This document shows positions 1 through 64,000 of a stretch of 64,000 bases of DNA, one piece after another; positions within the stretch are counted from its first letter, which is position 1, and every line of letters starts with the position of its first letter. The translations under genes were made by a program, and so were the position numbers. The DNA comes from a virus. The stretch lies in IMG/VR virus record IMGVR_UViG_3300028361_000023, positions 9,817 to 73,816 of that record; one strand, written 5' to 3'. The notes beneath the pieces were generated by a model that saw only the letters and a program-made list of their open reading frames with translations, did not search any database and was not told the DNA's origin.

Positions 1-2
1 GT

Positions 3-3000
3 AAAGTTCTTACCGAATTTAACGAAGAATTTGCTTTAGACGTTAATACTAAAGATTTTGATGATAGTAAAAGATTTAAAGAAAGTACTTTAAAAGGAGA
101 ACAAGATTTAAAAAACAAAATAAATCAAATAATTAAAACACCAAAAGAACAAAGTTACTCTGGTTTTGATGTTTATTTTGATTTTCGTCAAATTGCTGGA
201 AAATTACATAGACATTTACAAAATACTAATAATAAAAATTTTATAAATAACTTTAGTGATCTTATTTTAATAGATAAAAGTTATGAAAAAATATTAAATA
301 AAGTTAATGAAGATGAAAATTTTAAAATAAAGTTAGCTAATTTTACAAATGTAGAATATATACAACCTAATCTTGATATAATTACTGTAAATTCAAAAGG
401 AATTACAAGTTACAAAACAGAAGATGAAACAAAAGGACAACAACCTGGAATTAAACTTGCTAATAGTTGGATAAATGAATATAAAAAAATAGTAACTATC
501 CGTGATTTACAAAAAGAAAATTTTTTAGACGAAATAACTGACATAGAAAAAGAATTTAAACAACATTTAATAGCAGAAGATTATAATAATGCTGCTAAAA
601 CTTTAGTAGAACTTTTTGCAAATATTAATATAAATATAACTAAAAATGATTTATCTAAATTTATAAAAATAAATCCTGAATTAATAATATCTGAATATTT
701 ATCACAACAATTTGATACTTATAAAGCATTTAAAGACTACGCTATTTCTTATGAAGGTGGCGATACAAAAACTACTTATCCAAATATAAATAAATTATTT
801 AGTCCTTTAAATAATTTTGCTGTTGATATGAGTATTGTAAGTTCTGAAGAAAAAGAATTAAGATACGCAGATGTTAATCAAAATATGTCTAGTGCTGTTG
901 TTTCTAACTACCATTTAAGAAGATTTTTTAATACACTTAAAGGAGATAATGGTAAAGCTTTTCTTGTTGAATCGTTACTTGAAAAAGGTATACAACATTC
1001 TAATTGGTTAATTAGTGGTAAAATAATTATACCTCAATCAGACAAAACAGAAATCATATTTGATAGTAATGGTATACCTGTAATTTTTGATATAAATAAA
1101 GAAGTTGTAAATATTATGATAGACCAACCACTTGCAGGTTCTGTTAATAAATTTACTAGACAAGGTAAAACGTATGAAGATTTCGTAGAAAAAGATTCTA
1201 TGATATTGCAATTTGTAAAATACGTAACGAATAAAGAAAAACTAACTACTAAAACTACTGGTATGAGTATTATAAATATGAATACTCCGTCAGAAGGTAA
1301 AGGTTTTGATTTAACTGTTCCTATAACAACTGTTATACCAAATATGGTAAACGAATTAGAACGAATTGAAAAAATAAACCAACCTAAAGTAGTTAAAAAA
1401 ATAGACCAAAGAGGTCTGCCTATAGAAAGAATATTTTCTATAGATGAACAAAAAGAAGCTGCCTTAAAGTACTTATTTATAGAGACTGAAACAATAGATA
1501 ATAAAGTTGTAGAAAAAAGAAATAGTCCTATACTACAAGCTTTTATGAATATAGCTTTACAAGAAATAGAAAGAATACAAGAAGCTAATGAAGATTTTGG
1601 AGATATACTTGATGGAAAAACTACAGATAGAACTCTTGATATTCCTAAAATGCAAATGTTTTATGATTATAAAACAAAAACCACAGTTAAAAAAGACGGA
1701 ACTAAAATAACTACTTTAATAAAAGGTAATAAATTTAAATTTAATACTTTATCTTATCTAAATGATTTTTTAATTAAAGAAGACGTAGATATAAATAAAC
1801 TAACTAAACAAGACATTATAATAAATGGTGTTTACACTAAGTTAGGTAAAATGTTAAGATACGAAATAATTAAAAATATAGCTAACAAAAGTTTAAACGC
1901 TAGTAAACAATATACAAAACTATATCCTGAATTAAAAAGTTTAAACAAGAATATTGATATTTTTAAAAACGATGCTGCTGAATTTGTTTTAAATTACGAA
2001 ATTACTCAAAATGAATTAAGTAATTTTGTTACAGGTAAATTAGGAGAATTTAAGTCTGGTGTAGATTTTATTAAAAGAAACAAAAAAACAACTACATTAG
2101 GTAAACCTCAAAACGTAGAAAACGAAAACGAACATTATGTTAGTTTGAATTTAAAAGACATAATAGTTGTTAGTCCTAATTTTAATATTCCTATAGAAAT
2201 TACAGATGCACAATCGGTAATAACACTTGGATTATTTGAAGAAAAATCTAAAAGAAGAGGTGCTCTTACTCCTAAAAGAAAAGAAGCTATAGAAAATATA
2301 AAAAATGGAATTAAAACAACTGAACAACTAAACCAATTAAAAAACTTTCATACTTCTTATAGATTTGATAAAAAAATAAATGGTAAAGGTTTAAATAGAA
2401 GAGTATCTAAACAAGTTAAAAATAGTGAATTAGTTGTTCATTCTTCTATGTTTCCTGGAACTCAATTTGGAGAGTTTATGAAATATATAGAAGAATTAGA
2501 AGAAAAAATAGGTAAAAAAATTCAAATAAATGTAAGTTCTGGTCAAAAGCATGGTACTTTTAAAGAAGTAGATATAGTAGACAAAGATGGAAATTTAGAC
2601 CTTAATGATATTACTAAAGAATTATTAGAAACTAGTTTAGATAACAAATATTATAGTGATGAAACAGAACAACTTAGTTACGAAGCTGAAGAAAAAAACC
2701 ACGATAATAATATAGGTTCTCAATTACATAAAGTATTATTAACTAATCTTAGTAATGATGCTGTATATGAAATAGGAAATAAAAAACTTACTGGTCCAGA
2801 AGTTCAAAAATTAATAGGAGAATTACGTTCTATTGATGTTGAAAACGCAGCAAAAGAAGTTGTTAAAGATTTAGAAGACGAAAATGGAAATGTAACAGAA
2901 TTAAGTTTAGCTAGTTTTTTAAGAAATCACGGACTTAAACAAGATTGGGCTAATAATATATTAGATATGTTACAAGAAGACAAAGAAAGAGGACAAACAT

Positions 3001-6000
3001 TGTTACCTTTTTATTTTAGTAGTGTTAATACTAAGATACAACAAGCTCTTACTTCTTTGTTTACTAATAACGTACTTAAAGAAAAATTTAATGGAAGTCA
3101 CAAGTTTCAATTTGCTAATTTTTTAACAGATAAAAAACCTATAACAGAAAGTGAAATTAAAGAAGAAGATTCTTTTAATAGTATAACATGGATAAATGGA
3201 AAAGTAGAAGAACTAACTTCTACTATTTTAGATGGTGAAAGTAGATTACATGCAAAAGTACTTCTACCTTTTACTATGAAAGAATTTATGACTAGTGATG
3301 TTAAAAATCTTGACAAAAAAGCTTTACAAATGTTAGGTTATAGAATACCAACAGAAGGTAAATACTCTGTTTATAGTTTTGAAGTGGTAGGATTTTTACC
3401 TGAAGCTTTAGGTAGTGCTGTAGTTTTACCTAACGATTGGATTGCTTTATCTGGCTCTGATTTTGATATAGATAGTTTATATATTGTTTCTTATTATCTT
3501 GATAATGAAGGTAAAGTTATAGAATATTTAGATGACACTAATAGTACTGTAGAAGAAAGATTTTATAAAGTAAATAAACCTAAACAATTTGAAAAATCTA
3601 AAAAGTTAGTTGAGTTATTAGAAAATAAAAACAAAACAACAGAAGAATTACTTACACAAATAAGAGAAGAATTAGAAGTTAATTTTAATTTTAAAGACTT
3701 AAATAATAAAGAAATCATAAAGCTATTAAAAATAGAGAGCACTAAAAGAGTAACTACTATTGCGGAAGCAAAACAAGAATTACAAAAAGCAGAAGATAAT
3801 AACAATAATTTAGAAGCTGTTTCTATATCTAAAACTATTAAAAACCAAACAGAAACTCTTAATTATCTTAATGATTTAAAAAACTTTTTCTTTGAAAATA
3901 GTAAAGATATATCTCAAGAGACTAATAATCTTTTTGAAAAAGAAATAAAAATCTCTAATGCTCAAAAATTTGAAGAATTTAAAAAACTTCCTATATCTAA
4001 GCAAAATACTAAATTTGCTAGAAAAAATCTAGTATTAGAAAGTTATCAAGAAATTATTTTAAACCCTAATTCACATGCAGAAATCAAAGAAAGATCTAGT
4101 TTTGATTCTATAAAACAAAGTACTACTCGACTTGAAAATCTTTTAAAAAGTAAAAATAAAGAAGAACTTCATCCTTATGATTTTTTTGATCAATTAAAAA
4201 CTACTAGTTTAGTTCTTGCAGGTAAAAAACTTAAAGGGATGGCTGTTCAATTAAAATCTACTACTGATATAGCAAATGCAGTAGGAGGCATAACGTTAAG
4301 TAAACCTTTACAAATAAAACTTAGTAAAAATCGAATAAAAGAAGTAGGCATTAAAAACATTAAAAAAGTATTCGGCAATTCTTTTAACGAAACTACAAGA
4401 ATACTTACTTTAAGTACTATAGGTAAAACAACAACTGGAAGTAATGTAAATATTGATAATATTTTTATAACAGGATTAACTTCTCAAACTACAGCATACA
4501 CTCTTGATATTGTTAAAGAAGGAGGCATTCCTGGAGTTACTACAGATACTCTTACTACTTTTGTTTTACCTGCTATGTTAGGTTTAGAAAATTATGATTT
4601 TTCTATAATGTTACTTAATCAACCAATAATTAAGTATTATTTAACACTAGAAGATAATGAAAAAGGTCATTTTAATACAGGAAACTACGCTAGTAATAGT
4701 CTTTATAGAGATTATAATAATCTTATTAATAGGGCTAAAAACCCAGAAAGTAAATTTGATAAATATATTAAAAAAGAAGACAGAATTAAATTATTAGAAT
4801 TAAATACTGTTCCTGATATAGAAGAACTAGAGAAAAACATAACTATTCAAAAACAAGGAGCTAAAAAAACTTTATCTAATGCTAAATATATAGAATACTT
4901 AGAAAACCAAATAGCTTTATTTAATTATTTTTTATCTGTTCAAGATATTAGTAAAGACATAGCAAATTTAAACGAAGTATTAAGTTATGATAAAATAGGA
5001 GGTGGTCCAACTTTAAATACTACTGTAAATCAAACTTATAAAGTTGTAGATATTGAAGGTAAATTTAGTATTAATGGTATTGATTTAGTAGAAGCTATAT
5101 TTGGTGAAAATTCTGTTTATCCTATGTTAAAAACATTTAAAGAACAAGTAAATGATACTAGTTATAATTTGTTTAAAGATTTCTTTATAACAGAAGGTGA
5201 CACTGTAGTTTCAGAAATTGTTTCTACTGTAAATGGTAAAGATAATCAAGAAGCATTAAAAAAATACATAGTAAATGTTTTTCTTATAGGCAGACCTTCT
5301 AGTCCTACTTATTTTGGCGAACTAGAAAACGATATGATAAGTAAAAGAAGAATACTTAATCCAAAAAACAAAGAAAATATCTCTGCTTTTGATTATCAAT
5401 ACGTAAATATAACTGATTTAAGTCAAAAGAATTTTGAAGTATTTCAAAGTCTTACAACTTCTAATAAATTAGATTTAATTAAAAATCAAATAAGTAAATT
5501 AATTTCAGAAACACAATTATTTGATGGTATTAATTTTAATCCTGAAATTAGACTAAAGTATGATAAGTTAAATTTAGATTTAGATAGTGATGTTGATATA
5601 CTTATAGAAGAATATAAGAAAGCATTAAATTCTAGTAATCCTTTTGTTAAAAATTTAGCTTACGAATTAATAGGTTATGAATACCTTACAACTGGTTTAG
5701 AGTTCGGTAAAGGATTAGCTAAAATAATACCTGCTGAAGTTTTTAGACAAAAACAAAGTGTAGTTGGTAATTTAGACATAAATGGAACCCTTAGAGACAT
5801 ACATAACAAGCTTAAAAATAAAACATACCCTGATCTTTTTGACGTATTAGATGGTTTTTTAAGAAGCAATTATAGTAATGATACTCTTGTTCCTACTTTA
5901 AGCCGTGAAATTAAAGATAATATAAAAAAAGGAGTAGAAAAAGATACTATTTTTAATCTTGATGATTTACCTATAAAAATACAAAAAAATACAATATTTA

Positions 6001-9000
6001 AATATGTAAATAAAGACCAAGAAACTACTGAACTATATAAAAAATTTACAAATGAAAATGATGTATTTTTTAGAGAAGTAAATAAATTAGAAAAATTTGA
6101 AAAAGGGGATGAAAGTTATTATAAACCTAATAATACAGTTAATACTGCTGATACTTTTATGGATAACTTTCAAGAATCTTTATTACATAACAACAATGAA
6201 GCAGTAAGAGAAGCTTTAGTTAAGCAATTTGAAGCTGCTAATTATTCTAAAATAACAGGAGAGTTAGAACATTTTACTAAAGAATTTTTTCATAGGTCTA
6301 TAAAACAAGATTTTACTAAACTAACTGAAAGAGAATTATACTTATCTATTTATGGTAATATAAAGAAAAAACCTTTATTACAAGATATAGTAATGGTTGA
6401 AAATATTCAAATTAATAAATTACCACTAAGTGATCTTGCAAAACTAGCTAAAAGATTTGAGGATAAGTTAGATTTAAGTGATATTGATTTAGTTTCTTTA
6501 CCTGTTTATAAAAAAATAGAAGAACTAGATACCGAAGGTTTATATAGAGGATTACTTCAAATATATTTATACAATCAAGAAAAATCTATATTTCTTAAAG
6601 ACAAACTTGATAAATTAAATATAGATGAAAATACTCTTAATAATCCAAGTAGTAAAAAAGAAGCTACAAAAATATTAGACGAATTAAAAAGATTTGTAGA
6701 AAGTTATAAAGATTTTGAAAATCTTAAATTTTATAAACAAGAAGAAGATACAAATAAACTAAATATACTTCAACAAAAAATAAATACAGTTATAGGTAAA
6801 ATTCAAGATCAAAAAAATCAAATAGAAAATCTTGATGCTAATAGAGATATTAAATTTACCCAACTGCTTGTAGAACTTTACAAGAAAAACTCAACACAAG
6901 ACATAGGTAAAAACGATGAAGAAGTCAAAAATTTTGTAATAAATTCATTAAAGCAACTACACGATATAAGTTTTTTTGCTGAAAAAGGAGATACTATATT
7001 CGATTCTGGTCAAGCTTTTATTAGTATATTAGGAAAAGAAATAAGAACTAATATGGCAGAAGGAAATATAACACAACTTGACTTATTAAAAGAATGGAAT
7101 ACGATATATAAAAAAATAGGAAAAATAGAAAATATACTTGAAACAAAAGAAGTTACAGACGTAAAAGGAACTAGAACTATTAATACTGGTAAATGGGACA
7201 TAACTAAAACAGATGCTATAGGAAAAGAAGTTACAGCTTTTTTTGTTAAACTACAAAAATTAGCTATAGAAGTGTCTCCTGATGGAAGTATTGCACAGGG
7301 TTATTTACCTTCTATACCTAATTTAAAAGGAGACAGTTTAGATACTTTTATAAAAAATAGTTTATCTTATTATGATGATATTTCTTTAAATAATAAAAAT
7401 AATGTAAAAGACAGTTTAGGTACTAAATTTAGTAATATAACATTACCTTTTGATACTCTAATTGTTAAAAAGAAAAGTATAACTTATAGGAAACAAGAAA
7501 AAGACGAAAGTATAGGAGAATATAATTCTAGTGTAATACATGATGTATTTATAACTACTGGTAAAACTTTTAACAGTGTTAAAGACATTAGAACATATAA
7601 TAAACTTGTTGCTGATAGAAATAAAAAACTTAAAAGCGATCTTCATGGTGAAAATATAGACTATAATATGGCAGAAATTATTCCTATATTTATAGAAAAA
7701 ATTACACAAACTAAAAGTAAAGCAGATAATGTAGACTTAGCTAGACTTCTTGTAAATGAAGTTAAAAGCAGAAAAAATATCAAAAAATCTAGACATGAAA
7801 GTTACTTAAACTTAGCTGCTAAAAGGTTTTCTACAAAAGCAGAAGATACTGTAGATGGTAAAAATGCTAAAATAGTTGAACAACTCGATTGGATGCTTGA
7901 TAATACTTTTTATGACGATAAAAATAGAAGTGGAAACGATGCTACTAAATATGGAAGAGTTTTAAGAAACTACACATCTTTATTAGGTATGGGTTTTAAT
8001 GTTTTTAGTGGTCTTAATAACATTATTTATGGGCGTATGCAAACTGCTTTTAAAGCATTAGGTAAAGACGATTATTCTCATAAACATTGGAGAAAAGCAG
8101 GCAAATTATATTATAGAGATGGTGCTTTAGGTAGTTATATAGCAGATGCAGGAAGAAAAGATCAAAAAGTTACAAGTAAACAAAGCGGTATATTTAATTT
8201 ATTTAATATATTAAATAATCAAACTGAAGTTCCTGAACATGGTAAAATAGATCTTACAGCAGAAGAAGATAAGAATAGTATGAAAGCAATAGTTAAAAAT
8301 AATTTTTCTGTACAAATATTAAACAATATAGGAGAACATGCTTTACAAAATAAACTATTAATTGCAATGTTATTAAGTCATAAAATTGTAGATAATAGAG
8401 CAGTTAGTTTTAAACAGTTTATTAATAACAAACTTACTAAAGTTGAAGGTACTATAGAAGAAAAAAAGAAAATTATAGAGAACAACAAATCCGTAGAAAA
8501 AAAGGCGTTAGAAGAATTTGAAAAACTAGATAGTGTTTATAGTTTGTTTGAGTTTAATAAAGAAGAAGGTTATATTAATTGGGATAAAAGTAAACTTACT
8601 AAAAAAGCTTTTGGAGAATTAAGAGAAAAAATACTAAGAAAAAATCACGATCTTCATGGTATTTATAATCAAGAAGATTTATCTGTTATTCATGCTTATG
8701 AAATAGGTAGACTCGTTATGATGTTTCGTAAATGGATGAGACCTGGTTGGAATAAGCGTTTTGGTAGTCATTTTTTAAAAGAAGGTGGTTATAGAGAATT
8801 AGCACAAACTGAAGATAAGGGAACTTATACTAGTTTATATGAATTTGGTACGTCTGCCTATAGAGAAAATAATTTCTCTCAAAACCGTGAAGAGTTTAAT
8901 ACTTTAGCAGCAGTAAGTGCTCTAGTAAGAGATCATATTCTTTTTGTTAAAAATGCAGGTTTTCATTATAATAGTCTTTCTTATAACGATAGAGCTAGAG

Positions 9001-9431
9001 TTAAAGAATCTACAATAGAACTTGTTACGTGGTTTACAAGTATAGGATTATTTGCAGCACTTAAAGGGTGGGGAGAAGACGACGAAGAATTAAAAGAAGC
9101 TTATTTATATAATATGGGTGTTTATCAATTAGATAGATTATCTGTTGAACTCGGTACTTATACTCCTATATATGGTTGGTTTAATGAAGGTCTTAAACTT
9201 TCTGCTTCTCCTTCTGCTAATTCAAATACAGTTTTAAAATTAATAAAACTTATACAAGCTGGTGCAAATTTAAGTGATTTTGAGATTGATCCTACTGATG
9301 TATATAGAGGAGGTAAGTATAAAGAAGAACTTAAAGTTAAAATAAAAGCTATGCAATTAGTTCCTTTTGCTACTCAATATATGAGAATAAAATACCTTAA
9401 AGAAAATAACAAAGCTTTTGCGTTAATGTAA
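3..9431 (+). CDS. Giant virion-packaged RNA polymerase of crAss-like phages (5'-truncated, >3100 aa)
   Basis: The frame is open from base 3 with no stop before the listed Met at 828. It contains GYRIPTEGKYS...GSDFDIDSLY (DFDID at 3459-3473), the catalytic motif of crAss-like RNAPs such as phi14:2 gp66. Confidence 0.93.
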   Translation, partial: KVLTEFNEEFALDVNTKDFDDSKRFKESTLKGEQDLKNKINQIIKTPKEQSYSGFDVYFDFRQIAGKLHRHLQNTNNKNFINNFSDLILIDKSYEKILNKVNEDENFKIKLANFTNVEYIQPNLDIITVNSKGITSYKTEDETKGQQPGIKLANSWINEYKKIVTIRDLQKENFLDEITDIEKEFKQHLIAEDYNNAAKTLVELFANININITKNDLSKFIKINPELIISEYLSQQFDTYKAFKDYAISYEGGDTKTTYPNINKLFSPLNNFAVDMSIVSSEEKELRYADVNQNMSSAVVSNYHLRRFFNTLKGDNGKAFLVESLLEKGIQHSNWLISGKIIIPQSDKTEIIFDSNGIPVIFDINKEVVNIMIDQPLAGSVNKFTRQGKTYEDFVEKDSMILQFVKYVTNKEKLTTKTTGMSIINMNTPSEGKGFDLTVPITTVIPNMVNELERIEKINQPKVVKKIDQRGLPIERIFSIDEQKEAALKYLFIETETIDNKVVEKRNSPILQAFMNIALQEIERIQEANEDFGDILDGKTTDRTLDIPKMQMFYDYKTKTTVKKDGTKITTLIKGNKFKFNTLSYLNDFLIKEDVDINKLTKQDIIINGVYTKLGKMLRYEIIKNIANKSLNASKQYTKLYPELKSLNKNIDIFKNDAAEFVLNYEITQNELSNFVTGKLGEFKSGVDFIKRNKKTTTLGKPQNVENENEHYVSLNLKDIIVVSPNFNIPIEITDAQSVITLGLFEEKSKRRGALTPKRKEAIENIKNGIKTTEQLNQLKNFHTSYRFDKKINGKGLNRRVSKQVKNSELVVHSSMFPGTQFGEFMKYIEELEEKIGKKIQINVSSGQKHGTFKEVDIVDKDGNLDLNDITKELLETSLDNKYYSDETEQLSYEAEEKNHDNNIGSQLHKVLLTNLSNDAVYEIGNKKLTGPEVQKLIGELRSIDVENAAKEVVKDLEDENGNVTELSLASFLRNHGLKQDWANNILDMLQEDKERGQTLLPFYFSSVNTKIQQALTSLFTNNVLKEKFNGSHKFQFANFLTDKKPITESEIKEEDSFNSITWINGKVEELTSTILDGESRLHAKVLLPFTMKEFMTSDVKNLDKKALQMLGYRIPTEGKYSVYSFEVVGFLPEALGSAVVLPNDWIALSGSDFDIDSLYIVSYYLDNEGKVIEYLDDTNSTVEERFYKVNKPKQFEKSKKLVELLENKNKTTEELLTQIREELEVNFNFKDLNNKEIIKLLKIESTKRVTTIAEAKQELQKAEDNNNNLEAVSISKTIKNQTETLNYLNDLKNFFFENSKDISQETNNLFEKEIKISNAQKFEEFKKLPISKQNTKFARKNLVLESYQEIILNPNSHAEIKERSSFDSIKQSTTRLENLLKSKNKEELHPYDFFDQLKTTSLVLAGKKLKGMAVQLKSTTDIANAVGGITLSKPLQIKLSKNRIKEVGIKNIKKVFGNSFNETTRILTLSTIGKTTTGSNVNIDNIFITGLTSQTTAYTLDIVKEGGIPGVTTDTLTTFVLPAMLGLENYDFSIMLLNQPIIKYYLTLEDNEKGHFNTGNYASNSLYRDYNNLINRAKNPESKFDKYIKKEDRIKLLELNTVPDIEELEKNITIQKQGAKKTLSNAKYIEYLENQIALFNYFLSVQDISKDIANLNEVLSYDKIGGGPTLNTTVNQTYKVVDIEGKFSINGIDLVEAIFGENSVYPMLKTFKEQVNDTSYNLFKDFFITEGDTVVSEIVSTVNGKDNQEALKKYIVNVFLIGRPSSPTYFGELENDMISKRRILNPKNKENISAFDYQYVNITDLSQKNFEVFQSLTTSNKLDLIKNQISKLISETQLFDGINFNPEIRLKYDKLNLDLDSDVDILIEEYKKALNSSNPFVKNLAYELIGYEYLTTGLEFGKGLAKIIPAEVFRQKQSVVGNLDINGTLRDIHNKLKNKTYPDLFDVLDGFLRSNYSNDTLVPTLSREIKDNIKKGVEKDTIFNLDDLPIKIQKNTIFKYVNKDQETTELYKKFTNENDVFFREVNKLEKFEKGDESYYKPNNTVNTADTFMDNFQESLLHNNNEAVREALVKQFEAANYSKITGELEHFTKEFFHRSIKQDFTKLTERELYLSIYGNIKKKPLLQDIVMVENIQINKLPLSDLAKLAKRFEDKLDLSDIDLVSLPVYKKIEELDTEGLYRGLLQIYLYNQEKSIFLKDKLDKLNIDENTLNNPSSKKEATKILDELKRFVESYKDFENLKFYKQEEDTNKLNILQQKINTVIGKIQDQKNQIENLDANRDIKFTQLLVELYKKNSTQDIGKNDEEVKNFVINSLKQLHDISFFAEKGDTIFDSGQAFISILGKEIRTNMAEGNITQLDLLKEWNTIYKKIGKIENILETKEVTDVKGTRTINTGKWDITKTDAIGKEVTAFFVKLQKLAIEVSPDGSIAQGYLPSIPNLKGDSLDTFIKNSLSYYDDISLNNKNNVKDSLGTKFSNITLPFDTLIVKKKSITYRKQEKDESIGEYNSSVIHDVFITTGKTFNSVKDIRTYNKLVADRNKKLKSDLHGENIDYNMAEIIPIFIEKITQTKSKADNVDLARLLVNEVKSRKNIKKSRHESYLNLAAKRFSTKAEDTVDGKNAKIVEQLDWMLDNTFYDDKNRSGNDATKYGRVLRNYTSLLGMGFNVFSGLNNIIYGRMQTAFKALGKDDYSHKHWRKAGKLYYRDGALGSYIADAGRKDQKVTSKQSGIFNLFNILNNQTEVPEHGKIDLTAEEDKNSMKAIVKNNFSVQILNNIGEHALQNKLLIAMLLSHKIVDNRAVSFKQFINNKLTKVEGTIEEKKKIIENNKSVEKKALEEFEKLDSVYSLFEFNKEEGYINWDKSKLTKKAFGELREKILRKNHDLHGIYNQEDLSVIHAYEIGRLVMMFRKWMRPGWNKRFGSHFLKEGGYRELAQTEDKGTYTSLYEFGTSAYRENNFSQNREEFNTLAAVSALVRDHILFVKNAGFHYNSLSYNDRARVKESTIELVTWFTSIGLFAALKGWGEDDEELKEAYLYNMGVYQLDRLSVELGTYTPIYGWFNEGLKLSASPSANSNTVLKLIKLIQAGANLSDFEIDPTDVYRGGKYKEELKVKIKAMQLVPFATQYMRIKYLKENNKAFALM

Positions 9432-9459
9432 TTCTTAATGTAATTTGTTAATTATTGTT

Positions 9460-9500
9460 AGTAAAGTAACCCTATACTTATAGTATAGGGATTACTTACT
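9460..9500. terminator. Hairpin terminator between convergent transcription blocks
   Basis: AAGTAACCCTATACT-TAT-AGTATAGGGATTACTT inverted repeat lies between the + strand RNAP gene and the - strand block. Confidence 0.75.
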
Positions 9501-9578
9501 TGAACCAACGTTTACTGGTATCTTTGTATGTACGATAGTACAGGATGAAAAATTCTACGCCACGTATGACACCTTAAT

Positions 9579-9797
9579 TTACGTTAAATTATACTTTTTA
9601 GCAAAATAATTAACGACTTCTGGAATATGTTTTTTGTAATAAGGTTGATTATCTTTACACCACTTTTTTAATTCTGTTTTATTTGTTATCTTAGCTAACC
9701 AAGATTCTCCTATTTGTATAGAGTGTAACATAGGTTCTAATTCATCAATAAAATTTTGAACAGTCCAACCTTCCCAAATGTGTTTATTTAAATTCAT
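9579..9797 (-). CDS. Hypothetical protein
   Basis: 72 aa ORF tightly packed against dcd. Confidence 0.75.
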   Translation of the reverse strand: MNLNKHIWEGWTVQNFIDELEPMLHSIQIGESWLAKITNKTELKKWCKDNQPYYKKHIPEVVNYFAKKYNLT

Positions 9798-9798
9798 A

Positions 9799-10338
9799 TT
9801 ATATATTAAAATTTTTAAACATTTTACTTTCTACTGGTTTACCTTCTTGATTTTGATATTTAGAAGTACTTTTACTACCGTAAGGATTATTAATATTACC
9901 AACAACTTCATGATAATATATTTGAGCTATTGGTACATTAGGATATATCTTTAAAGGTCTTTGAACTATTATTTCTAATGTCCAATGTCCTTTAAAACCT
10001 ACATCACCTTTACCTGCTGTAATATGTATCATCATACCTAAACGACCAATAGAAGACTTACCATCAATGATAGGTAGATGTTCTAAAGTTTCAGTATATT
10101 CAACAGTAGAACCTAAATATAACCAACCAGGATGTAATGTATAACCTTCTTCAGGAATTTCAAAATGTTTAATCTTATTATGATCTTTCATATCAAGACT
10201 AAGTTTTTTATAAGTAGCTAGATGTTTACTTAAATGTAAATCATAACTATTAGGTCCAAGATTTGCAATGTTAAAAGGTTCTATAATTATAGAACCTTTT
10301 TCTTTTTTTCTTATTATTTCACTATCACTTAATATCAT
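9799..10338 (-). CDS. dcd: dCTP deaminase
   Basis: MILSD start, GPNSYDLHL, GKSSIGRLG, AGKGDVGFKGHWTLEI and C-terminal KYQNQ motifs. Confidence 0.93.
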   Translation of the reverse strand: MILSDSEIIRKKEKGSIIIEPFNIANLGPNSYDLHLSKHLATYKKLSLDMKDHNKIKHFEIPEEGYTLHPGWLYLGSTVEYTETLEHLPIIDGKSSIGRLGMMIHITAGKGDVGFKGHWTLEIIVQRPLKIYPNVPIAQIYYHEVVGNINNPYGSKSTSKYQNQEGKPVESKMFKNFNI

Positions 10339-10339
10339 A

Positions 10340-11041
10340 TTAATTTAACGTATTTATAAATTCGTAAAGTTTTTTATTCCATTTTGCATCATCTAAACTA
10401 TTATGTTCATTGCTTTGTGTAGGGTATTTACTATTAGTTTTTAAGTATTTTAATTTACTTTCTAAAGTTAAATTAGAGTGTTGGTCATCATCATAAATTT
10501 TTGCTGCTTCATTAAGTGTTACTTTTAAATCGTTGCTAAACATAGGAAAACCCTTAGGCAAATTTAACATTCTACCAAATATCCAACAAAACACAACCCA
10601 ATCATAATTACCATAATAACCATAAAATTCAATAGGATCGTCAGGAAGAAGAGTATCTAATTGTAAAGCTCCATTTACAGTATAATCATTATAAACATAA
10701 TGTGTAATTTCTTCTTTAATAGTTTTTTTAGGCTTACCTATTTTATTTATACAAGCTTTAAAGTTATCTAAAGTAAAATTAAAAGTAGCTTTTTGTGGTA
10801 CATATTCTCTAAAAATAGAATAAAGAACATTATTTCTAATCCAGTAGTTATCTTTTTCTTTGTCTTTAGAATCATTCCTGTACCAAGCTTCGTAAATATC
10901 AAATTCATTACTTATAGCATAGTAAGTATTTCCATTAGTATTAGTTATTCCTATACTGATAAGGTCTATAGTAGGATCGCTATGTGTTTTACTTATTGTT
11001 TTAGTTCCTTCTAAGAACTCTGTGTCAAAAAAATATTTCAT
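10340..11041 (-). CDS. DEDDh 3'-5' exoribonuclease (Rv2179c/RNase AS-like)
   Basis: FFDTEF, DLISIG, YDWVVFCWIFG.M..LP.GFP and HNSLDDAKW motifs. Confidence 0.85.
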   Translation of the reverse strand: MKYFFDTEFLEGTKTISKTHSDPTIDLISIGITNTNGNTYYAISNEFDIYEAWYRNDSKDKEKDNYWIRNNVLYSIFREYVPQKATFNFTLDNFKACINKIGKPKKTIKEEITHYVYNDYTVNGALQLDTLLPDDPIEFYGYYGNYDWVVFCWIFGRMLNLPKGFPMFSNDLKVTLNEAAKIYDDDQHSNLTLESKLKYLKTNSKYPTQSNEHNSLDDAKWNKKLYEFINTLN

Positions 11042-11043
11042 TA

Positions 11044-11289
11044 TTACTTTTCTTCTATTTGATATGTTATATTTATTTTTAATTTTACTTTTTTCATATA
11101 TTCTTTTACATCATTACTAACATTCATTAATAAAGATTTTCCTAATATATAAGCATCAGCAAGTTCTTTAGATTGTTTTAAATTTAAACCAGTACAGATT
11201 CTTACAAGTTTAACTGCTTGTAGTTTTTCACCAGTATCTCTATAATGGTTATATAATTGTATAAATTGTTTTTGTGTCATATTTTTCAT
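11044..11289 (-). CDS. Ribosomal protein L7/L12 C-terminal-domain-like protein
   Basis: GEKLQAVKLVRICTGLNLKQSKELAD matches the bL12 CTD pattern KIxxIKxVRxxTGLGLKEAKxxV. Confidence 0.7.
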   Translation of the reverse strand: MKNMTQKQFIQLYNHYRDTGEKLQAVKLVRICTGLNLKQSKELADAYILGKSLLMNVSNDVKEYMKKVKLKINITYQIEEK

Positions 11290-11567
11290 TCTAAACTTGT
11301 ACCATCAATAGGACTAGTACTTTGTCCTTCCATATAATCATCTTTTCTATATGGGTAATTGTTTTCATAATGAAAGTCGCAATAATTACCTGTAAAAATA
11401 CCATGAAAATCACTATAAGGTTCCCCTTCTTTTTCACAATCTTTATGTCTACAAGTAGGTACACTCCTATAATTATAATCTGTATTGAATGTAAAGTCTT
11501 TTACTTCTTCTTCAAATTGACTTCTCATTACTTCATTACATTCGTCATCTTCTACTATATATATCAT
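11286..11567 (-). CDS. Hypothetical protein, possible Zn-binding (CxxxxC...CxxH)
   Basis: 93 aa ORF with ATGA overlaps to both neighbours. Confidence 0.65.
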   Translation of the reverse strand: MIYIVEDDECNEVMRSQFEEEVKDFTFNTDYNYRSVPTCRHKDCEKEGEPYSDFHGIFTGNYCDFHYENNYPYRKDDYMEGQSTSPIDGTSLE

Positions 11568-11719
11568 ATTACTTCTTGTATTTTAATTGACATAAAGAAA
11601 GGAGAACCTTTTAGTTTAACTCTTATTTTTTCTCCTTTTTCATACTTTTCTACTACTTCTGCATTTCTAATATCTCCTTTAACATTTATTCTTATTGTTT
11701 CTCTTTTTGTATATATCAT
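11564..11719 (-). CDS. Small hypothetical protein (51 aa, not in ORF track)
   Basis: Read manually as MIYTKRETIRINVKGDIRNAEVVEKYEKGEKIRVKLKGSPFFMSIKIQEVI*. It fills the gap exactly, with ATGA overlaps on both sides. Confidence 0.7.
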   Translation of the reverse strand: MIYTKRETIRINVKGDIRNAEVVEKYEKGEKIRVKLKGSPFFMSIKIQEVI

Positions 11720-12510
11720 ATTATTTTTTCTTTTCTTAATATTATTTTTTCTTTTCTTAATATTATTTTAACTGCTTCTATTAATTCTTCAATAGTACCA
11801 TTATTATGTATAGTATAATCAAATTGAGCATCATCAAGAGCAGTTTCAGAGTGGTGTTCATATAAATTATCACCTCCTTCTAATGTAACTCTAGGTCTAT
11901 TAATTCTAACACTAATACCACCTTTACTTTTAACAGCTTCAAGTTCATTTGGAAATCTCATATCTGTAATAATCCAATTAGATTCTACATAATTAATACC
12001 AGAGATAATTCCTCTATTTTCAGATATATACTTACTCATCAAAGCATTTACCCAAATATTAGGATGAATTATATCTCTACCACAATCAGTACCTAAAAGT
12101 TGAAGAAGTTTTCTTGGTGTGAGTTTAATAATATAAGTATCAACTTCTGCTTCATCTAAAGGACTAAATACAGTACTATTTACAGTTTGTATAAATAACT
12201 TTCTATCTGAAATAGGAAGCATAATATTATCAAATTTATAATACCACCACTCTTCACCTAATTCTTTCTCTTTAAACTCTCTATCTTCTAATTCTTCTCT
12301 AGTACAATTAAGTAATAAACAAACTATATCTTTAAGTTTATCGGCAAATCTTTTAATTTTCCAATATGATTTTTTAATATTAGGAGTTTTTTGAAATTTT
12401 TCAAAACTTTCCTTATAGTTATGATTATATTGACTATCTACATATTGAATAATAGCAGCAAGAGTATCCTTACCACTATTAATTTTTCCGCTAATCGCTA
12501 AAATACTCAT
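11716..12510 (-). CDS. Deoxynucleoside monophosphate kinase
   Basis: SGKINSGKD P-loop, FADKLK, TPRKLLQLLGTD, ITDMRFPNE and HHSETALD (T4 gp1/T5 dnk family). Confidence 0.92.
   Translation of the reverse strand: MSILAISGKINSGKDTLAAIIQYVDSQYNHNYKESFEKFQKTPNIKKSYWKIKRFADKLKDIVCLLLNCTREELEDREFKEKELGEEWWYYKFDNIMLPISDRKLFIQTVNSTVFSPLDEAEVDTYIIKLTPRKLLQLLGTDCGRDIIHPNIWVNALMSKYISENRGIISGINYVESNWIITDMRFPNELEAVKSKGGISVRINRPRVTLEGGDNLYEHHSETALDDAQFDYTIHNNGTIEELIEAVKIILRKEKIILRKEKII
11718..11769. repeat. 21-bp tandem duplication (IILRKEK x2)
   Basis: ATATTATTTTTTCTTTTCTTA twice plus a partial third copy. Confidence 0.9.
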
Positions 12511-12515
12511 ACTTT

Positions 12516-13220
12516 TTAATCTATTATAAGTTCATCGTTAATCCAACCTCTAGCTTTACTAATAATTGGACATTGTTCTATAAGTATAGCTTTCATTTCC
12601 TTAGCTATAAGTTGTATTTCTTTTTGAGCATGACCATCATCACGAATATCAATAAGATGTATCCAACTTCTAATAGTACCAGTCATGTATATAGTTGTAG
12701 ATGTTGCCATAGGAAGAACCATTCTAGCACACTCTTTAGCAACTCCGGCATTTATAAGTTTGTTATATAAATCTTTAGTTTGCTCTATGTGTCCTTCTAT
12801 AAGATCAGTTGCTGCTATACTTCCAGGAGCGTAACCTCCTAAATAACTTTCTGTTTTTATTGTAGGATTAAACACATTAGTACTACTTTGTCTATTAGTA
12901 ACAGCTCGTTTTCTAATTTCAATAGGTTCTATATCAGTAACTCTAGCGTATCTTTGACTAAATTCTTGAAAAGTAAAACTTCTATGTCTAAGTAATTGTA
13001 TTCCAATAGCTTTACTTGTAGCTATTTCCATAGTAATACTAGCATGCTCAAAAACAGACCAATGATTATTTTTTATACAATGATTTAATAAAGGTATAGG
13101 ATCGTCTAGTTTATCTTTTCTTGAAGAAGAAACTCTAGCTATTGAAACACTTATTTCTTCTAATGATTTACCTGCTAACTCTCCTTGTCCTTGTGTTGTT
13201 GCAATTAATTTTACATTCAT
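12516..13220 (-). CDS. thyX: Flavin-dependent thymidylate synthase
   Basis: HWSVFEH, RHRSFTFQEFSQRY, AKECARMVLP and HAQKEI motifs. Confidence 0.96.
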   Translation of the reverse strand: MNVKLIATTQGQGELAGKSLEEISVSIARVSSSRKDKLDDPIPLLNHCIKNNHWSVFEHASITMEIATSKAIGIQLLRHRSFTFQEFSQRYARVTDIEPIEIRKRAVTNRQSSTNVFNPTIKTESYLGGYAPGSIAATDLIEGHIEQTKDLYNKLINAGVAKECARMVLPMATSTTIYMTGTIRSWIHLIDIRDDGHAQKEIQLIAKEMKAILIEQCPIISKARGWINDELIID

Positions 13221-13247
13221 TTTTTAATTTTACATTCATTTTTTAAT
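13205..13247. repeat. 19-bp tandem duplication spanning the thyX start
   Basis: TTAATTTTACATTCATTTT twice, followed by TTAAT. Confidence 0.9.
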
Positions 13248-13605
13248 ATTTCATTTGTTTTAATTTATATTTTTTTATTAATTTATTACCTTCTACTCTA
13301 CTTATAAAAATATACCCAAAATAAGAAGGTTCATTATGTAAAGTACTTACACATAACTCAAATTTTTCATTAAAATTTGGATGTTGTACGTCTTTATCTA
13401 TAAAAGTATTATGACTTGTAGGAGATAAAAATTTATCTAATATTTCATATATCGTAAATTCTTTGTCTATTTTTCTAGACCAAGAAACATTACAATCTAG
13501 TTTATGTACAACTACACTATCCGCAACTGCTATAGCATCTTCGTAAAATTCTATTAATTTAGCTGTTGTATCGAATTGTTTTAATTCGTAAAATCCATTA
13601 TTCAT
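13243..13605 (-). CDS. Hypothetical protein
   Basis: 120 aa ORF in the operon. Confidence 0.7.
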   Translation of the reverse strand: MNNGFYELKQFDTTAKLIEFYEDAIAVADSVVVHKLDCNVSWSRKIDKEFTIYEILDKFLSPTSHNTFIDKDVQHPNFNEKFELCVSTLHNEPSYFGYIFISRVEGNKLIKKYKLKQMKY

Positions 13606-14261
13606 ATTTGTTCTGTTCTATTATTTAATACTTTTCTTATGTTTTCTTGGTATAATAAAGAAGGATTATGATTTAAAGTTTCGCCCCATATTAATTTTTC
13701 TTTTAAATCTCTAGTAATACTATTACAATGTATAATTCTTTTAACTAATAAATCATAATCAAAAGTCATTTCACCTATTCTATATTCTAAAGTTTTACAA
13801 TGTCCATGTACTCTTACCCAACAACGTCTACGAGAAACGTCTCTTCTATTATATTTACCTTTATAATCCCAAGTATCTAATTCTTTTAAAATTTCTTCTT
13901 TATATTTTGTAATTACTTCATCAGTTATTAAGTCATAATTATCTGTAAAATCTACATGATAATGTACACCACTTAAAGGATTTAGTTCACTATTTAGTTT
14001 AAGTTGTATGGATATATCATAAAGACAAATTAAACCTTTTAAACCACTAGGAATTTGAAATCTTTGTTCGTAACTGTCAATTTTACATTCAATTAAATTA
14101 GGTATATTTTTAAAGCTATCTAAATTAAAATCAGATGCTTGACTACATTCAACTTCAAAACCTGTTTTATAAGGTAAATAATAATTTGCTAATTCTTGCA
14201 AACTACTATTTACCTTTAAAACTTTAGGTGTTGTTAATAGTATACTATCAATACTCTCCAC
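13602..14261 (-). CDS. Putative amidoligase (COOH-NH2 ligase family)
   Basis: GFEVE, SGVHYHVD and KTLEYR correspond to the GxExE / GxHxH / TxExR signature. Confidence 0.65.
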   Translation of the reverse strand: MESIDSILLTTPKVLKVNSSLQELANYYLPYKTGFEVECSQASDFNLDSFKNIPNLIECKIDSYEQRFQIPSGLKGLICLYDISIQLKLNSELNPLSGVHYHVDFTDNYDLITDEVITKYKEEILKELDTWDYKGKYNRRDVSRRRCWVRVHGHCKTLEYRIGEMTFDYDLLVKRIIHCNSITRDLKEKLIWGETLNHNPSLLYQENIRKVLNNRTEQI

Positions 14262-14709
14262 TTGATCTTTTAGAACTTGGAGCAGATTTAGCTTTAGGTA
14301 TTCTAGCTAATACAGCTCTAGCTTCAGCTATTTCCTCATCTGTGGGTGTACCTTTACTTGCTTTAGGTTTTGGTTTGCTAGAAGTAGGAGTTTTAGTATT
14401 ACTTTTCTTAGCTGCTTTTGTTTCAGCTTTTTTTGCTGTTTTGTCTTTTTCCATAGAACTAATAATTCTACTTTTTTTAGTAGGTGTATTAGCTTTATTA
14501 AAAGATTCAACAGATTTTAAAATGTTATCTCTTTCTTCTTTATCAGCAATACTTCTAGAATATTTCCTACCATCAATAGACATTACAATAGTTCTACCAA
14601 ATTGTTTAGCAGCTATTTGTTCTTTAGTTGATGTCTTCTGTGATTTTGATACTACTTTTGGTGTTGTTTTTTTCGTAGATTTCTTTTTGTTTGTTGTTGT
14701 CTTTACCAT
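14248..14709 (-). CDS. Lys/Thr-rich basic protein
   Basis: 153 aa with very basic low-complexity ends; overlaps the rIIA 3' end by 86 bp. Confidence 0.7.
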   Translation of the reverse strand: MVKTTTNKKKSTKKTTPKVVSKSQKTSTKEQIAAKQFGRTIVMSIDGRKYSRSIADKEERDNILKSVESFNKANTPTKKSRIISSMEKDKTAKKAETKAAKKSNTKTPTSSKPKPKASKGTPTDEEIAEARAVLARIPKAKSAPSSKRSSGEY

Positions 14710-16963
14710 AATAATTTTCGTTAAATTTTAATACTTTTTTGTTACTGATTATTTCTCTTATATACTTATCTGGACTACCTAATTTTATATAATTTAATAT
14801 GTCCAATTTCTCGTGTAATTCTATTAATTTATTTATTTTATCTTCATATTGTAATTGATTAATTGTTAAATTTTTTTTCTTTTGTAAAGATATGTTATCT
14901 ATAGTATCTTTAAAATATAGATAATAATCTCCTTCGTGATCTCTAAAACTTTGTTTATTTACTGTTAAGTACTTACCTGTATTAAATTGTGTATTTATTT
15001 TATAGTTTTGAGTTATAAAATTATAAAATTTACTGTAATAAGTACTATAGTTAAATACATAACTTCCCCATAATTTTTGTCTAATTAAATAAGAAACTCT
15101 TAATCTATTAAAATGATTTTTAAATATACTTATTTTAAACACATCTGAAATATGTTTAAATCCTTCTTTTTTTCTTATCTTTTTAACAGTTGTTGGATTA
15201 ACAAATATAAGTTTTATTTTTGGTTTTACTTGTATTTTTTGTTTTACTAATTGACCTTTAAATCTACCTTTTACATTTTTATATGTAGTAGTTTTTTTAA
15301 CATAATAATCAGGAAGATTCTCAAATAAATAATTATAATTAATACAATCTAAAGGATTACTTCTTCTATCAGCATAAAATACAAATTTATATTGATCTGC
15401 TAAATACCCATAAGAAATAGTGTGTCTTTCACCATCTAAATTATAATATGTTATTAGTTCTTTTCTAGCTTGTGTTAATTCTTTTTGTTCTTGTCTGATT
15501 TGTTCTTTCCATTTTTCTGGAGCTATTCCATCATAAAGAGGGATTTTTTTTATAACATAACTTTCTATAAATTTTATTAAGTTATATACTACATGAGCAG
15601 TATTTTCTTTATAGGCAGTCTTAAAAATATTTGTAGAACTTGTAGGTTCATGATTATATATAACTCTATTTAGTTTATTAGCGATAAACTTGAAATATTT
15701 TTGTCGTATTTTTCTTTTACTAATGATAAAACCATTATCAATATATTTACTATCATAACCATTAATACTGTCTTGTAAATAAAACAAATTTTCATTTTGA
15801 TGAATTATAGTATTTTTTTCAAAAAAATTTTCTGTTAATTTACCAAAACTTAATTTTTGAATTTTAAACATAGATAAAAAATTAGAAATATCTTCTTTTT
15901 TTAAATCTAAATCTGGATAATGAGAAAAAGAAACTTTAGTTTTAATATTAGACATATTTATTTCGATGCCTTTTATTTTTAATTTAGGTTTTTTATCTAA
16001 ACCTCCTACAACTCTAAGATAACTAAAAAAATCATCCATTTTAAGTTGTTCTTCGTATTTATTAATTAATAAACATTTTACTTTTTCGATTTTTTCAAGT
16101 ACTAAAGCAATAACAGGTTCAGTATAATTAATTTCTTCTCTACTTAAAGTTACTTCTAATTCACTAATATCAAATTTAATAGCTACAGGTATATCAACTC
16201 TAGGTATACCTAAAGTATTCCAATTAATAGGATAAGCAACTTGACCTAAAGCAATATGCATTTCGTCACCAAAAGGACGATCTTGGTTTCTTAATTTATA
16301 AAACTCATTTTCATATATTTTAAAATGATTATCATAACCATATATATTATGTTTTACATAAACATTATTAAAATAAGCTAATTGCTTAACACAAGCTTGG
16401 TAAAATTTCCACACATCGTCATAGTTTTTTATAATTACTTTAACTATAGTTCCGCTATTTTTATCAGTAACGCTGTTTTCTAATAATGTTGCTATAGGTA
16501 AATTAGTTTCTGTATCCCAACCTACAATATAAGAATTTAATATTCCATTATTAATAGTCGTAATTTCATATGAATCTTGATAAGCTAAAGGCGTTTTTGA
16601 ACCTAATCCCCAACCGCCTATATTTTCATCACTGTCTCTTTTATCAGAATTAAACCATTTCATATAAGTGTTCTTAAACTTATTGGCCGACATACCTAAG
16701 CCTTCGTCTTTAACTTCTATATAATAATCGTCTCCTTCTTTATCTACTATAACTAAAACAGGCTTCTCAGAACCAGCTTCAGTATTTGCATCTACTCCAT
16801 TAGAAGCTAATTCTCGAACCATAGAAGAAATAGAATCAGAATATAGATTACGAGATACAGCTCCAAGAGCTATACCTAAATCTTGTTTCCTAATACTAGA
16901 AGCTATTTCTCCTCCAAATTCTCCTACTTTTTTTGTCTCTAAATTGTTTTGTTTTAATTTCAT
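14624..16963 (-). CDS. rIIA: rIIA-like protein with N-terminal GHKL ATPase
   Basis: VRELASNGVDA, DEGLGMS, GGWGLGSKTP, SGTIV, GQVAYPI and SREEI motifs; 779 aa. Confidence 0.8.
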   Translation of the reverse strand: MKLKQNNLETKKVGEFGGEIASSIRKQDLGIALGAVSRNLYSDSISSMVRELASNGVDANTEAGSEKPVLVIVDKEGDDYYIEVKDEGLGMSANKFKNTYMKWFNSDKRDSDENIGGWGLGSKTPLAYQDSYEITTINNGILNSYIVGWDTETNLPIATLLENSVTDKNSGTIVKVIIKNYDDVWKFYQACVKQLAYFNNVYVKHNIYGYDNHFKIYENEFYKLRNQDRPFGDEMHIALGQVAYPINWNTLGIPRVDIPVAIKFDISELEVTLSREEINYTEPVIALVLEKIEKVKCLLINKYEEQLKMDDFFSYLRVVGGLDKKPKLKIKGIEINMSNIKTKVSFSHYPDLDLKKEDISNFLSMFKIQKLSFGKLTENFFEKNTIIHQNENLFYLQDSINGYDSKYIDNGFIISKRKIRQKYFKFIANKLNRVIYNHEPTSSTNIFKTAYKENTAHVVYNLIKFIESYVIKKIPLYDGIAPEKWKEQIRQEQKELTQARKELITYYNLDGERHTISYGYLADQYKFVFYADRRSNPLDCINYNYLFENLPDYYVKKTTTYKNVKGRFKGQLVKQKIQVKPKIKLIFVNPTTVKKIRKKEGFKHISDVFKISIFKNHFNRLRVSYLIRQKLWGSYVFNYSTYYSKFYNFITQNYKINTQFNTGKYLTVNKQSFRDHEGDYYLYFKDTIDNISLQKKKNLTINQLQYEDKINKLIELHEKLDILNYIKLGSPDKYIREIISNKKVLKFNENYYGKDNNKQKEIYEKNNTKSSIKITEDIN

Positions 16964-16975
16964 AATTGTTTTGTT

Positions 16976-17830
16976 TTAAAATATGTACCTAATAATACAC
17001 CATTTAATATGTTTATTATGTATTTGTTTAAATTGTTGAATATAATTAAATTTAAGATAACTTTTATATCTTAAATTTCTTCCTCCATATTGTGATTGTT
17101 TATATTCTTGTAACGAAGGTTGCCATAATATTTTTTCTGATTTATTATTAGAATCAACATTAGCTATATGTTTTTTATCGTTATGAGTCAGAAAAATAAC
17201 TTCACATTTTACTTTATCTTTGTTTTTTACTAAATTATTAACCAGTATAAAAAGTTCTTCATAATCTTTTAACCATGTTTTATAAACAATAACAGGACTA
17301 AAATTTATATGAACATCATAACCAGCTTTAATAAAAATATCAATAGCTTTTATTCTTTCTATAATTAAAGAAGTATTAGGTTCTACTAATTTTCTAAGAA
17401 CTTCTGGCATTAAACTAAACCTAATTCTAATCTTATTATTAGGATTATAGTTAAGAAATTCTTTTGGAACATATTTAGTAGCAAAAGTGGCTTTTGCTTT
17501 TGGATGATTTTTAAAAAAATTAAATATACTTTTCCAATCATAATATTTATTATGTAGTGCAAAATCTTCATTACAACTTATATCATAAGTTACAAAATCA
17601 GAATCAGTTTGGTTAGGTTTTTCTACTTCACAAAAAGCTACGTGAGTATTAATTGTACTTAATATTTGTGTAATATTAGTAGCAACAGTTAATCCTTCAG
17701 GCTTATGTCTTTTCATATAACAATAATGACAATTATATAAACAACCAAAACCAAAAGAAGGACTAATATAATCACTACTCCTACCACTAAATCTAATTTT
17801 CATAGATTTTCTATTTACTTTTTCTATCAT
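16976..17830 (-). CDS. Spore photoproduct lyase-family radical SAM protein
   Basis: GCLYNCHYCY (CxxxCxxC), DISCNED, FATK, RIRFSL, EPNTS..ERI.A and GYDVHINFSPVI. Confidence 0.87.
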   Translation of the reverse strand: MIEKVNRKSMKIRFSGRSSDYISPSFGFGCLYNCHYCYMKRHKPEGLTVATNITQILSTINTHVAFCEVEKPNQTDSDFVTYDISCNEDFALHNKYYDWKSIFNFFKNHPKAKATFATKYVPKEFLNYNPNNKIRIRFSLMPEVLRKLVEPNTSLIIERIKAIDIFIKAGYDVHINFSPVIVYKTWLKDYEELFILVNNLVKNKDKVKCEVIFLTHNDKKHIANVDSNNKSEKILWQPSLQEYKQSQYGGRNLRYKSYLKFNYIQQFKQIHNKHIKWCIIRYIF

Positions 17831-17833
17831 TTT

Positions 17834-18247
17834 TTAAATTAACTTATAAACAGCTACAATATTACTAAAATTAAAATTAACTAACTCTTTATTATATACA
17901 TAATAATGACGATTATTGTCAGAAATCTCTAAATAATTTCCAGAAACATTAAAATGAGTTTTAACATAAAAAACATGTAAATTATTATTTTGTTTTTTAA
18001 TAATCATATAACGACCTCTTTCTTTAACGATATGTACTCCTGCAACTTCTGTAATAAACTCTCTTACATCTTCATCTGGACCTGTATATAACAAAAAAAG
18101 CATAGGAAAATCTCTTCCCATGCTTTTAACTTTATCAGCAACTTGTTCTATAGTTGGATTAATTATATTTACATCTACATTATAAATATTCTTAAAGAAA
18201 AACGCTACACACTTACTTGATTGTAAACCTTGTTTGTCCGATTTCAT
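17834..18247 (-). CDS. Hypothetical protein
   Basis: 137 aa ORF in the operon. Confidence 0.65.
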   Translation of the reverse strand: MKSDKQGLQSSKCVAFFFKNIYNVDVNIINPTIEQVADKVKSMGRDFPMLFLLYTGPDEDVREFITEVAGVHIVKERGRYMIIKKQNNNLHVFYVKTHFNVSGNYLEISDNNRHYYVYNKELVNFNFSNIVAVYKLI

Positions 18248-18815
18248 TGTAAGTAGGTAATGTAACTTCTACAAATTCTTGACCATTTGGAACTATTTCA
18301 AAATTACAATCTTGTTCCTTAATCATATTAACAACATCTGGACCAATAGTAAAAGTTCCACCTTTTAAAGTATCTTTAGCACCACGTGCAGCAATTGCTT
18401 TAGTTTGAAGTTCTTTTTCTACAATTTTAAGTCTAGTTTTAATAGCTAATTCAGCAGCTTTCAATTCTAAATATTCTGGATGGTTACATTCAGACCAATT
18501 AAAATATTTTCTATTAGCACTACTAACTTTACTTAACCCATCTGGAAGTATACCGTGTTCGTCTTGGTATTCTTCTAAAGCAGAATCTACTTTCTTTTTA
18601 AAAGCTTTACCTTTTTCAAGTTTAATTCCTGTTTGACCAACTCCAAAAGCCTTTTCAACTAATTTTTCAGCTTTTTTAACTCCCATAGCAAAAATTACAA
18701 ACTCTTCAGGTTCTAATTCTTCAGCTTTACTATGAAAATTATCTATTAGTTCTGTCATTGGTGTTGCCTGTAATTGCGGCAACAACTTCTTATAATCTGA
18801 TATCTCGTTCTCCAT
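18213..18815 (-). CDS. Hypothetical protein
   Basis: 200 aa ORF in the operon. Confidence 0.75.
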   Translation of the reverse strand: MENEISDYKKLLPQLQATPMTELIDNFHSKAEELEPEEFVIFAMGVKKAEKLVEKAFGVGQTGIKLEKGKAFKKKVDSALEEYQDEHGILPDGLSKVSSANRKYFNWSECNHPEYLELKAAELAIKTRLKIVEKELQTKAIAARGAKDTLKGGTFTIGPDVVNMIKEQDCNFEIVPNGQEFVEVTLPTYNEIGQTRFTIK

Positions 18816-19236
18816 TTACTTCTTGTATTTTTTCCATTGTTAAACTCACATCTATTGTTCTAATTTGCATACAGTGGTATTCATCATTAGATATAAAACC
18901 GTTAAAACTAAAACTAGAAGTTTGTGCATGTTTAGATAACATAACTCTTTTACCAACAAGATCTTGTTCTTCTTTATCACCTACAGCAATCACTAATAAA
19001 CCTTTAGCATAAGCGATACTTGCTTCTTTACTACGATTATCGTCTTTAACATCCATATTAGTAGAAAGTAGTAAACCTGATTTAGTTATTCTTGGTACTC
19101 TTGAAGGTATAATCATAGTATAACCTTTTCTTGGCTTGTAATAATCTTTATACTTTTTCACTAATTCAACATCTGTAAGAGTACTCTCTTCGTATTGTTT
19201 TCTTTGAACTTGTAATTCTGTTTTTTTTTGTTCCAT
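18790..19236 (-). CDS. GroES/Cpn10-like co-chaperonin
   Basis: ITKSGLLL mobile loop, VIAVG and VGKRVML follow the GroES pattern. Confidence 0.65.
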   Translation of the reverse strand: MEQKKTELQVQRKQYEESTLTDVELVKKYKDYYKPRKGYTMIIPSRVPRITKSGLLLSTNMDVKDDNRSKEASIAYAKGLLVIAVGDKEEQDLVGKRVMLSKHAQTSSFSFNGFISNDEYHCMQIRTIDVSLTMEKIQEVNGERDIRL

Positions 19237-19255
19237 TTTATTATTTATTTATTTA

Positions 19256-19594
19256 TTATTTTGGTTTACCACTTGAGTAATATAATTCAGTAGCTTTATT
19301 TGGTTCTCCTATTACAGGATTATAAGCAGGAGGTTTTTGAACATCAATAAATCTTGGTAAAGTACCAGTAGTACCAGTACCGACTTTTTCATGATAATAT
19401 TTAGCAGATATACTTTTTAATACACCACTACTAAACAACTCCATTAAAAGATAAACTCCAGAATCAAAATCATCCGGTTTTACACCATTAGGAAAATATC
19501 CATGATTTATATAAAGTTTATTATTTCTAACATTTCTAACTAAACTACCTTTAGCTGCTGCTTTTTTATTAGCTTCTATTTGTTTAATTCCCAT
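19256..19594 (-). CDS. Hypothetical protein
   Basis: 112 aa ORF in the operon. Confidence 0.7.
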   Translation of the reverse strand: MGIKQIEANKKAAAKGSLVRNVRNNKLYINHGYFPNGVKPDDFDSGVYLLMELFSSGVLKSISAKYYHEKVGTGTTGTLPRFIDVQKPPAYNPVIGEPNKATELYYSSGKPK

Positions 19595-20808
19595 TATTCA
19601 TAATCTCTAATCACTATTCCAACTGCTTGAAAAGGTAACTTATTAATAGTTCTTTCTCTAAACTCTACAGTAAGTTGTTTTCCTATATATGTAGTTTTAT
19701 TTTTAAGATATTCAGCTTTTTGAATATGTGTACCTTCGGGTACTACTTCAAATGTGTTTTCTGTAATATCATTCATACATTTAAACATACCTAATTCTTG
19801 ATTAACTTTCATAGGTATTACATCTATAATTAAAAACTCTTTACTTTCTTTACGTTTGAGTTTAGTCATAGTTCTTGGACGTTTTCCATATTGATATAAA
19901 GCATCAGGATTCCTAAATATACCTCCTTCATAACCTTCATTAATACACACATCAGTAAACTTTTCAGCTTCTTCAACAGTATTAATTAAACTAGTTGTAA
20001 TAAATACAATTGCGTTTAAGTTTGAATGTTCGTCTCTAATATCTTCTAATATAGCTATACGAGCACTTTGAACTAAATCTACAGCTAAATCAAAAAGATA
20101 ATGTTGTAACTTAGGTACATTTATATGTGTATTTTTGTTTAATATAGTAGATTTACACATACCAGCAATAGTTGCTACTTTAGTATTTGGTAAATATAAT
20201 TCACCGTCAAATATAACATCTTTATTAATATTTCCAGCTAAATATATATCTCTATAAGCTTGTTGGATATGTGGTATATTGTAAGTTTGTCCATTTTTAG
20301 ACTTAATAACGACATCATCATTATACCAATAAACAGTTGATCTGACACCATTTATTTTAGGTTGACCAAGACAAGGAAAAGTAGCTATTAATTTACCTGT
20401 TTTAACATTATAGAAAGGTTGAGCTTTCATAGGTTTAGGTAAACCATCACTATCTGTTCTTACTTTTATATTAGCTTCAAGTTCACTTAAACTATCCATA
20501 GGAAGAAGATCTTTAAGACTATTTGGTGGTAACACATAACCCTCTCTATCTAATTTATGTTCCCAAAAAGATTGAGCTTCAGCTATAGCTTGTTTTATTA
20601 TAGTTGTTTCATTTATTTTACCTATATTTTTACCTTCTCGTATAATATAAGTATTAGGTGAGTTTGTAAGAGAAGCTCCATATAAACCACTTTGTTTGGT
20701 TATAACTCCTTGACCAAATTCATTTTCACTAACCGAAATATTCCATTCAATTATCTTATTATTACTATTCTTACTATAAAGAGTAGGGAAAGATTTAATT
20801 TTATTCAT
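19594..20808 (-). CDS. ATP-dependent DNA ligase
   Basis: QPKINGVR (KxxGxR), FDGELY, LFD, EGYEG and KLK motifs. The likely start is MNKIKSF at 20808; the track start is 20850. Confidence 0.93.
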   Translation of the reverse strand: MNKIKSFPTLYSKNSNNKIIEWNISVSENEFGQGVITKQSGLYGASLTNSPNTYIIREGKNIGKINETTIIKQAIAEAQSFWEHKLDREGYVLPPNSLKDLLPMDSLSELEANIKVRTDSDGLPKPMKAQPFYNVKTGKLIATFPCLGQPKINGVRSTVYWYNDDVVIKSKNGQTYNIPHIQQAYRDIYLAGNINKDVIFDGELYLPNTKVATIAGMCKSTILNKNTHINVPKLQHYLFDLAVDLVQSARIAILEDIRDEHSNLNAIVFITTSLINTVEEAEKFTDVCINEGYEGGIFRNPDALYQYGKRPRTMTKLKRKESKEFLIIDVIPMKVNQELGMFKCMNDITENTFEVVPEGTHIQKAEYLKNKTTYIGKQLTVEFRERTINKLPFQAVGIVIRDYE

Positions 20809-21205
20809 TTGTTTCTTTGATTGTGTAATATATAAAATACATACCTTCAAGATTTTTTAAATTATCAGTACATTTTTCTATGTATTTCTTGTGTAAAATA
20901 GGAGCAGTAATATCACTTTCTGTAATTTTACCTCCATTAGTTGTAGTAACGTCGTCTGTTATATGATGTTGCCAACCTAGTTTTCCTTCAAAAACTTGTT
21001 CAGTTAGTTTGTCGTAGTTTTCTTTACCACATTCGTTTCCATATAATATCTTTAATATATTATATTTATAAATAGTTTTTTCTTTGGCAATTATATCTAT
21101 TGCTGTTGCTTCTTTACTTAATATAAGAGTTTTAAATTCTTCTTTTGTCAGTACAGAAACTCTTACATTTCTTTTAGTTGTTTTAGTGACTGTTTGTCGA
21201 TTCAT
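20801..21205 (-). CDS. Hypothetical protein
   Basis: 134 aa ORF between primase and ligase. Confidence 0.65.
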   Translation of the reverse strand: MNRQTVTKTTKRNVRVSVLTKEEFKTLILSKEATAIDIIAKEKTIYKYNILKILYGNECGKENYDKLTEQVFEGKLGWQHHITDDVTTTNGGKITESDITAPILHKKYIEKCTDNLKNLEGMYFIYYTIKETNE

Positions 21206-22185
21206 AAAAAGTTATTTTTAAATTTGTTTACAAGTTTAAGACTTTCTTCCGTGCCAAATTCAGTTTGAAAATCTGCTGGGTCTTTAGTTTTAGGCATTAA
21301 AATACAATTATACCCATATTTTTGATAATGTAATATAGAAAATTTTTTACCTTGATGATCGTTATCGAACAAAGTATACACATTACTAGCTTTATTTACT
21401 TTAGTTAATATAAATTCATGTTCAGCTTCAGTTACCATTTTATTTTCATTTCCAGTTGCGGCTACATTTAAACCAAAACTATCTATTACTAATAAGTCTT
21501 TATAACTACCTACTAATAATAAATGATTATCTTTTCTAATTTGATCAAAACCTTTAGAATGACAAACATTATTAATATATCTATGTACTTTATCTTTATA
21601 AGGAAAATAAGCTTGAAAAATGATTTTCTTAGATTCGTTATGTCTGCCTATAAGAAAAATATATGCTGGCTTTGCAACGTCATATCTATACACAGCAACA
21701 TCATCTATAAAAAAATTATAAAGCCTATATACTCTACGTTTTTCTAATTGTTTTAAAGTAACATTAAGTGTTTGCCAAAACGCAACATCTAATGAATTAA
21801 ACTTACAAAGTGTATAGTCAAATTGTGTAGCTCCTTTTACTACGTTATCTTTATCTGTTTGTATTAAATCTTCTTTATCGAGAAGTTTAAAGTCTATTGC
21901 TATTATATTTAATACTCTTTTAAAACCACCTGTAGCTTTAATATTAATCCTATTTAACTTAGCAACTAAATCAAAACAATCTCCATCAAAAGTACCAAAA
22001 TCCTTAAATCTAGGTCTATTATCGTGTTTATTATAATATATAACTCCAGAAGGCACATTATCACGCCTAAAAGGTGTGCTAATTTTGATATCAAAATCAT
22101 TTATTTTAAGATAATGTTTTAATATACTTTTTTCTGTTACTTTAGTTAATATCCAGTCTTTTGTAAATGTGTTATATATTAGCAT
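21202..22185 (-). CDS. DNA primase (crAss-type DnaG/TOPRIM)
   Basis: STPFRRDNVPS, FKDFG..GDCF, SYKD, LFDND..G and KDPAD motifs. Confidence 0.85.
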   Translation of the reverse strand: MLIYNTFTKDWILTKVTEKSILKHYLKINDFDIKISTPFRRDNVPSGVIYYNKHDNRPRFKDFGTFDGDCFDLVAKLNRINIKATGGFKRVLNIIAIDFKLLDKEDLIQTDKDNVVKGATQFDYTLCKFNSLDVAFWQTLNVTLKQLEKRRVYRLYNFFIDDVAVYRYDVAKPAYIFLIGRHNESKKIIFQAYFPYKDKVHRYINNVCHSKGFDQIRKDNHLLLVGSYKDLLVIDSFGLNVAATGNENKMVTEAEHEFILTKVNKASNVYTLFDNDHQGKKFSILHYQKYGYNCILMPKTKDPADFQTEFGTEESLKLVNKFKNNFL

Positions 22186-22199
22186 ATTAATTTAAACAT

Positions 22200-22233
22200 A
22201 AAAAGGTGTACATAATAAATACATACACCTTTT
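22200..22233 (-). terminator. Rho-independent terminator
   Basis: AAAAGGTGTA...TACACCTTTT inverted repeat after the 22254 gene. Confidence 0.6.
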
Positions 22234-22253
22234 AATTGTTGTATTATAACCTA

Positions 22254-22874
22254 TTAAAATATAGGTAAATCTTCAAGACCTGTTCCAGCAACACCATCAT
22301 TTCCAGATGCAGCTCCTACTACTTCAGGAGTTAAAGGATGTAAATTTGGATCAACTACAAGAGTAGTAGCTTTACCCGATACAACAGGTTCTATAAAGTT
22401 TTTAACAGCAAGTCCAGGAAGACTTTGATATTTACCATTAAAACAACTAATCAACCATACAGGTTGAGTTTTGTAACCTTCTACTTTTTCAAGACCTTCG
22501 GCAAAAGCAGCAAAAAGAACATTATAAGCAGTATCATCTTCAGGTACATCAAATTCTGGCATAACACTAAAAGCATTATAAATGTGTTTTACTTTTTTAG
22601 CCATACGAAGAAGTGCAGCTAAGTTTTTTTCAACACTACTGTCAAAATTCATATAACGCTTACTAGGGAAAAACCTATCTGTAAGAACTCTAGTTTCTTG
22701 GTCTTTTTCAGTTGGAATACTTACAAATTTAAGTTCCAAACAAGGTGTAGTATTACCTGCTTTTGTTTTATATTCTTTATGGTGTATAACTTCTACAAGG
22801 TTCACCATACTAATTCCGGGTATTAAATCTAAATCTGCTTTACCTGCAATGTTATTTCCTATTTTAAATGACAT
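22254..22874 (-). CDS. Putative single-stranded DNA-binding protein
   Basis: Gly-rich flexible tail ending EDLPIF (SSB-like tip), located next to the primase. Confidence 0.5.
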   Translation of the reverse strand: MSFKIGNNIAGKADLDLIPGISMVNLVEVIHHKEYKTKAGNTTPCLELKFVSIPTEKDQETRVLTDRFFPSKRYMNFDSSVEKNLAALLRMAKKVKHIYNAFSVMPEFDVPEDDTAYNVLFAAFAEGLEKVEGYKTQPVWLISCFNGKYQSLPGLAVKNFIEPVVSGKATTLVVDPNLHPLTPEVVGAASGNDGVAGTGLEDLPIF

Positions 22875-22921
22875 AATTTTTGTTTATTTTTATTATTATT
22901 GTTAATTGAATTTTTTTAGAT

Positions 22922-22949
22922 AAAAAAAGGGCAATTTTCATTACCCTTT
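22922..22949 (-). terminator. Rho-independent terminator
   Basis: On the - strand: AAAGGGTAAT-GAAA-ATTGCCC-TTTTTTT. Confidence 0.75.
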
Positions 22950-22969
22950 AGTTTAAACTTTAGTCTTAA

Positions 22970-23551
22970 TTACATAGAGATTTCATCTGAATCATCTTCA
23001 TAAGATGTTTCAGAAACTTGATTTGCATCATTACTATTAATAGTAGTCTCAACATCACTAGTTTCTTTTGTTTTAGCTTTTCTTGCAGTTTTAGCTTCTA
23101 CTTTATCAAATTGAATAGCAAATACTTTAACTGTTTCTCCGTTTAAAAGACTTACAGTAGGTGCTTGTTCTATTTCTTCTTCTGTTTCAAGACCTAAAAC
23201 AGAAAAGTAACGGTTTTCTTCGTTGTTACCTTCAAGAAAATCCCAAACATTAGCAGAACTAAAAGAAGTATCACTACCTATAGAACCGCCATTCCAAGCA
23301 AGTTTTGATCCTTGCTTTTTAATAGCAGGTGTGGCTTCTTTATCTCCACCTTGTCCTTTCATTATGTAGTGGTTTCCATCACCTAGTTTTGCTACAAATA
23401 CATAATCTCCTGCTGTAAGGCCCATTGATTGAGTAGCACTACTACTTAGTGTACATTGACTAGATGTTGTTTTAGCGATAAGTACGTTTCCTATCTCTTT
23501 TTTTTGTGGTCTTTGATTACTTAATCCTTCTACGATTTCTAAATTGCTCAT
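22970..23551 (-). CDS. Hypothetical protein with acidic C-terminal tail
   Basis: 193 aa ORF flanked by a promoter-like element and a terminator. Confidence 0.75.
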   Translation of the reverse strand: MSNLEIVEGLSNQRPQKKEIGNVLIAKTTSSQCTLSSSATQSMGLTAGDYVFVAKLGDGNHYIMKGQGGDKEATPAIKKQGSKLAWNGGSIGSDTSFSSANVWDFLEGNNEENRYFSVLGLETEEEIEQAPTVSLLNGETVKVFAIQFDKVEAKTARKAKTKETSDVETTINSNDANQVSETSYEDDSDEISM

Positions 23552-23593
23552 AATTTTGTGTTTTTAAATGTGTTTATTGTTATTATTGTTCTA

Positions 23594-23601
23594 CAAATAT
23601 A
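23594..23601 (-). promoter_or_regulatory. Bacteroidota sigma-70 -7 element (TATATTTG)
   Basis: TAnnTTTG 43 bp upstream of the 23551 start; the -33 element is not clear. Confidence 0.5.
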
Positions 23602-23644
23602 CTTAAAGTTTCCATTTCTACTAGTGTTTGTTGATTAATTTTTT

Positions 23645-24445
23645 CTAATTTTCATTTTTTTTTGCTTTGTTAATGTTTGATTGATTCTCATTTATTGTAG
23701 GTTCTTTGTCGAGTATGGTTATTTTACTAACAATGCTTTCATCGTTAACAGCATACTCAATTTCTTTTGCATCCATCATTTCAGTAGTTTCATAAGGCAT
23801 AGCAAGCATAAAATCATCGCCAATATATCTAAAACCTTTTGATAGAGCTCTAACTAAACATTGATTAGCAGGATCTATATCCCAAGCACCTCCAGGTTTT
23901 ATAAGTTTAGCTCTTATAGCAGTACTAAGCTTATAAGTACTAATAAAAGTTCTATTAGGTTTGTCTTTAATTTGTCTAGTTAAAAGTACTTTAGTAACTC
24001 TTTCAGAACTAACTACTATTATCTTAATAGCTTTTGCTACTATCTTTGCTTTACTAGCTTCATTACTTAATTGAGCTTTAGTAACTACTTGCCAAACTCC
24101 TTCTTTTTCGTTTAATTTAACTTCTTCTTCGTCATAAAGATTACCTTCCCCATCTGTATAAGTTCTTTCTATTTCAAAATCTTTTAAAACTTCAAAACTT
24201 ACATCATTATTAATAGCTAAAGCATTCATTAAATGTATACTTGGAGTAGCTTTACCTCCTACATCATAAATATTATTTATAGCAGCCATAGGAGGTATAC
24301 CTAATTCTCTACCAGAAATGATAGCTATCATAACCGCACTTTCAGAAGGTAAAGGACTTAATCCAGATTTAATAACTTCTTGTGCTAGTATTCTAAGGTC
24401 TTCAAAACTACCTTTTTCTAAATTTTGTATTACTTTATTATCCAT
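23645..24445 (-). CDS. RecT/Bet-like ssDNA annealing protein
   Basis: AIISGRELGIPPMAAINNIYDVGGK and W...P..Q...RAL...R motifs. Confidence 0.7.
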   Translation of the reverse strand: MDNKVIQNLEKGSFEDLRILAQEVIKSGLSPLPSESAVMIAIISGRELGIPPMAAINNIYDVGGKATPSIHLMNALAINNDVSFEVLKDFEIERTYTDGEGNLYDEEEVKLNEKEGVWQVVTKAQLSNEASKAKIVAKAIKIIVVSSERVTKVLLTRQIKDKPNRTFISTYKLSTAIRAKLIKPGGAWDIDPANQCLVRALSKGFRYIGDDFMLAMPYETTEMMDAKEIEYAVNDESIVSKITILDKEPTINENQSNINKAKKNEN

Positions 24446-24446
24446 T

Positions 24447-24713
24447 TTATTTATTAAATAATTCTATTATTTCGTTTGATTTGTCTGTGAATTTTATTTT
24501 ATTATTTTTATCTCTTTCAGCATATCCTTTATCTATAAAATCTTCTACCATATATTTACTTAATATTTGATTTCCGTTTCCTATATCATAACCATTGATT
24601 TTTTTATACTTATCATATAAAAAAGAATCTACTTTATTTGCGTAAATAACTAAAAAATGATTTAAAGTTATTTTATTATCTATACAATATTGTAATACTT
24701 CATTAAATTGCAT
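24447..24713 (-). CDS. Hypothetical protein
   Basis: 88 aa ORF coupled to the helicase gene. Confidence 0.7.
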   Translation of the reverse strand: MQFNEVLQYCIDNKITLNHFLVIYANKVDSFLYDKYKKINGYDIGNGNQILSKYMVEDFIDKGYAERDKNNKIKFTDKSNEIIELFNK

Positions 24714-26116
24714 TAATTTATATATTTATCTATTTCATTTATATTTTTTATCCAAATAATTTTACTAGAATTAGTGCGACTTTGTCGTTTTCTTAAAGAG
24801 AAAGCTTCTTTTGTATCTATACCATAAAGATTAACAATAATAGATTTTTTATCTTTAAAACTACGTTTAGTTCTACCGCTTCTTTGTTTGTGTTGAATAT
24901 ATTTAGATGTACCACTTGTAATAATAGCGATCTCTAAATCTTCAACATTAAATCCAGCATCTAAAGCTTTAGCTGTTATTAAGACATTTGATTTACCTTC
25001 TTTAATCTGTTTAATTGACCAATCTTTTAATCTTTTAATACCAAAAGTAACTAATTTACCTTTATCGTTAGTGATTTTTCTACTTTTAATACTACTATGA
25101 TACAGTATAGAAAAAGTATTCTCTTTACAGGCAGACTTATTAAATTCATTTTCTATTTGATTATGTATAGAGTCTGCAAATTTAGTATCTTCACTAAATA
25201 TCATAATTTTTTTACTTTTAAATTTTTCGACTAAATCTAATGTAACTACACTTTTATCTATTAAATGATTAAGAAGTTTCTTACGTTGTTGTGTTGTAGT
25301 GATTAACGTTTTAGCACTATCCATAATAATTTTAGGATTATACTTATTATCTATATCAATACCAACACGAGAACTTCTATAATCTATTCTTTGCCAACCA
25401 TTTTTAATAGCTAAAGACAAAGCATATTGGTAATTAGATATTTTTTTATCTCCACTTAAACAATTTAAAGCTAATTTAAAATCACCATCAAATAAAGTTA
25501 GTTTTTCTTTTATTATCTCTGAAAAATGGTCATAACGTGTTTTTTCAAATTCAGTTAAATTAACAGGCATATTAAGTTCTACATAATCAGAAATCCAACC
25601 ATTTATTATAGCTTCTTCTTCGGTTATAACACTAACTATAGGGCAATAATTTTTTACTACAGAACCGTAAACACCATTTTCATCTTCTGGAGTAGCAGTT
25701 AAACCTAATATATGAGTGTATGTTATAATTTCTTTAGTAATAAATTTTAATCTTTCTGTAGAATAAAAAGTATGTATTTCGTCTATAATTAACAGATCAT
25801 AAACGTCTCTTTTATTATGATATAAGTAATATTGTGCAGTTTCTACAACTATATAATTAGTATTAAGACAATGATTCACAATTGCTTCTTTCCAATCTTC
25901 TACTTTATCACTTATAGCTACGAATATACCAATTTTAGCATCAGGATTTTTTTCTTTATATTTATTAATAAGGAGACAAGTCTCATAAGTTTTACCAAAA
26001 CCAGTTACGTGTTTAAAAATACCACAACCGTTTATTTTTGAACCATATAATTTACTTTTACGCCATTTTTCTATTTCTGCATGTTGTTTTTTTAATTTTA
26101 ATTCATCTATCTTCAT
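24713..26116 (-). CDS. Superfamily 2 (DExH) helicase
   Basis: TGFGKT, IIDEIH, GLTAT, LDAGFNV and QRSGRTKR motifs. Confidence 0.92.
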   Translation of the reverse strand: MKIDELKLKKQHAEIEKWRKSKLYGSKINGCGIFKHVTGFGKTYETCLLINKYKEKNPDAKIGIFVAISDKVEDWKEAIVNHCLNTNYIVVETAQYYLYHNKRDVYDLLIIDEIHTFYSTERLKFITKEIITYTHILGLTATPEDENGVYGSVVKNYCPIVSVITEEEAIINGWISDYVELNMPVNLTEFEKTRYDHFSEIIKEKLTLFDGDFKLALNCLSGDKKISNYQYALSLAIKNGWQRIDYRSSRVGIDIDNKYNPKIIMDSAKTLITTTQQRKKLLNHLIDKSVVTLDLVEKFKSKKIMIFSEDTKFADSIHNQIENEFNKSACKENTFSILYHSSIKSRKITNDKGKLVTFGIKRLKDWSIKQIKEGKSNVLITAKALDAGFNVEDLEIAIITSGTSKYIQHKQRSGRTKRSFKDKKSIIVNLYGIDTKEAFSLRKRQSRTNSSKIIWIKNINEIDKYIN

Positions 26117-26373
26117 TTTTTAATATTAAAAAGTCTTAATCTATCTAATTCAATTTCAATTTGTTGCTCTAAATCAAAATCTCTTATTTTATAGTCTTGT
26201 TTTTTATAAGTAATAAATAATGTAATTAAATTATCTTGTACTTCTATTAATTTTTTTTTGTTTTTTCTTTGTTTTCTTTCTAATTCTAATTTTAAATTAT
26301 GTAATTCTTTTAATTGTTTTTCTATATTTTCCATATTTTCCATATTATTTAACCCAAGTTTCTTTAATTTCAT
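26113..26373 (-). CDS. Small coiled-coil hypothetical protein
   Basis: Sits between polA and the helicase; the real start is probably MENMEN at about 26343. Confidence 0.6.
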   Translation of the reverse strand: MKLKKLGLNNMENMENIEKQLKELHNLKLELERKQRKNKKKLIEVQDNLITLFITYKKQDYKIRDFDLEQQIEIELDRLRLFNIKK

Positions 26374-28726
26374 AATCTACTTCCATTTCAATATAAGATA
26401 AATATTTGTTAGCAGTATCTACCATTATTTTTCCTATAATTTCAGGAACAGTTAATTGTTCTTCTTTGTAAGGAAATTTAACATCATAATCAATAAGAGA
26501 TTTATGAACTCTAACTACAAGTTCATCATGTACTTGTATTAAAATACCACATTTTTCTCTACCTATGTGTTTTTGTATAAATTTATATAAAACAACCATA
26601 GCTTCTTTAATCATATCTGCTTGTGTACCACTAATTGTAATATTTCTAACAGTATTTTTCCAATCTTGTAATTCTTTCCATTCTGGTTCAATACCGTATC
26701 TTTCTTGTCTAAATAAAGGAGGTATTATTATACTATTATGACTTCTTGTATTAAATACAGCTTTACCTGTTCCTTTTTGTAAATATTCCCCACCATAAGT
26801 AGTAACACCAAATACTTCTCTAAGTACGTTTTCAACCATAATAAAAGTCATAGGAATAATAGCTTTAATACTATGAATTATAACTTCTCCTTCTTCTATA
26901 CTAACATTAAGAGTTCTAGCTATTTTTTTAGCATAAGCTCCGTAAACTACACCAAATGTAATAGCTTTAAATTCTCCTCTTTTATCTTTATTAAGTGTTT
27001 TATTAATAATAAATGTTTCAGACAATTCGTATAACTTTATAGCACTTGGTTCTGCAAACATCATAGTACTAACTATATGTTTTTTCTCTATAAAATCTTT
27101 ACTTGTAATCCATAATCCTTCAATAACTCCAGCTCTATAAAGATAAATATTTCTCCAACAAAGTTGAGCAACAGGACTATGAGTATCACCACCTTCGTGC
27201 ATATTTTTAAGAGAAGCATCTTGAGCTTTATCGGACATAATAACTACTTCAGCTCCAGAAAGATCAGCAGTAATTATATAATGTTCTTTATAATAAAAAC
27301 ATTCTCTATATTCATTAGGTCTAGGTACGTTTTGACTGTTAAATTTATCAGGTTGTGACCTACCGCCTCCGGATTGTAGTCTACCATTAAGAGCGTTATT
27401 TTGTCTATATATAGTATGTATTTTTCCAGTTTTAGGTTGAATTTTATCTAAATAATTTTGACCATAATTAGTAATACGAGTTGTATATAAGCTATATTGT
27501 TCTAGTAAATTTATAAAATTAGTTGCAGGGTGATTTTTTCTAGCTTTAATCATTTCTTTTAAAGCAGGAACACCAACAGTAAATCCAGCAGTTATTTTAA
27601 CTACTCCATTATGAGTGTATTCTGAAATTTTCTTATCAGTATCAGGATAACCTATATCATTAGTATTAACAAACTTTATGTCTTTTTTTAATATACCAAA
27701 ATTAAGTACTTTCTTATCTTGAAATACAGGTATATGAAAATTACCTTCTTTATTAGGTAATATAAATTGCCAAATTGCAAATAAATACTTTAATTGAGTA
27801 TCACTAGAATAGTTAACATATTTTTCTTTTTCAGAAGAATGTTCTTTAAATTTTATAGAATCACCAAACAAATCAATTGAGGTAATTTCTATTTTATCAT
27901 TACGTTCTCTATTATACTTACCTCCACTAATATATTGTTTTCTATTTCCACTATATTGTTCTGTTAGTTTAATTCTTTCAGCATCTAATTGTAATTCTAA
28001 TTCGTATTTTTTCTTTTTATTAAAAACAATATTTTGCTCCCATTTAGGTACATTTAAGTGGAAACCGTCTAATTCCATATCTCCTAATATATATACTAAA
28101 GGCATAGAAACAGCTTTAACCCAATCATATTTTTTATGTAATTTAAGATACTCTATTTGCTTATCGTGTATAGTTTTTAAATCACAAATATCGTCTTTTA
28201 AATATTGATAATCTTCAGCAACTGGAACATAAGTTTCACGAGTAAAACCTATAAAATGAGTTCTAATATCTTTACTTGTACGAACTCTATCAGGTAAATA
28301 TCGTTTTGTTTGAGCGGCTAAATTAAAAAATATACCTCCAGGATTTTTTTTACTTACTTGAAGTCCTTGATATAGTCTTCTATCGGCTATTTCTGTATCC
28401 CATACATTAGTACATAAAAAACCATAAGTAGTATAAAGAAATTTTATATCAAATTTAAAATTACTGCCTATAAAGAACATATCTTTTAATGAAGTCATAA
28501 GTTTTATAACTCCTTCATCTAATATCATATCAGCAGCTATAATAATAGTAGTGCCTTCAGAATAAAGACCAAATAAAAGCAAATCTTGATACTCATTTAA
28601 ACCTTCAGTTTCACCATCACCACAAGCATATTTCCAATGTTTAGTGATTTCCATTGCAAATTCAGGCGTAATACTTTCAAACCCAAAAGTTTCGCCTTTT
28701 GTTATTATATAATCTTTTTCTATCAT
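26345..28726 (-). CDS. polA: Family A DNA polymerase with 3'-5' exonuclease
   Basis: Exonuclease DGETEG/NFKFD/YLKDD; polymerase GRLQS, NSQNVP, ADLSGAE (motif A), KAITFGVVYG (motif B) and QVHDELV (motif C). Confidence 0.96.
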   Translation of the reverse strand: MIEKDYIITKGETFGFESITPEFAMEITKHWKYACGDGETEGLNEYQDLLLFGLYSEGTTIIIAADMILDEGVIKLMTSLKDMFFIGSNFKFDIKFLYTTYGFLCTNVWDTEIADRRLYQGLQVSKKNPGGIFFNLAAQTKRYLPDRVRTSKDIRTHFIGFTRETYVPVAEDYQYLKDDICDLKTIHDKQIEYLKLHKKYDWVKAVSMPLVYILGDMELDGFHLNVPKWEQNIVFNKKKKYELELQLDAERIKLTEQYSGNRKQYISGGKYNRERNDKIEITSIDLFGDSIKFKEHSSEKEKYVNYSSDTQLKYLFAIWQFILPNKEGNFHIPVFQDKKVLNFGILKKDIKFVNTNDIGYPDTDKKISEYTHNGVVKITAGFTVGVPALKEMIKARKNHPATNFINLLEQYSLYTTRITNYGQNYLDKIQPKTGKIHTIYRQNNALNGRLQSGGGRSQPDKFNSQNVPRPNEYRECFYYKEHYIITADLSGAEVVIMSDKAQDASLKNMHEGGDTHSPVAQLCWRNIYLYRAGVIEGLWITSKDFIEKKHIVSTMMFAEPSAIKLYELSETFIINKTLNKDKRGEFKAITFGVVYGAYAKKIARTLNVSIEEGEVIIHSIKAIIPMTFIMVENVLREVFGVTTYGGEYLQKGTGKAVFNTRSHNSIIIPPLFRQERYGIEPEWKELQDWKNTVRNITISGTQADMIKEAMVVLYKFIQKHIGREKCGILIQVHDELVVRVHKSLIDYDVKFPYKEEQLTVPEIIGKIMVDTANKYLSYIEMEVDYEIKETWVK

Positions 28727-28742
28727 TTCATTTTATCTGTTT

Positions 28743-28777
28743 AAAAAAAGTACAAGTAGTATTAATACTTGTACTTT
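28743..28777 (-). terminator. Rho-independent terminator
   Basis: AAAGTACAAGTA...TACTTGTACTTT followed by a T-run on the - strand. Confidence 0.7.
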
Positions 28778-28880
28778 AAATTATTGTTATATAACATTAA
28801 TATTCATTTTTTCAAGGGTTTGTTGAAAAGTAACCGTGTCAAAAAACGTAATCAAAAAATATGGCATAACTTTTAACAAA

Positions 28881-29435
28881 CTACTTAATTAAAGTCCAAT
28901 CAAATTTATTCATAAATTTAGTTTCTAATTTAGTCCACTTTTTAGGATTTTTCCATCTTCCTCTAGCATAAGCATATCTAACTTTAGTGTAATCATTATC
29001 ATATTTAATTAACAAATCAGACATATAAGCAACACTACATTCTAATAAAGTCAATCTAGTTATAGTATCTATATTTAATTTATCTAAATAATAATCTCTA
29101 GTAGGTTTGTATATTTGTAAATCACCTAAACTATCTTCATTAGGATCAAGACAAACTCTAATATAATCTAAACTATCTGGATATCTCCAACCACTTTCAT
29201 TATCTCCAACAAGATGAATAAATAATACATCTACATCGTACTTATCAGAAAACATATCTACGTAATAAAATATACTATTTTCGTTTAAGTCTAAAGCAGG
29301 TTCTTCTATTGCAGTTATAGGTTCAATATTTTCATAATTTTTCAAATCAACAACAGTTAATAAGTAATAAAAACTAAAAAAAATTAATACAGTTAATAAC
29401 AATAAATAAAAATAAGGTTTAAGTTGATTCCACAT
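28881..29435 (-). CDS. Membrane-anchored lytic transglycosylase (SLT/lysozyme-like)
   Basis: N-terminal TM helix, KYDVD, catalytic NESG, GDLQI and YAY motifs; likely start MWNQ at 29435. Confidence 0.7.
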   Translation of the reverse strand: MWNQLKPYFYLLLLTVLIFFSFYYLLTVVDLKNYENIEPITAIEEPALDLNENSIFYYVDMFSDKYDVDVLFIHLVGDNESGWRYPDSLDYIRVCLDPNEDSLGDLQIYKPTRDYYLDKLNIDTITRLTLLECSVAYMSDLLIKYDNDYTKVRYAYARGRWKNPKKWTKLETKFMNKFDWTLIK

Positions 29436-29739
29436 AATGATTATCTTTAAGTGACCATTTAAGATTTGCATCTTTTATAACTTCTTCTATTATATCAACA
29501 ATCTCAGATCGCTTTTTTAAAGGATATATTAAATGAATAGTAGTAATTGTTTTTGTTTTGTTGATTTTTAATAAACATTCATAAATATATTGCTTATTAA
29601 CAAAATCAGAATCCTCGTTATCGTCGTTCTCTTCTTTATTTGTTATTATTGTATCATTATATTTCTTATAAAAAATAATGACAAAAGATAAAAGTATACA
29701 AGTTATACTTATTAGTAATAATATTTCTATTTTATTCAT
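29419..29739 (-). CDS. Hypothetical membrane protein
   Basis: N-terminal hydrophobic helix. Confidence 0.65.
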   Translation of the reverse strand: MNKIEILLLISITCILLSFVIIFYKKYNDTIITNKEENDDNEDSDFVNKQYIYECLLKINKTKTITTIHLIYPLKKRSEIVDIIEEVIKDANLKWSLKDNHYVEST

Positions 29740-29752
29740 AATAATTTTTTAG

Positions 29753-30097
29753 TTAATTGTTTAAATCTTTAATTTTTAATAATCTTTTTCTAAGATTATG
29801 GCTTTTAGGAGATATTCTTCCTTCTTTAGGTATTTTTATACTAAGACCTATAGACCAACCTTTTTTAGTTTGTACTATTTCCATAGAATTTAAAGTATAA
29901 ACGTGTTCTTTATATACTTTAACAGTTCCATCAGTAAAATGTTTACTCTTTTTTTTAATAATAGGCAACATAAAACTATTTTTTGGTATAGAACCACTAA
30001 AATGTTTTACAGATATACCTTTTTTAATTGTTTCACCATTATCCCCGATTACAGGAGGAACATGTACAAATTTTCTACCACGTGTGTTTTTTTTCAT
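29753..30097 (-). CDS. Basic hypothetical protein
   Basis: 114 aa ORF. Confidence 0.65.
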   Translation of the reverse strand: MKKNTRGRKFVHVPPVIGDNGETIKKGISVKHFSGSIPKNSFMLPIIKKKSKHFTDGTVKVYKEHVYTLNSMEIVQTKKGWSIGLSIKIPKEGRISPKSHNLRKRLLKIKDLNN

Positions 30098-30115
30098 TTT
30101 TTTTTTATTTTTATT

Positions 30116-31450
30116 TTAAATTAATATATAAGCAGTTTCAGATGCTCTACTTAAAGCAACATATAATAATCTTTTCATTTCAAGATTATTAGGATTTCTA
30201 ACTAAATTTTTGTAATTTACAATTACAGAAGTATATGTACTTCCTTGTGATTTGTGTGTAGTACAAGAATAACCAAAAGTAAAGTTTTTCTTTTCTATAA
30301 CAGTACCTCTATTAGTTTTTAAATCAAAAGCTAAAACAAACTTTAATCTAAATCTATAATACTTACTCCAACCTTTTCCACCACCAGTACGTTTGGCGAT
30401 TTCTTGTTGAGCATAACACATCTCAGTAATAACATCTTTACTAGGACTACCAACACAAAATAACTCTGTTATGTCGTTTCCATTTCTAATTTTTAATGTT
30501 TTACCTGTTAGTTTAATTCTTTCAACTATTTTAGTACTAGGAGTAATGCTAAGTATAACATAATCTTTACTATTAACAAGTAAAGGTTCATTTTTACCTT
30601 CTCTTAACGTTTGAGTAGCTGTAATTATTTGTTTTTCGTGTAGCCTTAAACTGCCAAATACTTTTTCAACTATTTTATTATTCCAAGCAGTTACAGCATT
30701 GTTAGACCAATTAAGACATTTACAATCTATATTATGTGAGATTAAAAATACTACTTTTTCTAAAATTTTTGCTCCTTCATTATAAATAATATAACCTTTA
30801 TTGTTGTATAATACTTCAGTAGGTTCTTTAATTAGTTCTAAATAATTATTAGTATCGTTAATAACGTCTTTTCTTAAAACAGATAATAGTTGAATAAGAG
30901 GATTATCTTTTTCTTGTCTAACTATTTCAGTAAGAGTTATAACATCTACATCTGTATTACTAAATACATAAGATATTTCCTCATTAACAGGATTAACTTG
31001 AACTTCATCACCTATAAATAAAACTTTAATGTAATTTCTATAACATATAGCTTTAAGCGTTTCATATAATTCTTCATTAATCTGAGAAGCTTCATCTATA
31101 ATTACAAAACTATAGTCTTCTATTATTTGTTTATTAACAACATGAAATATCGGATTTAAAGGGTCAAATTCAGATATATCTAAATTAATACCAATACCTA
31201 AAAGTTGATGTAATGTATAAGCATCAAGAGGACAGTTTTTACCTATAACTTCTTTAGCTTTATGAGTAGGAGCCGCAACACAACAATTATTAGGGTTAAG
31301 TTTTAATACTTTTATTAAATGTTGAGCTAACCAAGTTTTACCAGTACCAGCAGGACCGTTCAAAGTAGTGAAATAACTATTACTATTATACCAATTGTTT
31401 AACCTAATTAAAGCTTCGTTTTGGTCGTTAGTTAATATTACTTCATTCAT
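30116..31450 (-). CDS. SF1B Dda/RecD-like helicase
   Basis: GPAGTGKT, AAPTHKA, IIDEAS, GDEVQ, LTEIVRQ, HKSQGST and YVALSRA motifs. Confidence 0.93.
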   Translation of the reverse strand: MNEVILTNDQNEALIRLNNWYNSNSYFTTLNGPAGTGKTWLAQHLIKVLKLNPNNCCVAAPTHKAKEVIGKNCPLDAYTLHQLLGIGINLDISEFDPLNPIFHVVNKQIIEDYSFVIIDEASQINEELYETLKAICYRNYIKVLFIGDEVQVNPVNEEISYVFSNTDVDVITLTEIVRQEKDNPLIQLLSVLRKDVINDTNNYLELIKEPTEVLYNNKGYIIYNEGAKILEKVVFLISHNIDCKCLNWSNNAVTAWNNKIVEKVFGSLRLHEKQIITATQTLREGKNEPLLVNSKDYVILSITPSTKIVERIKLTGKTLKIRNGNDITELFCVGSPSKDVITEMCYAQQEIAKRTGGGKGWSKYYRFRLKFVLAFDLKTNRGTVIEKKNFTFGYSCTTHKSQGSTYTSVIVNYKNLVRNPNNLEMKRLLYVALSRASETAYILI

Positions 31451-31655
31451 TTGTTCTTTTATAATTTGCTAATCTTTTACGAAAACCTATCAAAGTAGTT
31501 TCACTCATATTTGTAGGTAATTTTGGATAATATTGATCGTGTATTTTATTTGTTTTATGTATTTCAATTTCTTTATTACTCATAAGTTCAACTTTTTTAA
31601 CGTTAGTTGTTGTTTTATTTTGATTAATTCCTTCTGTTATTTCTAATTTTTTCAT
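31443..31655 (-). CDS. Hypothetical protein
   Basis: 70 aa ORF. Confidence 0.6.
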   Translation of the reverse strand: MKKLEITEGINQNKTTTNVKKVELMSNKEIEIHKTNKIHDQYYPKLPTNMSETTLIGFRKRLANYKRTNE

Positions 31656-31672
31656 ATTATTATTGTTATTAA

Positions 31673-31966
31673 TTAAGCTACAGATAAAGTAAAACCAGGA
31701 ATAGTTTCTTCTTTAAAAGGTATAGGTGTAAATGTAGGTATACTAATTACTTGAACGTTAAGTTTAGCTAAAGCTTCAATAATTAATTCAGGATTTTCTA
31801 TTCCTACAATTATTACACTTTTTTTGTTAGTTACTACATTTTTTATAGCTTCTATTTGTTTAGTTCTTTTATTGATACTTTTACAGTTACCAATAGACCA
31901 TCTCATTGTTGGTTGTTTTTTTAATCTATTCATTTTTAGTTGTTTGTTAAATTTATAATACCTCAA
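31673..31966 (-). CDS. Hypothetical protein
   Basis: ORF on the coding strand; the likely start is MNRLKK. Confidence 0.6.
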   Translation of the reverse strand: MRYYKFNKQLKMNRLKKQPTMRWSIGNCKSINKRTKQIEAIKNVVTNKKSVIIVGIENPELIIEALAKLNVQVISIPTFTPIPFKEETIPGFTLSVA

Positions 31967-32282
31967 TAAAGAGGTCGCACAATATGAAGTTGAGTAGTAA
32001 TTAATAACTCTACGTTGTTAGTTATTATTTATACATCTTCATTAGGACTAATACTTTCATATTAGAACGCAAAATAGTAATTATTACGAATTACCTTACT
32101 ATAATGCTGCCAGATTAATCAATAGTTCTCCAACTATATCATAAAATTTATAATTACCTATACGGTATTAATAATGTAACTTGCCTTATTACAAACTATT
32201 TAAGATTTTTTCCTCTCTAGTAGTTTTCCTCTCTTATCAACTTGGTAAAGGTTAATATTGAGTCAATCAAAGAACATAATTC

Positions 32283-32762
32283 TTATTCTTCTTGTTCGTC
32301 TTTAGTCGCTGCTTCTGTAATACTACTATCAGAAGGTGTATCTACAGCAGTTTTCCAATTAATAAGATCATATTCAATATTATTTTGATCTAAAATAGAT
32401 TTTAAATAATTTATATCATCTACTCTTTCAGCGTATTCAGACGTTAAAACATCATAATCCATACATTTATTAAGGATTTCTGTTTTACGATTTTTAATTT
32501 CTATTATATGATTTTCATTACGTAACTTTAAAAGACGTATTTTATCTTCTAAATCGTGTCTAATATTGATATTGTGTTTAAAATCAGCTTTAAGTCTATT
32601 ATGATTCATAAGTAATAAAGCTACAAAAGCTCTACTACCTCCTTTAATTCTGTTCAAAGCCGCACTAGTAATTTCGACATTACCTACTAACACTGAAGGA
32701 ACGTTAATTACTTTACCTTTGTAAATAAATTTTATTTTTTGTTTTTGTTTTTTATTTTTCAT
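32283..32762 (-). CDS. Hypothetical coiled-coil protein
   Basis: 159 aa ORF. Confidence 0.7.
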   Translation of the reverse strand: MKNKKQKQKIKFIYKGKVINVPSVLVGNVEITSAALNRIKGGSRAFVALLLMNHNRLKADFKHNINIRHDLEDKIRLLKLRNENHIIEIKNRKTEILNKCMDYDVLTSEYAERVDDINYLKSILDQNNIEYDLINWKTAVDTPSDSSITEAATKDEQEE

Positions 32763-32923
32763 TTGTTTTTGTTTGTTAATAAAGAAGCTCTCCTACTTCT
32801 ACTTGATGATAAGTAGTTCGGAGAGCATCAATAACTTAATATTAGTACTTCTACTTTTACTACAAGTGTCCTTATTCTGTAATCTTCTAGTAATATTAAG
32901 ATTAGTATTTTAATTAATTTGTA

Positions 32924-33148
32924 TTAATTATTTTGTTCATTTCTACCGTCTACAAAACCTCTATTATAACCGTCAGAATAACTATCATCATCTTCTTGCA
33001 TATTAGGTAATGGTGCATAAGGAGCATAAGGAGCTATACAATTTTCTATTTGATAACAATAACCTTCTTCCCAACCATCTTCATATCCTCTTTCAAAATC
33101 TGTTGTCATACTTACCATAGTAAGCATTAATATTATTAATAATTTCAT
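32924..33148 (-). CDS. Small exported acidic protein with GYxxG repeats
   Basis: Signal-peptide-like start; ERGYEDGWEEGY and SDGYNRGFVDG. Confidence 0.7.
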   Translation of the reverse strand: MKLLIILMLTMVSMTTDFERGYEDGWEEGYCYQIENCIAPYAPYAPLPNMQEDDDSYSDGYNRGFVDGRNEQNN

Positions 33149-33171
33149 TTTATTTATTTTATTTTATTTAT

Positions 33172-33282
33172 TTATCTTAATTCAGGTGGATAATTATCAC
33201 TATCATCAAACATCCAATATATTATTACACCAATTACTATTAGTGTTAATGTTATTTTTATTATTTTTATTATTAACACCAT
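33172..33282 (-). CDS. 36-aa single-TM peptide (not in ORF track)
   Basis: MVLIIKIIKITLTLIVIGVIIYWMFDDSDNYPPELR*; overlaps the upstream micro-ORF. Confidence 0.5.
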   Translation of the reverse strand: MVLIIKIIKITLTLIVIGVIIYWMFDDSDNYPPELR

Positions 33283-33410
33283 CTTTTATTACAGTCAAAA
33301 CATTGAAAACAATTAAAAGATTTAATTAAATCCATAAACTGATTGCAACAAGGTGATTTTGGTTTGTTTTTAAGTTTGTTTATCATTTTGTTTATTATTT
33401 TCTTTATCAT
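33273..33410 (-). CDS. Cys-rich Zn-ribbon-like micro-protein (not in ORF track)
   Basis: ...MINKLKNKPKSPCCNQFMDLIKSFNCFQCFDCNKRWC*; start at 33410 or 33386. Confidence 0.55.
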   Translation of the reverse strand: MIKKIINKMINKLKNKPKSPCCNQFMDLIKSFNCFQCFDCNKRWC

Positions 33411-33550
33411 AATTTTTTTAAATTAAAATACAACAGGTTTCGATGATTTTTGTGCTACCTCTACATTGGTAGTTCCTGTTGTATTATATTATAAATTGTC
33501 TTTAATCCATTCTATAATAGAACAGATGTTTGTTTATAAATTTGATTGTT

Positions 33551-33757
33551 TCATAAAAGTAAATATATAATTGTTAAATAAAGTAATATTATACTAATAG
33601 TTACATATAATATTCTATTAGGTACAATATCTTCTGTTTTTTTATCTATATAATTAACTATATATATAGCAGGTACAAAAATAACTGCTAAACTTACTAT
33701 AAGAAATATAATAATAAGTATTATAAGTCCTATACATTCTTTTGGTGTTGATATCAT
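33551..33757 (-). CDS. Small two-TM membrane protein
   Basis: Two hydrophobic helices. Confidence 0.6.
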   Translation of the reverse strand: MISTPKECIGLIILIIIFLIVSLAVIFVPAIYIVNYIDKKTEDIVPNRILYVTISIILLYLTIIYLLL

Positions 33758-33780
33758 AATTTTATTTTTAATGTTAAATG

Positions 33781-34098
33781 TTAATTTTTTATTACTATTG
33801 ATTCAATTATTGGTATTACAGTAGAATAATCTCTAACCCCATTATAATAAGAATCATCATTTGCATCTATTAATTGAACAAGACGTATATTATAATATAA
33901 CTCATCATAAACATCACAAGTATCTTGTTGTAATGTTTCATTTCCCTCTTTTGTAATGGTTTGACCTAAAACTTCTGCTAATACTCCTAAACAACAATGA
34001 GAATTATCTTTTTTAAGTCGTCCATTTGTTTGAGTATAATTACCACTTTTTAAAGCTTCTAACCATTTATCTTTTATTTCTTGTGTTATTTTATTCAT
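33781..34098 (-). CDS. Conserved phage hypothetical protein
   Basis: KWLEALKSGNYTQ..G.L.....CCLGVL pattern, which I recall from other phages. Confidence 0.75.
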   Translation of the reverse strand: MNKITQEIKDKWLEALKSGNYTQTNGRLKKDNSHCCLGVLAEVLGQTITKEGNETLQQDTCDVYDELYYNIRLVQLIDANDDSYYNGVRDYSTVIPIIESIVIKN

Positions 34099-34384
34099 TA
34101 AGCTTATAATTTTTTAATTTAATTCTATGTGCTTTACATTTATCAGGTCTTTTAGTAACACCTGTTATGTATTCTTCTATTCCATTATAAGAATATTCTA
34201 AATCTAAAGCTTTACCTTTACCATCAGTTATTTCCTCTATAATAAGTTCTTCTTTGTATAACACAGTTATTACATTAAGAAAATAAGTTATATCACCTAA
34301 AATAACAACAGCTTCTACTCCAGATTTTAAGTGATTTATAACTTCATTAGCTGTTGCTGTAATTTTACTTTTATTTCTTTTCAT
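34091..34384 (-). CDS. Hypothetical protein
   Basis: 97 aa ORF. Confidence 0.65.
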   Translation of the reverse strand: MKRNKSKITATANEVINHLKSGVEAVVILGDITYFLNVITVLYKEELIIEEITDGKGKALDLEYSYNGIEEYITGVTKRPDKCKAHRIKLKNYKLNE

Positions 34385-35090
34385 AATTACCTATTCCATT
34401 TATTTATTGTTTAAGTTTTGTAAGTGCTAATATATACTAATTCCATACATATTAATAATTATTGTTGAAAAAAGTTTATTTATTATTTCCAGATGTTCTG
34501 AGTTAAGAATGTTGTTATTATTAAAGTGATTGTTTTGGTTAGCTGGGTGAGTTGATAAATTATTATTGGGTTGAAGTTATATATTAGTAGTGGAATGATG
34601 TTTTGGGTTATAATTGAGAGGTTGTTTTATATGTGGTAGTATAAGTCTACGCTAATAACTGCTATCACTATTAAATCTATCACCACCAAAATCATTATTA
34701 AAATTAATTAACACTTATCCACAACTAATTAACATCACTATCAATTACCATTTATTTATTGTAACTTCGATCTATAGATGCGAAAGCAACTAAATAATCA
34801 TTATTAATAATTGTATTAAAGGAATATAATATATTTTTTTTAAGAGGAAAAAAAGAAAACAAAAATTAAAAATTTTCTTATTTCTTTTTTTAAATTTTTT
34901 TATTAATTATTATTATTATCTCCAAAATCAATATTTTATTTATCTGATTAATTAATAACTAAATAACTATGTTTGAATCTATTATTGGAAATTTACAAAT
35001 AATATCTCTAAAATCATTTTATTTATTATTATTATCTTCAAAATTATTATAACTCATTCCCTTTCCTCTCCCCTCTCCCCCCAAATAAAA

Positions 35091-35468
35091 TTAATCTTCT
35101 TTTTCTAAATTATCATTGATAGAAATACCAAGTTGATTTCCAATTTCAAGAGATTCAACAATTTCTGATGATTTTACGAAATTTTCAAATAAAATTAATG
35201 TTCTATTAGTTCCAACACTATTAACAGTAATTAATTCTTTTATTTGAAAATTTGTTTTTTTTATTTTTATAATATCAAGTTCAATATTTATTCTAGCTTC
35301 AACTTCAGTATTGAATAATGTAATATTAAAGGGAATTAATACATTATTACCTTTAAAAGAAGGTGTAGATATTATAATACCATTAAATTTATCAATAGTA
35401 TGAGTGTTTTTTAAGTTAGTGAAACCTCTAATGGTTACAAAACTATAAGTTGTAAATTTATTTATCAT
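35091..35468 (-). CDS. Hypothetical protein
   Basis: 125 aa ORF preceded by the 21-bp motif. Confidence 0.6.
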   Translation of the reverse strand: MINKFTTYSFVTIRGFTNLKNTHTIDKFNGIIISTPSFKGNNVLIPFNITLFNTEVEARINIELDIIKIKKTNFQIKELITVNSVGTNRTLILFENFVKSSEIVESLEIGNQLGISINDNLEKED

Positions 35469-35508
35469 TTTTTATGTTTATGTTTATTATTATGTTTATT
35501 ATTATTTT

Positions 35509-35548
35509 GATGTTTTGGGTTTAAACCGATGTTTTGGGGTTAAACCGA
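35509..35548. repeat. 19-bp tandem repeat containing the GGTTTAAACC palindrome
   Basis: GATGTTTTGGGTTTAAACC / GATGTTTTGGGGTTAAACC. Confidence 0.85.
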
Positions 35549-35592
35549 ATAACCACAACAATCAGACTCGAATTTAACGAGTACCTGTGTCG

Positions 35593-35613
35593 CAAAAACA
35601 AGTAGATGTAGTA
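35593..35613 (-). promoter_or_regulatory. 21-bp intergenic motif, copy 1 (TACTACATCTACTTGTTTTTG)
   Basis: Identical copy at 36389-36409; both copies are intergenic and upstream of - strand genes. Confidence 0.6.
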
Positions 35614-35680
35614 TTATCGGTAATATAGGGAAGAAAAGAAGATAAATTTAAAAACAATTTTAGAAAAGTATATTAGAAAC

Positions 35681-35715
35681 AAAAAATGCAAGCATATCCG
35701 AAGATACACTTGCAT
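35681..35715 (-). terminator. Rho-independent terminator
   Basis: On the - strand: ATGCAAGTGTATC-TTCG-GATATGCTTGCAT-TTTTT (UUCG loop). Confidence 0.8.
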
Positions 35716-35725
35716 ATTAATTGGA

Positions 35726-36283
35726 TTACATACCCATAGCTGCTTCCATTTCAGCTTCAATAGACATTGCAGGAGTTGCAGAGTGACTAGAAGCTACCAT
35801 AGTTTTAACAGCATTTTGATTAGCTGCAAGAGTAGTTAAACTCCAAGCTGGTAAACCTATTTCGTAATAAGTTTTTTCACCACTATTAAGGTTCTTACGA
35901 AATGAAGCAGTTTTATAGATAAATATATCACCTATTTGAGCTTTATCTCCGGCTTTTACAGTAATAATTTTACCGTCACGTGTAAGTTCAGTATCACGAG
36001 AAGCACCTTCAGTAACAAGAGTACTATTAGTGTCTAAAACTAGCTTATGACCGGCTTTATAATCTACGAAATCAGCTGTAAGAGTACAACCTTTAAGAGC
36101 AGCAGTAATTATACCACTAGCATCAGTAGTTTTAGTACCAAGTTGAGAAGCAAACTCTCTTTTAAGAGCATTTGCTTCAGAAGCTCTTAAATTAATTGAT
36201 TTATCGTTACTAAGTCTAACGATAGAAAATTCTCCATTACTGGCATCCTTGATGTCAGTAATTGTAAACGTTTGTTTGTTCAT
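35726..36283 (-). CDS. Hypothetical protein, probably highly expressed early gene
   Basis: Likely start MNKQTF at 36283 (track start 36337); it has its own upstream motif and terminator. Confidence 0.8.
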   Translation of the reverse strand: MNKQTFTITDIKDASNGEFSIVRLSNDKSINLRASEANALKREFASQLGTKTTDASGIITAALKGCTLTADFVDYKAGHKLVLDTNSTLVTEGASRDTELTRDGKIITVKAGDKAQIGDIFIYKTASFRKNLNSGEKTYYEIGLPAWSLTTLAANQNAVKTMVASSHSATPAMSIEAEMEAAMGM

Positions 36284-36388
36284 AATGTTTAAATGTTTAA
36301 AAGTTGAGTTGTTGAGAAAAATAATATACTTTAACATTTCAGCTAAAAAGTTCGTTAATTATAAAATCAATTATATTAAGGAGTATAT

Positions 36389-36409
36389 CAAAAACAAGTA
36401 GATGTAGTA
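36389..36409 (-). promoter_or_regulatory. 21-bp intergenic motif, copy 2
   Basis: Identical to 35593-35613. Confidence 0.6.
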
Positions 36410-36436
36410 ATCTCTGATTATGTTGTAATAGTGTAG

Positions 36437-36757
36437 TTAACCTACACTATTATCAAGATTATTAAAAGCTTTAGCTATGATATTATTCATAGCTTGTTTC
36501 CTTTTCTTTTGCTCATCTATCTCTTCACGTACTGTACGTATAGTAACTACATCTACAGTAGTAGTATCATACTCCTTAGTACTAAGATAAATAAGTTTCA
36601 ATGCTACAATAGTAAGCACAACACTAACAATTGTCATTGTCATAATAATACTAGCACTAGTATTAGTAACAAGTATAAGAAATACAATAGCATACCAAGA
36701 GAGACATACTAATGTTGTTGTAATGATACGTAGTGTATCCATAAATTTATTTGTCAT
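36437..36757 (-). CDS. Two-TM membrane protein
   Basis: Two hydrophobic helices plus a charged tail. Confidence 0.7.
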   Translation of the reverse strand: MTNKFMDTLRIITTTLVCLSWYAIVFLILVTNTSASIIMTMTIVSVVLTIVALKLIYLSTKEYDTTTVDVVTIRTVREEIDEQKKRKQAMNNIIAKAFNNLDNSVG

Positions 36758-36966
36758 AATTTTCTAATTAAGTTTTAAGTTAAATGTTTATTGAAATGTA
36801 CGGGGGTATGTTCATTTCAAAATTAAGTAGCGGGGGTATCATCTAGGTGGGTTACACGTTAGACAAAAACATCTTCTTTAAAAATAATAAAATAATAAAA
36901 AATTTACAAATCACGAATCATAAAACATAATCATCCCAATCTTTTTAATTATCTTCATAAGCATCC

Positions 36967-36998
36967 AAAAAATCCCCACCAAATTAATGATGAGGATT
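36967..36998 (-). terminator. Rho-independent terminator
   Basis: On the - strand: AATCCTCATCA-TTAATT-TGGTGGGGATT-TTTT. Confidence 0.7.
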
Positions 36999-37034
36999 AA
37001 CGGTAGCGAAACCATCAGCGTCCGTAACAGACAA

Positions 37035-37121
37035 CTATTTTACAACCCAATTACCAATCTTTATCTTATAATCAATAATAGGAATATCTTTAAACTCTAA
37101 CAAACAATATAAAGTAATCAT
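37035..37121 (-). CDS. 28-aa micro-ORF (not in track)
   Basis: MITLYCLLEFKDIPIIDYKIKIGNWVVK*; ATGA overlap with the upstream ORF. Confidence 0.35.
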   Translation of the reverse strand: MITLYCLLEFKDIPIIDYKIKIGNWVVK

Positions 37122-37285
37122 AGCTTTAAATACAAGTAATAAAACATCATTACTAATACGCTAGTAGTTACTATATAAAAATATAAAAACAAAACTTTAT
37201 TAGTTTTTTCAGCTCTTTCTATATAAGCTTTATATAAATAATAACTTCTAGCAAATAAGCTTACTATTAATATAATATCGTACAT
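37118..37285 (-). CDS. 55-aa two-TM micro-protein (not in track)
   Basis: MYDIILIVSLFARSYYLYKAYIERAEKTNKVLFLYFYIVTTSVLVMMFYYLYLKL*. Confidence 0.5.
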   Translation of the reverse strand: MYDIILIVSLFARSYYLYKAYIERAEKTNKVLFLYFYIVTTSVLVMMFYYLYLKL

Positions 37286-37368
37286 AATTTAGTTATTATA
37301 AAAACTACAAATACTATAACTAATAACACTAAAACAAATATATCTTCAGTTGAATATTTATTGTTCAT
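37267..37368 (-). CDS. 33-aa single-TM peptide (not in track)
   Basis: MNNKYSTEDIFVLVLLVIVFVVFIITKLCTILY*; the ATG directly follows the stop of the 37369 gene. Confidence 0.5.
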   Translation of the reverse strand: MNNKYSTEDIFVLVLLVIVFVVFIITKLCTILY

Positions 37369-37620
37369 TTATCTATAACTAATTAATATTCTATACCACT
37401 TAACAAACCAATTATGTCTAACAGCAGGTAAACCTTTTGCCATATTACGTAAAGTATTATTATCAATTAATGCAGCAGTAAGTTTTCCTTTCACATAATA
37501 TTTAATTTCAATTAAAGGATTAGAAATAAGACCTTCATATTCATCAATAGACACTATTCTTACTAGGAGAATCTCACTGTTAGTATTTATTTTAATATTT
37601 ATAAATTTATTCTTTTTCAT
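37369..37620 (-). CDS. Hypothetical protein
   Basis: 83 aa ORF. Confidence 0.65.
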   Translation of the reverse strand: MKKNKFINIKINTNSEILLVRIVSIDEYEGLISNPLIEIKYYVKGKLTAALIDNNTLRNMAKGLPAVRHNWFVKWYRILISYR

Positions 37621-37637
37621 ATTATGTTAATTTTTAT

Positions 37638-37823
37638 TTAAACAGTTTGTATTGTATTAATTACATCCTCTTCTTTGATACAATGATTTTCACCTCTTAT
37701 AGTATCTACTCCGTAATGACCTTTCATTGTTTTATAAATAATACCAACTTTAATAGTGCCTTTAATACCATTAATATTATCTATTGCAATAAAAGATATT
37801 CTAGTTCCTATTTTGTGTTTCAT
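37638..37823 (-). CDS. Small hypothetical beta-rich protein
   Basis: 61 aa ORF. Confidence 0.6.
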   Translation of the reverse strand: MKHKIGTRISFIAIDNINGIKGTIKVGIIYKTMKGHYGVDTIRGENHCIKEEDVINTIQTV

Positions 37824-37831
37824 AAAAAATG

Positions 37832-37874
37832 TTCTTCTTATAGGCAGATTTAATAGGTCTGCCTATAGAAAGAA
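37832..37874. terminator. Stem-loop (terminator, attenuator or processing site)
   Basis: TATAGGCAGA...TCTGCCTATA inverted repeat with no immediate U-tract. Confidence 0.45.
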
Positions 37875-37925
37875 TACTTTTAAAGCATCACAAACAATAG
37901 TAATGCTTTATTGACATAAACAAAC

Positions 37926-38564
37926 TTATCCTTTATAGAATAACAATTTAACAAAGTTCATTTGAGAATCTAAACCCGTATTAACCGCATGACTAAACAA
38001 TCTTTGAGTGTTTTGATTTTTATCTCTACTTTCATTAAAAGCATTAGCAGCATTTAATACTTTAGCAAAACTAGTTTTAATAAATTCAACTTTTTCATCT
38101 CCACTTGGATTAAATGTAAGTCCGACTAATTTACCACCAAAAGTTTCATGAAGATTAGTTTCGTCTTTACTTTCTTGTATTGTTTCTTTTTCAGTAGTTG
38201 TAGAAGTAGTTGTAGAAGTAAGCATTGGAATACAAGCTTCGACTATACTTTTAAATATAAAATCTTTAGCTTTTTCTTTATTTTCGAGTTTATCATAAGG
38301 AATTAAACTAGGATGAGTTTTCTTTATCAAGTCTTTTTCTGTACCATAAACAAAACCATCTTCTATTTTAAATTTCATCCAATTTTCGTGCATTTCAGCA
38401 GCAGTAACATTAGGGTTATCTATTCGGTATTTAACACTATTAACAGCACTATCTTTAATATTTTGAGAAACATTATCCCAATCTACTTGGCTATTGTCTC
38501 CTAAACTTTCACAATAGCCTTTATTGGCTTGGTGAGCGATTTTTGCTATGTCTATTATATTCAT
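37926..38564 (-). CDS. RyR-domain protein fused to an Acb2/Tad1-like helical hairpin
   Basis: HENWMKFKIEDGFVYGTEKD..KKTHPSLIPYDKL..KEK.KD is a RyR repeat. A TSTT linker follows, then C-terminal VGLTFNPSGDEKV...RLFSHAVNTGLDSQMNFVK. Likely start MNIID at 38564. Confidence 0.8.
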   Translation of the reverse strand: MNIIDIAKIAHQANKGYCESLGDNSQVDWDNVSQNIKDSAVNSVKYRIDNPNVTAAEMHENWMKFKIEDGFVYGTEKDLIKKTHPSLIPYDKLENKEKAKDFIFKSIVEACIPMLTSTTTSTTTEKETIQESKDETNLHETFGGKLVGLTFNPSGDEKVEFIKTSFAKVLNAANAFNESRDKNQNTQRLFSHAVNTGLDSQMNFVKLLFYKG

Positions 38565-38568
38565 AATA

Positions 38569-38597
38569 CAAATGTAATCTTTTTTACTAAAATGCAA
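38569..38597 (-). promoter_or_regulatory. Bacteroidota sigma-70 promoter (TTG-N18-TACATTTG)
   Basis: The -7 element ends 4 nt before the ATG at 38564. Confidence 0.65.
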
Positions 38598-38635
38598 CAT
38601 TATTATATACTATTTTTAAAAAATTTTAAAGAAAT

Positions 38636-38666
38636 TTTGTAGTTATTAATATATGTATTATTTTTG
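38636..38666 (+). promoter_or_regulatory. Bacteroidota sigma-70 promoter (TTTG-N19-TATTTTTG)
   Basis: Consensus -33/-7 spacing, 20 bp before the first gene of the structural block. Confidence 0.7.
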
Positions 38667-38686
38667 TAGGTATAAAAGTAAATGTA

Positions 38687-38995
38687 ATGAGTTTTCCAAA
38701 AATAGATATAACATTAGAACGTACTTTAAAAGAGGTTCAAACTAAATTTAAAGATAAATTTGGTACTGATATATCATTACGTCAAGTTTATTTAATTATA
38801 GCTATACAAGAAGAGCTTACAACTAATGCAGTATTTACTGGCAAAGGAATTAGATTACCAAATATAGGTAAGTTCGGAATTACAGCTAAAAAAAGTAAAT
38901 ATATGACAACAGAAGATATTCAAAAACAAGAACATTTACAAACTAACGGTTGTTTAATTCAAACTTGTTTAGCTGACGATACTATTGGTTATTAA
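38687..38995 (+). CDS. HU/IHF-like DNA-binding protein
   Basis: GKGIRLPNIGKFGI resembles the HU beta-arm entry; position is typical for crAss-like phages. Confidence 0.55.
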   Translation: MSFPKIDITLERTLKEVQTKFKDKFGTDISLRQVYLIIAIQEELTTNAVFTGKGIRLPNIGKFGITAKKSKYMTTEDIQKQEHLQTNGCLIQTCLADDTIGY

Positions 38996-38997
38996 TA

Positions 38998-39666
38998 ATG
39001 TTTAGATTATTTGAATTTAATGATAATAGAGTTTCTTTAGCTACAGATAGTCTTAAAGTAATTCCTGAATTTAATTACATTCTTACTCTTAAATATAACA
39101 CTAGAGAAGGAGACGCTACAGGTATAAAAAGACACCAAGCTACTAAGATTTTCACTTATATTTATTATATGTATGATATTAGAAGTCCTTATTCTAGTAT
39201 AGCAGAAGATAAAGAACGTCATAAAAAAGCAGCTAAAGATTCAGGACTTGGTATAAATTTTAAACCTAATAATAAAGAAAAACAAGCAATAGTTAAATTT
39301 AAAGAATTATCTGAATATACTTATCCTGAAATTAAGTTACTTAAAAGTTTAAAAGATAGTATGGAAATTAGTGATAAGTTTATTAGCTTAACTAATAAAA
39401 AAATGTTAAATCTTTTAGAAAAAGTTGAGACTGTTGATCTAAATGAATTACAAGATGAAGATCAAGCAGAATCAATATTAAATGTATTAAGTGTAGTTAC
39501 TAGTAGTATAAAAGAAGAAATTAATTTTGTTATGCCTTTTATTGATAAAGTAAAAAAAGGTATACAAAGCATTAACGAAATAGAAAAAGAGTTAATGAAA
39601 CAATTTAAAGAAGATACAGTAGCTAAAGGTGGACATCAAATAGGCAATAGAGCAGACCCTAGATAA
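38998..39666 (+). CDS. Conserved crAss-like protein upstream of TerL (possible small terminase)
   Basis: FTYIYYMYDIRSPY motif, coiled coil and KGG..IG tail; gene position. Confidence 0.55.
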   Translation: MFRLFEFNDNRVSLATDSLKVIPEFNYILTLKYNTREGDATGIKRHQATKIFTYIYYMYDIRSPYSSIAEDKERHKKAAKDSGLGINFKPNNKEKQAIVKFKELSEYTYPEIKLLKSLKDSMEISDKFISLTNKKMLNLLEKVETVDLNELQDEDQAESILNVLSVVTSSIKEEINFVMPFIDKVKKGIQSINEIEKELMKQFKEDTVAKGGHQIGNRADPR

Positions 39667-40019
39667 TGATATTAAAAACAAATGTATTTATAAATACAAT
39701 ATACGCTATAGGTAAAGATGAATTTAATATTCGTAAACTTACTGATAAAGATAAAGACGAAAATGAAAAATATACTCCTTTTAATTTAAACTTATTATTT
39801 GTAGTTCATTATTACCAAAGTAATGACGGTAAAACTGTTGTTGTTTTAAGTACAGAACAACATTTAAAACTAGACGAAGATTTTGATGCTTTTGAAAAAT
39901 TAATGTTTTTGGTTAGTCCAGTAAGACAACTAGAATTGATAAGTCCTCATGGAACTGTTTCGCAAAGAACTCTTAATGTACATAATAATATAGTTAGTGA
40001 AATAGTTTCTTTAGAGTAG
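39666..40019 (+). CDS. Hypothetical protein
   Basis: 117 aa ORF, translationally coupled. Confidence 0.7.
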   Translation: MILKTNVFINTIYAIGKDEFNIRKLTDKDKDENEKYTPFNLNLLFVVHYYQSNDGKTVVVLSTEQHLKLDEDFDAFEKLMFLVSPVRQLELISPHGTVSQRTLNVHNNIVSEIVSLE

Positions 40020-40038
40020 TAATTAAGAATTATAACTA

Positions 40039-40929
40039 ATGATAGATATAGGATTAAATAGAGTTAAAGGTTATTTTGACGGACCTTCTCATAAATATAG
40101 TGATGATAATCAAACAAAATATACTAGTTGTACTACTTTTATACATCAGTTTGAAAAACCATTTGATAAACATTATTGGGCTGAATATAAAGCTAAAGAA
40201 AGAGGAATAAGTAAACAAGCAATATTAGATGAATGGGCAGGAATTAACAAAGCTTCTTTAGATAGAGGTAATAAAATTCACGATGCATTTGAAGATGGTA
40301 TTAATAAAGTTTATGTAGACGCAGCTAAGAAAGAAGATATTCTCTTTACAGGCAGCCATTCTGATGCTCGTTATCAAAAACCCACAGGAATTACTACTAT
40401 TATAGAACTTAGAAGTTCTCCTGCTTATGTTGCTTATCCTTTAATTAGGCAATATATGGAGAAACTTATATTTGCTGGTTATGTTATATATGCTGAATAT
40501 AGATTATTTAGACCTGAAATTCAAATTGCAGGTATGGTTGATATTTTAGCAATTAAAGGTAATGATGTTATAATAGTAGATTGGAAAACTAATAAAAAAC
40601 CAATGTTAATGACTTCTGGTTATTATCGAAAAAAGATACAAAATGGTGTTAAAGTAGAAACTACTACTTTTGTTAGAACGTTAGATTTTATGAAACCGCC
40701 TATAAATGACATATATCATTGTTTAGGAATGACTTATACATTACAACTAAGTTTATACGCTTATATGATAGCTATGTATGGTTTTAATATTAAAGGTTTA
40801 GTTTTATTTCACATTAAACCTGAAAGAGATAAAACTACTAATTCTAATATAGATGTCGTAACTGCTTATTCGCTTGAATTTAAAAGAGAAGCAATTGTTA
40901 AAATGTTACAACATGATAAAAGGATATGA
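40039..40929 (+). CDS. PD-(D/E)XK (RecB-family) nuclease
   Basis: HKY...Y.S.TT, RG.KIH, AE, AGMVD, VDWKTN and YTLQLSLY motifs. Confidence 0.88.
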   Translation: MIDIGLNRVKGYFDGPSHKYSDDNQTKYTSCTTFIHQFEKPFDKHYWAEYKAKERGISKQAILDEWAGINKASLDRGNKIHDAFEDGINKVYVDAAKKEDILFTGSHSDARYQKPTGITTIIELRSSPAYVAYPLIRQYMEKLIFAGYVIYAEYRLFRPEIQIAGMVDILAIKGNDVIIVDWKTNKKPMLMTSGYYRKKIQNGVKVETTTFVRTLDFMKPPINDIYHCLGMTYTLQLSLYAYMIAMYGFNIKGLVLFHIKPERDKTTNSNIDVVTAYSLEFKREAIVKMLQHDKRI

Positions 40930-41324
40930 AAAAAATATTATTAATAACAAGTAGCGAACGTATAGCTAAAGAGTTTTTAGATAATAAAAAATTTATTACA
41001 ACTTTAGGAGATATAAATAATATAGTTAAATTAAGATTTCATTTATTTGATTGTGATGCTTGTGTTATTAGTGTATTACCTAAAGATTATAATGCAGAAG
41101 ATTTTATATTACTTTTAAATGCTATTAATTTAGTTAAAAATGGTTATATTTTTTTTGTAACTAGAAACAATGACTACTCTAAACAAATATTAAGTAAAGA
41201 AACTTATAAACAATTTAAACAAATTAGCACTATAGCTAATGATAAAAATAATTTTTTATATCTTAATCATTTAGATTTTTTAATAAAAGAACTTGAAGGA
41301 AATCCAATTACATACGAACGATAA
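40926..41324 (+). CDS. Hypothetical protein
   Basis: 132 aa ORF. Confidence 0.6.
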   Translation: MKKILLITSSERIAKEFLDNKKFITTLGDINNIVKLRFHLFDCDACVISVLPKDYNAEDFILLLNAINLVKNGYIFFVTRNNDYSKQILSKETYKQFKQISTIANDKNNFLYLNHLDFLIKELEGNPITYER

Positions 41325-43422
41325 GTTAACTACTGCTTATGAATACGAAGATGTTGCTTTTTGTAATACTTCTTTGTTTACAGAAACTTCTAGATACTTT
41401 ACTAAACATGGAGTATATACTCACGCACCTAACGGAACTTTAGATCATAAAGATTTTTGGGATAGAGAAGAAAATAGAATACTTAACGGTATAACTGTTC
41501 CTGGAAAACTATTACCTGATGGTAGCATACAAAAAGTACACATTACTGGAGAACATTATAGTTATCTTAATTATACTAGAATAAAACTTACTAAAGACAA
41601 AGAAGCAAGTACAGAACAATTAATAGCTGCTAAAAAACAAGAAAGTAAAGCTAGAAAAAAGATAGAAACTTTTCCTGCTTTTTGGGATGGTGATTATCAT
41701 TACTTTAAAGCTAGAGCTTTGGCTAGAGAACTTGGACTTCACATGGTTGTTTCTAAAGGTAGACGTAAAGGTTACTCTTATAAAAACGGTTCTGTTGTTA
41801 GTCGTACTGCTACTTTTGTTCCTAAAAGTGTTACTATACTTGGTGCTTATGATAAGAAATATCTTACACAAAAAGGGGCTATAACAACAATGGCTAAAAC
41901 TGGTCTTGATTGGTTTCAATTACATACTGACTTTAATAGAGGTTGGTTAAAAGAAACTATGGAAGATTTGCAACTTGGTTATAGGAGACAAGGTAGTCAA
42001 ATGAATCACGGTTATCAAAGTGGTGTTTTATCTTTATCTTTTATGGATAATCCTGATGCTGCTATTGGTAAAGATGCAGAAGAAATAATATTTGAAGAAG
42101 CGGGTAATTTTCCTAATCTTTTAGATGCTCTTGATGTTACAATGAGTACTATGGAAGATGGAGACTTTACTACAGGTATGATAACCGTTTTTGGTACGGG
42201 TGGTGTTAAAGAAGGTAATTATGCCGCATTTGAAAGTATCTTTTACGAACCTGAATCTTATGGATTTATGCCTTTTCATAATATTTTTGACGACGAAGCT
42301 ACAGGTTCTGTTTGTGGATTTTTTCACGGACAACAACAAAATTTTGCACCTTATTTAGATAAAGACGGTAATAGTGATATTAAAGGAGCTTTAGAATCTA
42401 TTGAAAAAGATAGAATACTAAAGAAAACTAAAACAACAAATCCGCAAGTATACAACAGGTATGTTGCTCAAAGATGTATTAAACCTAGTGAAGCTTTTGG
42501 TGGAACTAATGTTAGTATATTTGATAGTCAAGAATTACGAGATCATATTAGTATTGTAGAACATAATCCTTTTTATAAAAATTTACGTAGAGACGGTAAA
42601 TTAGAAGAAACCGCTATAGGTATAAAATATTTAGATAATAGTGTTTTACCTTATAAAGATAAACATAACTATTTAGATGGTAAAAAAAGTTTAGATAACG
42701 ATTTAACTGGATGTTATTCAGAATGGTTTAGACCATATCGTGATGCTAATGGAAATATACCTAGTGGATTATATAGAGTATGGAATGATCCTTATGCTTT
42801 TGAAATTGAACAAGGAGAAATAACAATAGCTGATTCTTTGGGTTCTACTTATGTATACGAACGACCTAATAATTTTACACCTACTAAAGGAGATTGTATA
42901 GTTGCTTGTTATGTTGGTAGACCTAGTAATCCAGATGACTATAATCAACAATTACTTAATATTACTAAATATTGGAACGCTATATGTCAATTTGAAAGAG
43001 ATAGAGGTGATGTTAGGAATTACTTTAAAAGAGCTGGTGCTTGGAATTTACTTGCAGATTCTCCTGATTTTGATTGGAAAAGAGAGTTACAAGGTAAAAG
43101 AACAGTAGATAAAGGTATTGTATTATCACACGGTTCGGATAGGAAAGGTAATGCTGCTATAATACTTAAGCAATGGTTATATACTAAAAGAGGATTTGAC
43201 GAAGAAACCAAAAAAATAGTGTATAACTTGCATAATATTTATGATTTAGGATTGCTTCGAGAGTTGTCTAAGTGGCATTTAAAGGGTAATTTTGACCGAG
43301 TTTCGAGCTTTCTAATAGGTATGCTTGATAAAAATGAGATTTCTCATACTGCTATTAAAAATGAAGAAACTAAAGCTAAAAATGGATTTTTTACAAGGCT
43401 TCAAAAAGGTCAATTTTATTAA
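41293..43422 (+). CDS. terL: Terminase large subunit
   Basis: HITGEHYSYLNY, FWDGDY, KGRRKGYSY (Walker A), FEEAG (Walker B), FGTGG, nuclease DPY and GNFDRVS. Confidence 0.95.
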   Translation: MKEIQLHTNDKLTTAYEYEDVAFCNTSLFTETSRYFTKHGVYTHAPNGTLDHKDFWDREENRILNGITVPGKLLPDGSIQKVHITGEHYSYLNYTRIKLTKDKEASTEQLIAAKKQESKARKKIETFPAFWDGDYHYFKARALARELGLHMVVSKGRRKGYSYKNGSVVSRTATFVPKSVTILGAYDKKYLTQKGAITTMAKTGLDWFQLHTDFNRGWLKETMEDLQLGYRRQGSQMNHGYQSGVLSLSFMDNPDAAIGKDAEEIIFEEAGNFPNLLDALDVTMSTMEDGDFTTGMITVFGTGGVKEGNYAAFESIFYEPESYGFMPFHNIFDDEATGSVCGFFHGQQQNFAPYLDKDGNSDIKGALESIEKDRILKKTKTTNPQVYNRYVAQRCIKPSEAFGGTNVSIFDSQELRDHISIVEHNPFYKNLRRDGKLEETAIGIKYLDNSVLPYKDKHNYLDGKKSLDNDLTGCYSEWFRPYRDANGNIPSGLYRVWNDPYAFEIEQGEITIADSLGSTYVYERPNNFTPTKGDCIVACYVGRPSNPDDYNQQLLNITKYWNAICQFERDRGDVRNYFKRAGAWNLLADSPDFDWKRELQGKRTVDKGIVLSHGSDRKGNAAIILKQWLYTKRGFDEETKKIVYNLHNIYDLGLLRELSKWHLKGNFDRVSSFLIGMLDKNEISHTAIKNEETKAKNGFFTRLQKGQFY

Positions 43423-43425
43423 ATA

Positions 43426-45750
43426 ATGACTAACTTAACACAAGAAGATAATTACAATACTAATAATGAAGGTAATGCTACTGGTTTACCTTCTCGTTTA
43501 GTTACTACTGCTCAAAAATACGCTAATGATATGCGTTGGGCTAAGAACTTTATTGATTATATAATTAACGAAGCTGGTTTTACTGATCCTATTTATACTG
43601 AAATGTTTACTCTTTATCGAGCAAGAGAAGGTAAATTAAACGCTAATGATTATGAACATATTCTTAATCCTTTTAAATTTAACGAAGATCAAGCTAATAA
43701 ATTTAGACAACCTGCTAAATTAAAAAATTATCCTTTAATTGCTCCTGTTGCTGATTTGCAACTTGCTGAATTTAGTAAACGTCCTAAAATAGCAAGAGTT
43801 CTTGCTTTGGATAGTACATTTGAAAATGAATTTCAAAAAGGTATTGGAGCTATTATTAATAAAAGTCTTAAACAAAAATTTGTTAATGAGTTAAACGAAC
43901 AAGGTGTTGAAACTGAACAACCTAGCGTTCCTGAAGAACAAATAAGTAAAGATAAAGAAGAAGCAATTGAAAGTTTAGTAGAAGAACTGACTCAACAAGG
44001 TCAAGATGCTATTGATTATCTTAAATATGATTTAGATTTAGAAGACATACATCAAACTGGTTATAACGATTGGCTTACAGTAGGGACTGTTATAAGTTAT
44101 AAAGAAGTAAGTGATTTTGGTATTAATTATGAAATAATACCACCTTATAAATTAAGTTTTCTTAAAAGAGATAATGTGACTTTTATAGAAGATTTATCTG
44201 AAATATTAAGAAGAGAAAGATTTACATTTAATGAACTTGTTGATAGATTTGAATTTACAGAAGAGGAATTAAAATCTTTAGAAGGTAAACATGATTTTGG
44301 TTTAACTTTTGACGGTACTATTTTTGTTAATAATGATGCAGATGAAAATTGGGATTCAAATAATTTAGGTAATCTTAATAGTTATGGTTATGATTGTTGT
44401 CATGTCCAGTTTACAGCAGGTAAAAAAGTTGGAATAGTTTCTTATATAACTCCTATAGGATCTATTGAAACTAAAGATGTTGATGATACTTATGTTTTGA
44501 ATAAAGAAGCTGGAGATATAAATATTGAATGGCGATATGTAAATGAAATTTGGGAAGGTTGGAGAATAGAAGATAGTATTTATAAAAAAGTAAGACTTTT
44601 AAAAGTACAAAGAGAAGAAATTAACGCACATGCTGGTAGAAAATTATCTTACAATGGTCGTTGGATTAGAACTAAAACAGGAGGAATAAATAGTTTAGTT
44701 AAGACTGGACTTAATTATCAATATACTTATAATTACATAAACTTTAAATTTGAAAAGATTATGAATAAGAATAAAGATAAGATAGCTATGATACCTTTAA
44801 GTATTATTCCTACCGGTGATGGTTGGGATGAAGATACATTTATGTATACAGCTGATGCTTTAGGTTTTGGTTTTTATGATGATACTGCTCCTGGTGCTGC
44901 TGCTGCTTTACAAGGTATGAAAGTATTAGATATGGGATTAGCTGATTATGCTTCTGCTACTTATAATCTTTTACAGCAAGTAAAACAAGAATATTGGGAT
45001 GCTATAGGTATGAATCGTCAAAGATTCGGTAATACTAATTCAAGTGACGGTAAAGCTGTTACAGAACAAGCTATATTTAGAAGTAGTTTAATAACAGAAG
45101 AATATTCAAGACAATATGATTCTTTCTATCAAAGTGACTTAAATGGTCTTTTAGATTATAGTAAAGTTGCTTGGATTAAAGGTAAAAAAGCAAAATTTAG
45201 CAACTCTAATAAACGAATTGTTACTCTTGATATTATGGGTGAAGATTGGTTACATAGAGATTGGAAAATTTTTATAGGTAACAGTGAAGAAGAAGCAAGA
45301 AAATTAAACGAAATTAGACCTCTTGCAATGCATCTTATACAAAATAGTAGTGAAAAAAGTTTAGCTATAGATGTTATAGATACTGATAATGTAACTGACA
45401 TTAAACGTATATTTAAACAATACGATAAATTACAATCTGAACTTGCAGAAAGACAACAAGCAAGTCAAGAAGAAGCTAATAAAGTAGCTATGGCTGATAT
45501 AGAAAAGAAAGCTGAAATTGCTCAATATAAAATAGATGTAGAAAGTAATACTAAAATTAAAGTAGCTGAAATTACGCAAAATGGTCAAGAAGACGGTAAT
45601 GAAGACAATGAAAAACAAGCATTAGATAGAGATAAACTAAATCATACTATAACAAAAGATAATAAAGATTTAGCACAAAGACAAAAAGAACATAACGATA
45701 AAATTAATTTAGACAATAAAAAACTAAATGTACAGAAAAAAAGTGTATAA
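43426..45750 (+). CDS. Portal protein
   Basis: 774 aa gene directly after TerL, with NYPLI.P, NEIWEG, KLSYNG and IGMNRQRFG crAss portal motifs. Confidence 0.9.
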   Translation: MTNLTQEDNYNTNNEGNATGLPSRLVTTAQKYANDMRWAKNFIDYIINEAGFTDPIYTEMFTLYRAREGKLNANDYEHILNPFKFNEDQANKFRQPAKLKNYPLIAPVADLQLAEFSKRPKIARVLALDSTFENEFQKGIGAIINKSLKQKFVNELNEQGVETEQPSVPEEQISKDKEEAIESLVEELTQQGQDAIDYLKYDLDLEDIHQTGYNDWLTVGTVISYKEVSDFGINYEIIPPYKLSFLKRDNVTFIEDLSEILRRERFTFNELVDRFEFTEEELKSLEGKHDFGLTFDGTIFVNNDADENWDSNNLGNLNSYGYDCCHVQFTAGKKVGIVSYITPIGSIETKDVDDTYVLNKEAGDINIEWRYVNEIWEGWRIEDSIYKKVRLLKVQREEINAHAGRKLSYNGRWIRTKTGGINSLVKTGLNYQYTYNYINFKFEKIMNKNKDKIAMIPLSIIPTGDGWDEDTFMYTADALGFGFYDDTAPGAAAALQGMKVLDMGLADYASATYNLLQQVKQEYWDAIGMNRQRFGNTNSSDGKAVTEQAIFRSSLITEEYSRQYDSFYQSDLNGLLDYSKVAWIKGKKAKFSNSNKRIVTLDIMGEDWLHRDWKIFIGNSEEEARKLNEIRPLAMHLIQNSSEKSLAIDVIDTDNVTDIKRIFKQYDKLQSELAERQQASQEEANKVAMADIEKKAEIAQYKIDVESNTKIKVAEITQNGQEDGNEDNEKQALDRDKLNHTITKDNKDLAQRQKEHNDKINLDNKKLNVQKKSV

Positions 45751-45828
45751 TGGTTTGATATCTGTTAGAGGTATTTATTTGGGTTAAAAAGTATTTTAAA
45801 TAAACTATATAAAAATAAGTAAATATAT

Positions 45829-45836
45829 TAAATTTG
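45829..45836 (+). promoter_or_regulatory. Bacteroidota -7 element (TAAATTTG)
   Basis: 5 nt before the scaffold ATG; no clear -33 element. Confidence 0.4.
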
Positions 45837-45841
45837 TAATA

Positions 45842-47218
45842 ATGAAAGTAAACAAGAACAACAACGAATGTAATCTTAATATAAAAGAAATTTCGGGTTA
45901 TTTAAACTTTTTTCCAGTTTTGGATGAAGGAAATATCGCTAATCTTGATGATATTGAAGAAGAAGAAAATGATGATGATGGTTTTTTAGGTATAGATAAC
46001 GATCCTACTATTGATCCTCCTAGTGATCCTGTCATTGATGAAACTGATGAAGATAAAGCTGCAAGAGAACTACTTGAAAAGAAAACTGAAGATGAAAAAA
46101 TAACAGACAAAGATAATAAAGAAGTTACAACTAATTTATATGATAAAGAAGGTAATCAAGTTAATGCGGAAGGTAAGATATTAAAAACTAAAGAAGAATT
46201 AACAGAAGAAGAAACTAAAGCTGCTGATATTAAGAAAAAAGAACTAGAAGCTAAAAATGAAAAAGTTTTTTATGATAAAGAAGGTAATCAAGTTGATACT
46301 AAAGGTGAAATAGTTAAAACTAAAGAAGAACTAGAAACAGAAAATTTTGATTCTTTACCCGCTATTAAACAACTTCAAATTCTTGACGGTTATGATCTAA
46401 AAGATGAAAAAGGAGAAATTTTACAATTTGAAGATACTATAGAAGGTTTTCAAGCTTATAATGAAGCTGTTTCTACACATAGAGCAACTGAACTTTATAA
46501 TGACAAAGTAAAACAAGAGGAAAATGATACTCCTGAAATTGTAAAAAAATTTAATGCTCATATTAAAGCTGGATTTGGTGTTTCTGATTTTTTTAATAGT
46601 CCTTTACACGATATACAAAATGTAAAACTAGAAAAAAGTAATGAAAACCAATTAAAAGAAATTATTAAGCGTAGTTTTGTTCATAGAAAGTACGATGAAA
46701 ATAGAGCAATAGAAATGGTTAAACGTTCTGAAGCTGCTGATGCTCTTTTTGAAGATGCTGAAATAGCTCTTAAAGAATTACAAAATGCGGATAAAGAACA
46801 AACAACAATTAATCAACAAAAAATCAAAGAAGAAAAAGAAAAAGAAAACGCTGCAAGTGTAAATTATTTCAATGATGTTAAAGAAATTGTTACTAAAGGT
46901 AAAGTAAAAGATGTAGTTATCCCGAATGCGGATAAAAAAGCATTTTATGAATACTTATCTAAACCTGTTAAGTCTGTAAATGGCCAACTTCTTAGTCAAC
47001 ATGATATTGATATGCAAAAAGAACCTTTAGAAATCGACTTATTAAACGCGTTTCATAGGTTTAAAGGTTATGACCTTAATTCGGTAATTAAAGATAAAGC
47101 TAATTCACATAAAGCTAGAACTTTAACTGAACGTATAGTTAAACCAACTAGTACTAATAGTACAATAGTTGATAGTAAAAACATTACTTCTGAAATTGAT
47201 TGGGATAATGTTAAGTAA
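45842..47218 (+). CDS. Acidic capsid scaffolding/assembly protein
   Basis: Very acidic protein between portal and MCP; internal repeat YDKEGNQV..G.I.KTKEEL x2. Confidence 0.7.
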   Translation: MKVNKNNNECNLNIKEISGYLNFFPVLDEGNIANLDDIEEEENDDDGFLGIDNDPTIDPPSDPVIDETDEDKAARELLEKKTEDEKITDKDNKEVTTNLYDKEGNQVNAEGKILKTKEELTEEETKAADIKKKELEAKNEKVFYDKEGNQVDTKGEIVKTKEELETENFDSLPAIKQLQILDGYDLKDEKGEILQFEDTIEGFQAYNEAVSTHRATELYNDKVKQEENDTPEIVKKFNAHIKAGFGVSDFFNSPLHDIQNVKLEKSNENQLKEIIKRSFVHRKYDENRAIEMVKRSEAADALFEDAEIALKELQNADKEQTTINQQKIKEEKEKENAASVNYFNDVKEIVTKGKVKDVVIPNADKKAFYEYLSKPVKSVNGQLLSQHDIDMQKEPLEIDLLNAFHRFKGYDLNSVIKDKANSHKARTLTERIVKPTSTNSTIVDSKNITSEIDWDNVK

Positions 47219-47255
47219 ATTAGTTTAAAATTTTTAAAAAAAAGAAAAAAGAAAA

Positions 47256-48737
47256 ATGAACAATGCAAGATTGGTCTTTGGTCAAAACTTTGATTCCAAA
47301 GGACACACAAACGAAAATAGTTTAGCTGCTGCTAGACTAACTGAACCAGATAAGATTAACAAAACGTTAACTTATCTTCAAGGAAAAGATAGTGATAGAT
47401 TTCCGTTAACTTTCTTAACAGAAGGACAAACAAAAGGTAACAAAGGTATTGGTATTAATGATATTCAATATACTTGGGATTTTATTGAGCAAATGGATAA
47501 AGCTGACGGAGTTGTTAGTAGTAATTATACAATGACAAGTACACCGGGTAAGTCTGGTTCTGAAGTTGAAGTTACAATGAAAACTAGATGGCTTAAACAT
47601 CAACATACTGTTGTAGCTGAAAATGGAACTCGTGCTAGAATTGTTGCTATGCCTATTAAAGTAAGTAATGGTTGGTTATATAGATTTACTCTTAAATCTA
47701 TGAATTCTGAAGATTATATTGCTCCTTATTTATTACAAACTGGAGCTAAATGGGCAATGGAAGGTCCAGGTACTGTTTCTGAAAGTTTATCTCATGGTAA
47801 TGAAAGTAATATTGTTACTCCTGGTAAACTTACTAATCAGATAAGTGTATTAAGAAAATCTTATCATATTGCTGGTAATGTTGGTAATAAAGTAGTTGAA
47901 TGTTATTTACCTAAAAAAGGAGGAGGTAATAGTAAACTATGGATGCCTTTTGAAGAGTATCAACACGAAATGGTATGGAAACAACATTGTGAAGAACATT
48001 CTTGGTATTCTGAATATAACAGAGATAGTAAAGGAAGAATAACAGATATAGACGAAGAAACAGGTCTTCCTATTCCTGAAGGTGCTGGACTTATAGCTCA
48101 AATACCAAATCAAGATACTTATAGTTATCTTACTGCTGAAAAACTAGATAAAACAGTTTTATCTGTTATGTATGGTAGAAACGACGGTATTGGTGCTAGA
48201 GATATAGTTCTTTATACTGGTATTGGGGGGGAAAGAGAGTTTGATAGAGCACTTAAAGATAAAAGTGCAGGAGTTTCTCAAATAATCGGTGATAAATTTG
48301 TAACTGGTTCTGGTTCTACTCTTATGTATGGCGGTTACTTTAACGCATATAAAACCCGTGAAGGTAATAGAATAATTGTTAAACGTCTTGGTATTCTTGA
48401 CCACGGTAGTAGAGCAAAAGTTGCACCTAAACATCCCGAAACAGGTTTGCCTATAACTTCTTACAATATGTATTACGTAGATCAAACTGTATATGATGGA
48501 GTACCTAATATTAGAATGGTACACCAAAAAGGTAGAAGTCTTATAAGAGGTGTAGAACAAGGTATGGCTCTTAAAGGCGGAACTTCTTTTGCCGATTATG
48601 GAGGTAATGCGACCAATTTAAATCTTTCTACTGGTCAAGATAAAACTAGTATTCACTTCCTTAAAACAAGTGGAATACAACTTAATAGAAATTCTCATTG
48701 TTTTTCTTTAGAAATGGATATATCTATCGCAGTTTAA
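47256..48737 (+). CDS. Major capsid protein
   Basis: 493 aa with TNENSL, FPLTFLTEG, NQISVLRKS, GAGL..QI and LYTG.GG.REF motifs; followed by a strong terminator. Confidence 0.92.
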   Translation: MNNARLVFGQNFDSKGHTNENSLAAARLTEPDKINKTLTYLQGKDSDRFPLTFLTEGQTKGNKGIGINDIQYTWDFIEQMDKADGVVSSNYTMTSTPGKSGSEVEVTMKTRWLKHQHTVVAENGTRARIVAMPIKVSNGWLYRFTLKSMNSEDYIAPYLLQTGAKWAMEGPGTVSESLSHGNESNIVTPGKLTNQISVLRKSYHIAGNVGNKVVECYLPKKGGGNSKLWMPFEEYQHEMVWKQHCEEHSWYSEYNRDSKGRITDIDEETGLPIPEGAGLIAQIPNQDTYSYLTAEKLDKTVLSVMYGRNDGIGARDIVLYTGIGGEREFDRALKDKSAGVSQIIGDKFVTGSGSTLMYGGYFNAYKTREGNRIIVKRLGILDHGSRAKVAPKHPETGLPITSYNMYYVDQTVYDGVPNIRMVHQKGRSLIRGVEQGMALKGGTSFADYGGNATNLNLSTGQDKTSIHFLKTSGIQLNRNSHCFSLEMDISIAV

Positions 48738-48767
48738 TATAGTATTAACTATTATAATGTAAAAAGT

Positions 48768-48801
48768 AAAAAGTAGGAGAATTAATATCTCCTACTTTTT
48801 T
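48768..48801 (+). terminator. Rho-independent terminator after MCP
   Basis: AAAAAGTAGGAGA...TCTCCTACTTTTTT. Confidence 0.85.
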
Positions 48802-48833
48802 AAACTATAAACAAAAATAAATAAATAAATAAA

Positions 48834-49847
48834 ATGTCACAATATAAAATAAGTAAAAAAATATCTATAAAAAGAAAACCTGTTCCTACTCTTCCCGGAC
48901 TTACAGAAGATATGAGAACAAGAAAACTAGGTTCTGGTGTTACTAAACCTCCTTTAACTGAATTAGAAAAAATAAAGTATATGCCAACTTTAGTAGGCGT
49001 TGCTCACGATGCCGTTAATTTTGAAGAAGCTTGTCGTAATTATTTTGCAAATATTTCCGTTCCTGTTCCTTCTAATGAAGAAGGTGACGGTAAGGGTTTA
49101 GTTCTTGAAATAGGTTTTGAATATAAAGACGAAACAAGTTTCAAATCAAAAGACATTAGTATTAATTCAAAAAACATTAAAGACGGTACTTTTCCGTTAT
49201 CTGTACAAGATTACGTTCTTTGGAAACATTGCTTAGTGTATGGTCGTGTTGCTAAAGATTACAAAGATGCAGGTAAAAGTCCTAAAATTATGTTTTATAT
49301 GCAAGACGATGAAGTAATCAAAAAAGCTAAATTAATTAAAAGTAAAAACACTACTACTGCAATGGCTAAAGCTGCTGGAATATTAGGAGACACTATTAAG
49401 AAAAAATATATAGTTTCTGTAGCTACTCAAATGCTTAATTCTAATGAATTTGATACAATTAAACCATTAGATCAATTAGATGATGATGATTTAGATTTGC
49501 TTATATTAGCTGAACTTGCTCCTAAACATCCTCTTATGTTTATAGAAATAACACAAGATAAAGAACTTGAATTTAAGTTTTTGCTTACTATGGCTATAAA
49601 TAAAGGTATAGTAAAAAGACTTTCTAATGGGAGTACTTTAGTTTATGAATCTAAAACAGGTCAAACGATTTTAGGTAGTGATTTGCAAGAAGCTATTATT
49701 ACATTAAGAAAAGATGAAAAAGGTGTTTTATTTACTGAAATTAAATCTGAATTAGTTCTTAAATATGGTGTTAAAGAAGTTTCAAATATAAAATTACACA
49801 CTGCTACTGTTGCAACTAACGAAGCTACGGTAACCACTAAACTTTAA
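48834..49847 (+). CDS. Conserved crAss-like protein downstream of MCP
   Basis: 337 aa; gene position and the P....DY....CL....VA pattern. Confidence 0.65.
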   Translation: MSQYKISKKISIKRKPVPTLPGLTEDMRTRKLGSGVTKPPLTELEKIKYMPTLVGVAHDAVNFEEACRNYFANISVPVPSNEEGDGKGLVLEIGFEYKDETSFKSKDISINSKNIKDGTFPLSVQDYVLWKHCLVYGRVAKDYKDAGKSPKIMFYMQDDEVIKKAKLIKSKNTTTAMAKAAGILGDTIKKKYIVSVATQMLNSNEFDTIKPLDQLDDDDLDLLILAELAPKHPLMFIEITQDKELEFKFLLTMAINKGIVKRLSNGSTLVYESKTGQTILGSDLQEAIITLRKDEKGVLFTEIKSELVLKYGVKEVSNIKLHTATVATNEATVTTKL

Positions 49848-49851
49848 ATAA

Positions 49852-50922
49852 ATGACAATACAAGAAGTACATGTAAAAATAGATTTACATCTTCAAGAAT
49901 TAAATTCAAATGTATATGGAAATGTCCTTCCCGAAGAGAAGGACATTTTTCTTAACGAACAAATTTTAGAATTTTTTAGAGATAACGAAGATGAAGATAG
50001 TAATAAACTAAGAGAAAATTTTCAAGCTACTCAAAAACGTTACGACAATGTAAAAGAACTTATAGTTGAAAACACTTTACCTTTATATGTTAGAGATAGT
50101 GTTTCTATGTATTGTACTCTTCCAGAAGATTATTTACGTTTAGTGAGTGATGCTACTATTTTAAAATGTAGTACTTATAAAGATGTTAACTTAACAGAAA
50201 AAAAGGAATATGTTTATGGTTTTGAATTAAAAGAATTTGTAAATAACGCTGGAAATTATTTTACTGGTTTATTTATATATATATTAGCACAAGGTACTGA
50301 TTTTGCCTTAAATACTTTTCCTCATTATACTGGTGGATTTAAGTCTTTTAAAGAGGCTTTTATACTATATGATTTAATTTACGAAGAGTTAAATAAAGTT
50401 AACAGAAATAAAGATAACACTAAAACAAAATATAAAGTTTATAAAGAATGGTATAACGGTAAATATTATGGAACTAAATTACTTTTTGTTAGTGAAACTC
50501 CTATGGCTATTTATTACAGCATTATTGCTGAAGCAAATGTACAAATGGAATTACTAGAAACTATAACAGCTAATCAACCTGATGTAACGACTAATTTAGA
50601 AGTTGAAAATAGACTAACTGCAACAGAAGACGTAAGAAATGTTTTAAATTCTAATTTTAGAACTACTGTTCATACAAGTCCTATTAGTGAACTACAACAA
50701 GATAGATTAATCGTACATCACGAAAAAAAGTTTATACCAAAAGAACTAAAAATTAAGTACATTAAAAGACCAAATTTTGTTAGCTTATATTTGAATAGAA
50801 ATACGGACTTAAACAGTAATGTATTAGGAATGATAGCTAAAAGAACTGCTGAAAGAATTGCAGTTGTTAAAGGTAATACTACAAGTAACGCTATTGTTCA
50901 ACACAATAATACTATAGAATAA
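49852..50922 (+). CDS. Head-tail ring/adaptor protein
   Basis: LPEEKD.FLN, LPEDY and YIKRP patterns of crAss ring proteins. Confidence 0.65.
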   Translation: MTIQEVHVKIDLHLQELNSNVYGNVLPEEKDIFLNEQILEFFRDNEDEDSNKLRENFQATQKRYDNVKELIVENTLPLYVRDSVSMYCTLPEDYLRLVSDATILKCSTYKDVNLTEKKEYVYGFELKEFVNNAGNYFTGLFIYILAQGTDFALNTFPHYTGGFKSFKEAFILYDLIYEELNKVNRNKDNTKTKYKVYKEWYNGKYYGTKLLFVSETPMAIYYSIIAEANVQMELLETITANQPDVTTNLEVENRLTATEDVRNVLNSNFRTTVHTSPISELQQDRLIVHHEKKFIPKELKIKYIKRPNFVSLYLNRNTDLNSNVLGMIAKRTAERIAVVKGNTTSNAIVQHNNTIE

Positions 50923-50944
50923 AAATTTAAAATAAATAAAAAAA

Positions 50945-51973
50945 ATGATTGGAATGCAATTAATCGGACAAGACAAAGCTTATTTAGCTAAACGTGGCGG
51001 TGGGGTTATCGCTAATGTTAATGAAATTAATCAATTAGATGCTGGTGCAGTTGCTATAATTGATGGTCAAAAATTAATAAATACTGTTGCAGCTTTAGCA
51101 GATTCTAAATCTGTACAAATAGCTGTAGGTTCTAGTACGCAAGAATTAGGTGCTGTTTTATCTAAAAGAATAGAACGTCAAAGTAGCGATTTTAAAGAAA
51201 ATTATTCTTTTAAAGCTTATGCTGCTCCTCGATCTGAAGTTTTATATATAGGAGATAACGGAGACAATCTTACTGATATTGTTTTACCTATTAGTTTACT
51301 TGTAGGAGAAGAAGTTTCAGCAACTATAAGAGATACTAGTAACAATACTATACCTGAAGGTGTAATTAAAACCGCTAATTATAGTATTAAAAATGGTGAC
51401 ACTAAAGGAACAGTTATAAACGGTTTAGTTGCCGCTATAAACAAATTAAACATGGGAGTAGCTACGGCTATTACACCTACAACAGCTAATGCTGGTATTA
51501 AATTTGTCGGAGCTAAAGTAGGAGTTAGGTATAAAATTAATTTAGGTGGTCTTTTAGTAGGTACATCTATGTTTAGTAAATTTAACGAAGCTGGATCTGT
51601 TATTACAACAGCAAATGCTCCTGTTGCTCCTTTTATAGGAACCGGAACTTATGAATTAATTAAAGAACAAGCTAATTATCTTTCTACAGTGTTTGGAGAT
51701 ACTAGTAGGAATATGTTAAGAGAAGAGTTGTTTAATTCTAAAGACGCAATTAATGACGCTGTATTTGGTACTAATTATGATACTTTTACTTTTAATTATT
51801 CTTTATCTGGTTATTATACAACAACTACTCGTTCAAGTGTTCCGCAATTTTTTCAATTAGTAATACCAACTGGTGTTGCTGTTGTTTCTGTTTTGCAAGG
51901 TTTATTTTTAGGAGTTGTTGCTGAATCTCAAGCTAGTGAAACTGGTGAAGCAGAAGAAGCTGAAAACGCTTAA
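50945..51973 (+). CDS. Abundant virion protein (auxiliary capsid protein candidate)
   Basis: Ala/Gly/Thr-rich 342 aa protein followed by a terminator; gene position. Confidence 0.55.
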   Translation: MIGMQLIGQDKAYLAKRGGGVIANVNEINQLDAGAVAIIDGQKLINTVAALADSKSVQIAVGSSTQELGAVLSKRIERQSSDFKENYSFKAYAAPRSEVLYIGDNGDNLTDIVLPISLLVGEEVSATIRDTSNNTIPEGVIKTANYSIKNGDTKGTVINGLVAAINKLNMGVATAITPTTANAGIKFVGAKVGVRYKINLGGLLVGTSMFSKFNEAGSVITTANAPVAPFIGTGTYELIKEQANYLSTVFGDTSRNMLREELFNSKDAINDAVFGTNYDTFTFNYSLSGYYTTTTRSSVPQFFQLVIPTGVAVVSVLQGLFLGVVAESQASETGEAEEAENA

Positions 51974-51993
51974 TTTAATATAGTTAAATTTTA

Positions 51994-52031
51994 AAATCAA
52001 AGGAACTACTAAGTAATAGTTCCTTTGATTT
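51994..52031 (+). terminator. Rho-independent terminator
   Basis: AAATCAAAGGAACTA...TAGTTCCTTTGATTT. Confidence 0.8.
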
Positions 52032-52038
52032 ATATATT

Positions 52039-52575
52039 ATGAATTTATTAGAAGTAGTTTATATAGAAAATAATAGTTATACTTTAACTAATTTAAGTAG
52101 TACAAATAGTATTAACGTTGTTATAAACAAACTAGATACAACTACTTATTCTAATTTTAGTTTAAAAGAAACTATAATCCTTAGTAGTAGTCAAAAACTA
52201 ACTTACACGTTTGAAGAAGATGGTTTATATCAAATTATATATTCTGGTACTTCAGTTAATTATATTATTACTACTTTTGCTGATTCAAACTTTAAACAAT
52301 GTTTAAATTTAATAACTACGAAAGTAATTTGTGAAGACAACATAAGATGTGATGATATTACTAATTTTAATAGTTTAAGTTTTACTTCTGAATTTTTATA
52401 TAATTTATTAGGAGATAATATAATTAAAAATACAGTAACAACAACAACAGCACCTAATGTATTTTATACAGCAATAGAACCTGTATTTTATGATATTTCT
52501 ATTGCTGAAAAATTAATAAAAAAATTAAACCATTATTGTGCTGTTTTAAAAAATGATAATTGTAATTCATGTTAA
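52039..52575 (+). CDS. Putative tail structural protein
   Basis: Cys-rich C-terminus (NCNSC) in the structural block. Confidence 0.5.
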   Translation: MNLLEVVYIENNSYTLTNLSSTNSINVVINKLDTTTYSNFSLKETIILSSSQKLTYTFEEDGLYQIIYSGTSVNYIITTFADSNFKQCLNLITTKVICEDNIRCDDITNFNSLSFTSEFLYNLLGDNIIKNTVTTTTAPNVFYTAIEPVFYDISIAEKLIKKLNHYCAVLKNDNCNSC

Positions 52576-52907
52576 TATTTAAAGATAATAAAGATTATTC
52601 TTCTCTATTTTTACTTAATAAAAGTGTTTTAGAACTTACAATTAATGATATATATAAAAGCGAAGAGATAAACGAAACTGCTTGTGTAAATTTAACTAAT
52701 AAATTTATTTACTATTATGCAGCTTTTATAAAAGCTAAACTTATTAAAGATTACTTAAATGTACCTTTAGATAATGTTTACCATACACCAATTTATGATA
52801 GTAGTGATTGGAAAGAAAAATTTAACTATCATAGTTTTAAATCTTGTTTATTTTGCAAAAATATAGATTTTGATAAAATACTAAACCAAATAGAATATGA
52901 CATTTAA
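52569..52907 (+). CDS. Hypothetical (structural block)
   Basis: 112 aa ORF. Confidence 0.6.
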   Translation: MLIFKDNKDYSSLFLLNKSVLELTINDIYKSEEINETACVNLTNKFIYYYAAFIKAKLIKDYLNVPLDNVYHTPIYDSSDWKEKFNYHSFKSCLFCKNIDFDKILNQIEYDI

Positions 52908-54552
52908 TCAACCAAAAACAATAGACGAACTAAAAAGCCAAATAACACAATTAATGTTTGGTTTAACTAGAAATAATAGTAAAAGAAATGAAAACATTCA
53001 AAAAAACACAGAAATAGCTCATCTATTATGTTCTTTAGCTGAATTAACACAAACAAGTGGTTATGCTACTTCTAATAATTTTTTAAAGATCAAAAATGAT
53101 ATAGATAATAAAAACTTAAAAATAGGAAAATGGTATTTATTATCTGATTATAGAACAGTACATTTAATACCTTTTACTAGTGTTTTAAATATTAATAATA
53201 ATGAACAAATAGAAGTAAATAACGAACCTTTACTTCTTCAAGCTATTTCTACAGATTCTTTTGCAAAAGAAGCAATAAGTTTACTTTATCCACAAGATAC
53301 TATTCATTATACTATTAATAGCGATTGGTGGGGAAATTTAAAAAGCGATCAAAGTAAAGGTGCTATAACATACAGACACATTCCTACGCAACCTAGTAAC
53401 TCTACTAGAGGATATAGTAATGTAAAATGTAATTATGATTTTGTAAATGTCTTTATGAGAAGATGGGCAAAAGATAATTCAAACCTACATAATGTACCTG
53501 ATGCTTACGTTTTATGGGATACTTCTGTAACTTGTGGAAGTAATGGTATAGCAAGAACTACTTTTGTAGCTAAAAGTCCAACTGATTTTAAAGATGTAAA
53601 AACTTTTAACAACACTTCTAAAGAAGGAACAGTTTGGTCTACTGCTGATATAACTATAGGAGAAACAATTTGGTGGCAAAATGGTTTTAGAGCTAATCCT
53701 TTACCCAATATTGTTTTTAATCAGTATGCTAAAGATATTAGAATATTAGCTTGTCAAAATATAACTATTGACGCACCTGTAAACCATTTATATACGGTTA
53801 ATAGAGCTTTTAATACTATATTTAATAGAAATTCTTCTAATTTTGATATTAGAATAACGGGTACTGATGTAGCAATAAATCAGTGTTTTTTCACTTTTCC
53901 ACCTTTAATATCTGGTTTTCTTAGTAATACAACACTTGAAACATCTCCTAATAGTTCTAAAAATCTATATACACCCGCATTAGAATTTTCAAATTTAACC
54001 CTTTGTAATTTTAAAGTTAATTTAATTGCAGGTAATAATATAGAAGGTTTTGTAAAAGGTTGTAAAACTGTATATGGAGAAATTGCTGGACAACAGTATT
54101 TATATTTTATAAATATAGATCAATTAGAACCTAATACTCATAATTATAATGGGGCTGATGCTCCTATAAATTTAAATATACAGTTAGACAAAAAAATAAA
54201 CTATATAAAAGGAGTATTTTCTTCTTTAGAAACTAACGTAGATTACGCTAATATTAGTAATTCTTATTTACAAACTAATACACCTCATACTGCTTCTATT
54301 CCTATTACTTTAAATGGAACTATTAATATAACAAATGCAGGTACCGGAAATACAATTAACAGACTATTAAAACATGGTACAATGAATCATCCTATTTATA
54401 TAAGACCTACAACTGCTGCAAGCAATTTAATTATTGCACCTAATAATGTTGATTATGGGTTTATAGGTGTTTCTAGAACTATTACTGCTGCAAGTGGTGA
54501 TGCAGTTAAATTAGAATGGATAAATCAAATGAAAAGATGGAAAATAACTTAA
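52897..54552 (+). CDS. Putative tail fibre/spike protein
   Basis: LKIGKWYLLSDYRT motif and an Asn/Thr/Ile-rich beta-type C-terminal half. Confidence 0.55.
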   Translation: MTFNQPKTIDELKSQITQLMFGLTRNNSKRNENIQKNTEIAHLLCSLAELTQTSGYATSNNFLKIKNDIDNKNLKIGKWYLLSDYRTVHLIPFTSVLNINNNEQIEVNNEPLLLQAISTDSFAKEAISLLYPQDTIHYTINSDWWGNLKSDQSKGAITYRHIPTQPSNSTRGYSNVKCNYDFVNVFMRRWAKDNSNLHNVPDAYVLWDTSVTCGSNGIARTTFVAKSPTDFKDVKTFNNTSKEGTVWSTADITIGETIWWQNGFRANPLPNIVFNQYAKDIRILACQNITIDAPVNHLYTVNRAFNTIFNRNSSNFDIRITGTDVAINQCFFTFPPLISGFLSNTTLETSPNSSKNLYTPALEFSNLTLCNFKVNLIAGNNIEGFVKGCKTVYGEIAGQQYLYFINIDQLEPNTHNYNGADAPINLNIQLDKKINYIKGVFSSLETNVDYANISNSYLQTNTPHTASIPITLNGTINITNAGTGNTINRLLKHGTMNHPIYIRPTTAASNLIIAPNNVDYGFIGVSRTITAASGDAVKLEWINQMKRWKIT

Positions 54553-54573
54553 AAGATGGAAAATAACTTAAAA
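54532..54573. repeat. 19-bp tandem duplication at a gene junction
   Basis: AAAAGATGGAAAATAACTT twice, followed by AAAA. Confidence 0.9.
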
Positions 54574-54948
54574 ACAATTATGATAGCTAAAGTATTTAAA
54601 GAAAATAATCAAATTTTTGAAATATTTAATTCGATAATAGAAAATACAGAATTAAAACTAACTACACTTAGTATTATTGAACGTTTACCTTTTGTAAATT
54701 ACAAAGATGAAGATTTATTAGATAATAATAAAGTAAAAATAATTTCTGTAGATGATACACTATTAAAAAATAGAAATTATTATTTAATCGAATTTAAACT
54801 AAATAAAAATGAAAATGAGCAAACAATATCAGACATTAAAATAGGAGATAAAACTATTAAAGGTACTACAAAAATAGATAAAGATATATATACTGCCTTA
54901 GATAGAAATTCTCTTTACTTTGTAAATGAAAAATTAACCATTATTTAA
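54556..54948 (+). CDS. Hypothetical protein
   Basis: 130 aa ORF. Confidence 0.65.
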   Translation: MENNLKTIMIAKVFKENNQIFEIFNSIIENTELKLTTLSIIERLPFVNYKDEDLLDNNKVKIISVDDTLLKNRNYYLIEFKLNKNENEQTISDIKIGDKTIKGTTKIDKDIYTALDRNSLYFVNEKLTII

Positions 54949-55319
54949 TGATAAATTTTTATCAATTATTAAACTTAGATATAAAAAAAACAGAAAATAT
55001 ACCTTTTAAACGTTTGTTTTTTCTCCCTATGAATAAAGAAATACATTTTGACAAAGGTATTATAGGAGAAAAAATCAAACAAACTGATGTTGAAATTTCT
55101 TTTAGAATGTTTATGAAAAAAGGCAGTAAATTTACTGCTCATTATCATAAAGATTGTACTGAAACAATATTGATTTATAAAGGAGCATTATTAGCTGTAG
55201 AATTAAATCAAAAAATAACCCCAAATTATTATTTAAAATTATCAAAAGGAGCAAAAAATACACACACAATATTAGCATTAGAAGATACTACTTTTTATGT
55301 TGAATTTTTAAAAGAATAA
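54948..55319 (+). CDS. Cupin-domain protein
   Basis: KGSKFTAHYHKDCTETILIYKG (HxH...E) and NTHTILALEDT motifs. Confidence 0.75.
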   Translation: MINFYQLLNLDIKKTENIPFKRLFFLPMNKEIHFDKGIIGEKIKQTDVEISFRMFMKKGSKFTAHYHKDCTETILIYKGALLAVELNQKITPNYYLKLSKGAKNTHTILALEDTTFYVEFLKE

Positions 55320-55323
55320 AATT

Positions 55324-55671
55324 TTGATAGAATTTATAAAAGAAAATTTTGACAGAATAATGGTTTTTGTAGGACCGATACTTACTTGGTTTATAATAAC
55401 AAAACCACATCAAAAAACAGATTTAAAAACTAAAGAAACACTTACACAAATGACCCAAACTGATGTAGTTGCAAAAAATTTAAAAATATATCAAACTTTA
55501 ATAGATGATATTGATGCTCAACATGAAAAAAGATATAAAGAAATAAAAAAACAACATCAAATAGAAATCATAGAAATTACTAAAAAACATCATAAAGTTT
55601 TACAAGAATTACATGACGAGTATAAAAACGAAATAAATAAACTAAGACAACTAATAAATAAAGAATTATGA
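55324..55671 (+). CDS. N-terminal TM plus coiled-coil protein (holin/antiholin candidate)
   Basis: One TM helix followed by a coiled coil; directly precedes the endolysin. Confidence 0.55.
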   Translation: MIEFIKENFDRIMVFVGPILTWFIITKPHQKTDLKTKETLTQMTQTDVVAKNLKIYQTLIDDIDAQHEKRYKEIKKQHQIEIIEITKKHHKVLQELHDEYKNEINKLRQLINKEL

Positions 55672-56648
55672 CTAAAGAATTTTTATTTAAAAGAGTACCT
55701 GCTTACATAACTTGTTTACCTATACTTATTATAAGTATAGGTCATTTGTATTTTAACAGAGAAGTTAATGATATGATTTTATATGATTTAGCTACATTAG
55801 CTGCTACCCTTTTTATATATCCTAGAGTTAGATTAAATGGATATGAACAAAGTCATTTGCTTGTTAAAAATATATTTTCTTATGTTCTTTTAGTAGTTAT
55901 AATAATACCAGCAAGTTTACTAGATTTCCTAAGTATTAAAGACGTTTCTGAAGGTTTTTTTACTATAATGACAGGAATAACTGCTGCTGTATTTGGTCTT
56001 AGTAAGTTAAATATAAGTAGAGATAGTGTTAAATTTGCTATAGGAAGTATTACCGATTTACAAAAAGAATACAAAACTAAAAAAAGTACAAATGATTTAG
56101 AAATTTTAAAACTAACAGAAAAAGATAAAAATAGTACAAATTTACCCGATGAATTAATAGATATAAAAAAGTACAATTTAAAAACATTAGCACAAGCGTC
56201 TTCTATTTTTGTTGGAGTTAAAGAAATTTCTGGAAATAAACATAACGCTATTATATTACAATTTGGTAAATGGGCAGGAGTTGATTGGTATCTAAAAGAC
56301 GAAACTCCGTGGTGTGCTGTTTTTGTAAATGCTATGAGATATGTAATAGGTAAAGATACAAATAAATCTGCTTTAGCTAAAAGTTTTTTAGATGAAGGAA
56401 TTAAAGTTAGTTGGAAAGAAGTACAACAAGACACTACTAATGTAATTTTAGTTTACCATAGAGGTACTTCTATAAATAGTTATAAAGGTCACGTTGATGT
56501 TTTAGAAAGTGTAGAAAATGAAACTTTAAATTTAATATCTGCAAATATTTCAAATAGTGTTTTACGAAAATCAATAAATTATAATGATTTAATGAGTAAA
56601 ACTATAAAAGACGGAACTAGAGAATTTATAGAATTTAGAAGATTATAA
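55668..56648 (+). CDS. Multi-TM protein fused to a TIGR02594/NlpC-P60-like peptidoglycan hydrolase
   Basis: About 4 hydrophobic helices in aa 10-112, then GVKEISG, DETPWCAVFVN (Cys), ALAKSF and GHV (His). Confidence 0.8.
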   Translation: MTKEFLFKRVPAYITCLPILIISIGHLYFNREVNDMILYDLATLAATLFIYPRVRLNGYEQSHLLVKNIFSYVLLVVIIIPASLLDFLSIKDVSEGFFTIMTGITAAVFGLSKLNISRDSVKFAIGSITDLQKEYKTKKSTNDLEILKLTEKDKNSTNLPDELIDIKKYNLKTLAQASSIFVGVKEISGNKHNAIILQFGKWAGVDWYLKDETPWCAVFVNAMRYVIGKDTNKSALAKSFLDEGIKVSWKEVQQDTTNVILVYHRGTSINSYKGHVDVLESVENETLNLISANISNSVLRKSINYNDLMSKTIKDGTREFIEFRRL

Positions 56649-56649
56649 A

Positions 56650-57540
56650 ATGAAAACAACGAAAAAAAACGTTTGTATTGTGGGCGGTGGCGGTTCTAAA
56701 GGAGCTTTTAATGTCGGTTACGTTTGTACCTTAAAACCCACCTATACTCATTATTTCGCTACTTCTACTGGTGCTTTAATGGTGCCATTAATGGCTTTAG
56801 AAAAATGGAAACAATTAGAAAATTTGTATATAAATATTTCTGATAAAGATATGGGATTAGATAAACTTAATAACAGAAGTAGTTTTTATATCTTATTTTT
56901 ATTTTTAAGAAAAGTAATAACTAAAAAAACAGGTTTAACTAATTATGGAAAAGTTTTAGAAAGCAAACTTCGTGAAAATTATTCGCAAACAGAACACGAA
57001 TTATTAGTAAAAAAAAATATAGAAATAAGAGTAACTACTACTTGTTTAAGTCATACTAAAGATAAAGTAAGTTATCATAGTAATCTAACTACGGATTATG
57101 AAAAATTTATAAAAGCTATAATTGCTTCTGCTTCTGTACCTTTAATAGCTGAATTAGTTCAAGTTAACGATCATGAATGGGATGCTGACGGTGGAATAAG
57201 AGAAACAGTACCTACTGAACCTTTAATAAAAGAAAAATTTGACGTTATAGATTTGTATTTAAGTTATCCTAAAGTAAAAAAAATTTTTACAAATAAAACT
57301 AAAAACATAGTAATGACTTTAGTTCAAGTGATAAAAGTATTACACGAAGAAGTAACTAAAAATGACCTTGATGTTCTTATACAAAAAAATATTATTCCTA
57401 ATAAAGTAATAAGACCTTCATATACGTTAACAACTAATGCTTTATCTTTTAATAAAGACAAAATGCAAAAGTGGTTTAATATGGGAAAAGAATTAGCTTT
57501 AACAGAAGTTAACTTTAAGAAAATAAAAAATGTTAAATAA
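56650..57540 (+). CDS. Patatin-like phospholipase
   Basis: GGGGSKGAF oxyanion loop, ATSTG nucleophile elbow, ASASVP and DGG. Confidence 0.9.
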   Translation: MKTTKKNVCIVGGGGSKGAFNVGYVCTLKPTYTHYFATSTGALMVPLMALEKWKQLENLYINISDKDMGLDKLNNRSSFYILFLFLRKVITKKTGLTNYGKVLESKLRENYSQTEHELLVKKNIEIRVTTTCLSHTKDKVSYHSNLTTDYEKFIKAIIASASVPLIAELVQVNDHEWDADGGIRETVPTEPLIKEKFDVIDLYLSYPKVKKIFTNKTKNIVMTLVQVIKVLHEEVTKNDLDVLIQKNIIPNKVIRPSYTLTTNALSFNKDKMQKWFNMGKELALTEVNFKKIKNVK

Positions 57541-57838
57541 AGACTATCGTATTAATATAAAAACAATATTAGTTATTTTTATAATTATAGCTTCAATATT
57601 CGGTTTTTTTTATTATATTGAAAACTTAAAGAATAAAAAAATAATTATAAAGTTAGAAGAAACTACAGAACAACTTGATTCTTTTAAAATAGATAAAAAA
57701 GTTAAAACCAGTTTAAATAAAATAAAACATCGTAATATAAAAAAAAATACAGAAATATTAAATGAAAAAATTACTAAAACTAACGATGCTTCTGATTCTA
57801 TCAAACTCGGCAATTTCTCAAAACGTTATAATAAATGA
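57530..57838 (+). CDS. Rz/i-spanin-like membrane protein
   Basis: N-terminal TM helix plus coiled coil; overlaps the next gene by 77 bp. Confidence 0.5.
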   Translation: MLNKDYRINIKTILVIFIIIASIFGFFYYIENLKNKKIIIKLEETTEQLDSFKIDKKVKTSLNKIKHRNIKKNTEILNEKITKTNDASDSIKLGNFSKRYNK

Positions 57839-58118
57839 TAGTACTACTATTATTAAAAATAATATTGTTGTTTTAATTGAAAAAGACCTACAAAATAAAA
57901 CAGATAGTATTTTTTATTTATTGGAGTTAAACAAAGAAAGTCTTTCTTATAGGCAGCTTTACGAGGAAGAAAATATTAAAAATTCTGCCTATAAGAAAAA
58001 TATATTAGTAAAAGAATCTACAATAAATAATTTAACTGTTAAGAATAATAATAAAAATAAAATTATATTTTTTTCTATTCTTTATCAAGCTGCATTAACT
58101 ATATTGATTTTTAAATAA
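57762..58118 (+). CDS. Exported coiled-coil protein with C-terminal TM (spanin-like partner)
   Basis: Signal peptide MKKLLKLTMLLILSNSAISQ, no Cys, hydrophobic C-terminus. Confidence 0.5.
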   Translation: MKKLLKLTMLLILSNSAISQNVIINDSTTIIKNNIVVLIEKDLQNKTDSIFYLLELNKESLSYRQLYEEENIKNSAYKKNILVKESTINNLTVKNNNKNKIIFFSILYQAALTILIFK

Positions 58119-58777
58119 TGTCTAATACTAAAACAATATCACAAATAGTAGAACTTATTGCAGATAGGTTTGGTAAAGCTGATGATTACCCTTTTAAACA
58201 ATCTATAGCTTTTAGTGTTAAATATTGGAGAGCTATACTTTTACGTAGATACTTAGAAAGAAATCCTTTTGATAAAAACCTATTACAAACAATTTGTGTA
58301 CCTTTAGAATACGGGAATACTGATTTATGTTGTGAAACTTTAACAGGTTGTAAAGGAATGATTTCTACAATAGACATACCTGAATCTTTACGAATAAGTA
58401 GAGATAGTCCTTTGTATTCAGTTAGTAAATTAAATTTTAAAAGTATTGATTATGCTTCTAAATTATCATGGGAAAGTAGAAAACACAGTAAATTTACTGA
58501 TAAAGATTTAAAGTACGACATAATTAACAAAAAAATATACATTAAAAATGCTACAAATTTAACTCATATTTATATTACTGATATTTGGATAGACCCGGAA
58601 ACTTTACCTGATTGTAACGATAATGATATAAATCCTAATTGTGATGGTAAAGCTTTTCCTATTCCTGGTGATATGATAATTACTATAATAGAAGGGATGA
58701 TTTCTTTAGATTTAAAAATTGTTAATAGTGACGATCAAGAAGTTGAAATAAGTAGCGATAAAACAGATAAAAATTAA
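58118..58777 (+). CDS. Tail ring protein
   Basis: crAss-like pattern RAILL...Q..C..L and W.DP...FPIP; gene position. Confidence 0.6.
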   Translation: MSNTKTISQIVELIADRFGKADDYPFKQSIAFSVKYWRAILLRRYLERNPFDKNLLQTICVPLEYGNTDLCCETLTGCKGMISTIDIPESLRISRDSPLYSVSKLNFKSIDYASKLSWESRKHSKFTDKDLKYDIINKKIYIKNATNLTHIYITDIWIDPETLPDCNDNDINPNCDGKAFPIPGDMIITIIEGMISLDLKIVNSDDQEVEISSDKTDKN

Positions 58778-59577
58778 TGATAAAAACAAAAGAAGTATAC
58801 GATTATTATTTACATAAAGTAGAAAAAAATTATCAAGATAATAAGATTAAACTAGATCAATTATTAAAAAATCAAAAAGAACTTAAAAAAGAAATAAGTA
58901 AATTTTCTTATTTTTTAAATAAATATAGTAATCTTAATATTGATAAATTAGACAATCTTACTAGTGATTTTAAATTAGTTTGTTCTATTAATTGTGATAT
59001 AAGTAATAATTTTAATAGTAAAGAAATAGAAAAACTATTAGATAATCAAATTAACTTAAATATTAAAGTGTCTGAGTTAACAAAAGAAGTCAGTAACTAT
59101 GAATTAATTCCTTTAAAAAATCAAGCTCAATTTAATTTCATATTAAAAGAATTTAATAAATTAATTATTAATGAAGTTATAGAAAACAATTATAAATATA
59201 CTTTAGGTAAAATAGGTCAACTTAAAATACGAAAAAGAAAACGTAAAGGAAAAGTAGTAAATTGGGGGCCAAGTAATAAAAATAAAGCCAAAATAATAAA
59301 AGAAGGTAAATTACCTTATAAAGAAGTTAGTAAAGATATAGAAGGTAATTCTATAGGTAACGGCGGAGAAGCTTGGTTAGTATACCATGAAAATAATATT
59401 CATCCTTATTTTTATTGGGATAGAGAATACATAAATCCAGAATTTAAAAAACATTTAAATGAAGGTATGCTTAAAAATGTTTCTTTTACACCTACTAAAG
59501 GTGACGTTGGTATAGTATATAAGTTAAATAAGGCTATACAAGATAGACCTGAATTGTTAAAGATATATAATAAATAA
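58777..59577 (+). CDS. IHF/HU-like crAss protein
   Basis: LGKIGQLKIRKRKRK..VNWG pattern just before the tail tubular gene. Confidence 0.6.
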   Translation: MIKTKEVYDYYLHKVEKNYQDNKIKLDQLLKNQKELKKEISKFSYFLNKYSNLNIDKLDNLTSDFKLVCSINCDISNNFNSKEIEKLLDNQINLNIKVSELTKEVSNYELIPLKNQAQFNFILKEFNKLIINEVIENNYKYTLGKIGQLKIRKRKRKGKVVNWGPSNKNKAKIIKEGKLPYKEVSKDIEGNSIGNGGEAWLVYHENNIHPYFYWDREYINPEFKKHLNEGMLKNVSFTPTKGDVGIVYKLNKAIQDRPELLKIYNK

Positions 59578-59578
59578 A

Positions 59579-60229
59579 ATGGCAATAACTAATAAAGTCA
59601 GTATTCAAAGGTTACTAGTAAATATAGAAGATACTTTTAACTTAAATAATGAGTCTTGGAAAAGTAAAGCTATTGAAACTATAGGTAGAGGTTTAGAAAT
59701 TATAAAAGTAAGTTCTATGTTTAAAAAAACATCTATAACTAAAAAGTTAATAGGAGGAAAAACATCTTTACCTTGTGATATAAAAACATTAATTCAAATT
59801 GAATATGAAGATTGTGAATTAATAATAAATAATAGAAGAAATTTTATAAAAGAATGTGCAAATGATTTACCTTGTCACCATATAGCCACGGGACAATTAA
59901 ATGGGAATATTTTACATACTAATATAGAACAAGGTGAAGTAGTTATTTATTACTTATCTATAGAAGTTGATGAAGAAGGTTATCCTTTAATTCCAGACGA
60001 TCCTATGGTATTTGAAGCTTTAGAATGGTATGTAATATATAAGTTTTTACTTGCTGGTAATAAACATCATACAATTAAAGATCATAGAGAAGCTCGTGCT
60101 ATGTGGGAAGAGTATTATCCACAAGCTAGAAATAGTGTCAAGCAACCTAGTGTTTTACAAATGACTAAATTTATGAATGTGTGGTTAAGTCAAAGTAATG
60201 ATTTTAGACAATTAGGAACTTATAATTAA
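59579..60229 (+). CDS. Tail tubular/ring protein (P22 gp4-like)
   Basis: LPCD and Y.SI.VDEEGYPLIPD....EALEWY motifs. Confidence 0.8.
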   Translation: MAITNKVSIQRLLVNIEDTFNLNNESWKSKAIETIGRGLEIIKVSSMFKKTSITKKLIGGKTSLPCDIKTLIQIEYEDCELIINNRRNFIKECANDLPCHHIATGQLNGNILHTNIEQGEVVIYYLSIEVDEEGYPLIPDDPMVFEALEWYVIYKFLLAGNKHHTIKDHREARAMWEEYYPQARNSVKQPSVLQMTKFMNVWLSQSNDFRQLGTYN

Positions 60230-63200
60230 TGGAAAATTTATTTGGAATATGGAAAGACGGTAGACCTGTTAATGCTGTTGAAACTTATAAAGTTTGGGAA
60301 CATGCTAAAAATATATTAATTAACGACAATTTTAAATCTATTGCTAATGAAAAAGGCTTTAAAATTGATACTACTTTTAGTAAAGAAATAATAGGTATTA
60401 TACCTACTAATAAAGGACATGTAGTATTTTCTACTAATAATAATACGAGTGATATTCATTTTGTACAAAATAAAATTAAAACTAATGTAGTTATAGATTC
60501 AGTTTGTTTAGGTTTTAGATTAGATAAACCTATTGAAGGTATTTTTAAATTTAATGATTGTGGAGATTTAATAGTTGTATTTACAGATTATCATAATTCT
60601 ATTAAAATTATAAATATTACAAAACTAATAGAAGATCCTCCTAGTTCTTTTATTTGTAAAAATTATAAATTATTTCAAGATGTAGAAAGAGTAAACGTTT
60701 CTGAAACTGTTAAAGATGGAGGTAATTTAACTTCTGGTGCTTATAGTCTGTTTTATAGTTTTATAAATGAAGACGGAAGAGAGACAAAAAACTCTTATGT
60801 ATATGATCCTATATTTATTACTAATAGTAATATCTCTGATGGACATGAAAGTTATGACGGTGTAGAAAGTAATACAAAAACTAATAAATCTATTTCTTAT
60901 ATTATAAACCCTATAAATAACGTAAATAATTATGTTAAAATAAAGTTAGGTGTTATTGTAAGTATAAATAATATTAAAAGAGCTTATCATATTGTTACTT
61001 TAGATGTAATGCCTATAGTAAGTTACAATTTTACTGGTAATGAAAATTTAAAAGAAGTAGATTTAACTAATGTATTAGTAAATAACATTAGTTATGAAAC
61101 TGCAAAAACAATTACAGAAATTAATGATGAGGTATATTTAGGTAATTTAAAAAGTAATACTTATGGTGATTTTCAAAAATATGTAAATAATTTTAAAGTA
61201 CAATGGTATTCTAAAATAATAAATCCTAATGAATTTAAAAACAGCAGTAAAGTTAACATAGGTAATCATATAGAAAAATCATTTATGCCTAGAGAAGTTT
61301 ACGCAATGTACTTTTTCTTTAATGATAAAAAAGGTAATACTAGTCCTTTTTATCATATTCCTGGACCTAGTCTTACCGCAAATGATAGATTACAAAGTAG
61401 TATCTTACTTACAGGCTTTCCTAGTAATCCTCTAAAATACGAAATAGAAGATACTTGTAAGCTTACTTTTGCTAGTACTACTAATTTAAATACTGAATCT
61501 ATCGCTTTTGGAGATATGGGTAAATGGGAAAACAAAACAGAAAATTATGAAGACGTTGCTTGTAGTGAAATTTGGAACTCTACAGGTAAAATAGGTGAAT
61601 TAAATAACACTAAAGTAAGACATCATCGTTTTCCTAGTTTAAATTATCTTTCTAAAAATATGAATAGTCCTGGAAAAACAGGTAACAGTATAGGACTTCA
61701 AGAAGATGTTATTTTAGGTGTCTTATTATCTAATTTACATTTTCCTACAGAAATTAGAGATAATATGGCTAGTTGGGGTATTGCTTTTGCTAAAAGAGAT
61801 ATTGATAATATGACTGTTTATGGTCAAGATATGTTACTGTATAGTTCTCTTACAAAAATAAGCACATTCGCAAGTCCAGAAAGATTAAACAATTACGCTG
61901 AATATACAAGTGCAGGTATAAATAGTAATTTTAATGACGGTCTTGATGGTGATTCTGAGTTAAATAATACTTATATTAGAGGACATAACGCAGATTTATT
62001 AAAAGATTTGCCAAATATAAATCCAGATTATATAGCTAATGAATTAGATATAAAAGCAGATTATAGTGATAATGATTATTACATTTATGATTACACAAAA
62101 CTACAACATGAAAGATACACTAGAAATGTAGTTATAGATCATACTAAAAAACTAGGATTTCCTTTTATTGGAACAGTTAATGCTGTTGATAGTAATAGAT
62201 TAATAAGAAATATTGAAGATTTTTCTTATTTTCCTAATCATGTTTTTATAAATTCAACGAATTACACTAATTTGTATAAAGAAAGTTTTATACATATAAA
62301 ACCTGTTAAACCTGTATTAAATGATAATTTACTAAATATAGATTTAGACGATAACTTAATTACTATATTAGACACTAAAAATGGCGACCTTGATGCAGGA
62401 GAAACTAAACAATTAAAAGAACATCATACAACTAAATATAGTATTTGTAAACTACTAAATAACGTTTACGTAGGTTATAACAATCAAAAAGATGTAATAA
62501 TTTTAGACGATTTACAAGCCCCTAGTCCTGTTGTTAGTGGTCCTATTTTTGGAGGAGATACTTTTGTATCTATGAACACAATAACTACTCATATAAATAG
62601 AGGAGAACTACAACAAGCTAATAATACTGCTTATGCTGAAATGTTTTTAAATGACGGTTCACTAACTATTAACCTTAGACGTTTAAACTTTTTTTGTTTT
62701 TTTATTAACAGTTTTCATACTATTAATAATTGGGGATTAAGACATCAAGAATTAGATAACGACTTAACGCAGTATTATCCTAAAGACAGTAGATTGTTTG
62801 ACTTAAACGCAAGTGCTATTTATAGTCAAGATATAAATGATAGTACTAAAAATTGGATAACCGCTTATAATGAAGATTACAGTACTGTAAATATATTTAA
62901 TCAAGGTATTATTTTTAATTGTGAAAATGATAATTGTAATACTGTTTTTAATTTTCGTATTCATTTAGGTAATGATGTAGAAAATAATACTTTTTTAGCT
63001 AATAATTTCTATGATATGTTAGATACAAATCACGGAGAAATATGGAAAATATTAGAATATAATAATAGTCTTATTATACATCAAAAATATGCACTCTATA
63101 TTGCTAGAATTAAAGATAAATTAGAAACAAATTTAGATATAATTTATGTAGGTAGAGGAGATATTTTAGATAGAGAACCCGATGAAGTTTTACCTGAACA

Positions 63201-64000
63201 ACAAGGATATGGCGGTAATCAAAGCCAATGGGCTAGTGTTTTATGTAAATTAGGTTATTGTTTTATAGATAGAAATTTAGGTAAAATATTTATATTTAAC
63301 GGTAAACTCGCTGAAATAAGTACTAAAGGTTTACATAATTGGTTAAGAGACAATCTTCAATACTCTAATTTAGAAATAGATAATCCTTTTAAATATGACG
63401 GATTATCTATGGTTTTTGATGAAACTTACGATAGGTTAATAATATCGCAAAAACAAATAAATCCTTTATTTGAATATAAAATAATAAAAGATGACTTTAC
63501 AAATGAAGATATAAATGTAAATGAGTATGTTAAATGGAAAGGTAAATATTATAGAATGGTTCTTAAATCTGTTGTACCAGATATTAATCCTCAATTAAAT
63601 ACTCCTTATTATTTTAATTTAGACGGTAACGAAATTTGTGGAAAACCTATAGATGAAACCGATATTACTTTATTTACTGAAGTTTCTTTTACTTTATCTT
63701 ATTCTCCTACTTTACGTAAAGGTGGAGGAGGTTGGGTTTGTTATCATGATTATTATCCTAATTATATGTTTAATAGTCGTAATGAACAGTTTGCTGTTTT
63801 GAATCAAAATAACGAAGGTAAAATTTATAAGATGAATGTTGGTGAAGTTGGTGTATATTTTGATCAATCTGTTATATTTAAAACTTATGTAGATTTAATA
63901 TATAATATACAAAAGAAATACGAAAAATATCTTTTATCTGTTAAATGGGATGTTGATATTATTGATAGTACTCAAAAAGTATTAGAAGATAAAACATTAA
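60229..64000 (+). CDS. Tail stabilisation/muzzle protein (P22 gp10-like), 3'-truncated, not in ORF track
   Basis: The ATG overlaps the previous stop. It reads MENLFGIWKD...AKN...NEKG, with FTD..N, EVYA and VRHHRFP motifs. No stop seen; the frame is still open at the window end. Confidence 0.85.
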   Translation, partial: MENLFGIWKDGRPVNAVETYKVWEHAKNILINDNFKSIANEKGFKIDTTFSKEIIGIIPTNKGHVVFSTNNNTSDIHFVQNKIKTNVVIDSVCLGFRLDKPIEGIFKFNDCGDLIVVFTDYHNSIKIINITKLIEDPPSSFICKNYKLFQDVERVNVSETVKDGGNLTSGAYSLFYSFINEDGRETKNSYVYDPIFITNSNISDGHESYDGVESNTKTNKSISYIINPINNVNNYVKIKLGVIVSINNIKRAYHIVTLDVMPIVSYNFTGNENLKEVDLTNVLVNNISYETAKTITEINDEVYLGNLKSNTYGDFQKYVNNFKVQWYSKIINPNEFKNSSKVNIGNHIEKSFMPREVYAMYFFFNDKKGNTSPFYHIPGPSLTANDRLQSSILLTGFPSNPLKYEIEDTCKLTFASTTNLNTESIAFGDMGKWENKTENYEDVACSEIWNSTGKIGELNNTKVRHHRFPSLNYLSKNMNSPGKTGNSIGLQEDVILGVLLSNLHFPTEIRDNMASWGIAFAKRDIDNMTVYGQDMLLYSSLTKISTFASPERLNNYAEYTSAGINSNFNDGLDGDSELNNTYIRGHNADLLKDLPNINPDYIANELDIKADYSDNDYYIYDYTKLQHERYTRNVVIDHTKKLGFPFIGTVNAVDSNRLIRNIEDFSYFPNHVFINSTNYTNLYKESFIHIKPVKPVLNDNLLNIDLDDNLITILDTKNGDLDAGETKQLKEHHTTKYSICKLLNNVYVGYNNQKDVIILDDLQAPSPVVSGPIFGGDTFVSMNTITTHINRGELQQANNTAYAEMFLNDGSLTINLRRLNFFCFFINSFHTINNWGLRHQELDNDLTQYYPKDSRLFDLNASAIYSQDINDSTKNWITAYNEDYSTVNIFNQGIIFNCENDNCNTVFNFRIHLGNDVENNTFLANNFYDMLDTNHGEIWKILEYNNSLIIHQKYALYIARIKDKLETNLDIIYVGRGDILDREPDEVLPEQQGYGGNQSQWASVLCKLGYCFIDRNLGKIFIFNGKLAEISTKGLHNWLRDNLQYSNLEIDNPFKYDGLSMVFDETYDRLIISQKQINPLFEYKIIKDDFTNEDINVNEYVKWKGKYYRMVLKSVVPDINPQLNTPYYFNLDGNEICGKPIDETDITLFTEVSFTLSYSPTLRKGGGGWVCYHDYYPNYMFNSRNEQFAVLNQNNEGKIYKMNVGEVGVYFDQSVIFKTYVDLIYNIQKKYEKYLLSVKWDVDIIDSTQKVLEDKTL

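Follow-up and report, generated by a model that had tools for sequence, protein, structure and literature searches.

On the minus strand of the 64,000-nucleotide window (the whole stretch of viral DNA analysed here), a single gene encodes a protein in which a RyR/Repeat12 domain is joined by a low-complexity linker to a helical hairpin of the Acb2 family. The locus comprises the following features:

37926..38564, minus strand: coding sequence of the RyR-Acb2 fusion, 212 aa, from the list of open reading frames and its translation (stop codon at 37926-37928)
38598..38600, minus strand: further ATG upstream, which would lengthen the protein by 12 residues and is probably unused
38223..38564, minus strand: RyR/Repeat12 domain of the RyDEP / RyR Tad type, residues 1-114 (PF02026, identity to gp68, AF2, Foldseek)
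38145..38222, minus strand: flexible low-complexity linker, residues 115-140, TSTTTSTTT and then an E/K-rich stretch (pLDDT, indels among homologues)
37929..38144, minus strand: Acb2-family domain, residues 141-212, a TFGGKLVGLTFNPSGD segment and a hairpin of two long helices (homologues, Table S1, BFVD)
38602..38630, minus strand: sigma-70-like hexamer pair TTTAAA-17-TATAAT, present and not above chance
37881..37910, no strand assigned: imperfect 11-bp hairpin that closely follows the stop codon (inverted repeat I7, with 91% complementarity)

The open reading frame extends over 37926..38600 on the minus strand, and a start at 38564 gives the 212-residue protein. This form is on record in a public protein collection, and the closest relative, P0003, has the equivalent start; because both begin at the position of 38564, the upstream ATG is probably unused. 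The initial annotation, made from the sequence alone, had described a RyR repeat, two TSTT units and a separate domain of about 72 residues. This layout is borne out by Pfam, by the pLDDT profile and by the indels among homologues: the RyR/Repeat12 domain (residues 1-114) is followed by the disordered TSTTTSTTT linker and by a helical hairpin of 72 residues (141-212). The linker sequence LTSTTTSTTTEKE is present, with pLDDT <50 at residues 119-128 of the full-length model, and this part of the protein carries a 4-residue indel in P0003 and a 21-residue deletion in P0290.

The N-terminal domain belongs to the RyR family. It matches PF02026 at residues 53-101 (43.8 bits against a Pfam cut-off of 27.4, E 3.2e-11), PHROG families cover residues 1-126, and a sequence search of the PDB returns ryanodine-receptor Repeat12 chains (best E 7e-20). 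The AF2 model has pLDDT >95 and the all-helical Repeat12 fold (helices at 3-20, 34-49, 55-68 and 95-114), and Foldseek gives a probability of 1.00 to RyR3 R12 and to a RyR-like protein of B. thetaiotaomicron (best E 7.5e-4), so that the comparison with PF02026 proposed at the outset is positive in both sequence and structure. The anti-Thoeris function of this family, under the names RyDEP and RyR Tad, was shown in two 2026 preprints (10.64898/2026.06.04.730250; PMC13232231). RyR Tad is gp68 of Pectobacterium phage vB_PatP_CB1 and apparently the same protein as the RyDEP homologue H7. It acts as a dimeric sponge (KD of 43 nM for 1''-3' gcADPR) and rescues phage from type I Thoeris. Its contact residues are H129/W132, K147/H154 and K170/D171, whose mutation weakens binding about 100-fold, and homodimerisation via helices alpha1 and alpha4 is a feature of the RyR Tad/RyDEP-type family (10.64898/2026.06.04.730250; PMC13232231). 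The N-domain is 50% identical to gp68 over 103 aa (BLASTP, E 2e-35), and all six gcADPR-contact residues are conserved in the alignment, as H59, W62, K77, H84, K100 and D101. The earlier guess that the RyR domain may bind ADPR derivatives fits this full set of gp68-type residues; the cyclic oligoadenylates proposed alongside them find no support as ligands of the N-domain.

The C-terminal region (residues 122-212) has no Pfam, PHROG or PDB sequence match, even at E<=10. It is nevertheless a real and mobile module, with 1648 protein clusters (50% identity) at E<=1e-3 in a profile search. Most of the relatives collected with a pattern scan and with profile searching stand alone and have the size of Acb2, 75-110 aa; where the protein is longer, the domain is C-terminal, and one member of the family is itself fused to PF21825/Sequestin. 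PF24729 is the sole Pfam family that recurs among these relatives (matched by 12 of 63 and by 18 of 150 members; best E 8.7e-7). A protein of a Pasteurella phage, Pmp11_0039, matches the C-domain (tblastn E 2e-7) and scores 42.5 bits against PF24729, for which the cut-off is 27. Among the full-length RyR homologues, P0290 clearly passes this cut-off (35.5 bits) and P0277 falls just short of it (26.6 bits). The two best BFVD matches are named Acb2/Tad1 hairpin proteins. Searched directly, the PF24729 profile has no match in the whole phage record, and a profile of 63 relatives of the C-domain has none among PDB sequences. Comparison by hhalign with T4 Vs.4, taken as a single sequence or as an alignment of some 120 of its close homologues, did not reach significance (P 0.067); the Vs.4 subfamily is too narrow and distant, and the link to Acb2 is made through intermediates. 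The hhalign alignment to Vs.4 still pairs F/Y, P/P and A-Q-M/A-S-M as expected.

Within the C-domain, the pattern TFGxKxVGxxFNPS…R..S.A…QM..VK is invariant across the four full-length homologues, in which the architecture recurs, and includes the motif R..S.A......M...K picked out by the initial annotation (R188, S191, A193, M202 and K206). That motif was rightly called degenerate: Asn takes the place of the Trp that follows Met and of the trinucleotide-pocket Thr. In a very large subclade of stand-alone proteins (685 clusters at E<=1e-10), the Asn of AQMN is the consensus residue. In the Acb2 of PaMx33, Y11 and K26 belong to the dinucleotide pocket and R67 and T74 to the trinucleotide pocket. 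A by-eye alignment of the motifs places F151 at Y11, K163 at K26 (with a spacing of 12 residues vs 15), R188 at R67 and N195 at T74; R188 precedes M202 by 14 residues, a distance shared with PaMx33-like sequences. F151, K163 and R188 are invariant in the alignment of full-length homologues, and nowhere is the domain better conserved than in the FNPS…K segment, from which Acb2 builds its dinucleotide pocket. Identity to P0003 is 94% in the C-domain and 73% in the N-domain, and the C-domain is thus under purifying selection. Homology supports reading it as a divergent Acb2.

In the predicted structure, residues 141-212 have pLDDT >94 and form a pair of short helices and then a pair of long antiparallel ones (157-179 and 184-208). 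A Foldseek search of the PDB with this model gave no match at E<=0.001. VIA-align against 48,161 chains placed T4 Vs.4 (7uq2_A) at rank 17 (Z 6.7, rmsd 3.0, 61 aligned residues), tied with generic helical hairpins, and because of this tie the fold alone cannot decide on membership in the Acb2 family. The C-domain is also predicted to form a symmetric homodimer through both long helices, with an ipSAE of 0.52 against 0.28 for the best control, in a model in which contacts agree at 100% across three runs and the pLDDT of the partners is at least 88. Among proteins of known structure, 20 of the 30 solved as pairs reach the ipSAE mark, and so does 1 of the 23 solved as single chains; the dimer is a model, and its score may reflect memory of solved Acb2 structures. 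A Tad1-type reading of the domain was rejected: the 72-aa module is all-helical, it lacks the N-terminal antiparallel beta-sheet, and its stand-alone relatives have 75-95 aa. The hairpin had been put forward as Acb2/Tad1-like, and of this the Acb2 part stands, with homologues that pass PF24729 and a place in Table S1 (below), and the Tad1 part does not.

Table S1 of Hadary et al. 2025 places the FGEKLVGLxFNPS…AQMNVVK subclade among Acb2 homologues; a cGAMP CBASS is inhibited by two of its members, #41 and #36, and another CBASS by #15, whereas #24 inhibited 0/7 systems tested (10.1101/2025.08.24.671296). Of the four tested members recognised as belonging to the subclade, three therefore inhibit CBASS. 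The exception, #24 (LTYGEKAVGLSFNPSGDEKV), is the tested member whose N-terminal motif most resembles that of the C-domain, as judged by eye.

The gene belongs to a crAss-like phage, since the portal and a giant ORF match crAss-like phages; the giant ORF has no sequence match in the PDB. An N4-like identity was rejected on these grounds, and the N4-like 'anti-signalling hotspot' between primase and virion RNAP is consequently not directly applicable. Located some 16 kb away from the primase, the gene is the first of the replication arm, where it heads a run of small orphan genes, a position that would fit early expression. The host group is likely Bacteroidota. Pfam gave no significant match for ten small ORFs of this arm (31676-37823), and PHROGs gave none for the five of them that were compared; with no match of the neighbours to an anti-defence family, the surrounding block cannot be called an anti-defence island.

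The gene had been credited with its own host-type promoter, and hence with independence from the phage RNAP. The hexamer pair is there, but sites of its kind show no excess: 13 sigma-70-like sites were found in 2.5 kb vs 17.7 +/- 4.7 in shuffled sequence, and the claim was dropped. Bacteroidota are not known to use a consensus of the sigma-70 TTTAAA/TATAAT type. The Bacteroidota-type promoter consensus is TAnnTTTG, and a match to it (TACATTTG, 38576-38569) ends 4 nt before the ATG and was treated as chance. Two downstream genes are preceded by a repeated 21-bp motif, of which there is no copy in front of the RyR-Acb2 gene. At the other end, the hairpin at 37881..37910 is a possible transcript end on the basis of its sequence; a terminator scan of the region found nothing.

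We propose, with moderate confidence, that the product of this gene is a counter-defence protein of two modules, which would sequester bacterial immune second messengers of two kinds. The homology of both halves favours the two-headed sponge suggested by the initial annotation, and a single protein of 212 residues would probably blunt both Thoeris and CBASS immunity. The N-domain would be of the sponge type, most likely a back-to-back dimer, and would most likely bind 1''-3' and 1''-2' gcADPR (the Thoeris signals) in a pocket made of H59/W62, K77/H84 and K100/D101. The C-domain would most likely form an Acb2-like oligomer via its two long helices and bind CBASS cyclic di- or trinucleotides. 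The flexible linker of about 25 residues would let both assemblies form independently. Solved Acb2 relatives are interlocked homo-hexamers in which two protomers bring their N-terminal segments together at every vertex, and the fusion would thus place RyR domains there in pairs.

Three other accounts of the protein were weighed against this one. The same architecture might carry an enzyme in place of the RyR sponge, as the catalytic dyad of RyDEP (H75 and D117) and its ligand residues W78 and H100 align by BLASTP to H59, D101, W62 and H84. Yet none of the eight other RyDEP homologues tested cleaved the ligand, despite high sequence conservation (10.64898/2026.06.04.730250; PMC13232231), and since the dyad is also kept in these non-catalytic homologues, a sponge and a glycosidase read alike in sequence. 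The N-domain is closer to the sponge-type H7 / RyR Tad (50% identity) than to the DyoEdafos RyDEP enzyme (31% over 51 aa), and the ten small neighbours that were tested include no NARP1-like genes of NAD+ salvage. We thus consider an enzymatic RyR domain unlikely. Still further from the evidence is a nucleotide-sensing or regulatory protein of phage metabolism, with no part in anti-defence, whose RyR domain binds ATP or ADP. Crystal structures of RyR3 R12 do hold ATP, ADP or AMP-PCP, but phage members of both families, wherever tested, act on immune signals, which makes this account very improbable.

The third account concerns the C-domain, which might be an Acb2-derived scaffold that multimerises the RyR sponge, for avidity or stability, and binds no nucleotide. 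The degenerate hairpin motif (W to N and T to N relative to canonical Acb2), the missing direct Pfam match, the lack of a phenotype of #24 against seven systems and the self-association predicted by modelling through the long helices would all agree with such a role. However, an Asn that is the consensus of the large stand-alone subclade is no product of decay, a stand-alone protein of about 78 aa must have a role in its own right, most of the recognised subclade members that were tested inhibit CBASS, and the segment of the dinucleotide pocket is what the domain conserves best. A pure scaffold is on balance quite doubtful, and we retain the sponge reading for both halves.

A bolder form of the two-module sponge is speculative and, taken as a whole, improbable. 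The protein could form one particle, with an Acb2-like hexameric core, three RyR dimers and three kinds of pocket, that neutralises Thoeris and CBASS together. Because #24, the tested member with the most similar N-terminal motif, inhibited none of the seven systems, the FNPS…AQMN subclade might also bind a signal outside the tested panel, and the C-domain would then point to an unassigned immune messenger.

The novelty of the locus is narrower than it first seemed. The idea of RyR as a signal-binding anti-defence module, implicitly new in the initial annotation, has been overtaken by the two 2026 preprints. The anti-defence function of RyR, Acb2 itself and sponge fusions are all published, and the RyR-Acb2 pairing alone appears unreported: a text search of either RyR paper, of the sponge-fusion paper and of the Acb2 diversity paper found no mention of it. 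The pairing is rare; the count of RyR-sponge fusions that had been suggested gives RyR-Acb2 in 2 of the 80 RyR ORFs of IMG/VR loci. No new principle is involved, as the parts, the targets and the strategy of fusion were already described. What the gene adds is that the RyR anti-Thoeris module joins the mix-and-match sponge fusion known for Tad2, Acb4 and Sequestin, and that its range extends to crAss-like phages of (probably) Bacteroidota. The fusion is also a natural test case of whether dimer-forming and hexamer-forming sponges can share one polypeptide, and it draws attention to a very large and barely tested Acb2 subclade (the 1648 clusters above) whose ligand range is not settled.

Four known systems can be set beside this protein. 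RyDEP (gp78 of Mycobacterium phage DyoEdafos, PDB 35TM) is of the same Pfam family, with H75/W78/H100/D117 conserved (here H59/W62/H84/D101), but it is a single-domain glycosidase of 138 aa encoded in a NARP1 NAD+ salvage operon, and the identity to it is low. CB1 gp68 is closer: it shares half of its RyR residues and the six contact residues, and, likewise from a phage, it combines RyR with another domain of an unrelated kind. The extra domain of gp68 is however an N-terminal beta-fold with no known activity, whereas the one described here is a C-terminal Acb2-family module, and the gp68 gene adjoins the primase of an N4-like phage, whereas this one heads the replication arm of a crAss-like phage. 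Acb2 (PaMx33 p26, PDB 8H2J; T4 Vs.4, PDB 7UQ2; above all the FGEK-VG-FNPS subclade with #15, #24, #36 and #41) has in common with the C-domain, going by the predicted structure and the by-eye alignment, the N-terminal aromatic-x-Pro segment, the two long antiparallel helices, the R (equivalent to R67)…A/S-Q-M…K of the last helix, stand-alone relatives of about 75-95 aa and self-association, which is predicted here; the C-domain differs in standing behind a RyR domain, in being too divergent for a direct match to PF24729 and in having Asn for Trp and Thr. The fused sponges include Acb4-Sequestin (P. aeruginosa phage Ab09 gp59), Tad2-Acb4 (Pasteurella phage Pm86) and the Tad2- and Acb4-PF21825 proteins, and those tested block both Thoeris and CBASS. 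They pair other families, whereas RyR is here paired with Acb2, and they share with the present protein its predicted plan, in which an anti-Thoeris and an anti-CBASS module are joined by a linker in one polypeptide.

The longest form of the fusion ORF could begin at 38600, but its most likely start is the ATG at 38564, which gives 212 residues on translation. A public protein collection lists this form, and its start position is shared by the closest relative, the full-length homologue P0003.

Fusion gene and the parts of its protein
37926..38600, minus strand: longest form of the fusion gene in the ORF list of the window
Residues 1-114: RyR domain (Pfam PF02026, PHROG and PDB matches)
Residues 115-140: low-complexity linker (LTSTTTSTTTEKE…)
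Residues 141-212: separate C-terminal module (TFGGKLVGLTFNPSGDEKV…QRLFSHAVNTGLDSQMNFVKLLFYKG)

This three-part layout was described accurately in the initial annotation, as indicated by the PF02026 match (43.8 bits, cut-off 27.4), the low-complexity linker and the AlphaFold2 model of the full-length protein. The model (mean pLDDT 91.9) has two confident domains connected by a segment, residues 119-128, at pLDDT below 50. Its low pTM (0.58) is expected for two domains without a fixed mutual orientation.

The N-domain also matches three PHROG families of unknown function, and its PDB sequence matches are ryanodine-receptor Repeat12 chains. Two 2026 preprints settle the function of phage RyR domains (PMC13232231; 10.64898/2026.06.04.730250). 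RyDEP, which is gp78 of mycobacteriophage DyoEdafos (PDB 35TM), is a glycosidase; six of eight other homologues assayed bind the signals and none cleaves them, and two nanomolar sponges, the homologues H4 and H7, rescue phage from type I Thoeris (PMC13232231). "RyR Tad", gp68 of Pectobacterium phage vB_PatP_CB1, was described independently as a dimeric sponge (KD 43 nM for 1''-3' gcADPR) with contact residues H129/W132, K147/H154 and K170/D171, whose anti-Thoeris activity is lost in W132A (10.64898/2026.06.04.730250). The latter protein and our N-domain share 50% identity over 103 residues (E 2e-35), and all six contact residues are aligned (H59/W62, K77/H84, K100/D101). The N-domain also has H59/W62/H84/D101 at the four published positions of DyoEdafos RyDEP, to which its identity is 31% over the core. 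A close relative of RyR Tad, encoded by Pectobacterium phage phiA41 (L166:173-718), has an arginine (HESR) at the W132 position; given the effect of W132A, binding by this copy may be altered or lost.

The C-domain alone has no match in Pfam, PHROGs or PDB sequences, so its resemblance to the Acb2/Tad1 hairpin motif, noted initially, needed an indirect test. Scanning IMG/VR by pattern brought up 111 relatives, mostly stand-alone ORFs of 75-95 aa. The exhaustive profile search gave 1648 clusters at E<=1e-3 (685 at E<=1e-10); these are mostly of 75-110 aa, and the domain is C-terminal in nearly all longer proteins. When relatives were scanned singly, the Acb2/Tad1 hairpin family PF24729 was the sole recurring family (12/63 and 18/150, best E 8.7e-7). 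Pasteurella phage protein Pmp11_0039 bridges the two, matching the window C-domain (tblastn E 2e-7) and PF24729 (42.5 bits), as do the homologues P0290 (204 aa) and P0277 (215 aa), which have the same RyR-linker-hairpin architecture and score 35.5 and 26.6 bits, respectively, against PF24729. Both carry the canonical motif (R..SVAIT…AQMW/R.VK), of which the window protein has a divergent form, and a four-way alignment leaves TFGxKxVGxxFNPS, R188, S191, A193, Q201, M202, V205 and K206 invariant: the resemblance is real, though degenerate. In BFVD, the C-domain model has as its two best matches proteins named "Acb2/Tad1 hairpin domain-containing" in UniProt (top match: TM 0.90 on target, 38% identity). 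Finally, Hadary et al. 2025, who define Acb2 homologues by HHpred matches to 7UQ2 or 8H39, list in their Table S1 sequences from exactly this subclade (…TFGEKLVGLTFNPSGDPKV…AQM..VK.LT…) together with canonical-hairpin intermediates (10.1101/2025.08.24.671296). Distribution, family scan, bridges, motif, BFVD and Table S1 together lead us to file the C-domain as a divergent Acb2. The Acb2 half of the original proposal thus stands, via the PF24729-matching homologues, and the Tad1 half is rejected because the domain lacks a beta-sheet domain. For the RyR domain, Foldseek matched the model to RyR3 Repeat12 and a Bacteroides thetaiotaomicron RyR-like protein (probability 1.0). For the C-domain, fold searches among solved structures give no help: Foldseek found no match, and the Z score against T4 Vs.4 (6.7) is level with unrelated hairpins. 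An hhalign comparison with the T4 Vs.4 subfamily, which is narrow, did not reach significance.

Judged by sequence, the C-domain is the most constrained part of the protein, being 94% identical to that of P0003 (68/72), against 73% for the N-domain and 67%, plus an indel, for the linker. The Asn that follows Met ("AQMN") is not a lesion: the whole subclade has it as consensus. Among the homologues tested by Hadary et al. (Table S2), four members of the FGEK-VG-FN subclade can be picked out by motif: #41 and #36 inhibit E. albertii (cGAMP) CBASS, #15 acts against Y. aleksiciae CBASS, #24 has no effect on any of the seven systems, and none of the four inhibits Thoeris (10.1101/2025.08.24.671296). 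Read by eye rather than from a computed alignment, a gapless pairing of #41 with the window C-domain agrees at about 26 of 72 positions. In PaMx33 Acb2, Y11 and K26 serve dinucleotides and R67 and T74 trinucleotides; a by-eye motif alignment gives F151, K163, R188 and N195 as candidate equivalents. A homodimer modelled from residues 17-91 of the C-domain construct P0002 (window:37929-38201; protein residues 138-212) has a predicted symmetric interface along both long helices, with an ipSAE of 0.52 against 0.28 for the best control, 100% contact agreement over three runs and partner pLDDT of at least 88. Among proteins solved as pairs, 20 of 30 reach this ipSAE mark; among those solved as single chains, 1 of 23 does. 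Since Acb2 hexamers are already solved, this pass may reflect only likeness to them.

The two-headed sponge originally suggested is thus supported by the homology of both domains, and we lean towards dual sequestration as the most likely function: an RyR dimer would sequester gcADPR, an Acb2-like oligomer would sequester CBASS cyclic oligonucleotides, and the flexible linker would join them. The RyR domain could instead be enzymatic, which we consider unlikely; a sponge is rated above an enzyme because the N-domain is much closer to the sponge-type protein than to the RyDEP enzyme and cleavage was seen in none of the other eight homologues assayed. That the C-domain is a scaffold only seems slightly less probable still, and a role of the protein unrelated to defence is very improbable. 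Dual sequestration remains our preferred reading.

The window is AT-rich (~25% G+C), and its record is 73.8 kb long with an estimated completeness of 87% (IMG/VR). Two genes bear on the identity of the phage:

3..9431, plus strand: giant ORF (>3142 aa, open at the window start), 25% identical to the crAss002 "putative RNAP catalytic subunit"
43426-45747, plus strand: portal, closest to crAss-like, Flavobacterium psychrophilum and Cellulophaga phi14:2 phages

By these matches the phage is crAss-like; an N4-like phage, suggested by the giant ORF, is wrong, as both genes match crAss-like phages. The crAss-like records matched are larger (93-100 kb) and less AT-rich than this phage (~74 kb, 25% G+C). 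The fusion gene heads a minus-strand arm, followed by ~7 kb of small orphan ORFs and then a Dda-like helicase, DNA polymerase, helicase, primase, ligase and rIIA. Ten small ORFs of this arm have no significant Pfam match, and the five run against PHROGs have none there. The plus-strand arm begins 87 bp from the fusion gene and includes exonuclease, large terminase and portal. In three related loci, the fusion gene (L073, L090) or one encoding an Acb2-like domain (L041) likewise lies within ~1-3 kb of the terminase gene. In Providencia phage PS3 (L084, Autographiviridae), a 65-aa Acb2-like gene (29980-30177 of the record) lies between two internal virion/core protein genes, an unusual site for an anti-defence gene.

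The gene had also been credited with its own host-type promoter. Sigma-70-like hexamers do occur upstream, but they are no commoner than in shuffled sequence, so escape from the phage RNA polymerase is unsupported; the only pointer to early expression is the position of the gene. An exact 21-bp motif (TACTACATCTACTTGTTTTTG; 0.01 copies expected by chance) occurs twice (35593-35613 and 36389-36409, minus strand), in both cases upstream of a gene on the minus strand of this arm, whereas the fusion gene has none upstream. The motif is a possible phage promoter or operator. A long inverted repeat (37812-37894; 37-nt arms, 78% complementary) lies between the fusion gene and the ORF that follows (61 aa, start 37823), overlapping the latter's start; at its core is a perfect 9-bp pair (ATAGGCAGA / TCTGCCTAT, 9 nt apart).

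Two of 80 RyR ORFs from IMG/VR (L088, L090) carry the C-domain, and L073 is a third case; P0003, P0277 and P0290 are metagenomic examples that possibly overlap with these. Other RyR ORFs have C-terminal extensions of ~90-170 aa (L086/L087, 209 aa; L095, 221 aa; L102, 220 aa; L108, 286 aa; L122, 219 aa; L136, 254 aa), which do not match the Acb2-like domain profile and may represent additional modules joined to RyR sponges. Among the aligned C-domain relatives (alignments A2 and A3), the Acb2-like domain also follows PF21825 (Sequestin sponge family), a WDGH domain, a UVR motif, methyltransferase-like domains and DUF5522 (four loci in A2, one protein in A3); in the protein P0005, it is preceded by a domain of PHROGs 9763/6628. 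A text search of the literature found no mention of an RyR-Acb2 fusion. Other sponge fusions are established (Tad2-Acb4, PF21825 with Tad2 or Acb4, Acb4-Sequestin), and those tested block both Thoeris and CBASS. The RyR-Acb2 fusion is a new combination of known modules rather than a new principle; it is of use as an example and in drawing attention to an under-tested Acb2 subclade.

Follow-up and report, generated by a model that had tools for sequence, protein, structure and literature searches.

Five tightly packed plus-strand genes at positions 55324-58118 of the window, the 64,000-nt stretch of an IMG/VR virus record that was analysed, appear to form a lysis cassette in a divergent crAss-like phage from freshwater, and the patatin-like lipid acyl hydrolase predicted at their centre may be co-produced as an accessory lipolytic lysis enzyme. 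This is the reading that we favour, tentatively and at somewhat less than an even chance. The phage is uncultured and the case is built on gene context, so that it is best taken as a well-founded lead, not as a result. Gram-negative lysis is taught as the work of holin, endolysin and spanin. The original prediction, that this phage adds enzymatic phospholipid hydrolysis as a non-canonical step, is partly supported. How Bacteroidota phages open the outer membrane is largely obscure, and the lysis genes of crAss-like phages are ill-defined; if the favoured reading is true, a lipid-cutting enzyme would constitute a third or fourth lysis step. The source phage comes from lake water, has a GC content of 25%, and is represented by a record of 73.8 kb that is ~87% complete, so further lysis genes could sit in the missing portion.

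Organization of the cassette

The contiguous, tightly coupled gene order that had been described was borne out, with open reading frames lying exactly at the coordinates given here and every junction being either an overlap or a 1-nt gap. Gene 1 (55324..55671) overlaps gene 2 (55668..56648) by 4 nt, a single nucleotide separates gene 2 from the patatin gene (gene 3, 56650..57540), and the patatin gene in turn overlaps gene 4 (57530..57838) by 11 nt. Genes 4 and 5 (57762..58118) share 77 nt, and the stop codon of gene 5 overlaps by 1 nt, within TAATG, the start of a plus-strand gene for crAss-type tail ring protein 2 (58118..58777; PF25702, E 4e-28). The gene for tail ring protein 1 lies at 59579-60229 (PF24228, E 1.8e-25). 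Upstream of the block, a terminator scan identified a terminator-like hairpin on the plus strand at 51994..52031, and in the ORF map the plus-strand genes from 52039 to the end of the window all abut or overlap, which suggests that the cassette belongs to, and would be co-transcribed as part of, a single long late (virion) operon. Four other lake runs yielded contigs that proved to be near-identical low-depth fragments of the same phage, with neither deletion variants nor usable diversity among them, and the runs listed for the stretch include no RNA data.

Within this block, the patatin is sandwiched between the only recognisable wall hydrolase of the record and an Rz-like membrane protein. 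It is embedded within a real lysis cassette, as first proposed, and does not sit at its edge. The adjacency is more than chance: a position next to the single recognisable wall hydrolase is expected in ~2-3% of random placements, and the same pairing recurs in an unrelated phage (L042, described below).

Gene 2, which had been described as a membrane endolysin, encodes a protein of 326 aa. Hydropathy places about four transmembrane (TM) segments at residues 13-29, 36-52, 69-85, and 96-112, two of them weak (1.48 and 1.58), and a K-rich linker joins this part to an NlpC/P60-type hydrolase domain at ~181-304. Residues 181-304 match TIGR02594 with E 2.6e-16 and 60.1 bits, which is under the cut-off of 70.55, and the match to CHAP is weak (E 0.0019, 19 bits against a cut-off of 26). 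The protein also matches phrog_1259 (E 5e-18), Atlas structure matches over residues 171-326 fall in TIGR02594/CHAP clusters, and the C-terminal domain has 348 phage tblastn matches. From these comparisons, assignment of the predicted hydrolase to the TIGR02594/CHAP family of the NlpC-P60 clan is clear. By eye, its PWC and GH catalytic motifs align with those of the endolysins of the cultured Pseudomonas phage PA_LZ03 and Roseobacter phage CRP-403, and the GGNQGN motif of those enzymes is SANISN in gene 2. No wall hydrolase other than gene 2 was recognised by Pfam in the 73.8-kb record. Gene 2 is probably a holin-like domain fused to a predicted endolysin.

The cassette has no match to holin families in Pfam, PHROG, or NCBIfam, and the candidates for this function are gene 1 and/or the N-terminal four-helix domain of gene 2. 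Gene 1 encodes a membrane protein of 115 aa from a TTG start, with an ATG at codon 13 as the alternative. Family searches with it returned chance-level matches only, and it could be a holin, an antiholin, or an i-spanin-like component. It had been described as a TM and coiled-coil protein; a single N-terminal hydrophobic segment (9-25) followed by a long charged helical tail is present, and the coiled coil itself is suggested by composition. The same build is seen in CRP-403 gp37, which adjoins a TIGR02594 endolysin.

The two genes downstream of the patatin had been called an overlapping spanin-like pair, of which the overlap and a weak likeness of gene 4 to i-spanins stand. The 102-aa product of gene 4 is a type-II membrane protein with a TM segment at 12-28 (hydropathy 2.6) and a charged helical ectodomain, and it matches the 'Rz-like spanin' family phrog_739 weakly (E 0.0023). 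The 118-aa product of gene 5 resembles a signal peptide at its N-terminus (MKKLLKLTMLLILSNSAIS), is helical in the middle, and has a TM segment at its C-terminal end (101-117). It contains zero cysteines and therefore has no lipobox, so it is neither a lipoprotein o-spanin of the Rz1 type nor a unimolecular spanin of the T1 gp11 type, although a signal-like N-terminus and a C-terminal TM segment would suit the latter. In the Atlas, gene 5 has a feature score of 0.94-0.95 to unnamed viral clusters of ~110 aa, and proteins with a helix and a C-terminal TM segment also adjoin the TIGR02594 endolysins of PA_LZ03 and CRP-403.

The patatin

The patatin is a predicted protein of 296 aa on the plus strand that matches PF01734 with 60.3 bits (cut-off 27.7; E 3.7e-16) across model positions 3-191 of 191, a match that was reproduced in a six-frame search of the record. 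It has neither a signal peptide nor a TM segment, as judged from the translation and hydropathy. The motifs that had been listed as intact, GGGGSKG, TSTG, and DGG, are present. In the oxyanion motif, which spans G12 to G18, the residues G13, G14, G15, and G18 vary little or not at all in alignments of 8 and 72 sequences, and both the nucleophile Ser39 and the catalytic Asp180 are invariant across 72 homologues. The serine motif deviates at its first position, being A-x-S-x-G (A-T-S-T-G) and not G-x-S-x-G: this residue is Ala here and in the homologue P0011, and Gly or Cys in the others. Catalysis with an A-x-S-x-G elbow is plausible.

An AF2 model has the patatin fold (pLDDT 94, pTM 0.92), and Foldseek matches it at probability 1.0 to CapV, CapE, PlpD, and Pat17 (TM 0.55-0.73) and, at the same probability, to iPLA2-beta. 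The sequence itself has no direct match in the PDB, where chains were reached by profile only, the profile matching PlpD, CapV, VipD, and ExoU; searches of PADLOC, PHROG, and NCBIfam gave no match. CapV and CapE, the best PDB matches in the Foldseek search (TM 0.6-0.73), are CBASS effectors that destroy membranes from the cytoplasm, and CapV had been offered as an analogue. This was not supported: identity to the patatin is 13-19%, no PADLOC family, the CapV models included, matches it at E <= 0.01, and Pfam recognised no cyclase or other CBASS gene among the ORFs of at least 100 aa in the record. CapV is therefore a fold neighbour only, and a CapV/CBASS effector was rejected. A recent foreign insertion was rejected as well, since the GC, GC3, and codon use of the patatin gene are similar to those of its neighbours, which argues that it is a long-standing resident.

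Possible roles during infection

In the accessory-enzyme reading, expression of the late operon would place four membrane proteins in the inner membrane while the signal-less patatin builds up in the cytoplasm. A programmed membrane breach, made by the endolysin-fused four-helix domain and/or gene 1, would then give the wall hydrolase domain access to murein. The patatin would in turn reach the phospholipids of the envelope and cut their acyl esters, and the resulting lysophospholipids and fatty acids would destabilise the remaining membranes, the outer membrane above all, so that release is completed or made faster. That the patatin probably aids the bursting of the host is suggested by its position between the wall hydrolase and membrane lysis genes, together with the same pairing in an unrelated phage. 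Two considerations weigh against such a role: the spanin-like genes may already cover the outer-membrane function, and an unregulated cytoplasmic phospholipase, for which no regulator is evident, would risk the premature death of the host.

The unrelated phage is L042, a siphovirus-like IMG/VR record whose patatin belongs to the same family (33% identity) and lies beside a peptidase-M15 endolysin, an endolysin type other than that of gene 2. The patatin gene overlaps the start of the gene for this 155-aa endolysin by 23 nt, or by 14 nt from an alternative ATG, and three overlapping small TM ORFs lie ~1-2 kb upstream. The capsid protein of L042 is Polaribacter-phage-like, and the phage has nothing else in common with the window. 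Among relatives, where the original prediction would lead one to expect a link between patatins and lysis genes, the outcome partly speaks against it: no patatin was detected on the contigs of the nearest ring-protein relatives, and the family members of jumbo phages and RM378 do not adjoin recognisable lysis genes.

This distribution bears on an unlikely though serious alternative, that the patatin has no part in lysis and rides in the late operon as a moron-type accessory gene serving lipid remodelling or scavenging, superinfection exclusion, or interference with defence. The family is mostly Bacteroidota-like and mainly chromosomal, often as tandem pairs beside ordinary genes, and a patatin-clade search of metagenome contigs returned only two bacterial contigs with tandem patatins. 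The closest relatives of the patatin (P0011 and P0012) are not those of ring protein 2 (P0008 and P0010), and no patatin homologue was detected on the contigs of the latter, which are 84,207 and 82,957 nt long. On this indirect evidence, the gene is apparently absent from the nearest relatives and thus dispensable for the phage lineage. In the further phage lineages that were inspected, members of the family lie away from recognisable lysis genes: in a jumbo-phage group just upstream of TerL-portal, in RM378 near the DNA polymerase, and in two huge phages next to unrelated genes. A search for M15_3 and Amidase_2 endolysins in five records of the jumbo group came up empty, but these records are only 17-24% complete and the negative carries no weight. 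A paper on Burkholderia prophage elements (PMC2920897) may also concern a phage-encoded patatin-like phospholipase. Morons, however, usually sit at module edges with signals of their own, whereas this patatin is coupled on both sides inside a cassette and compositionally ameliorated, and its adjacency to an endolysin recurs in a phage with a different endolysin family.

Other searches around these genes were negative. Viral contigs gave no match to the endolysin, to ring protein 2 or its alignment, or to the patatin or the alignment of its clade; ring protein 2 found nothing in metagenome contigs, and genome contigs likewise gave no match. The 8-sequence alignment offered no conserved stretch of use, and six matches to a DNA pattern for ASASVP...DGG were all false positives. 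The 2-TM neighbour of the patatin in L017 has no match in GenBank phages. In crAssphage ctbg_1, a 204-aa ORF beside a GH108 endolysin was annotated as 'PI-PLC-like' by its depositors, an annotation that Pfam did not confirm.

A second alternative, which we consider improbable, is that the patatin makes the membrane lesion itself by degrading inner-membrane phospholipid from the cytoplasmic face, replacing or triggering a holin and exposing the murein to the endolysin, which a four-helix anchor would keep with its catalytic domain facing the cytoplasm. The original prediction had put forward permeabilisation of the inner membrane or release of the tethered endolysin, both of which are possible on a topology drawn only from the charge rule. 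The loop charges of gene 2 (+2, -1, +2, -1, +2) fit an N-in/C-in protein with a cytoplasmic hydrolase domain, but this topology follows from hydropathy and the charge rule only, with two of the four segments weak. No separate small multi-TM holin ORF was found in 54.5-58.2 kb, although the four-helix domain could plausibly act as a holin. The slot that the patatin occupies here is filled in PA_LZ03 by a small 2-TM holin-like gene after the endolysin, while the patatin of L042 coexists with small TM ORFs that could be holins. The lack of an export signal suits an enzyme acting from the cytoplasmic face; the hydrolysis of lipids, however, would not release a multi-pass anchor, and lysis timed by an enzyme is, to our knowledge, known in no phage.

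More doubtful still is a generalisation of this idea, in which some phages of Bacteroidota-type hosts would use the patatin as an 'enzymatic holin' that exposes the wall to a cytoplasm-anchored endolysin and also dissolves the phospholipid leaflet of the outer membrane, making lipoprotein spanins unneeded. If true, timing and rupture would depend on lipid hydrolysis and not on holin triggering and spanin-driven fusion. It is very improbable that the block is instead a virion entry (ejection) module whose hydrolase and phospholipase help the tail across the envelope: it does lie within the virion operon, immediately ahead of the gene for tail ring protein 2, the PHROG family of its hydrolase domain bears the label 'baseplate hub subunit and tail lysozyme', and entry was weighed besides exit for the patatin of Wolbachia phage WO (Kent 2011, PMC3173496), but a four-helix protein and three membrane-anchored proteins are unlikely cargo for a membrane-less tailed virion, the small TIGR02594 proteins and membrane proteins of PA_LZ03 and CRP-403 are annotated or placed as endolysin cassettes, and the record yielded no further endolysin.

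Comparison with known lysis systems

The idea of patatin-based lysis is not new in kind, having already been proposed for phage WO (PMC9203015), where a 'patatin-based lytic cassette' was put forward without experiment (Kent 2011, PMC3173496; Bordenstein & Bordenstein 2022, PMC9203015). The holin-like protein of WO is under 150 aa in length, with an N-terminal TM segment and a coiled-coil C-terminus, and is found by the patatin and the tail module (PMC9203015). By description, both gene 1 (115 aa) and gene 4 (102 aa) correspond to this protein, and the block likewise abuts a tail module, here the ring genes. The two systems differ in that the WO patatin is proposed to stand in for an endolysin, in a host with no detectable peptidoglycan, whereas here a patatin occurs alongside both a wall hydrolase and genes of spanin-like type in a crAss-like phage of virulent type, whose host is presumably a free-living freshwater bacterium. 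The gene set is small enough for expression in E. coli or Flavobacterium johnsoniae and would thus offer a tractable counterpart to the WO hypothesis.

Canonical holin-endolysin-spanin cassettes are exemplified by S-R-Rz/Rz1 of lambda, and spanins have been surveyed in a census (PMC6139136). The block resembles these and the cassettes of PA_LZ03 and CRP-403 in its overlapping order of membrane protein, wall hydrolase, and membrane proteins right after tail genes, as well as in the Cys and His predicted for NlpC/P60-type catalysis, which align by eye. The two cultured phages carry the same type of cassette, with the patatin absent. In contrast to the canonical arrangement, the block contains the extra patatin, its endolysin is fused to a four-helix domain with no separate small holin, and the would-be o-spanin is devoid of the lipobox cysteine.

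The proposed role of the patatin would be functionally that of LysB in mycobacteriophages. LysB has a cutinase-like alpha/beta-hydrolase fold, carries no export signal, and cleaves the mycolyl-arabinogalactan ester. LysB of Ms6 and D29 is a lipolytic serine esterase whose gene lies beside that of the endolysin in the lysis cassette; as a third lysis step it attacks lipid linkages of the outer membrane, and efficient lysis requires it (PMC5707550). If phospholipases have repeatedly been wired to different endolysins in unrelated phages, the LysB principle would be extended from the mycolata to ordinary diderms. Such enzymes may be of interest to users of endolysins against Gram-negative targets, in which the outer membrane forms the barrier. 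The enzyme of the lake phage differs from LysB in having a patatin fold with a Ser-Asp dyad and in belonging to a phage of an ordinary diderm host.

Layout of the patatin cassette

Five + strand ORFs fill positions 55324-58118, and the ORF map confirms both the order and the coordinates given in the original prediction. Genes 1 and 2 overlap by 4 nt, and 1 nt separates gene 2 from gene 3; gene 3 overlaps gene 4 by 11 nt, and gene 4 overlaps gene 5 by 77 nt. The stop of gene 5 shares TAATG with the start of the tail ring protein 2 gene. A terminator-like hairpin is found at 51994-52031, downstream of which the genes run without gaps up to the window end; from these two features, the cassette is placed within one long, predicted late operon. 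Directly upstream in the same operon, 54948-55319 encodes a 123-aa cupin-like protein that weakly matches a WbuC-family cupin at E 8e-4 and, at E 1.5e-4, a PHROG annotated 'cysteine dioxygenase'.

Gene 1 (115 aa, + strand) has, as judged from hydropathy, a single hydrophobic segment near its N-terminus; its tail is charged. Gene 2 (326 aa, + strand, 55668-56648) carries hydrophobic segments at residues 13-29, 36-52, 69-85 and 96-112, followed at residues ~181-304 by a TIGR02594/CHAP-type hydrolase domain (E 2.6e-16; phrog_1259, E 5e-18) that matches 348 GenBank phage records. Gene 3 is the patatin. Gene 4 (102 aa, + strand) has an N-terminal TM segment, a charged tail and a weak match to an Rz-like PHROG (E 0.002), while gene 5 (118 aa, + strand) starts with a signal-like stretch and ends in a TM segment. 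The overlapping genes 4 and 5 had been proposed as a spanin-like pair; the overlap and the weak Rz-likeness of gene 4 stand, but gene 5 contains zero cysteine residues and thus is ruled out as a lipoprotein o-spanin or u-spanin. With the exception of this spanin detail, the observation of a patatin in the cassette is real. Within the cassette, its neighbours, 43 further mid-size ORFs and the two giant ORF products (1836 and 4520 aa), Pfam scans found no second peptidoglycan hydrolase.

The layout of the block matches that of two cultured phages with small TIGR02594 endolysins. Directly after its tail genes, Pseudomonas phage PA_LZ03 encodes a helix plus C-terminal-TM protein, the endolysin, a 2-TM protein and a TM plus helix protein; in the same position, Roseobacter phage CRP-403 encodes a TM plus helix protein, a helix plus C-terminal-TM protein, an endolysin with a C-terminal TM segment and a TM protein. 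By predicted gene content, the window block is a cassette of this type with two changes. The patatin has been added after the endolysin, and the endolysin itself carries a fused membrane domain of ~four TM helices. Cultured phages whose endolysins belong to this family have their membrane proteins as separate genes or a single C-terminal TM segment. As a curiosity only, the PA_LZ03 upstream membrane protein (158 aa) and endolysin (168 aa) add up to 326 aa, the size of gene 2; no N-terminal similarity was seen between gene 2 and this membrane protein, which has one C-terminal TM segment.

The patatin and its relatives

The patatin (296 aa, + strand; PF01734, 60.3 bits) has no signal peptide and no TM segment. 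In alignments of 8 and 72 homologues, G13-G15, G18, Ser39 and Asp180-G-G show little or no variation, and the serine motif reads A-T-S-T-G as opposed to the usual G-x-S-x-G. The AF2 model (pLDDT 94, pTM 0.92) has CapV, CapE, PlpD and patatin-17 as its best PDB fold neighbours (probability 1.0, TM 0.55-0.73), and the patatin-family profile reaches PlpD, CapV, VipD and ExoU. Gene 3 matches no PADLOC model, PHROG family or NCBIfam model, and no CBASS-like genes turned up in the record. The analogy to CapV and CBASS is therefore reduced to a fold neighbour, and CapV is rejected as the family. The GC content (0.262), GC3 (0.141) and codon use of the gene are within the range of neighbouring late genes.

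An exhaustive HMMER search with the patatin returned 707 representatives at E <= 0.001. Only two are close relatives, P0011 and P0012 (41% identity; Logan assembly contigs of 1.3 and 20.6 kb), and the window patatin groups with them in a maximum-likelihood tree (support 100/95). All other representatives are <= 34% identical, the named ones being from Formosa, Lewinellaceae and Chitinophagaceae. Labelled viral patatins occupy at least six separate tree positions, and unlabelled metagenome entries may also be viral. Two metagenome contigs carry tandem patatin pairs amid ordinary bacterial genes; in the Bacteroidota-like contigs L037 (221-2034) and L038 (2533-4325), conserved tandem pairs are followed on the opposite strand by a conserved 172-173-aa membrane protein.

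Patatin neighbourhoods and the role of the enzyme

The most likely role of the patatin, in a tentative reading, is that of an accessory lipolytic lysis enzyme, which would be co-expressed with the cassette and act on envelope phospholipids after the inner membrane has been breached. A survey of neighbourhoods took in five readable phage lineages encoding members of this family. In both readable non-jumbo phages, the patatin touches an endolysin, and the endolysin families differ: TIGR02594 in this crAss-like phage and peptidase M15 in L042, an IMG/VR contig (25.6 kb, GC 31%) with no match to the window proteome except the patatin (33% identity over 295 aligned residues). There, the last 23 nt of the patatin gene also form the beginning of the gene for a 155-aa peptidase-M15 protein (14 nt if the alternative ATG is used). 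This 155-aa protein has hits in 386 phage records, where the annotation is peptidase M15 or endolysin, and weakly matches the zinc D-Ala-D-Ala carboxypeptidase 1LBU in the PDB. Three small TM ORFs that overlap one another are found 1-2 kb upstream, and the L042 capsid protein is similar to its counterparts in Pseudanabaena phage Pan5 and Polaribacter phages. By rough estimate, direct adjacency to one given gene is expected in ~2-3% of genomes under random gene order.

Contact with a recognisable endolysin was not found in the remaining lineages, and a patatin role outside lysis is a serious rival, albeit a less likely one. In a jumbo-phage group of 24 IMG/VR loci (records of 50-195 kb, 17-24% complete), the patatin lies ahead of genes for a 102-aa protein, TerL and a T4-like portal; its position directly upstream of the 102-aa gene is conserved, several members have two patatins in tandem, and the inspected flanks contain no recognisable endolysin. 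Two huge phages (LR756504, LR756500) have no recognisable lysis neighbour, and in Rhodothermus phage RM378 the patatin is beside DNA polymerase. Within the jumbo group, the TerL slot of L032 (2395-5928) and L036 (9257-13375) is occupied by genes of 1177-1372 aa that match only intein-splicing/HINT and LAGLIDADG homing endonuclease families and are probably intein-bearing terminases; in L032, the patatin comes after a GIY-YIG/NUMOD endonuclease gene.

The original prediction went further, with the lipase itself opening the inner membrane or freeing a cytoplasm-facing endolysin. The gene 2 loop charges (+2, -1, +2, -1, +2) suggest, by a simple charge rule and with two weak segments, an N-in/C-in topology that would leave the hydrolase domain cytoplasmic. 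The stronger idea is improbable. Least plausible is a virion or entry role for the patatin, which is decidedly unlikely.

An accessory lipolytic enzyme would have precedents. Wolbachia phage WO has been hypothesised to use a patatin-based lytic cassette, with the patatin beside a holin-like TM plus coiled-coil protein and the tail module (PMC9203015; PMC3173496), and thus this kind of cassette is not itself new. Mycobacteriophage LysB, as treated in PMC5707550, is an established lipolytic lysis enzyme, and LysZ illustrates that the list of envelope-specific lysis factors is still growing (PMC13123898). Full-text literature searches turned up no account of a lysis cassette with a patatin apart from that of WO, and nothing on crAss-like lysis systems.

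The phage and its Crassvirales context

The source IMG/VR record is linear, 73.8 kb long and rated 87% complete; the window spans its bases 9817-73816 and has a GC content of ~25%. A Crass-type major capsid protein (47256-48737; PF23898, E 3e-65), tail ring proteins 2 (58118-58777) and 1 (59579-60229), and a large terminase with 31-36% identity to Crassvirales terminases identify it, at the level of sequence, as a divergent crAss-like phage. Its DNA is present in nine lake-water metagenome runs from 2017, four of which yielded contigs near-identical to the window. Relatives of ring protein 2 (52% and 45% identity) lie on contigs of 84,207 and 82,957 nt, and a profile search of a 5.8-billion-protein set returned no patatin homologue from contigs of these lengths; by this indirect evidence, the patatin is probably specific to this phage's lineage.

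The position of lysis genes varies within Crassvirales, since crAssphage ctbg_1 has its GH108 endolysin cluster upstream of the terminase and not before ring protein 2. Two genes upstream of that endolysin, a 204-aa ORF (5623-6237 of the ctbg_1 locus, MH616963) bears the depositors' label 'PI-PLCc_bacteria_like' and has no Pfam match. If the label is true, crAss-like lysis clusters would include a second enzyme directed at lipids. The giant ORFs of 1836 aa (L039:175-5685) and 4520 aa (L039:5685-19247, of which window 3-9431 is part) have no Pfam match at all and presumably encode virion RNA polymerase or cargo proteins of the crAss type. Among the 43 mid-size ORFs, Pfam matches included the spore photoproduct lyase family at E 9.5e-23 and, at E 3.6e-11, a RyR domain, in agreement with what had been predicted for positions 16976-17830 and 37926-38600.
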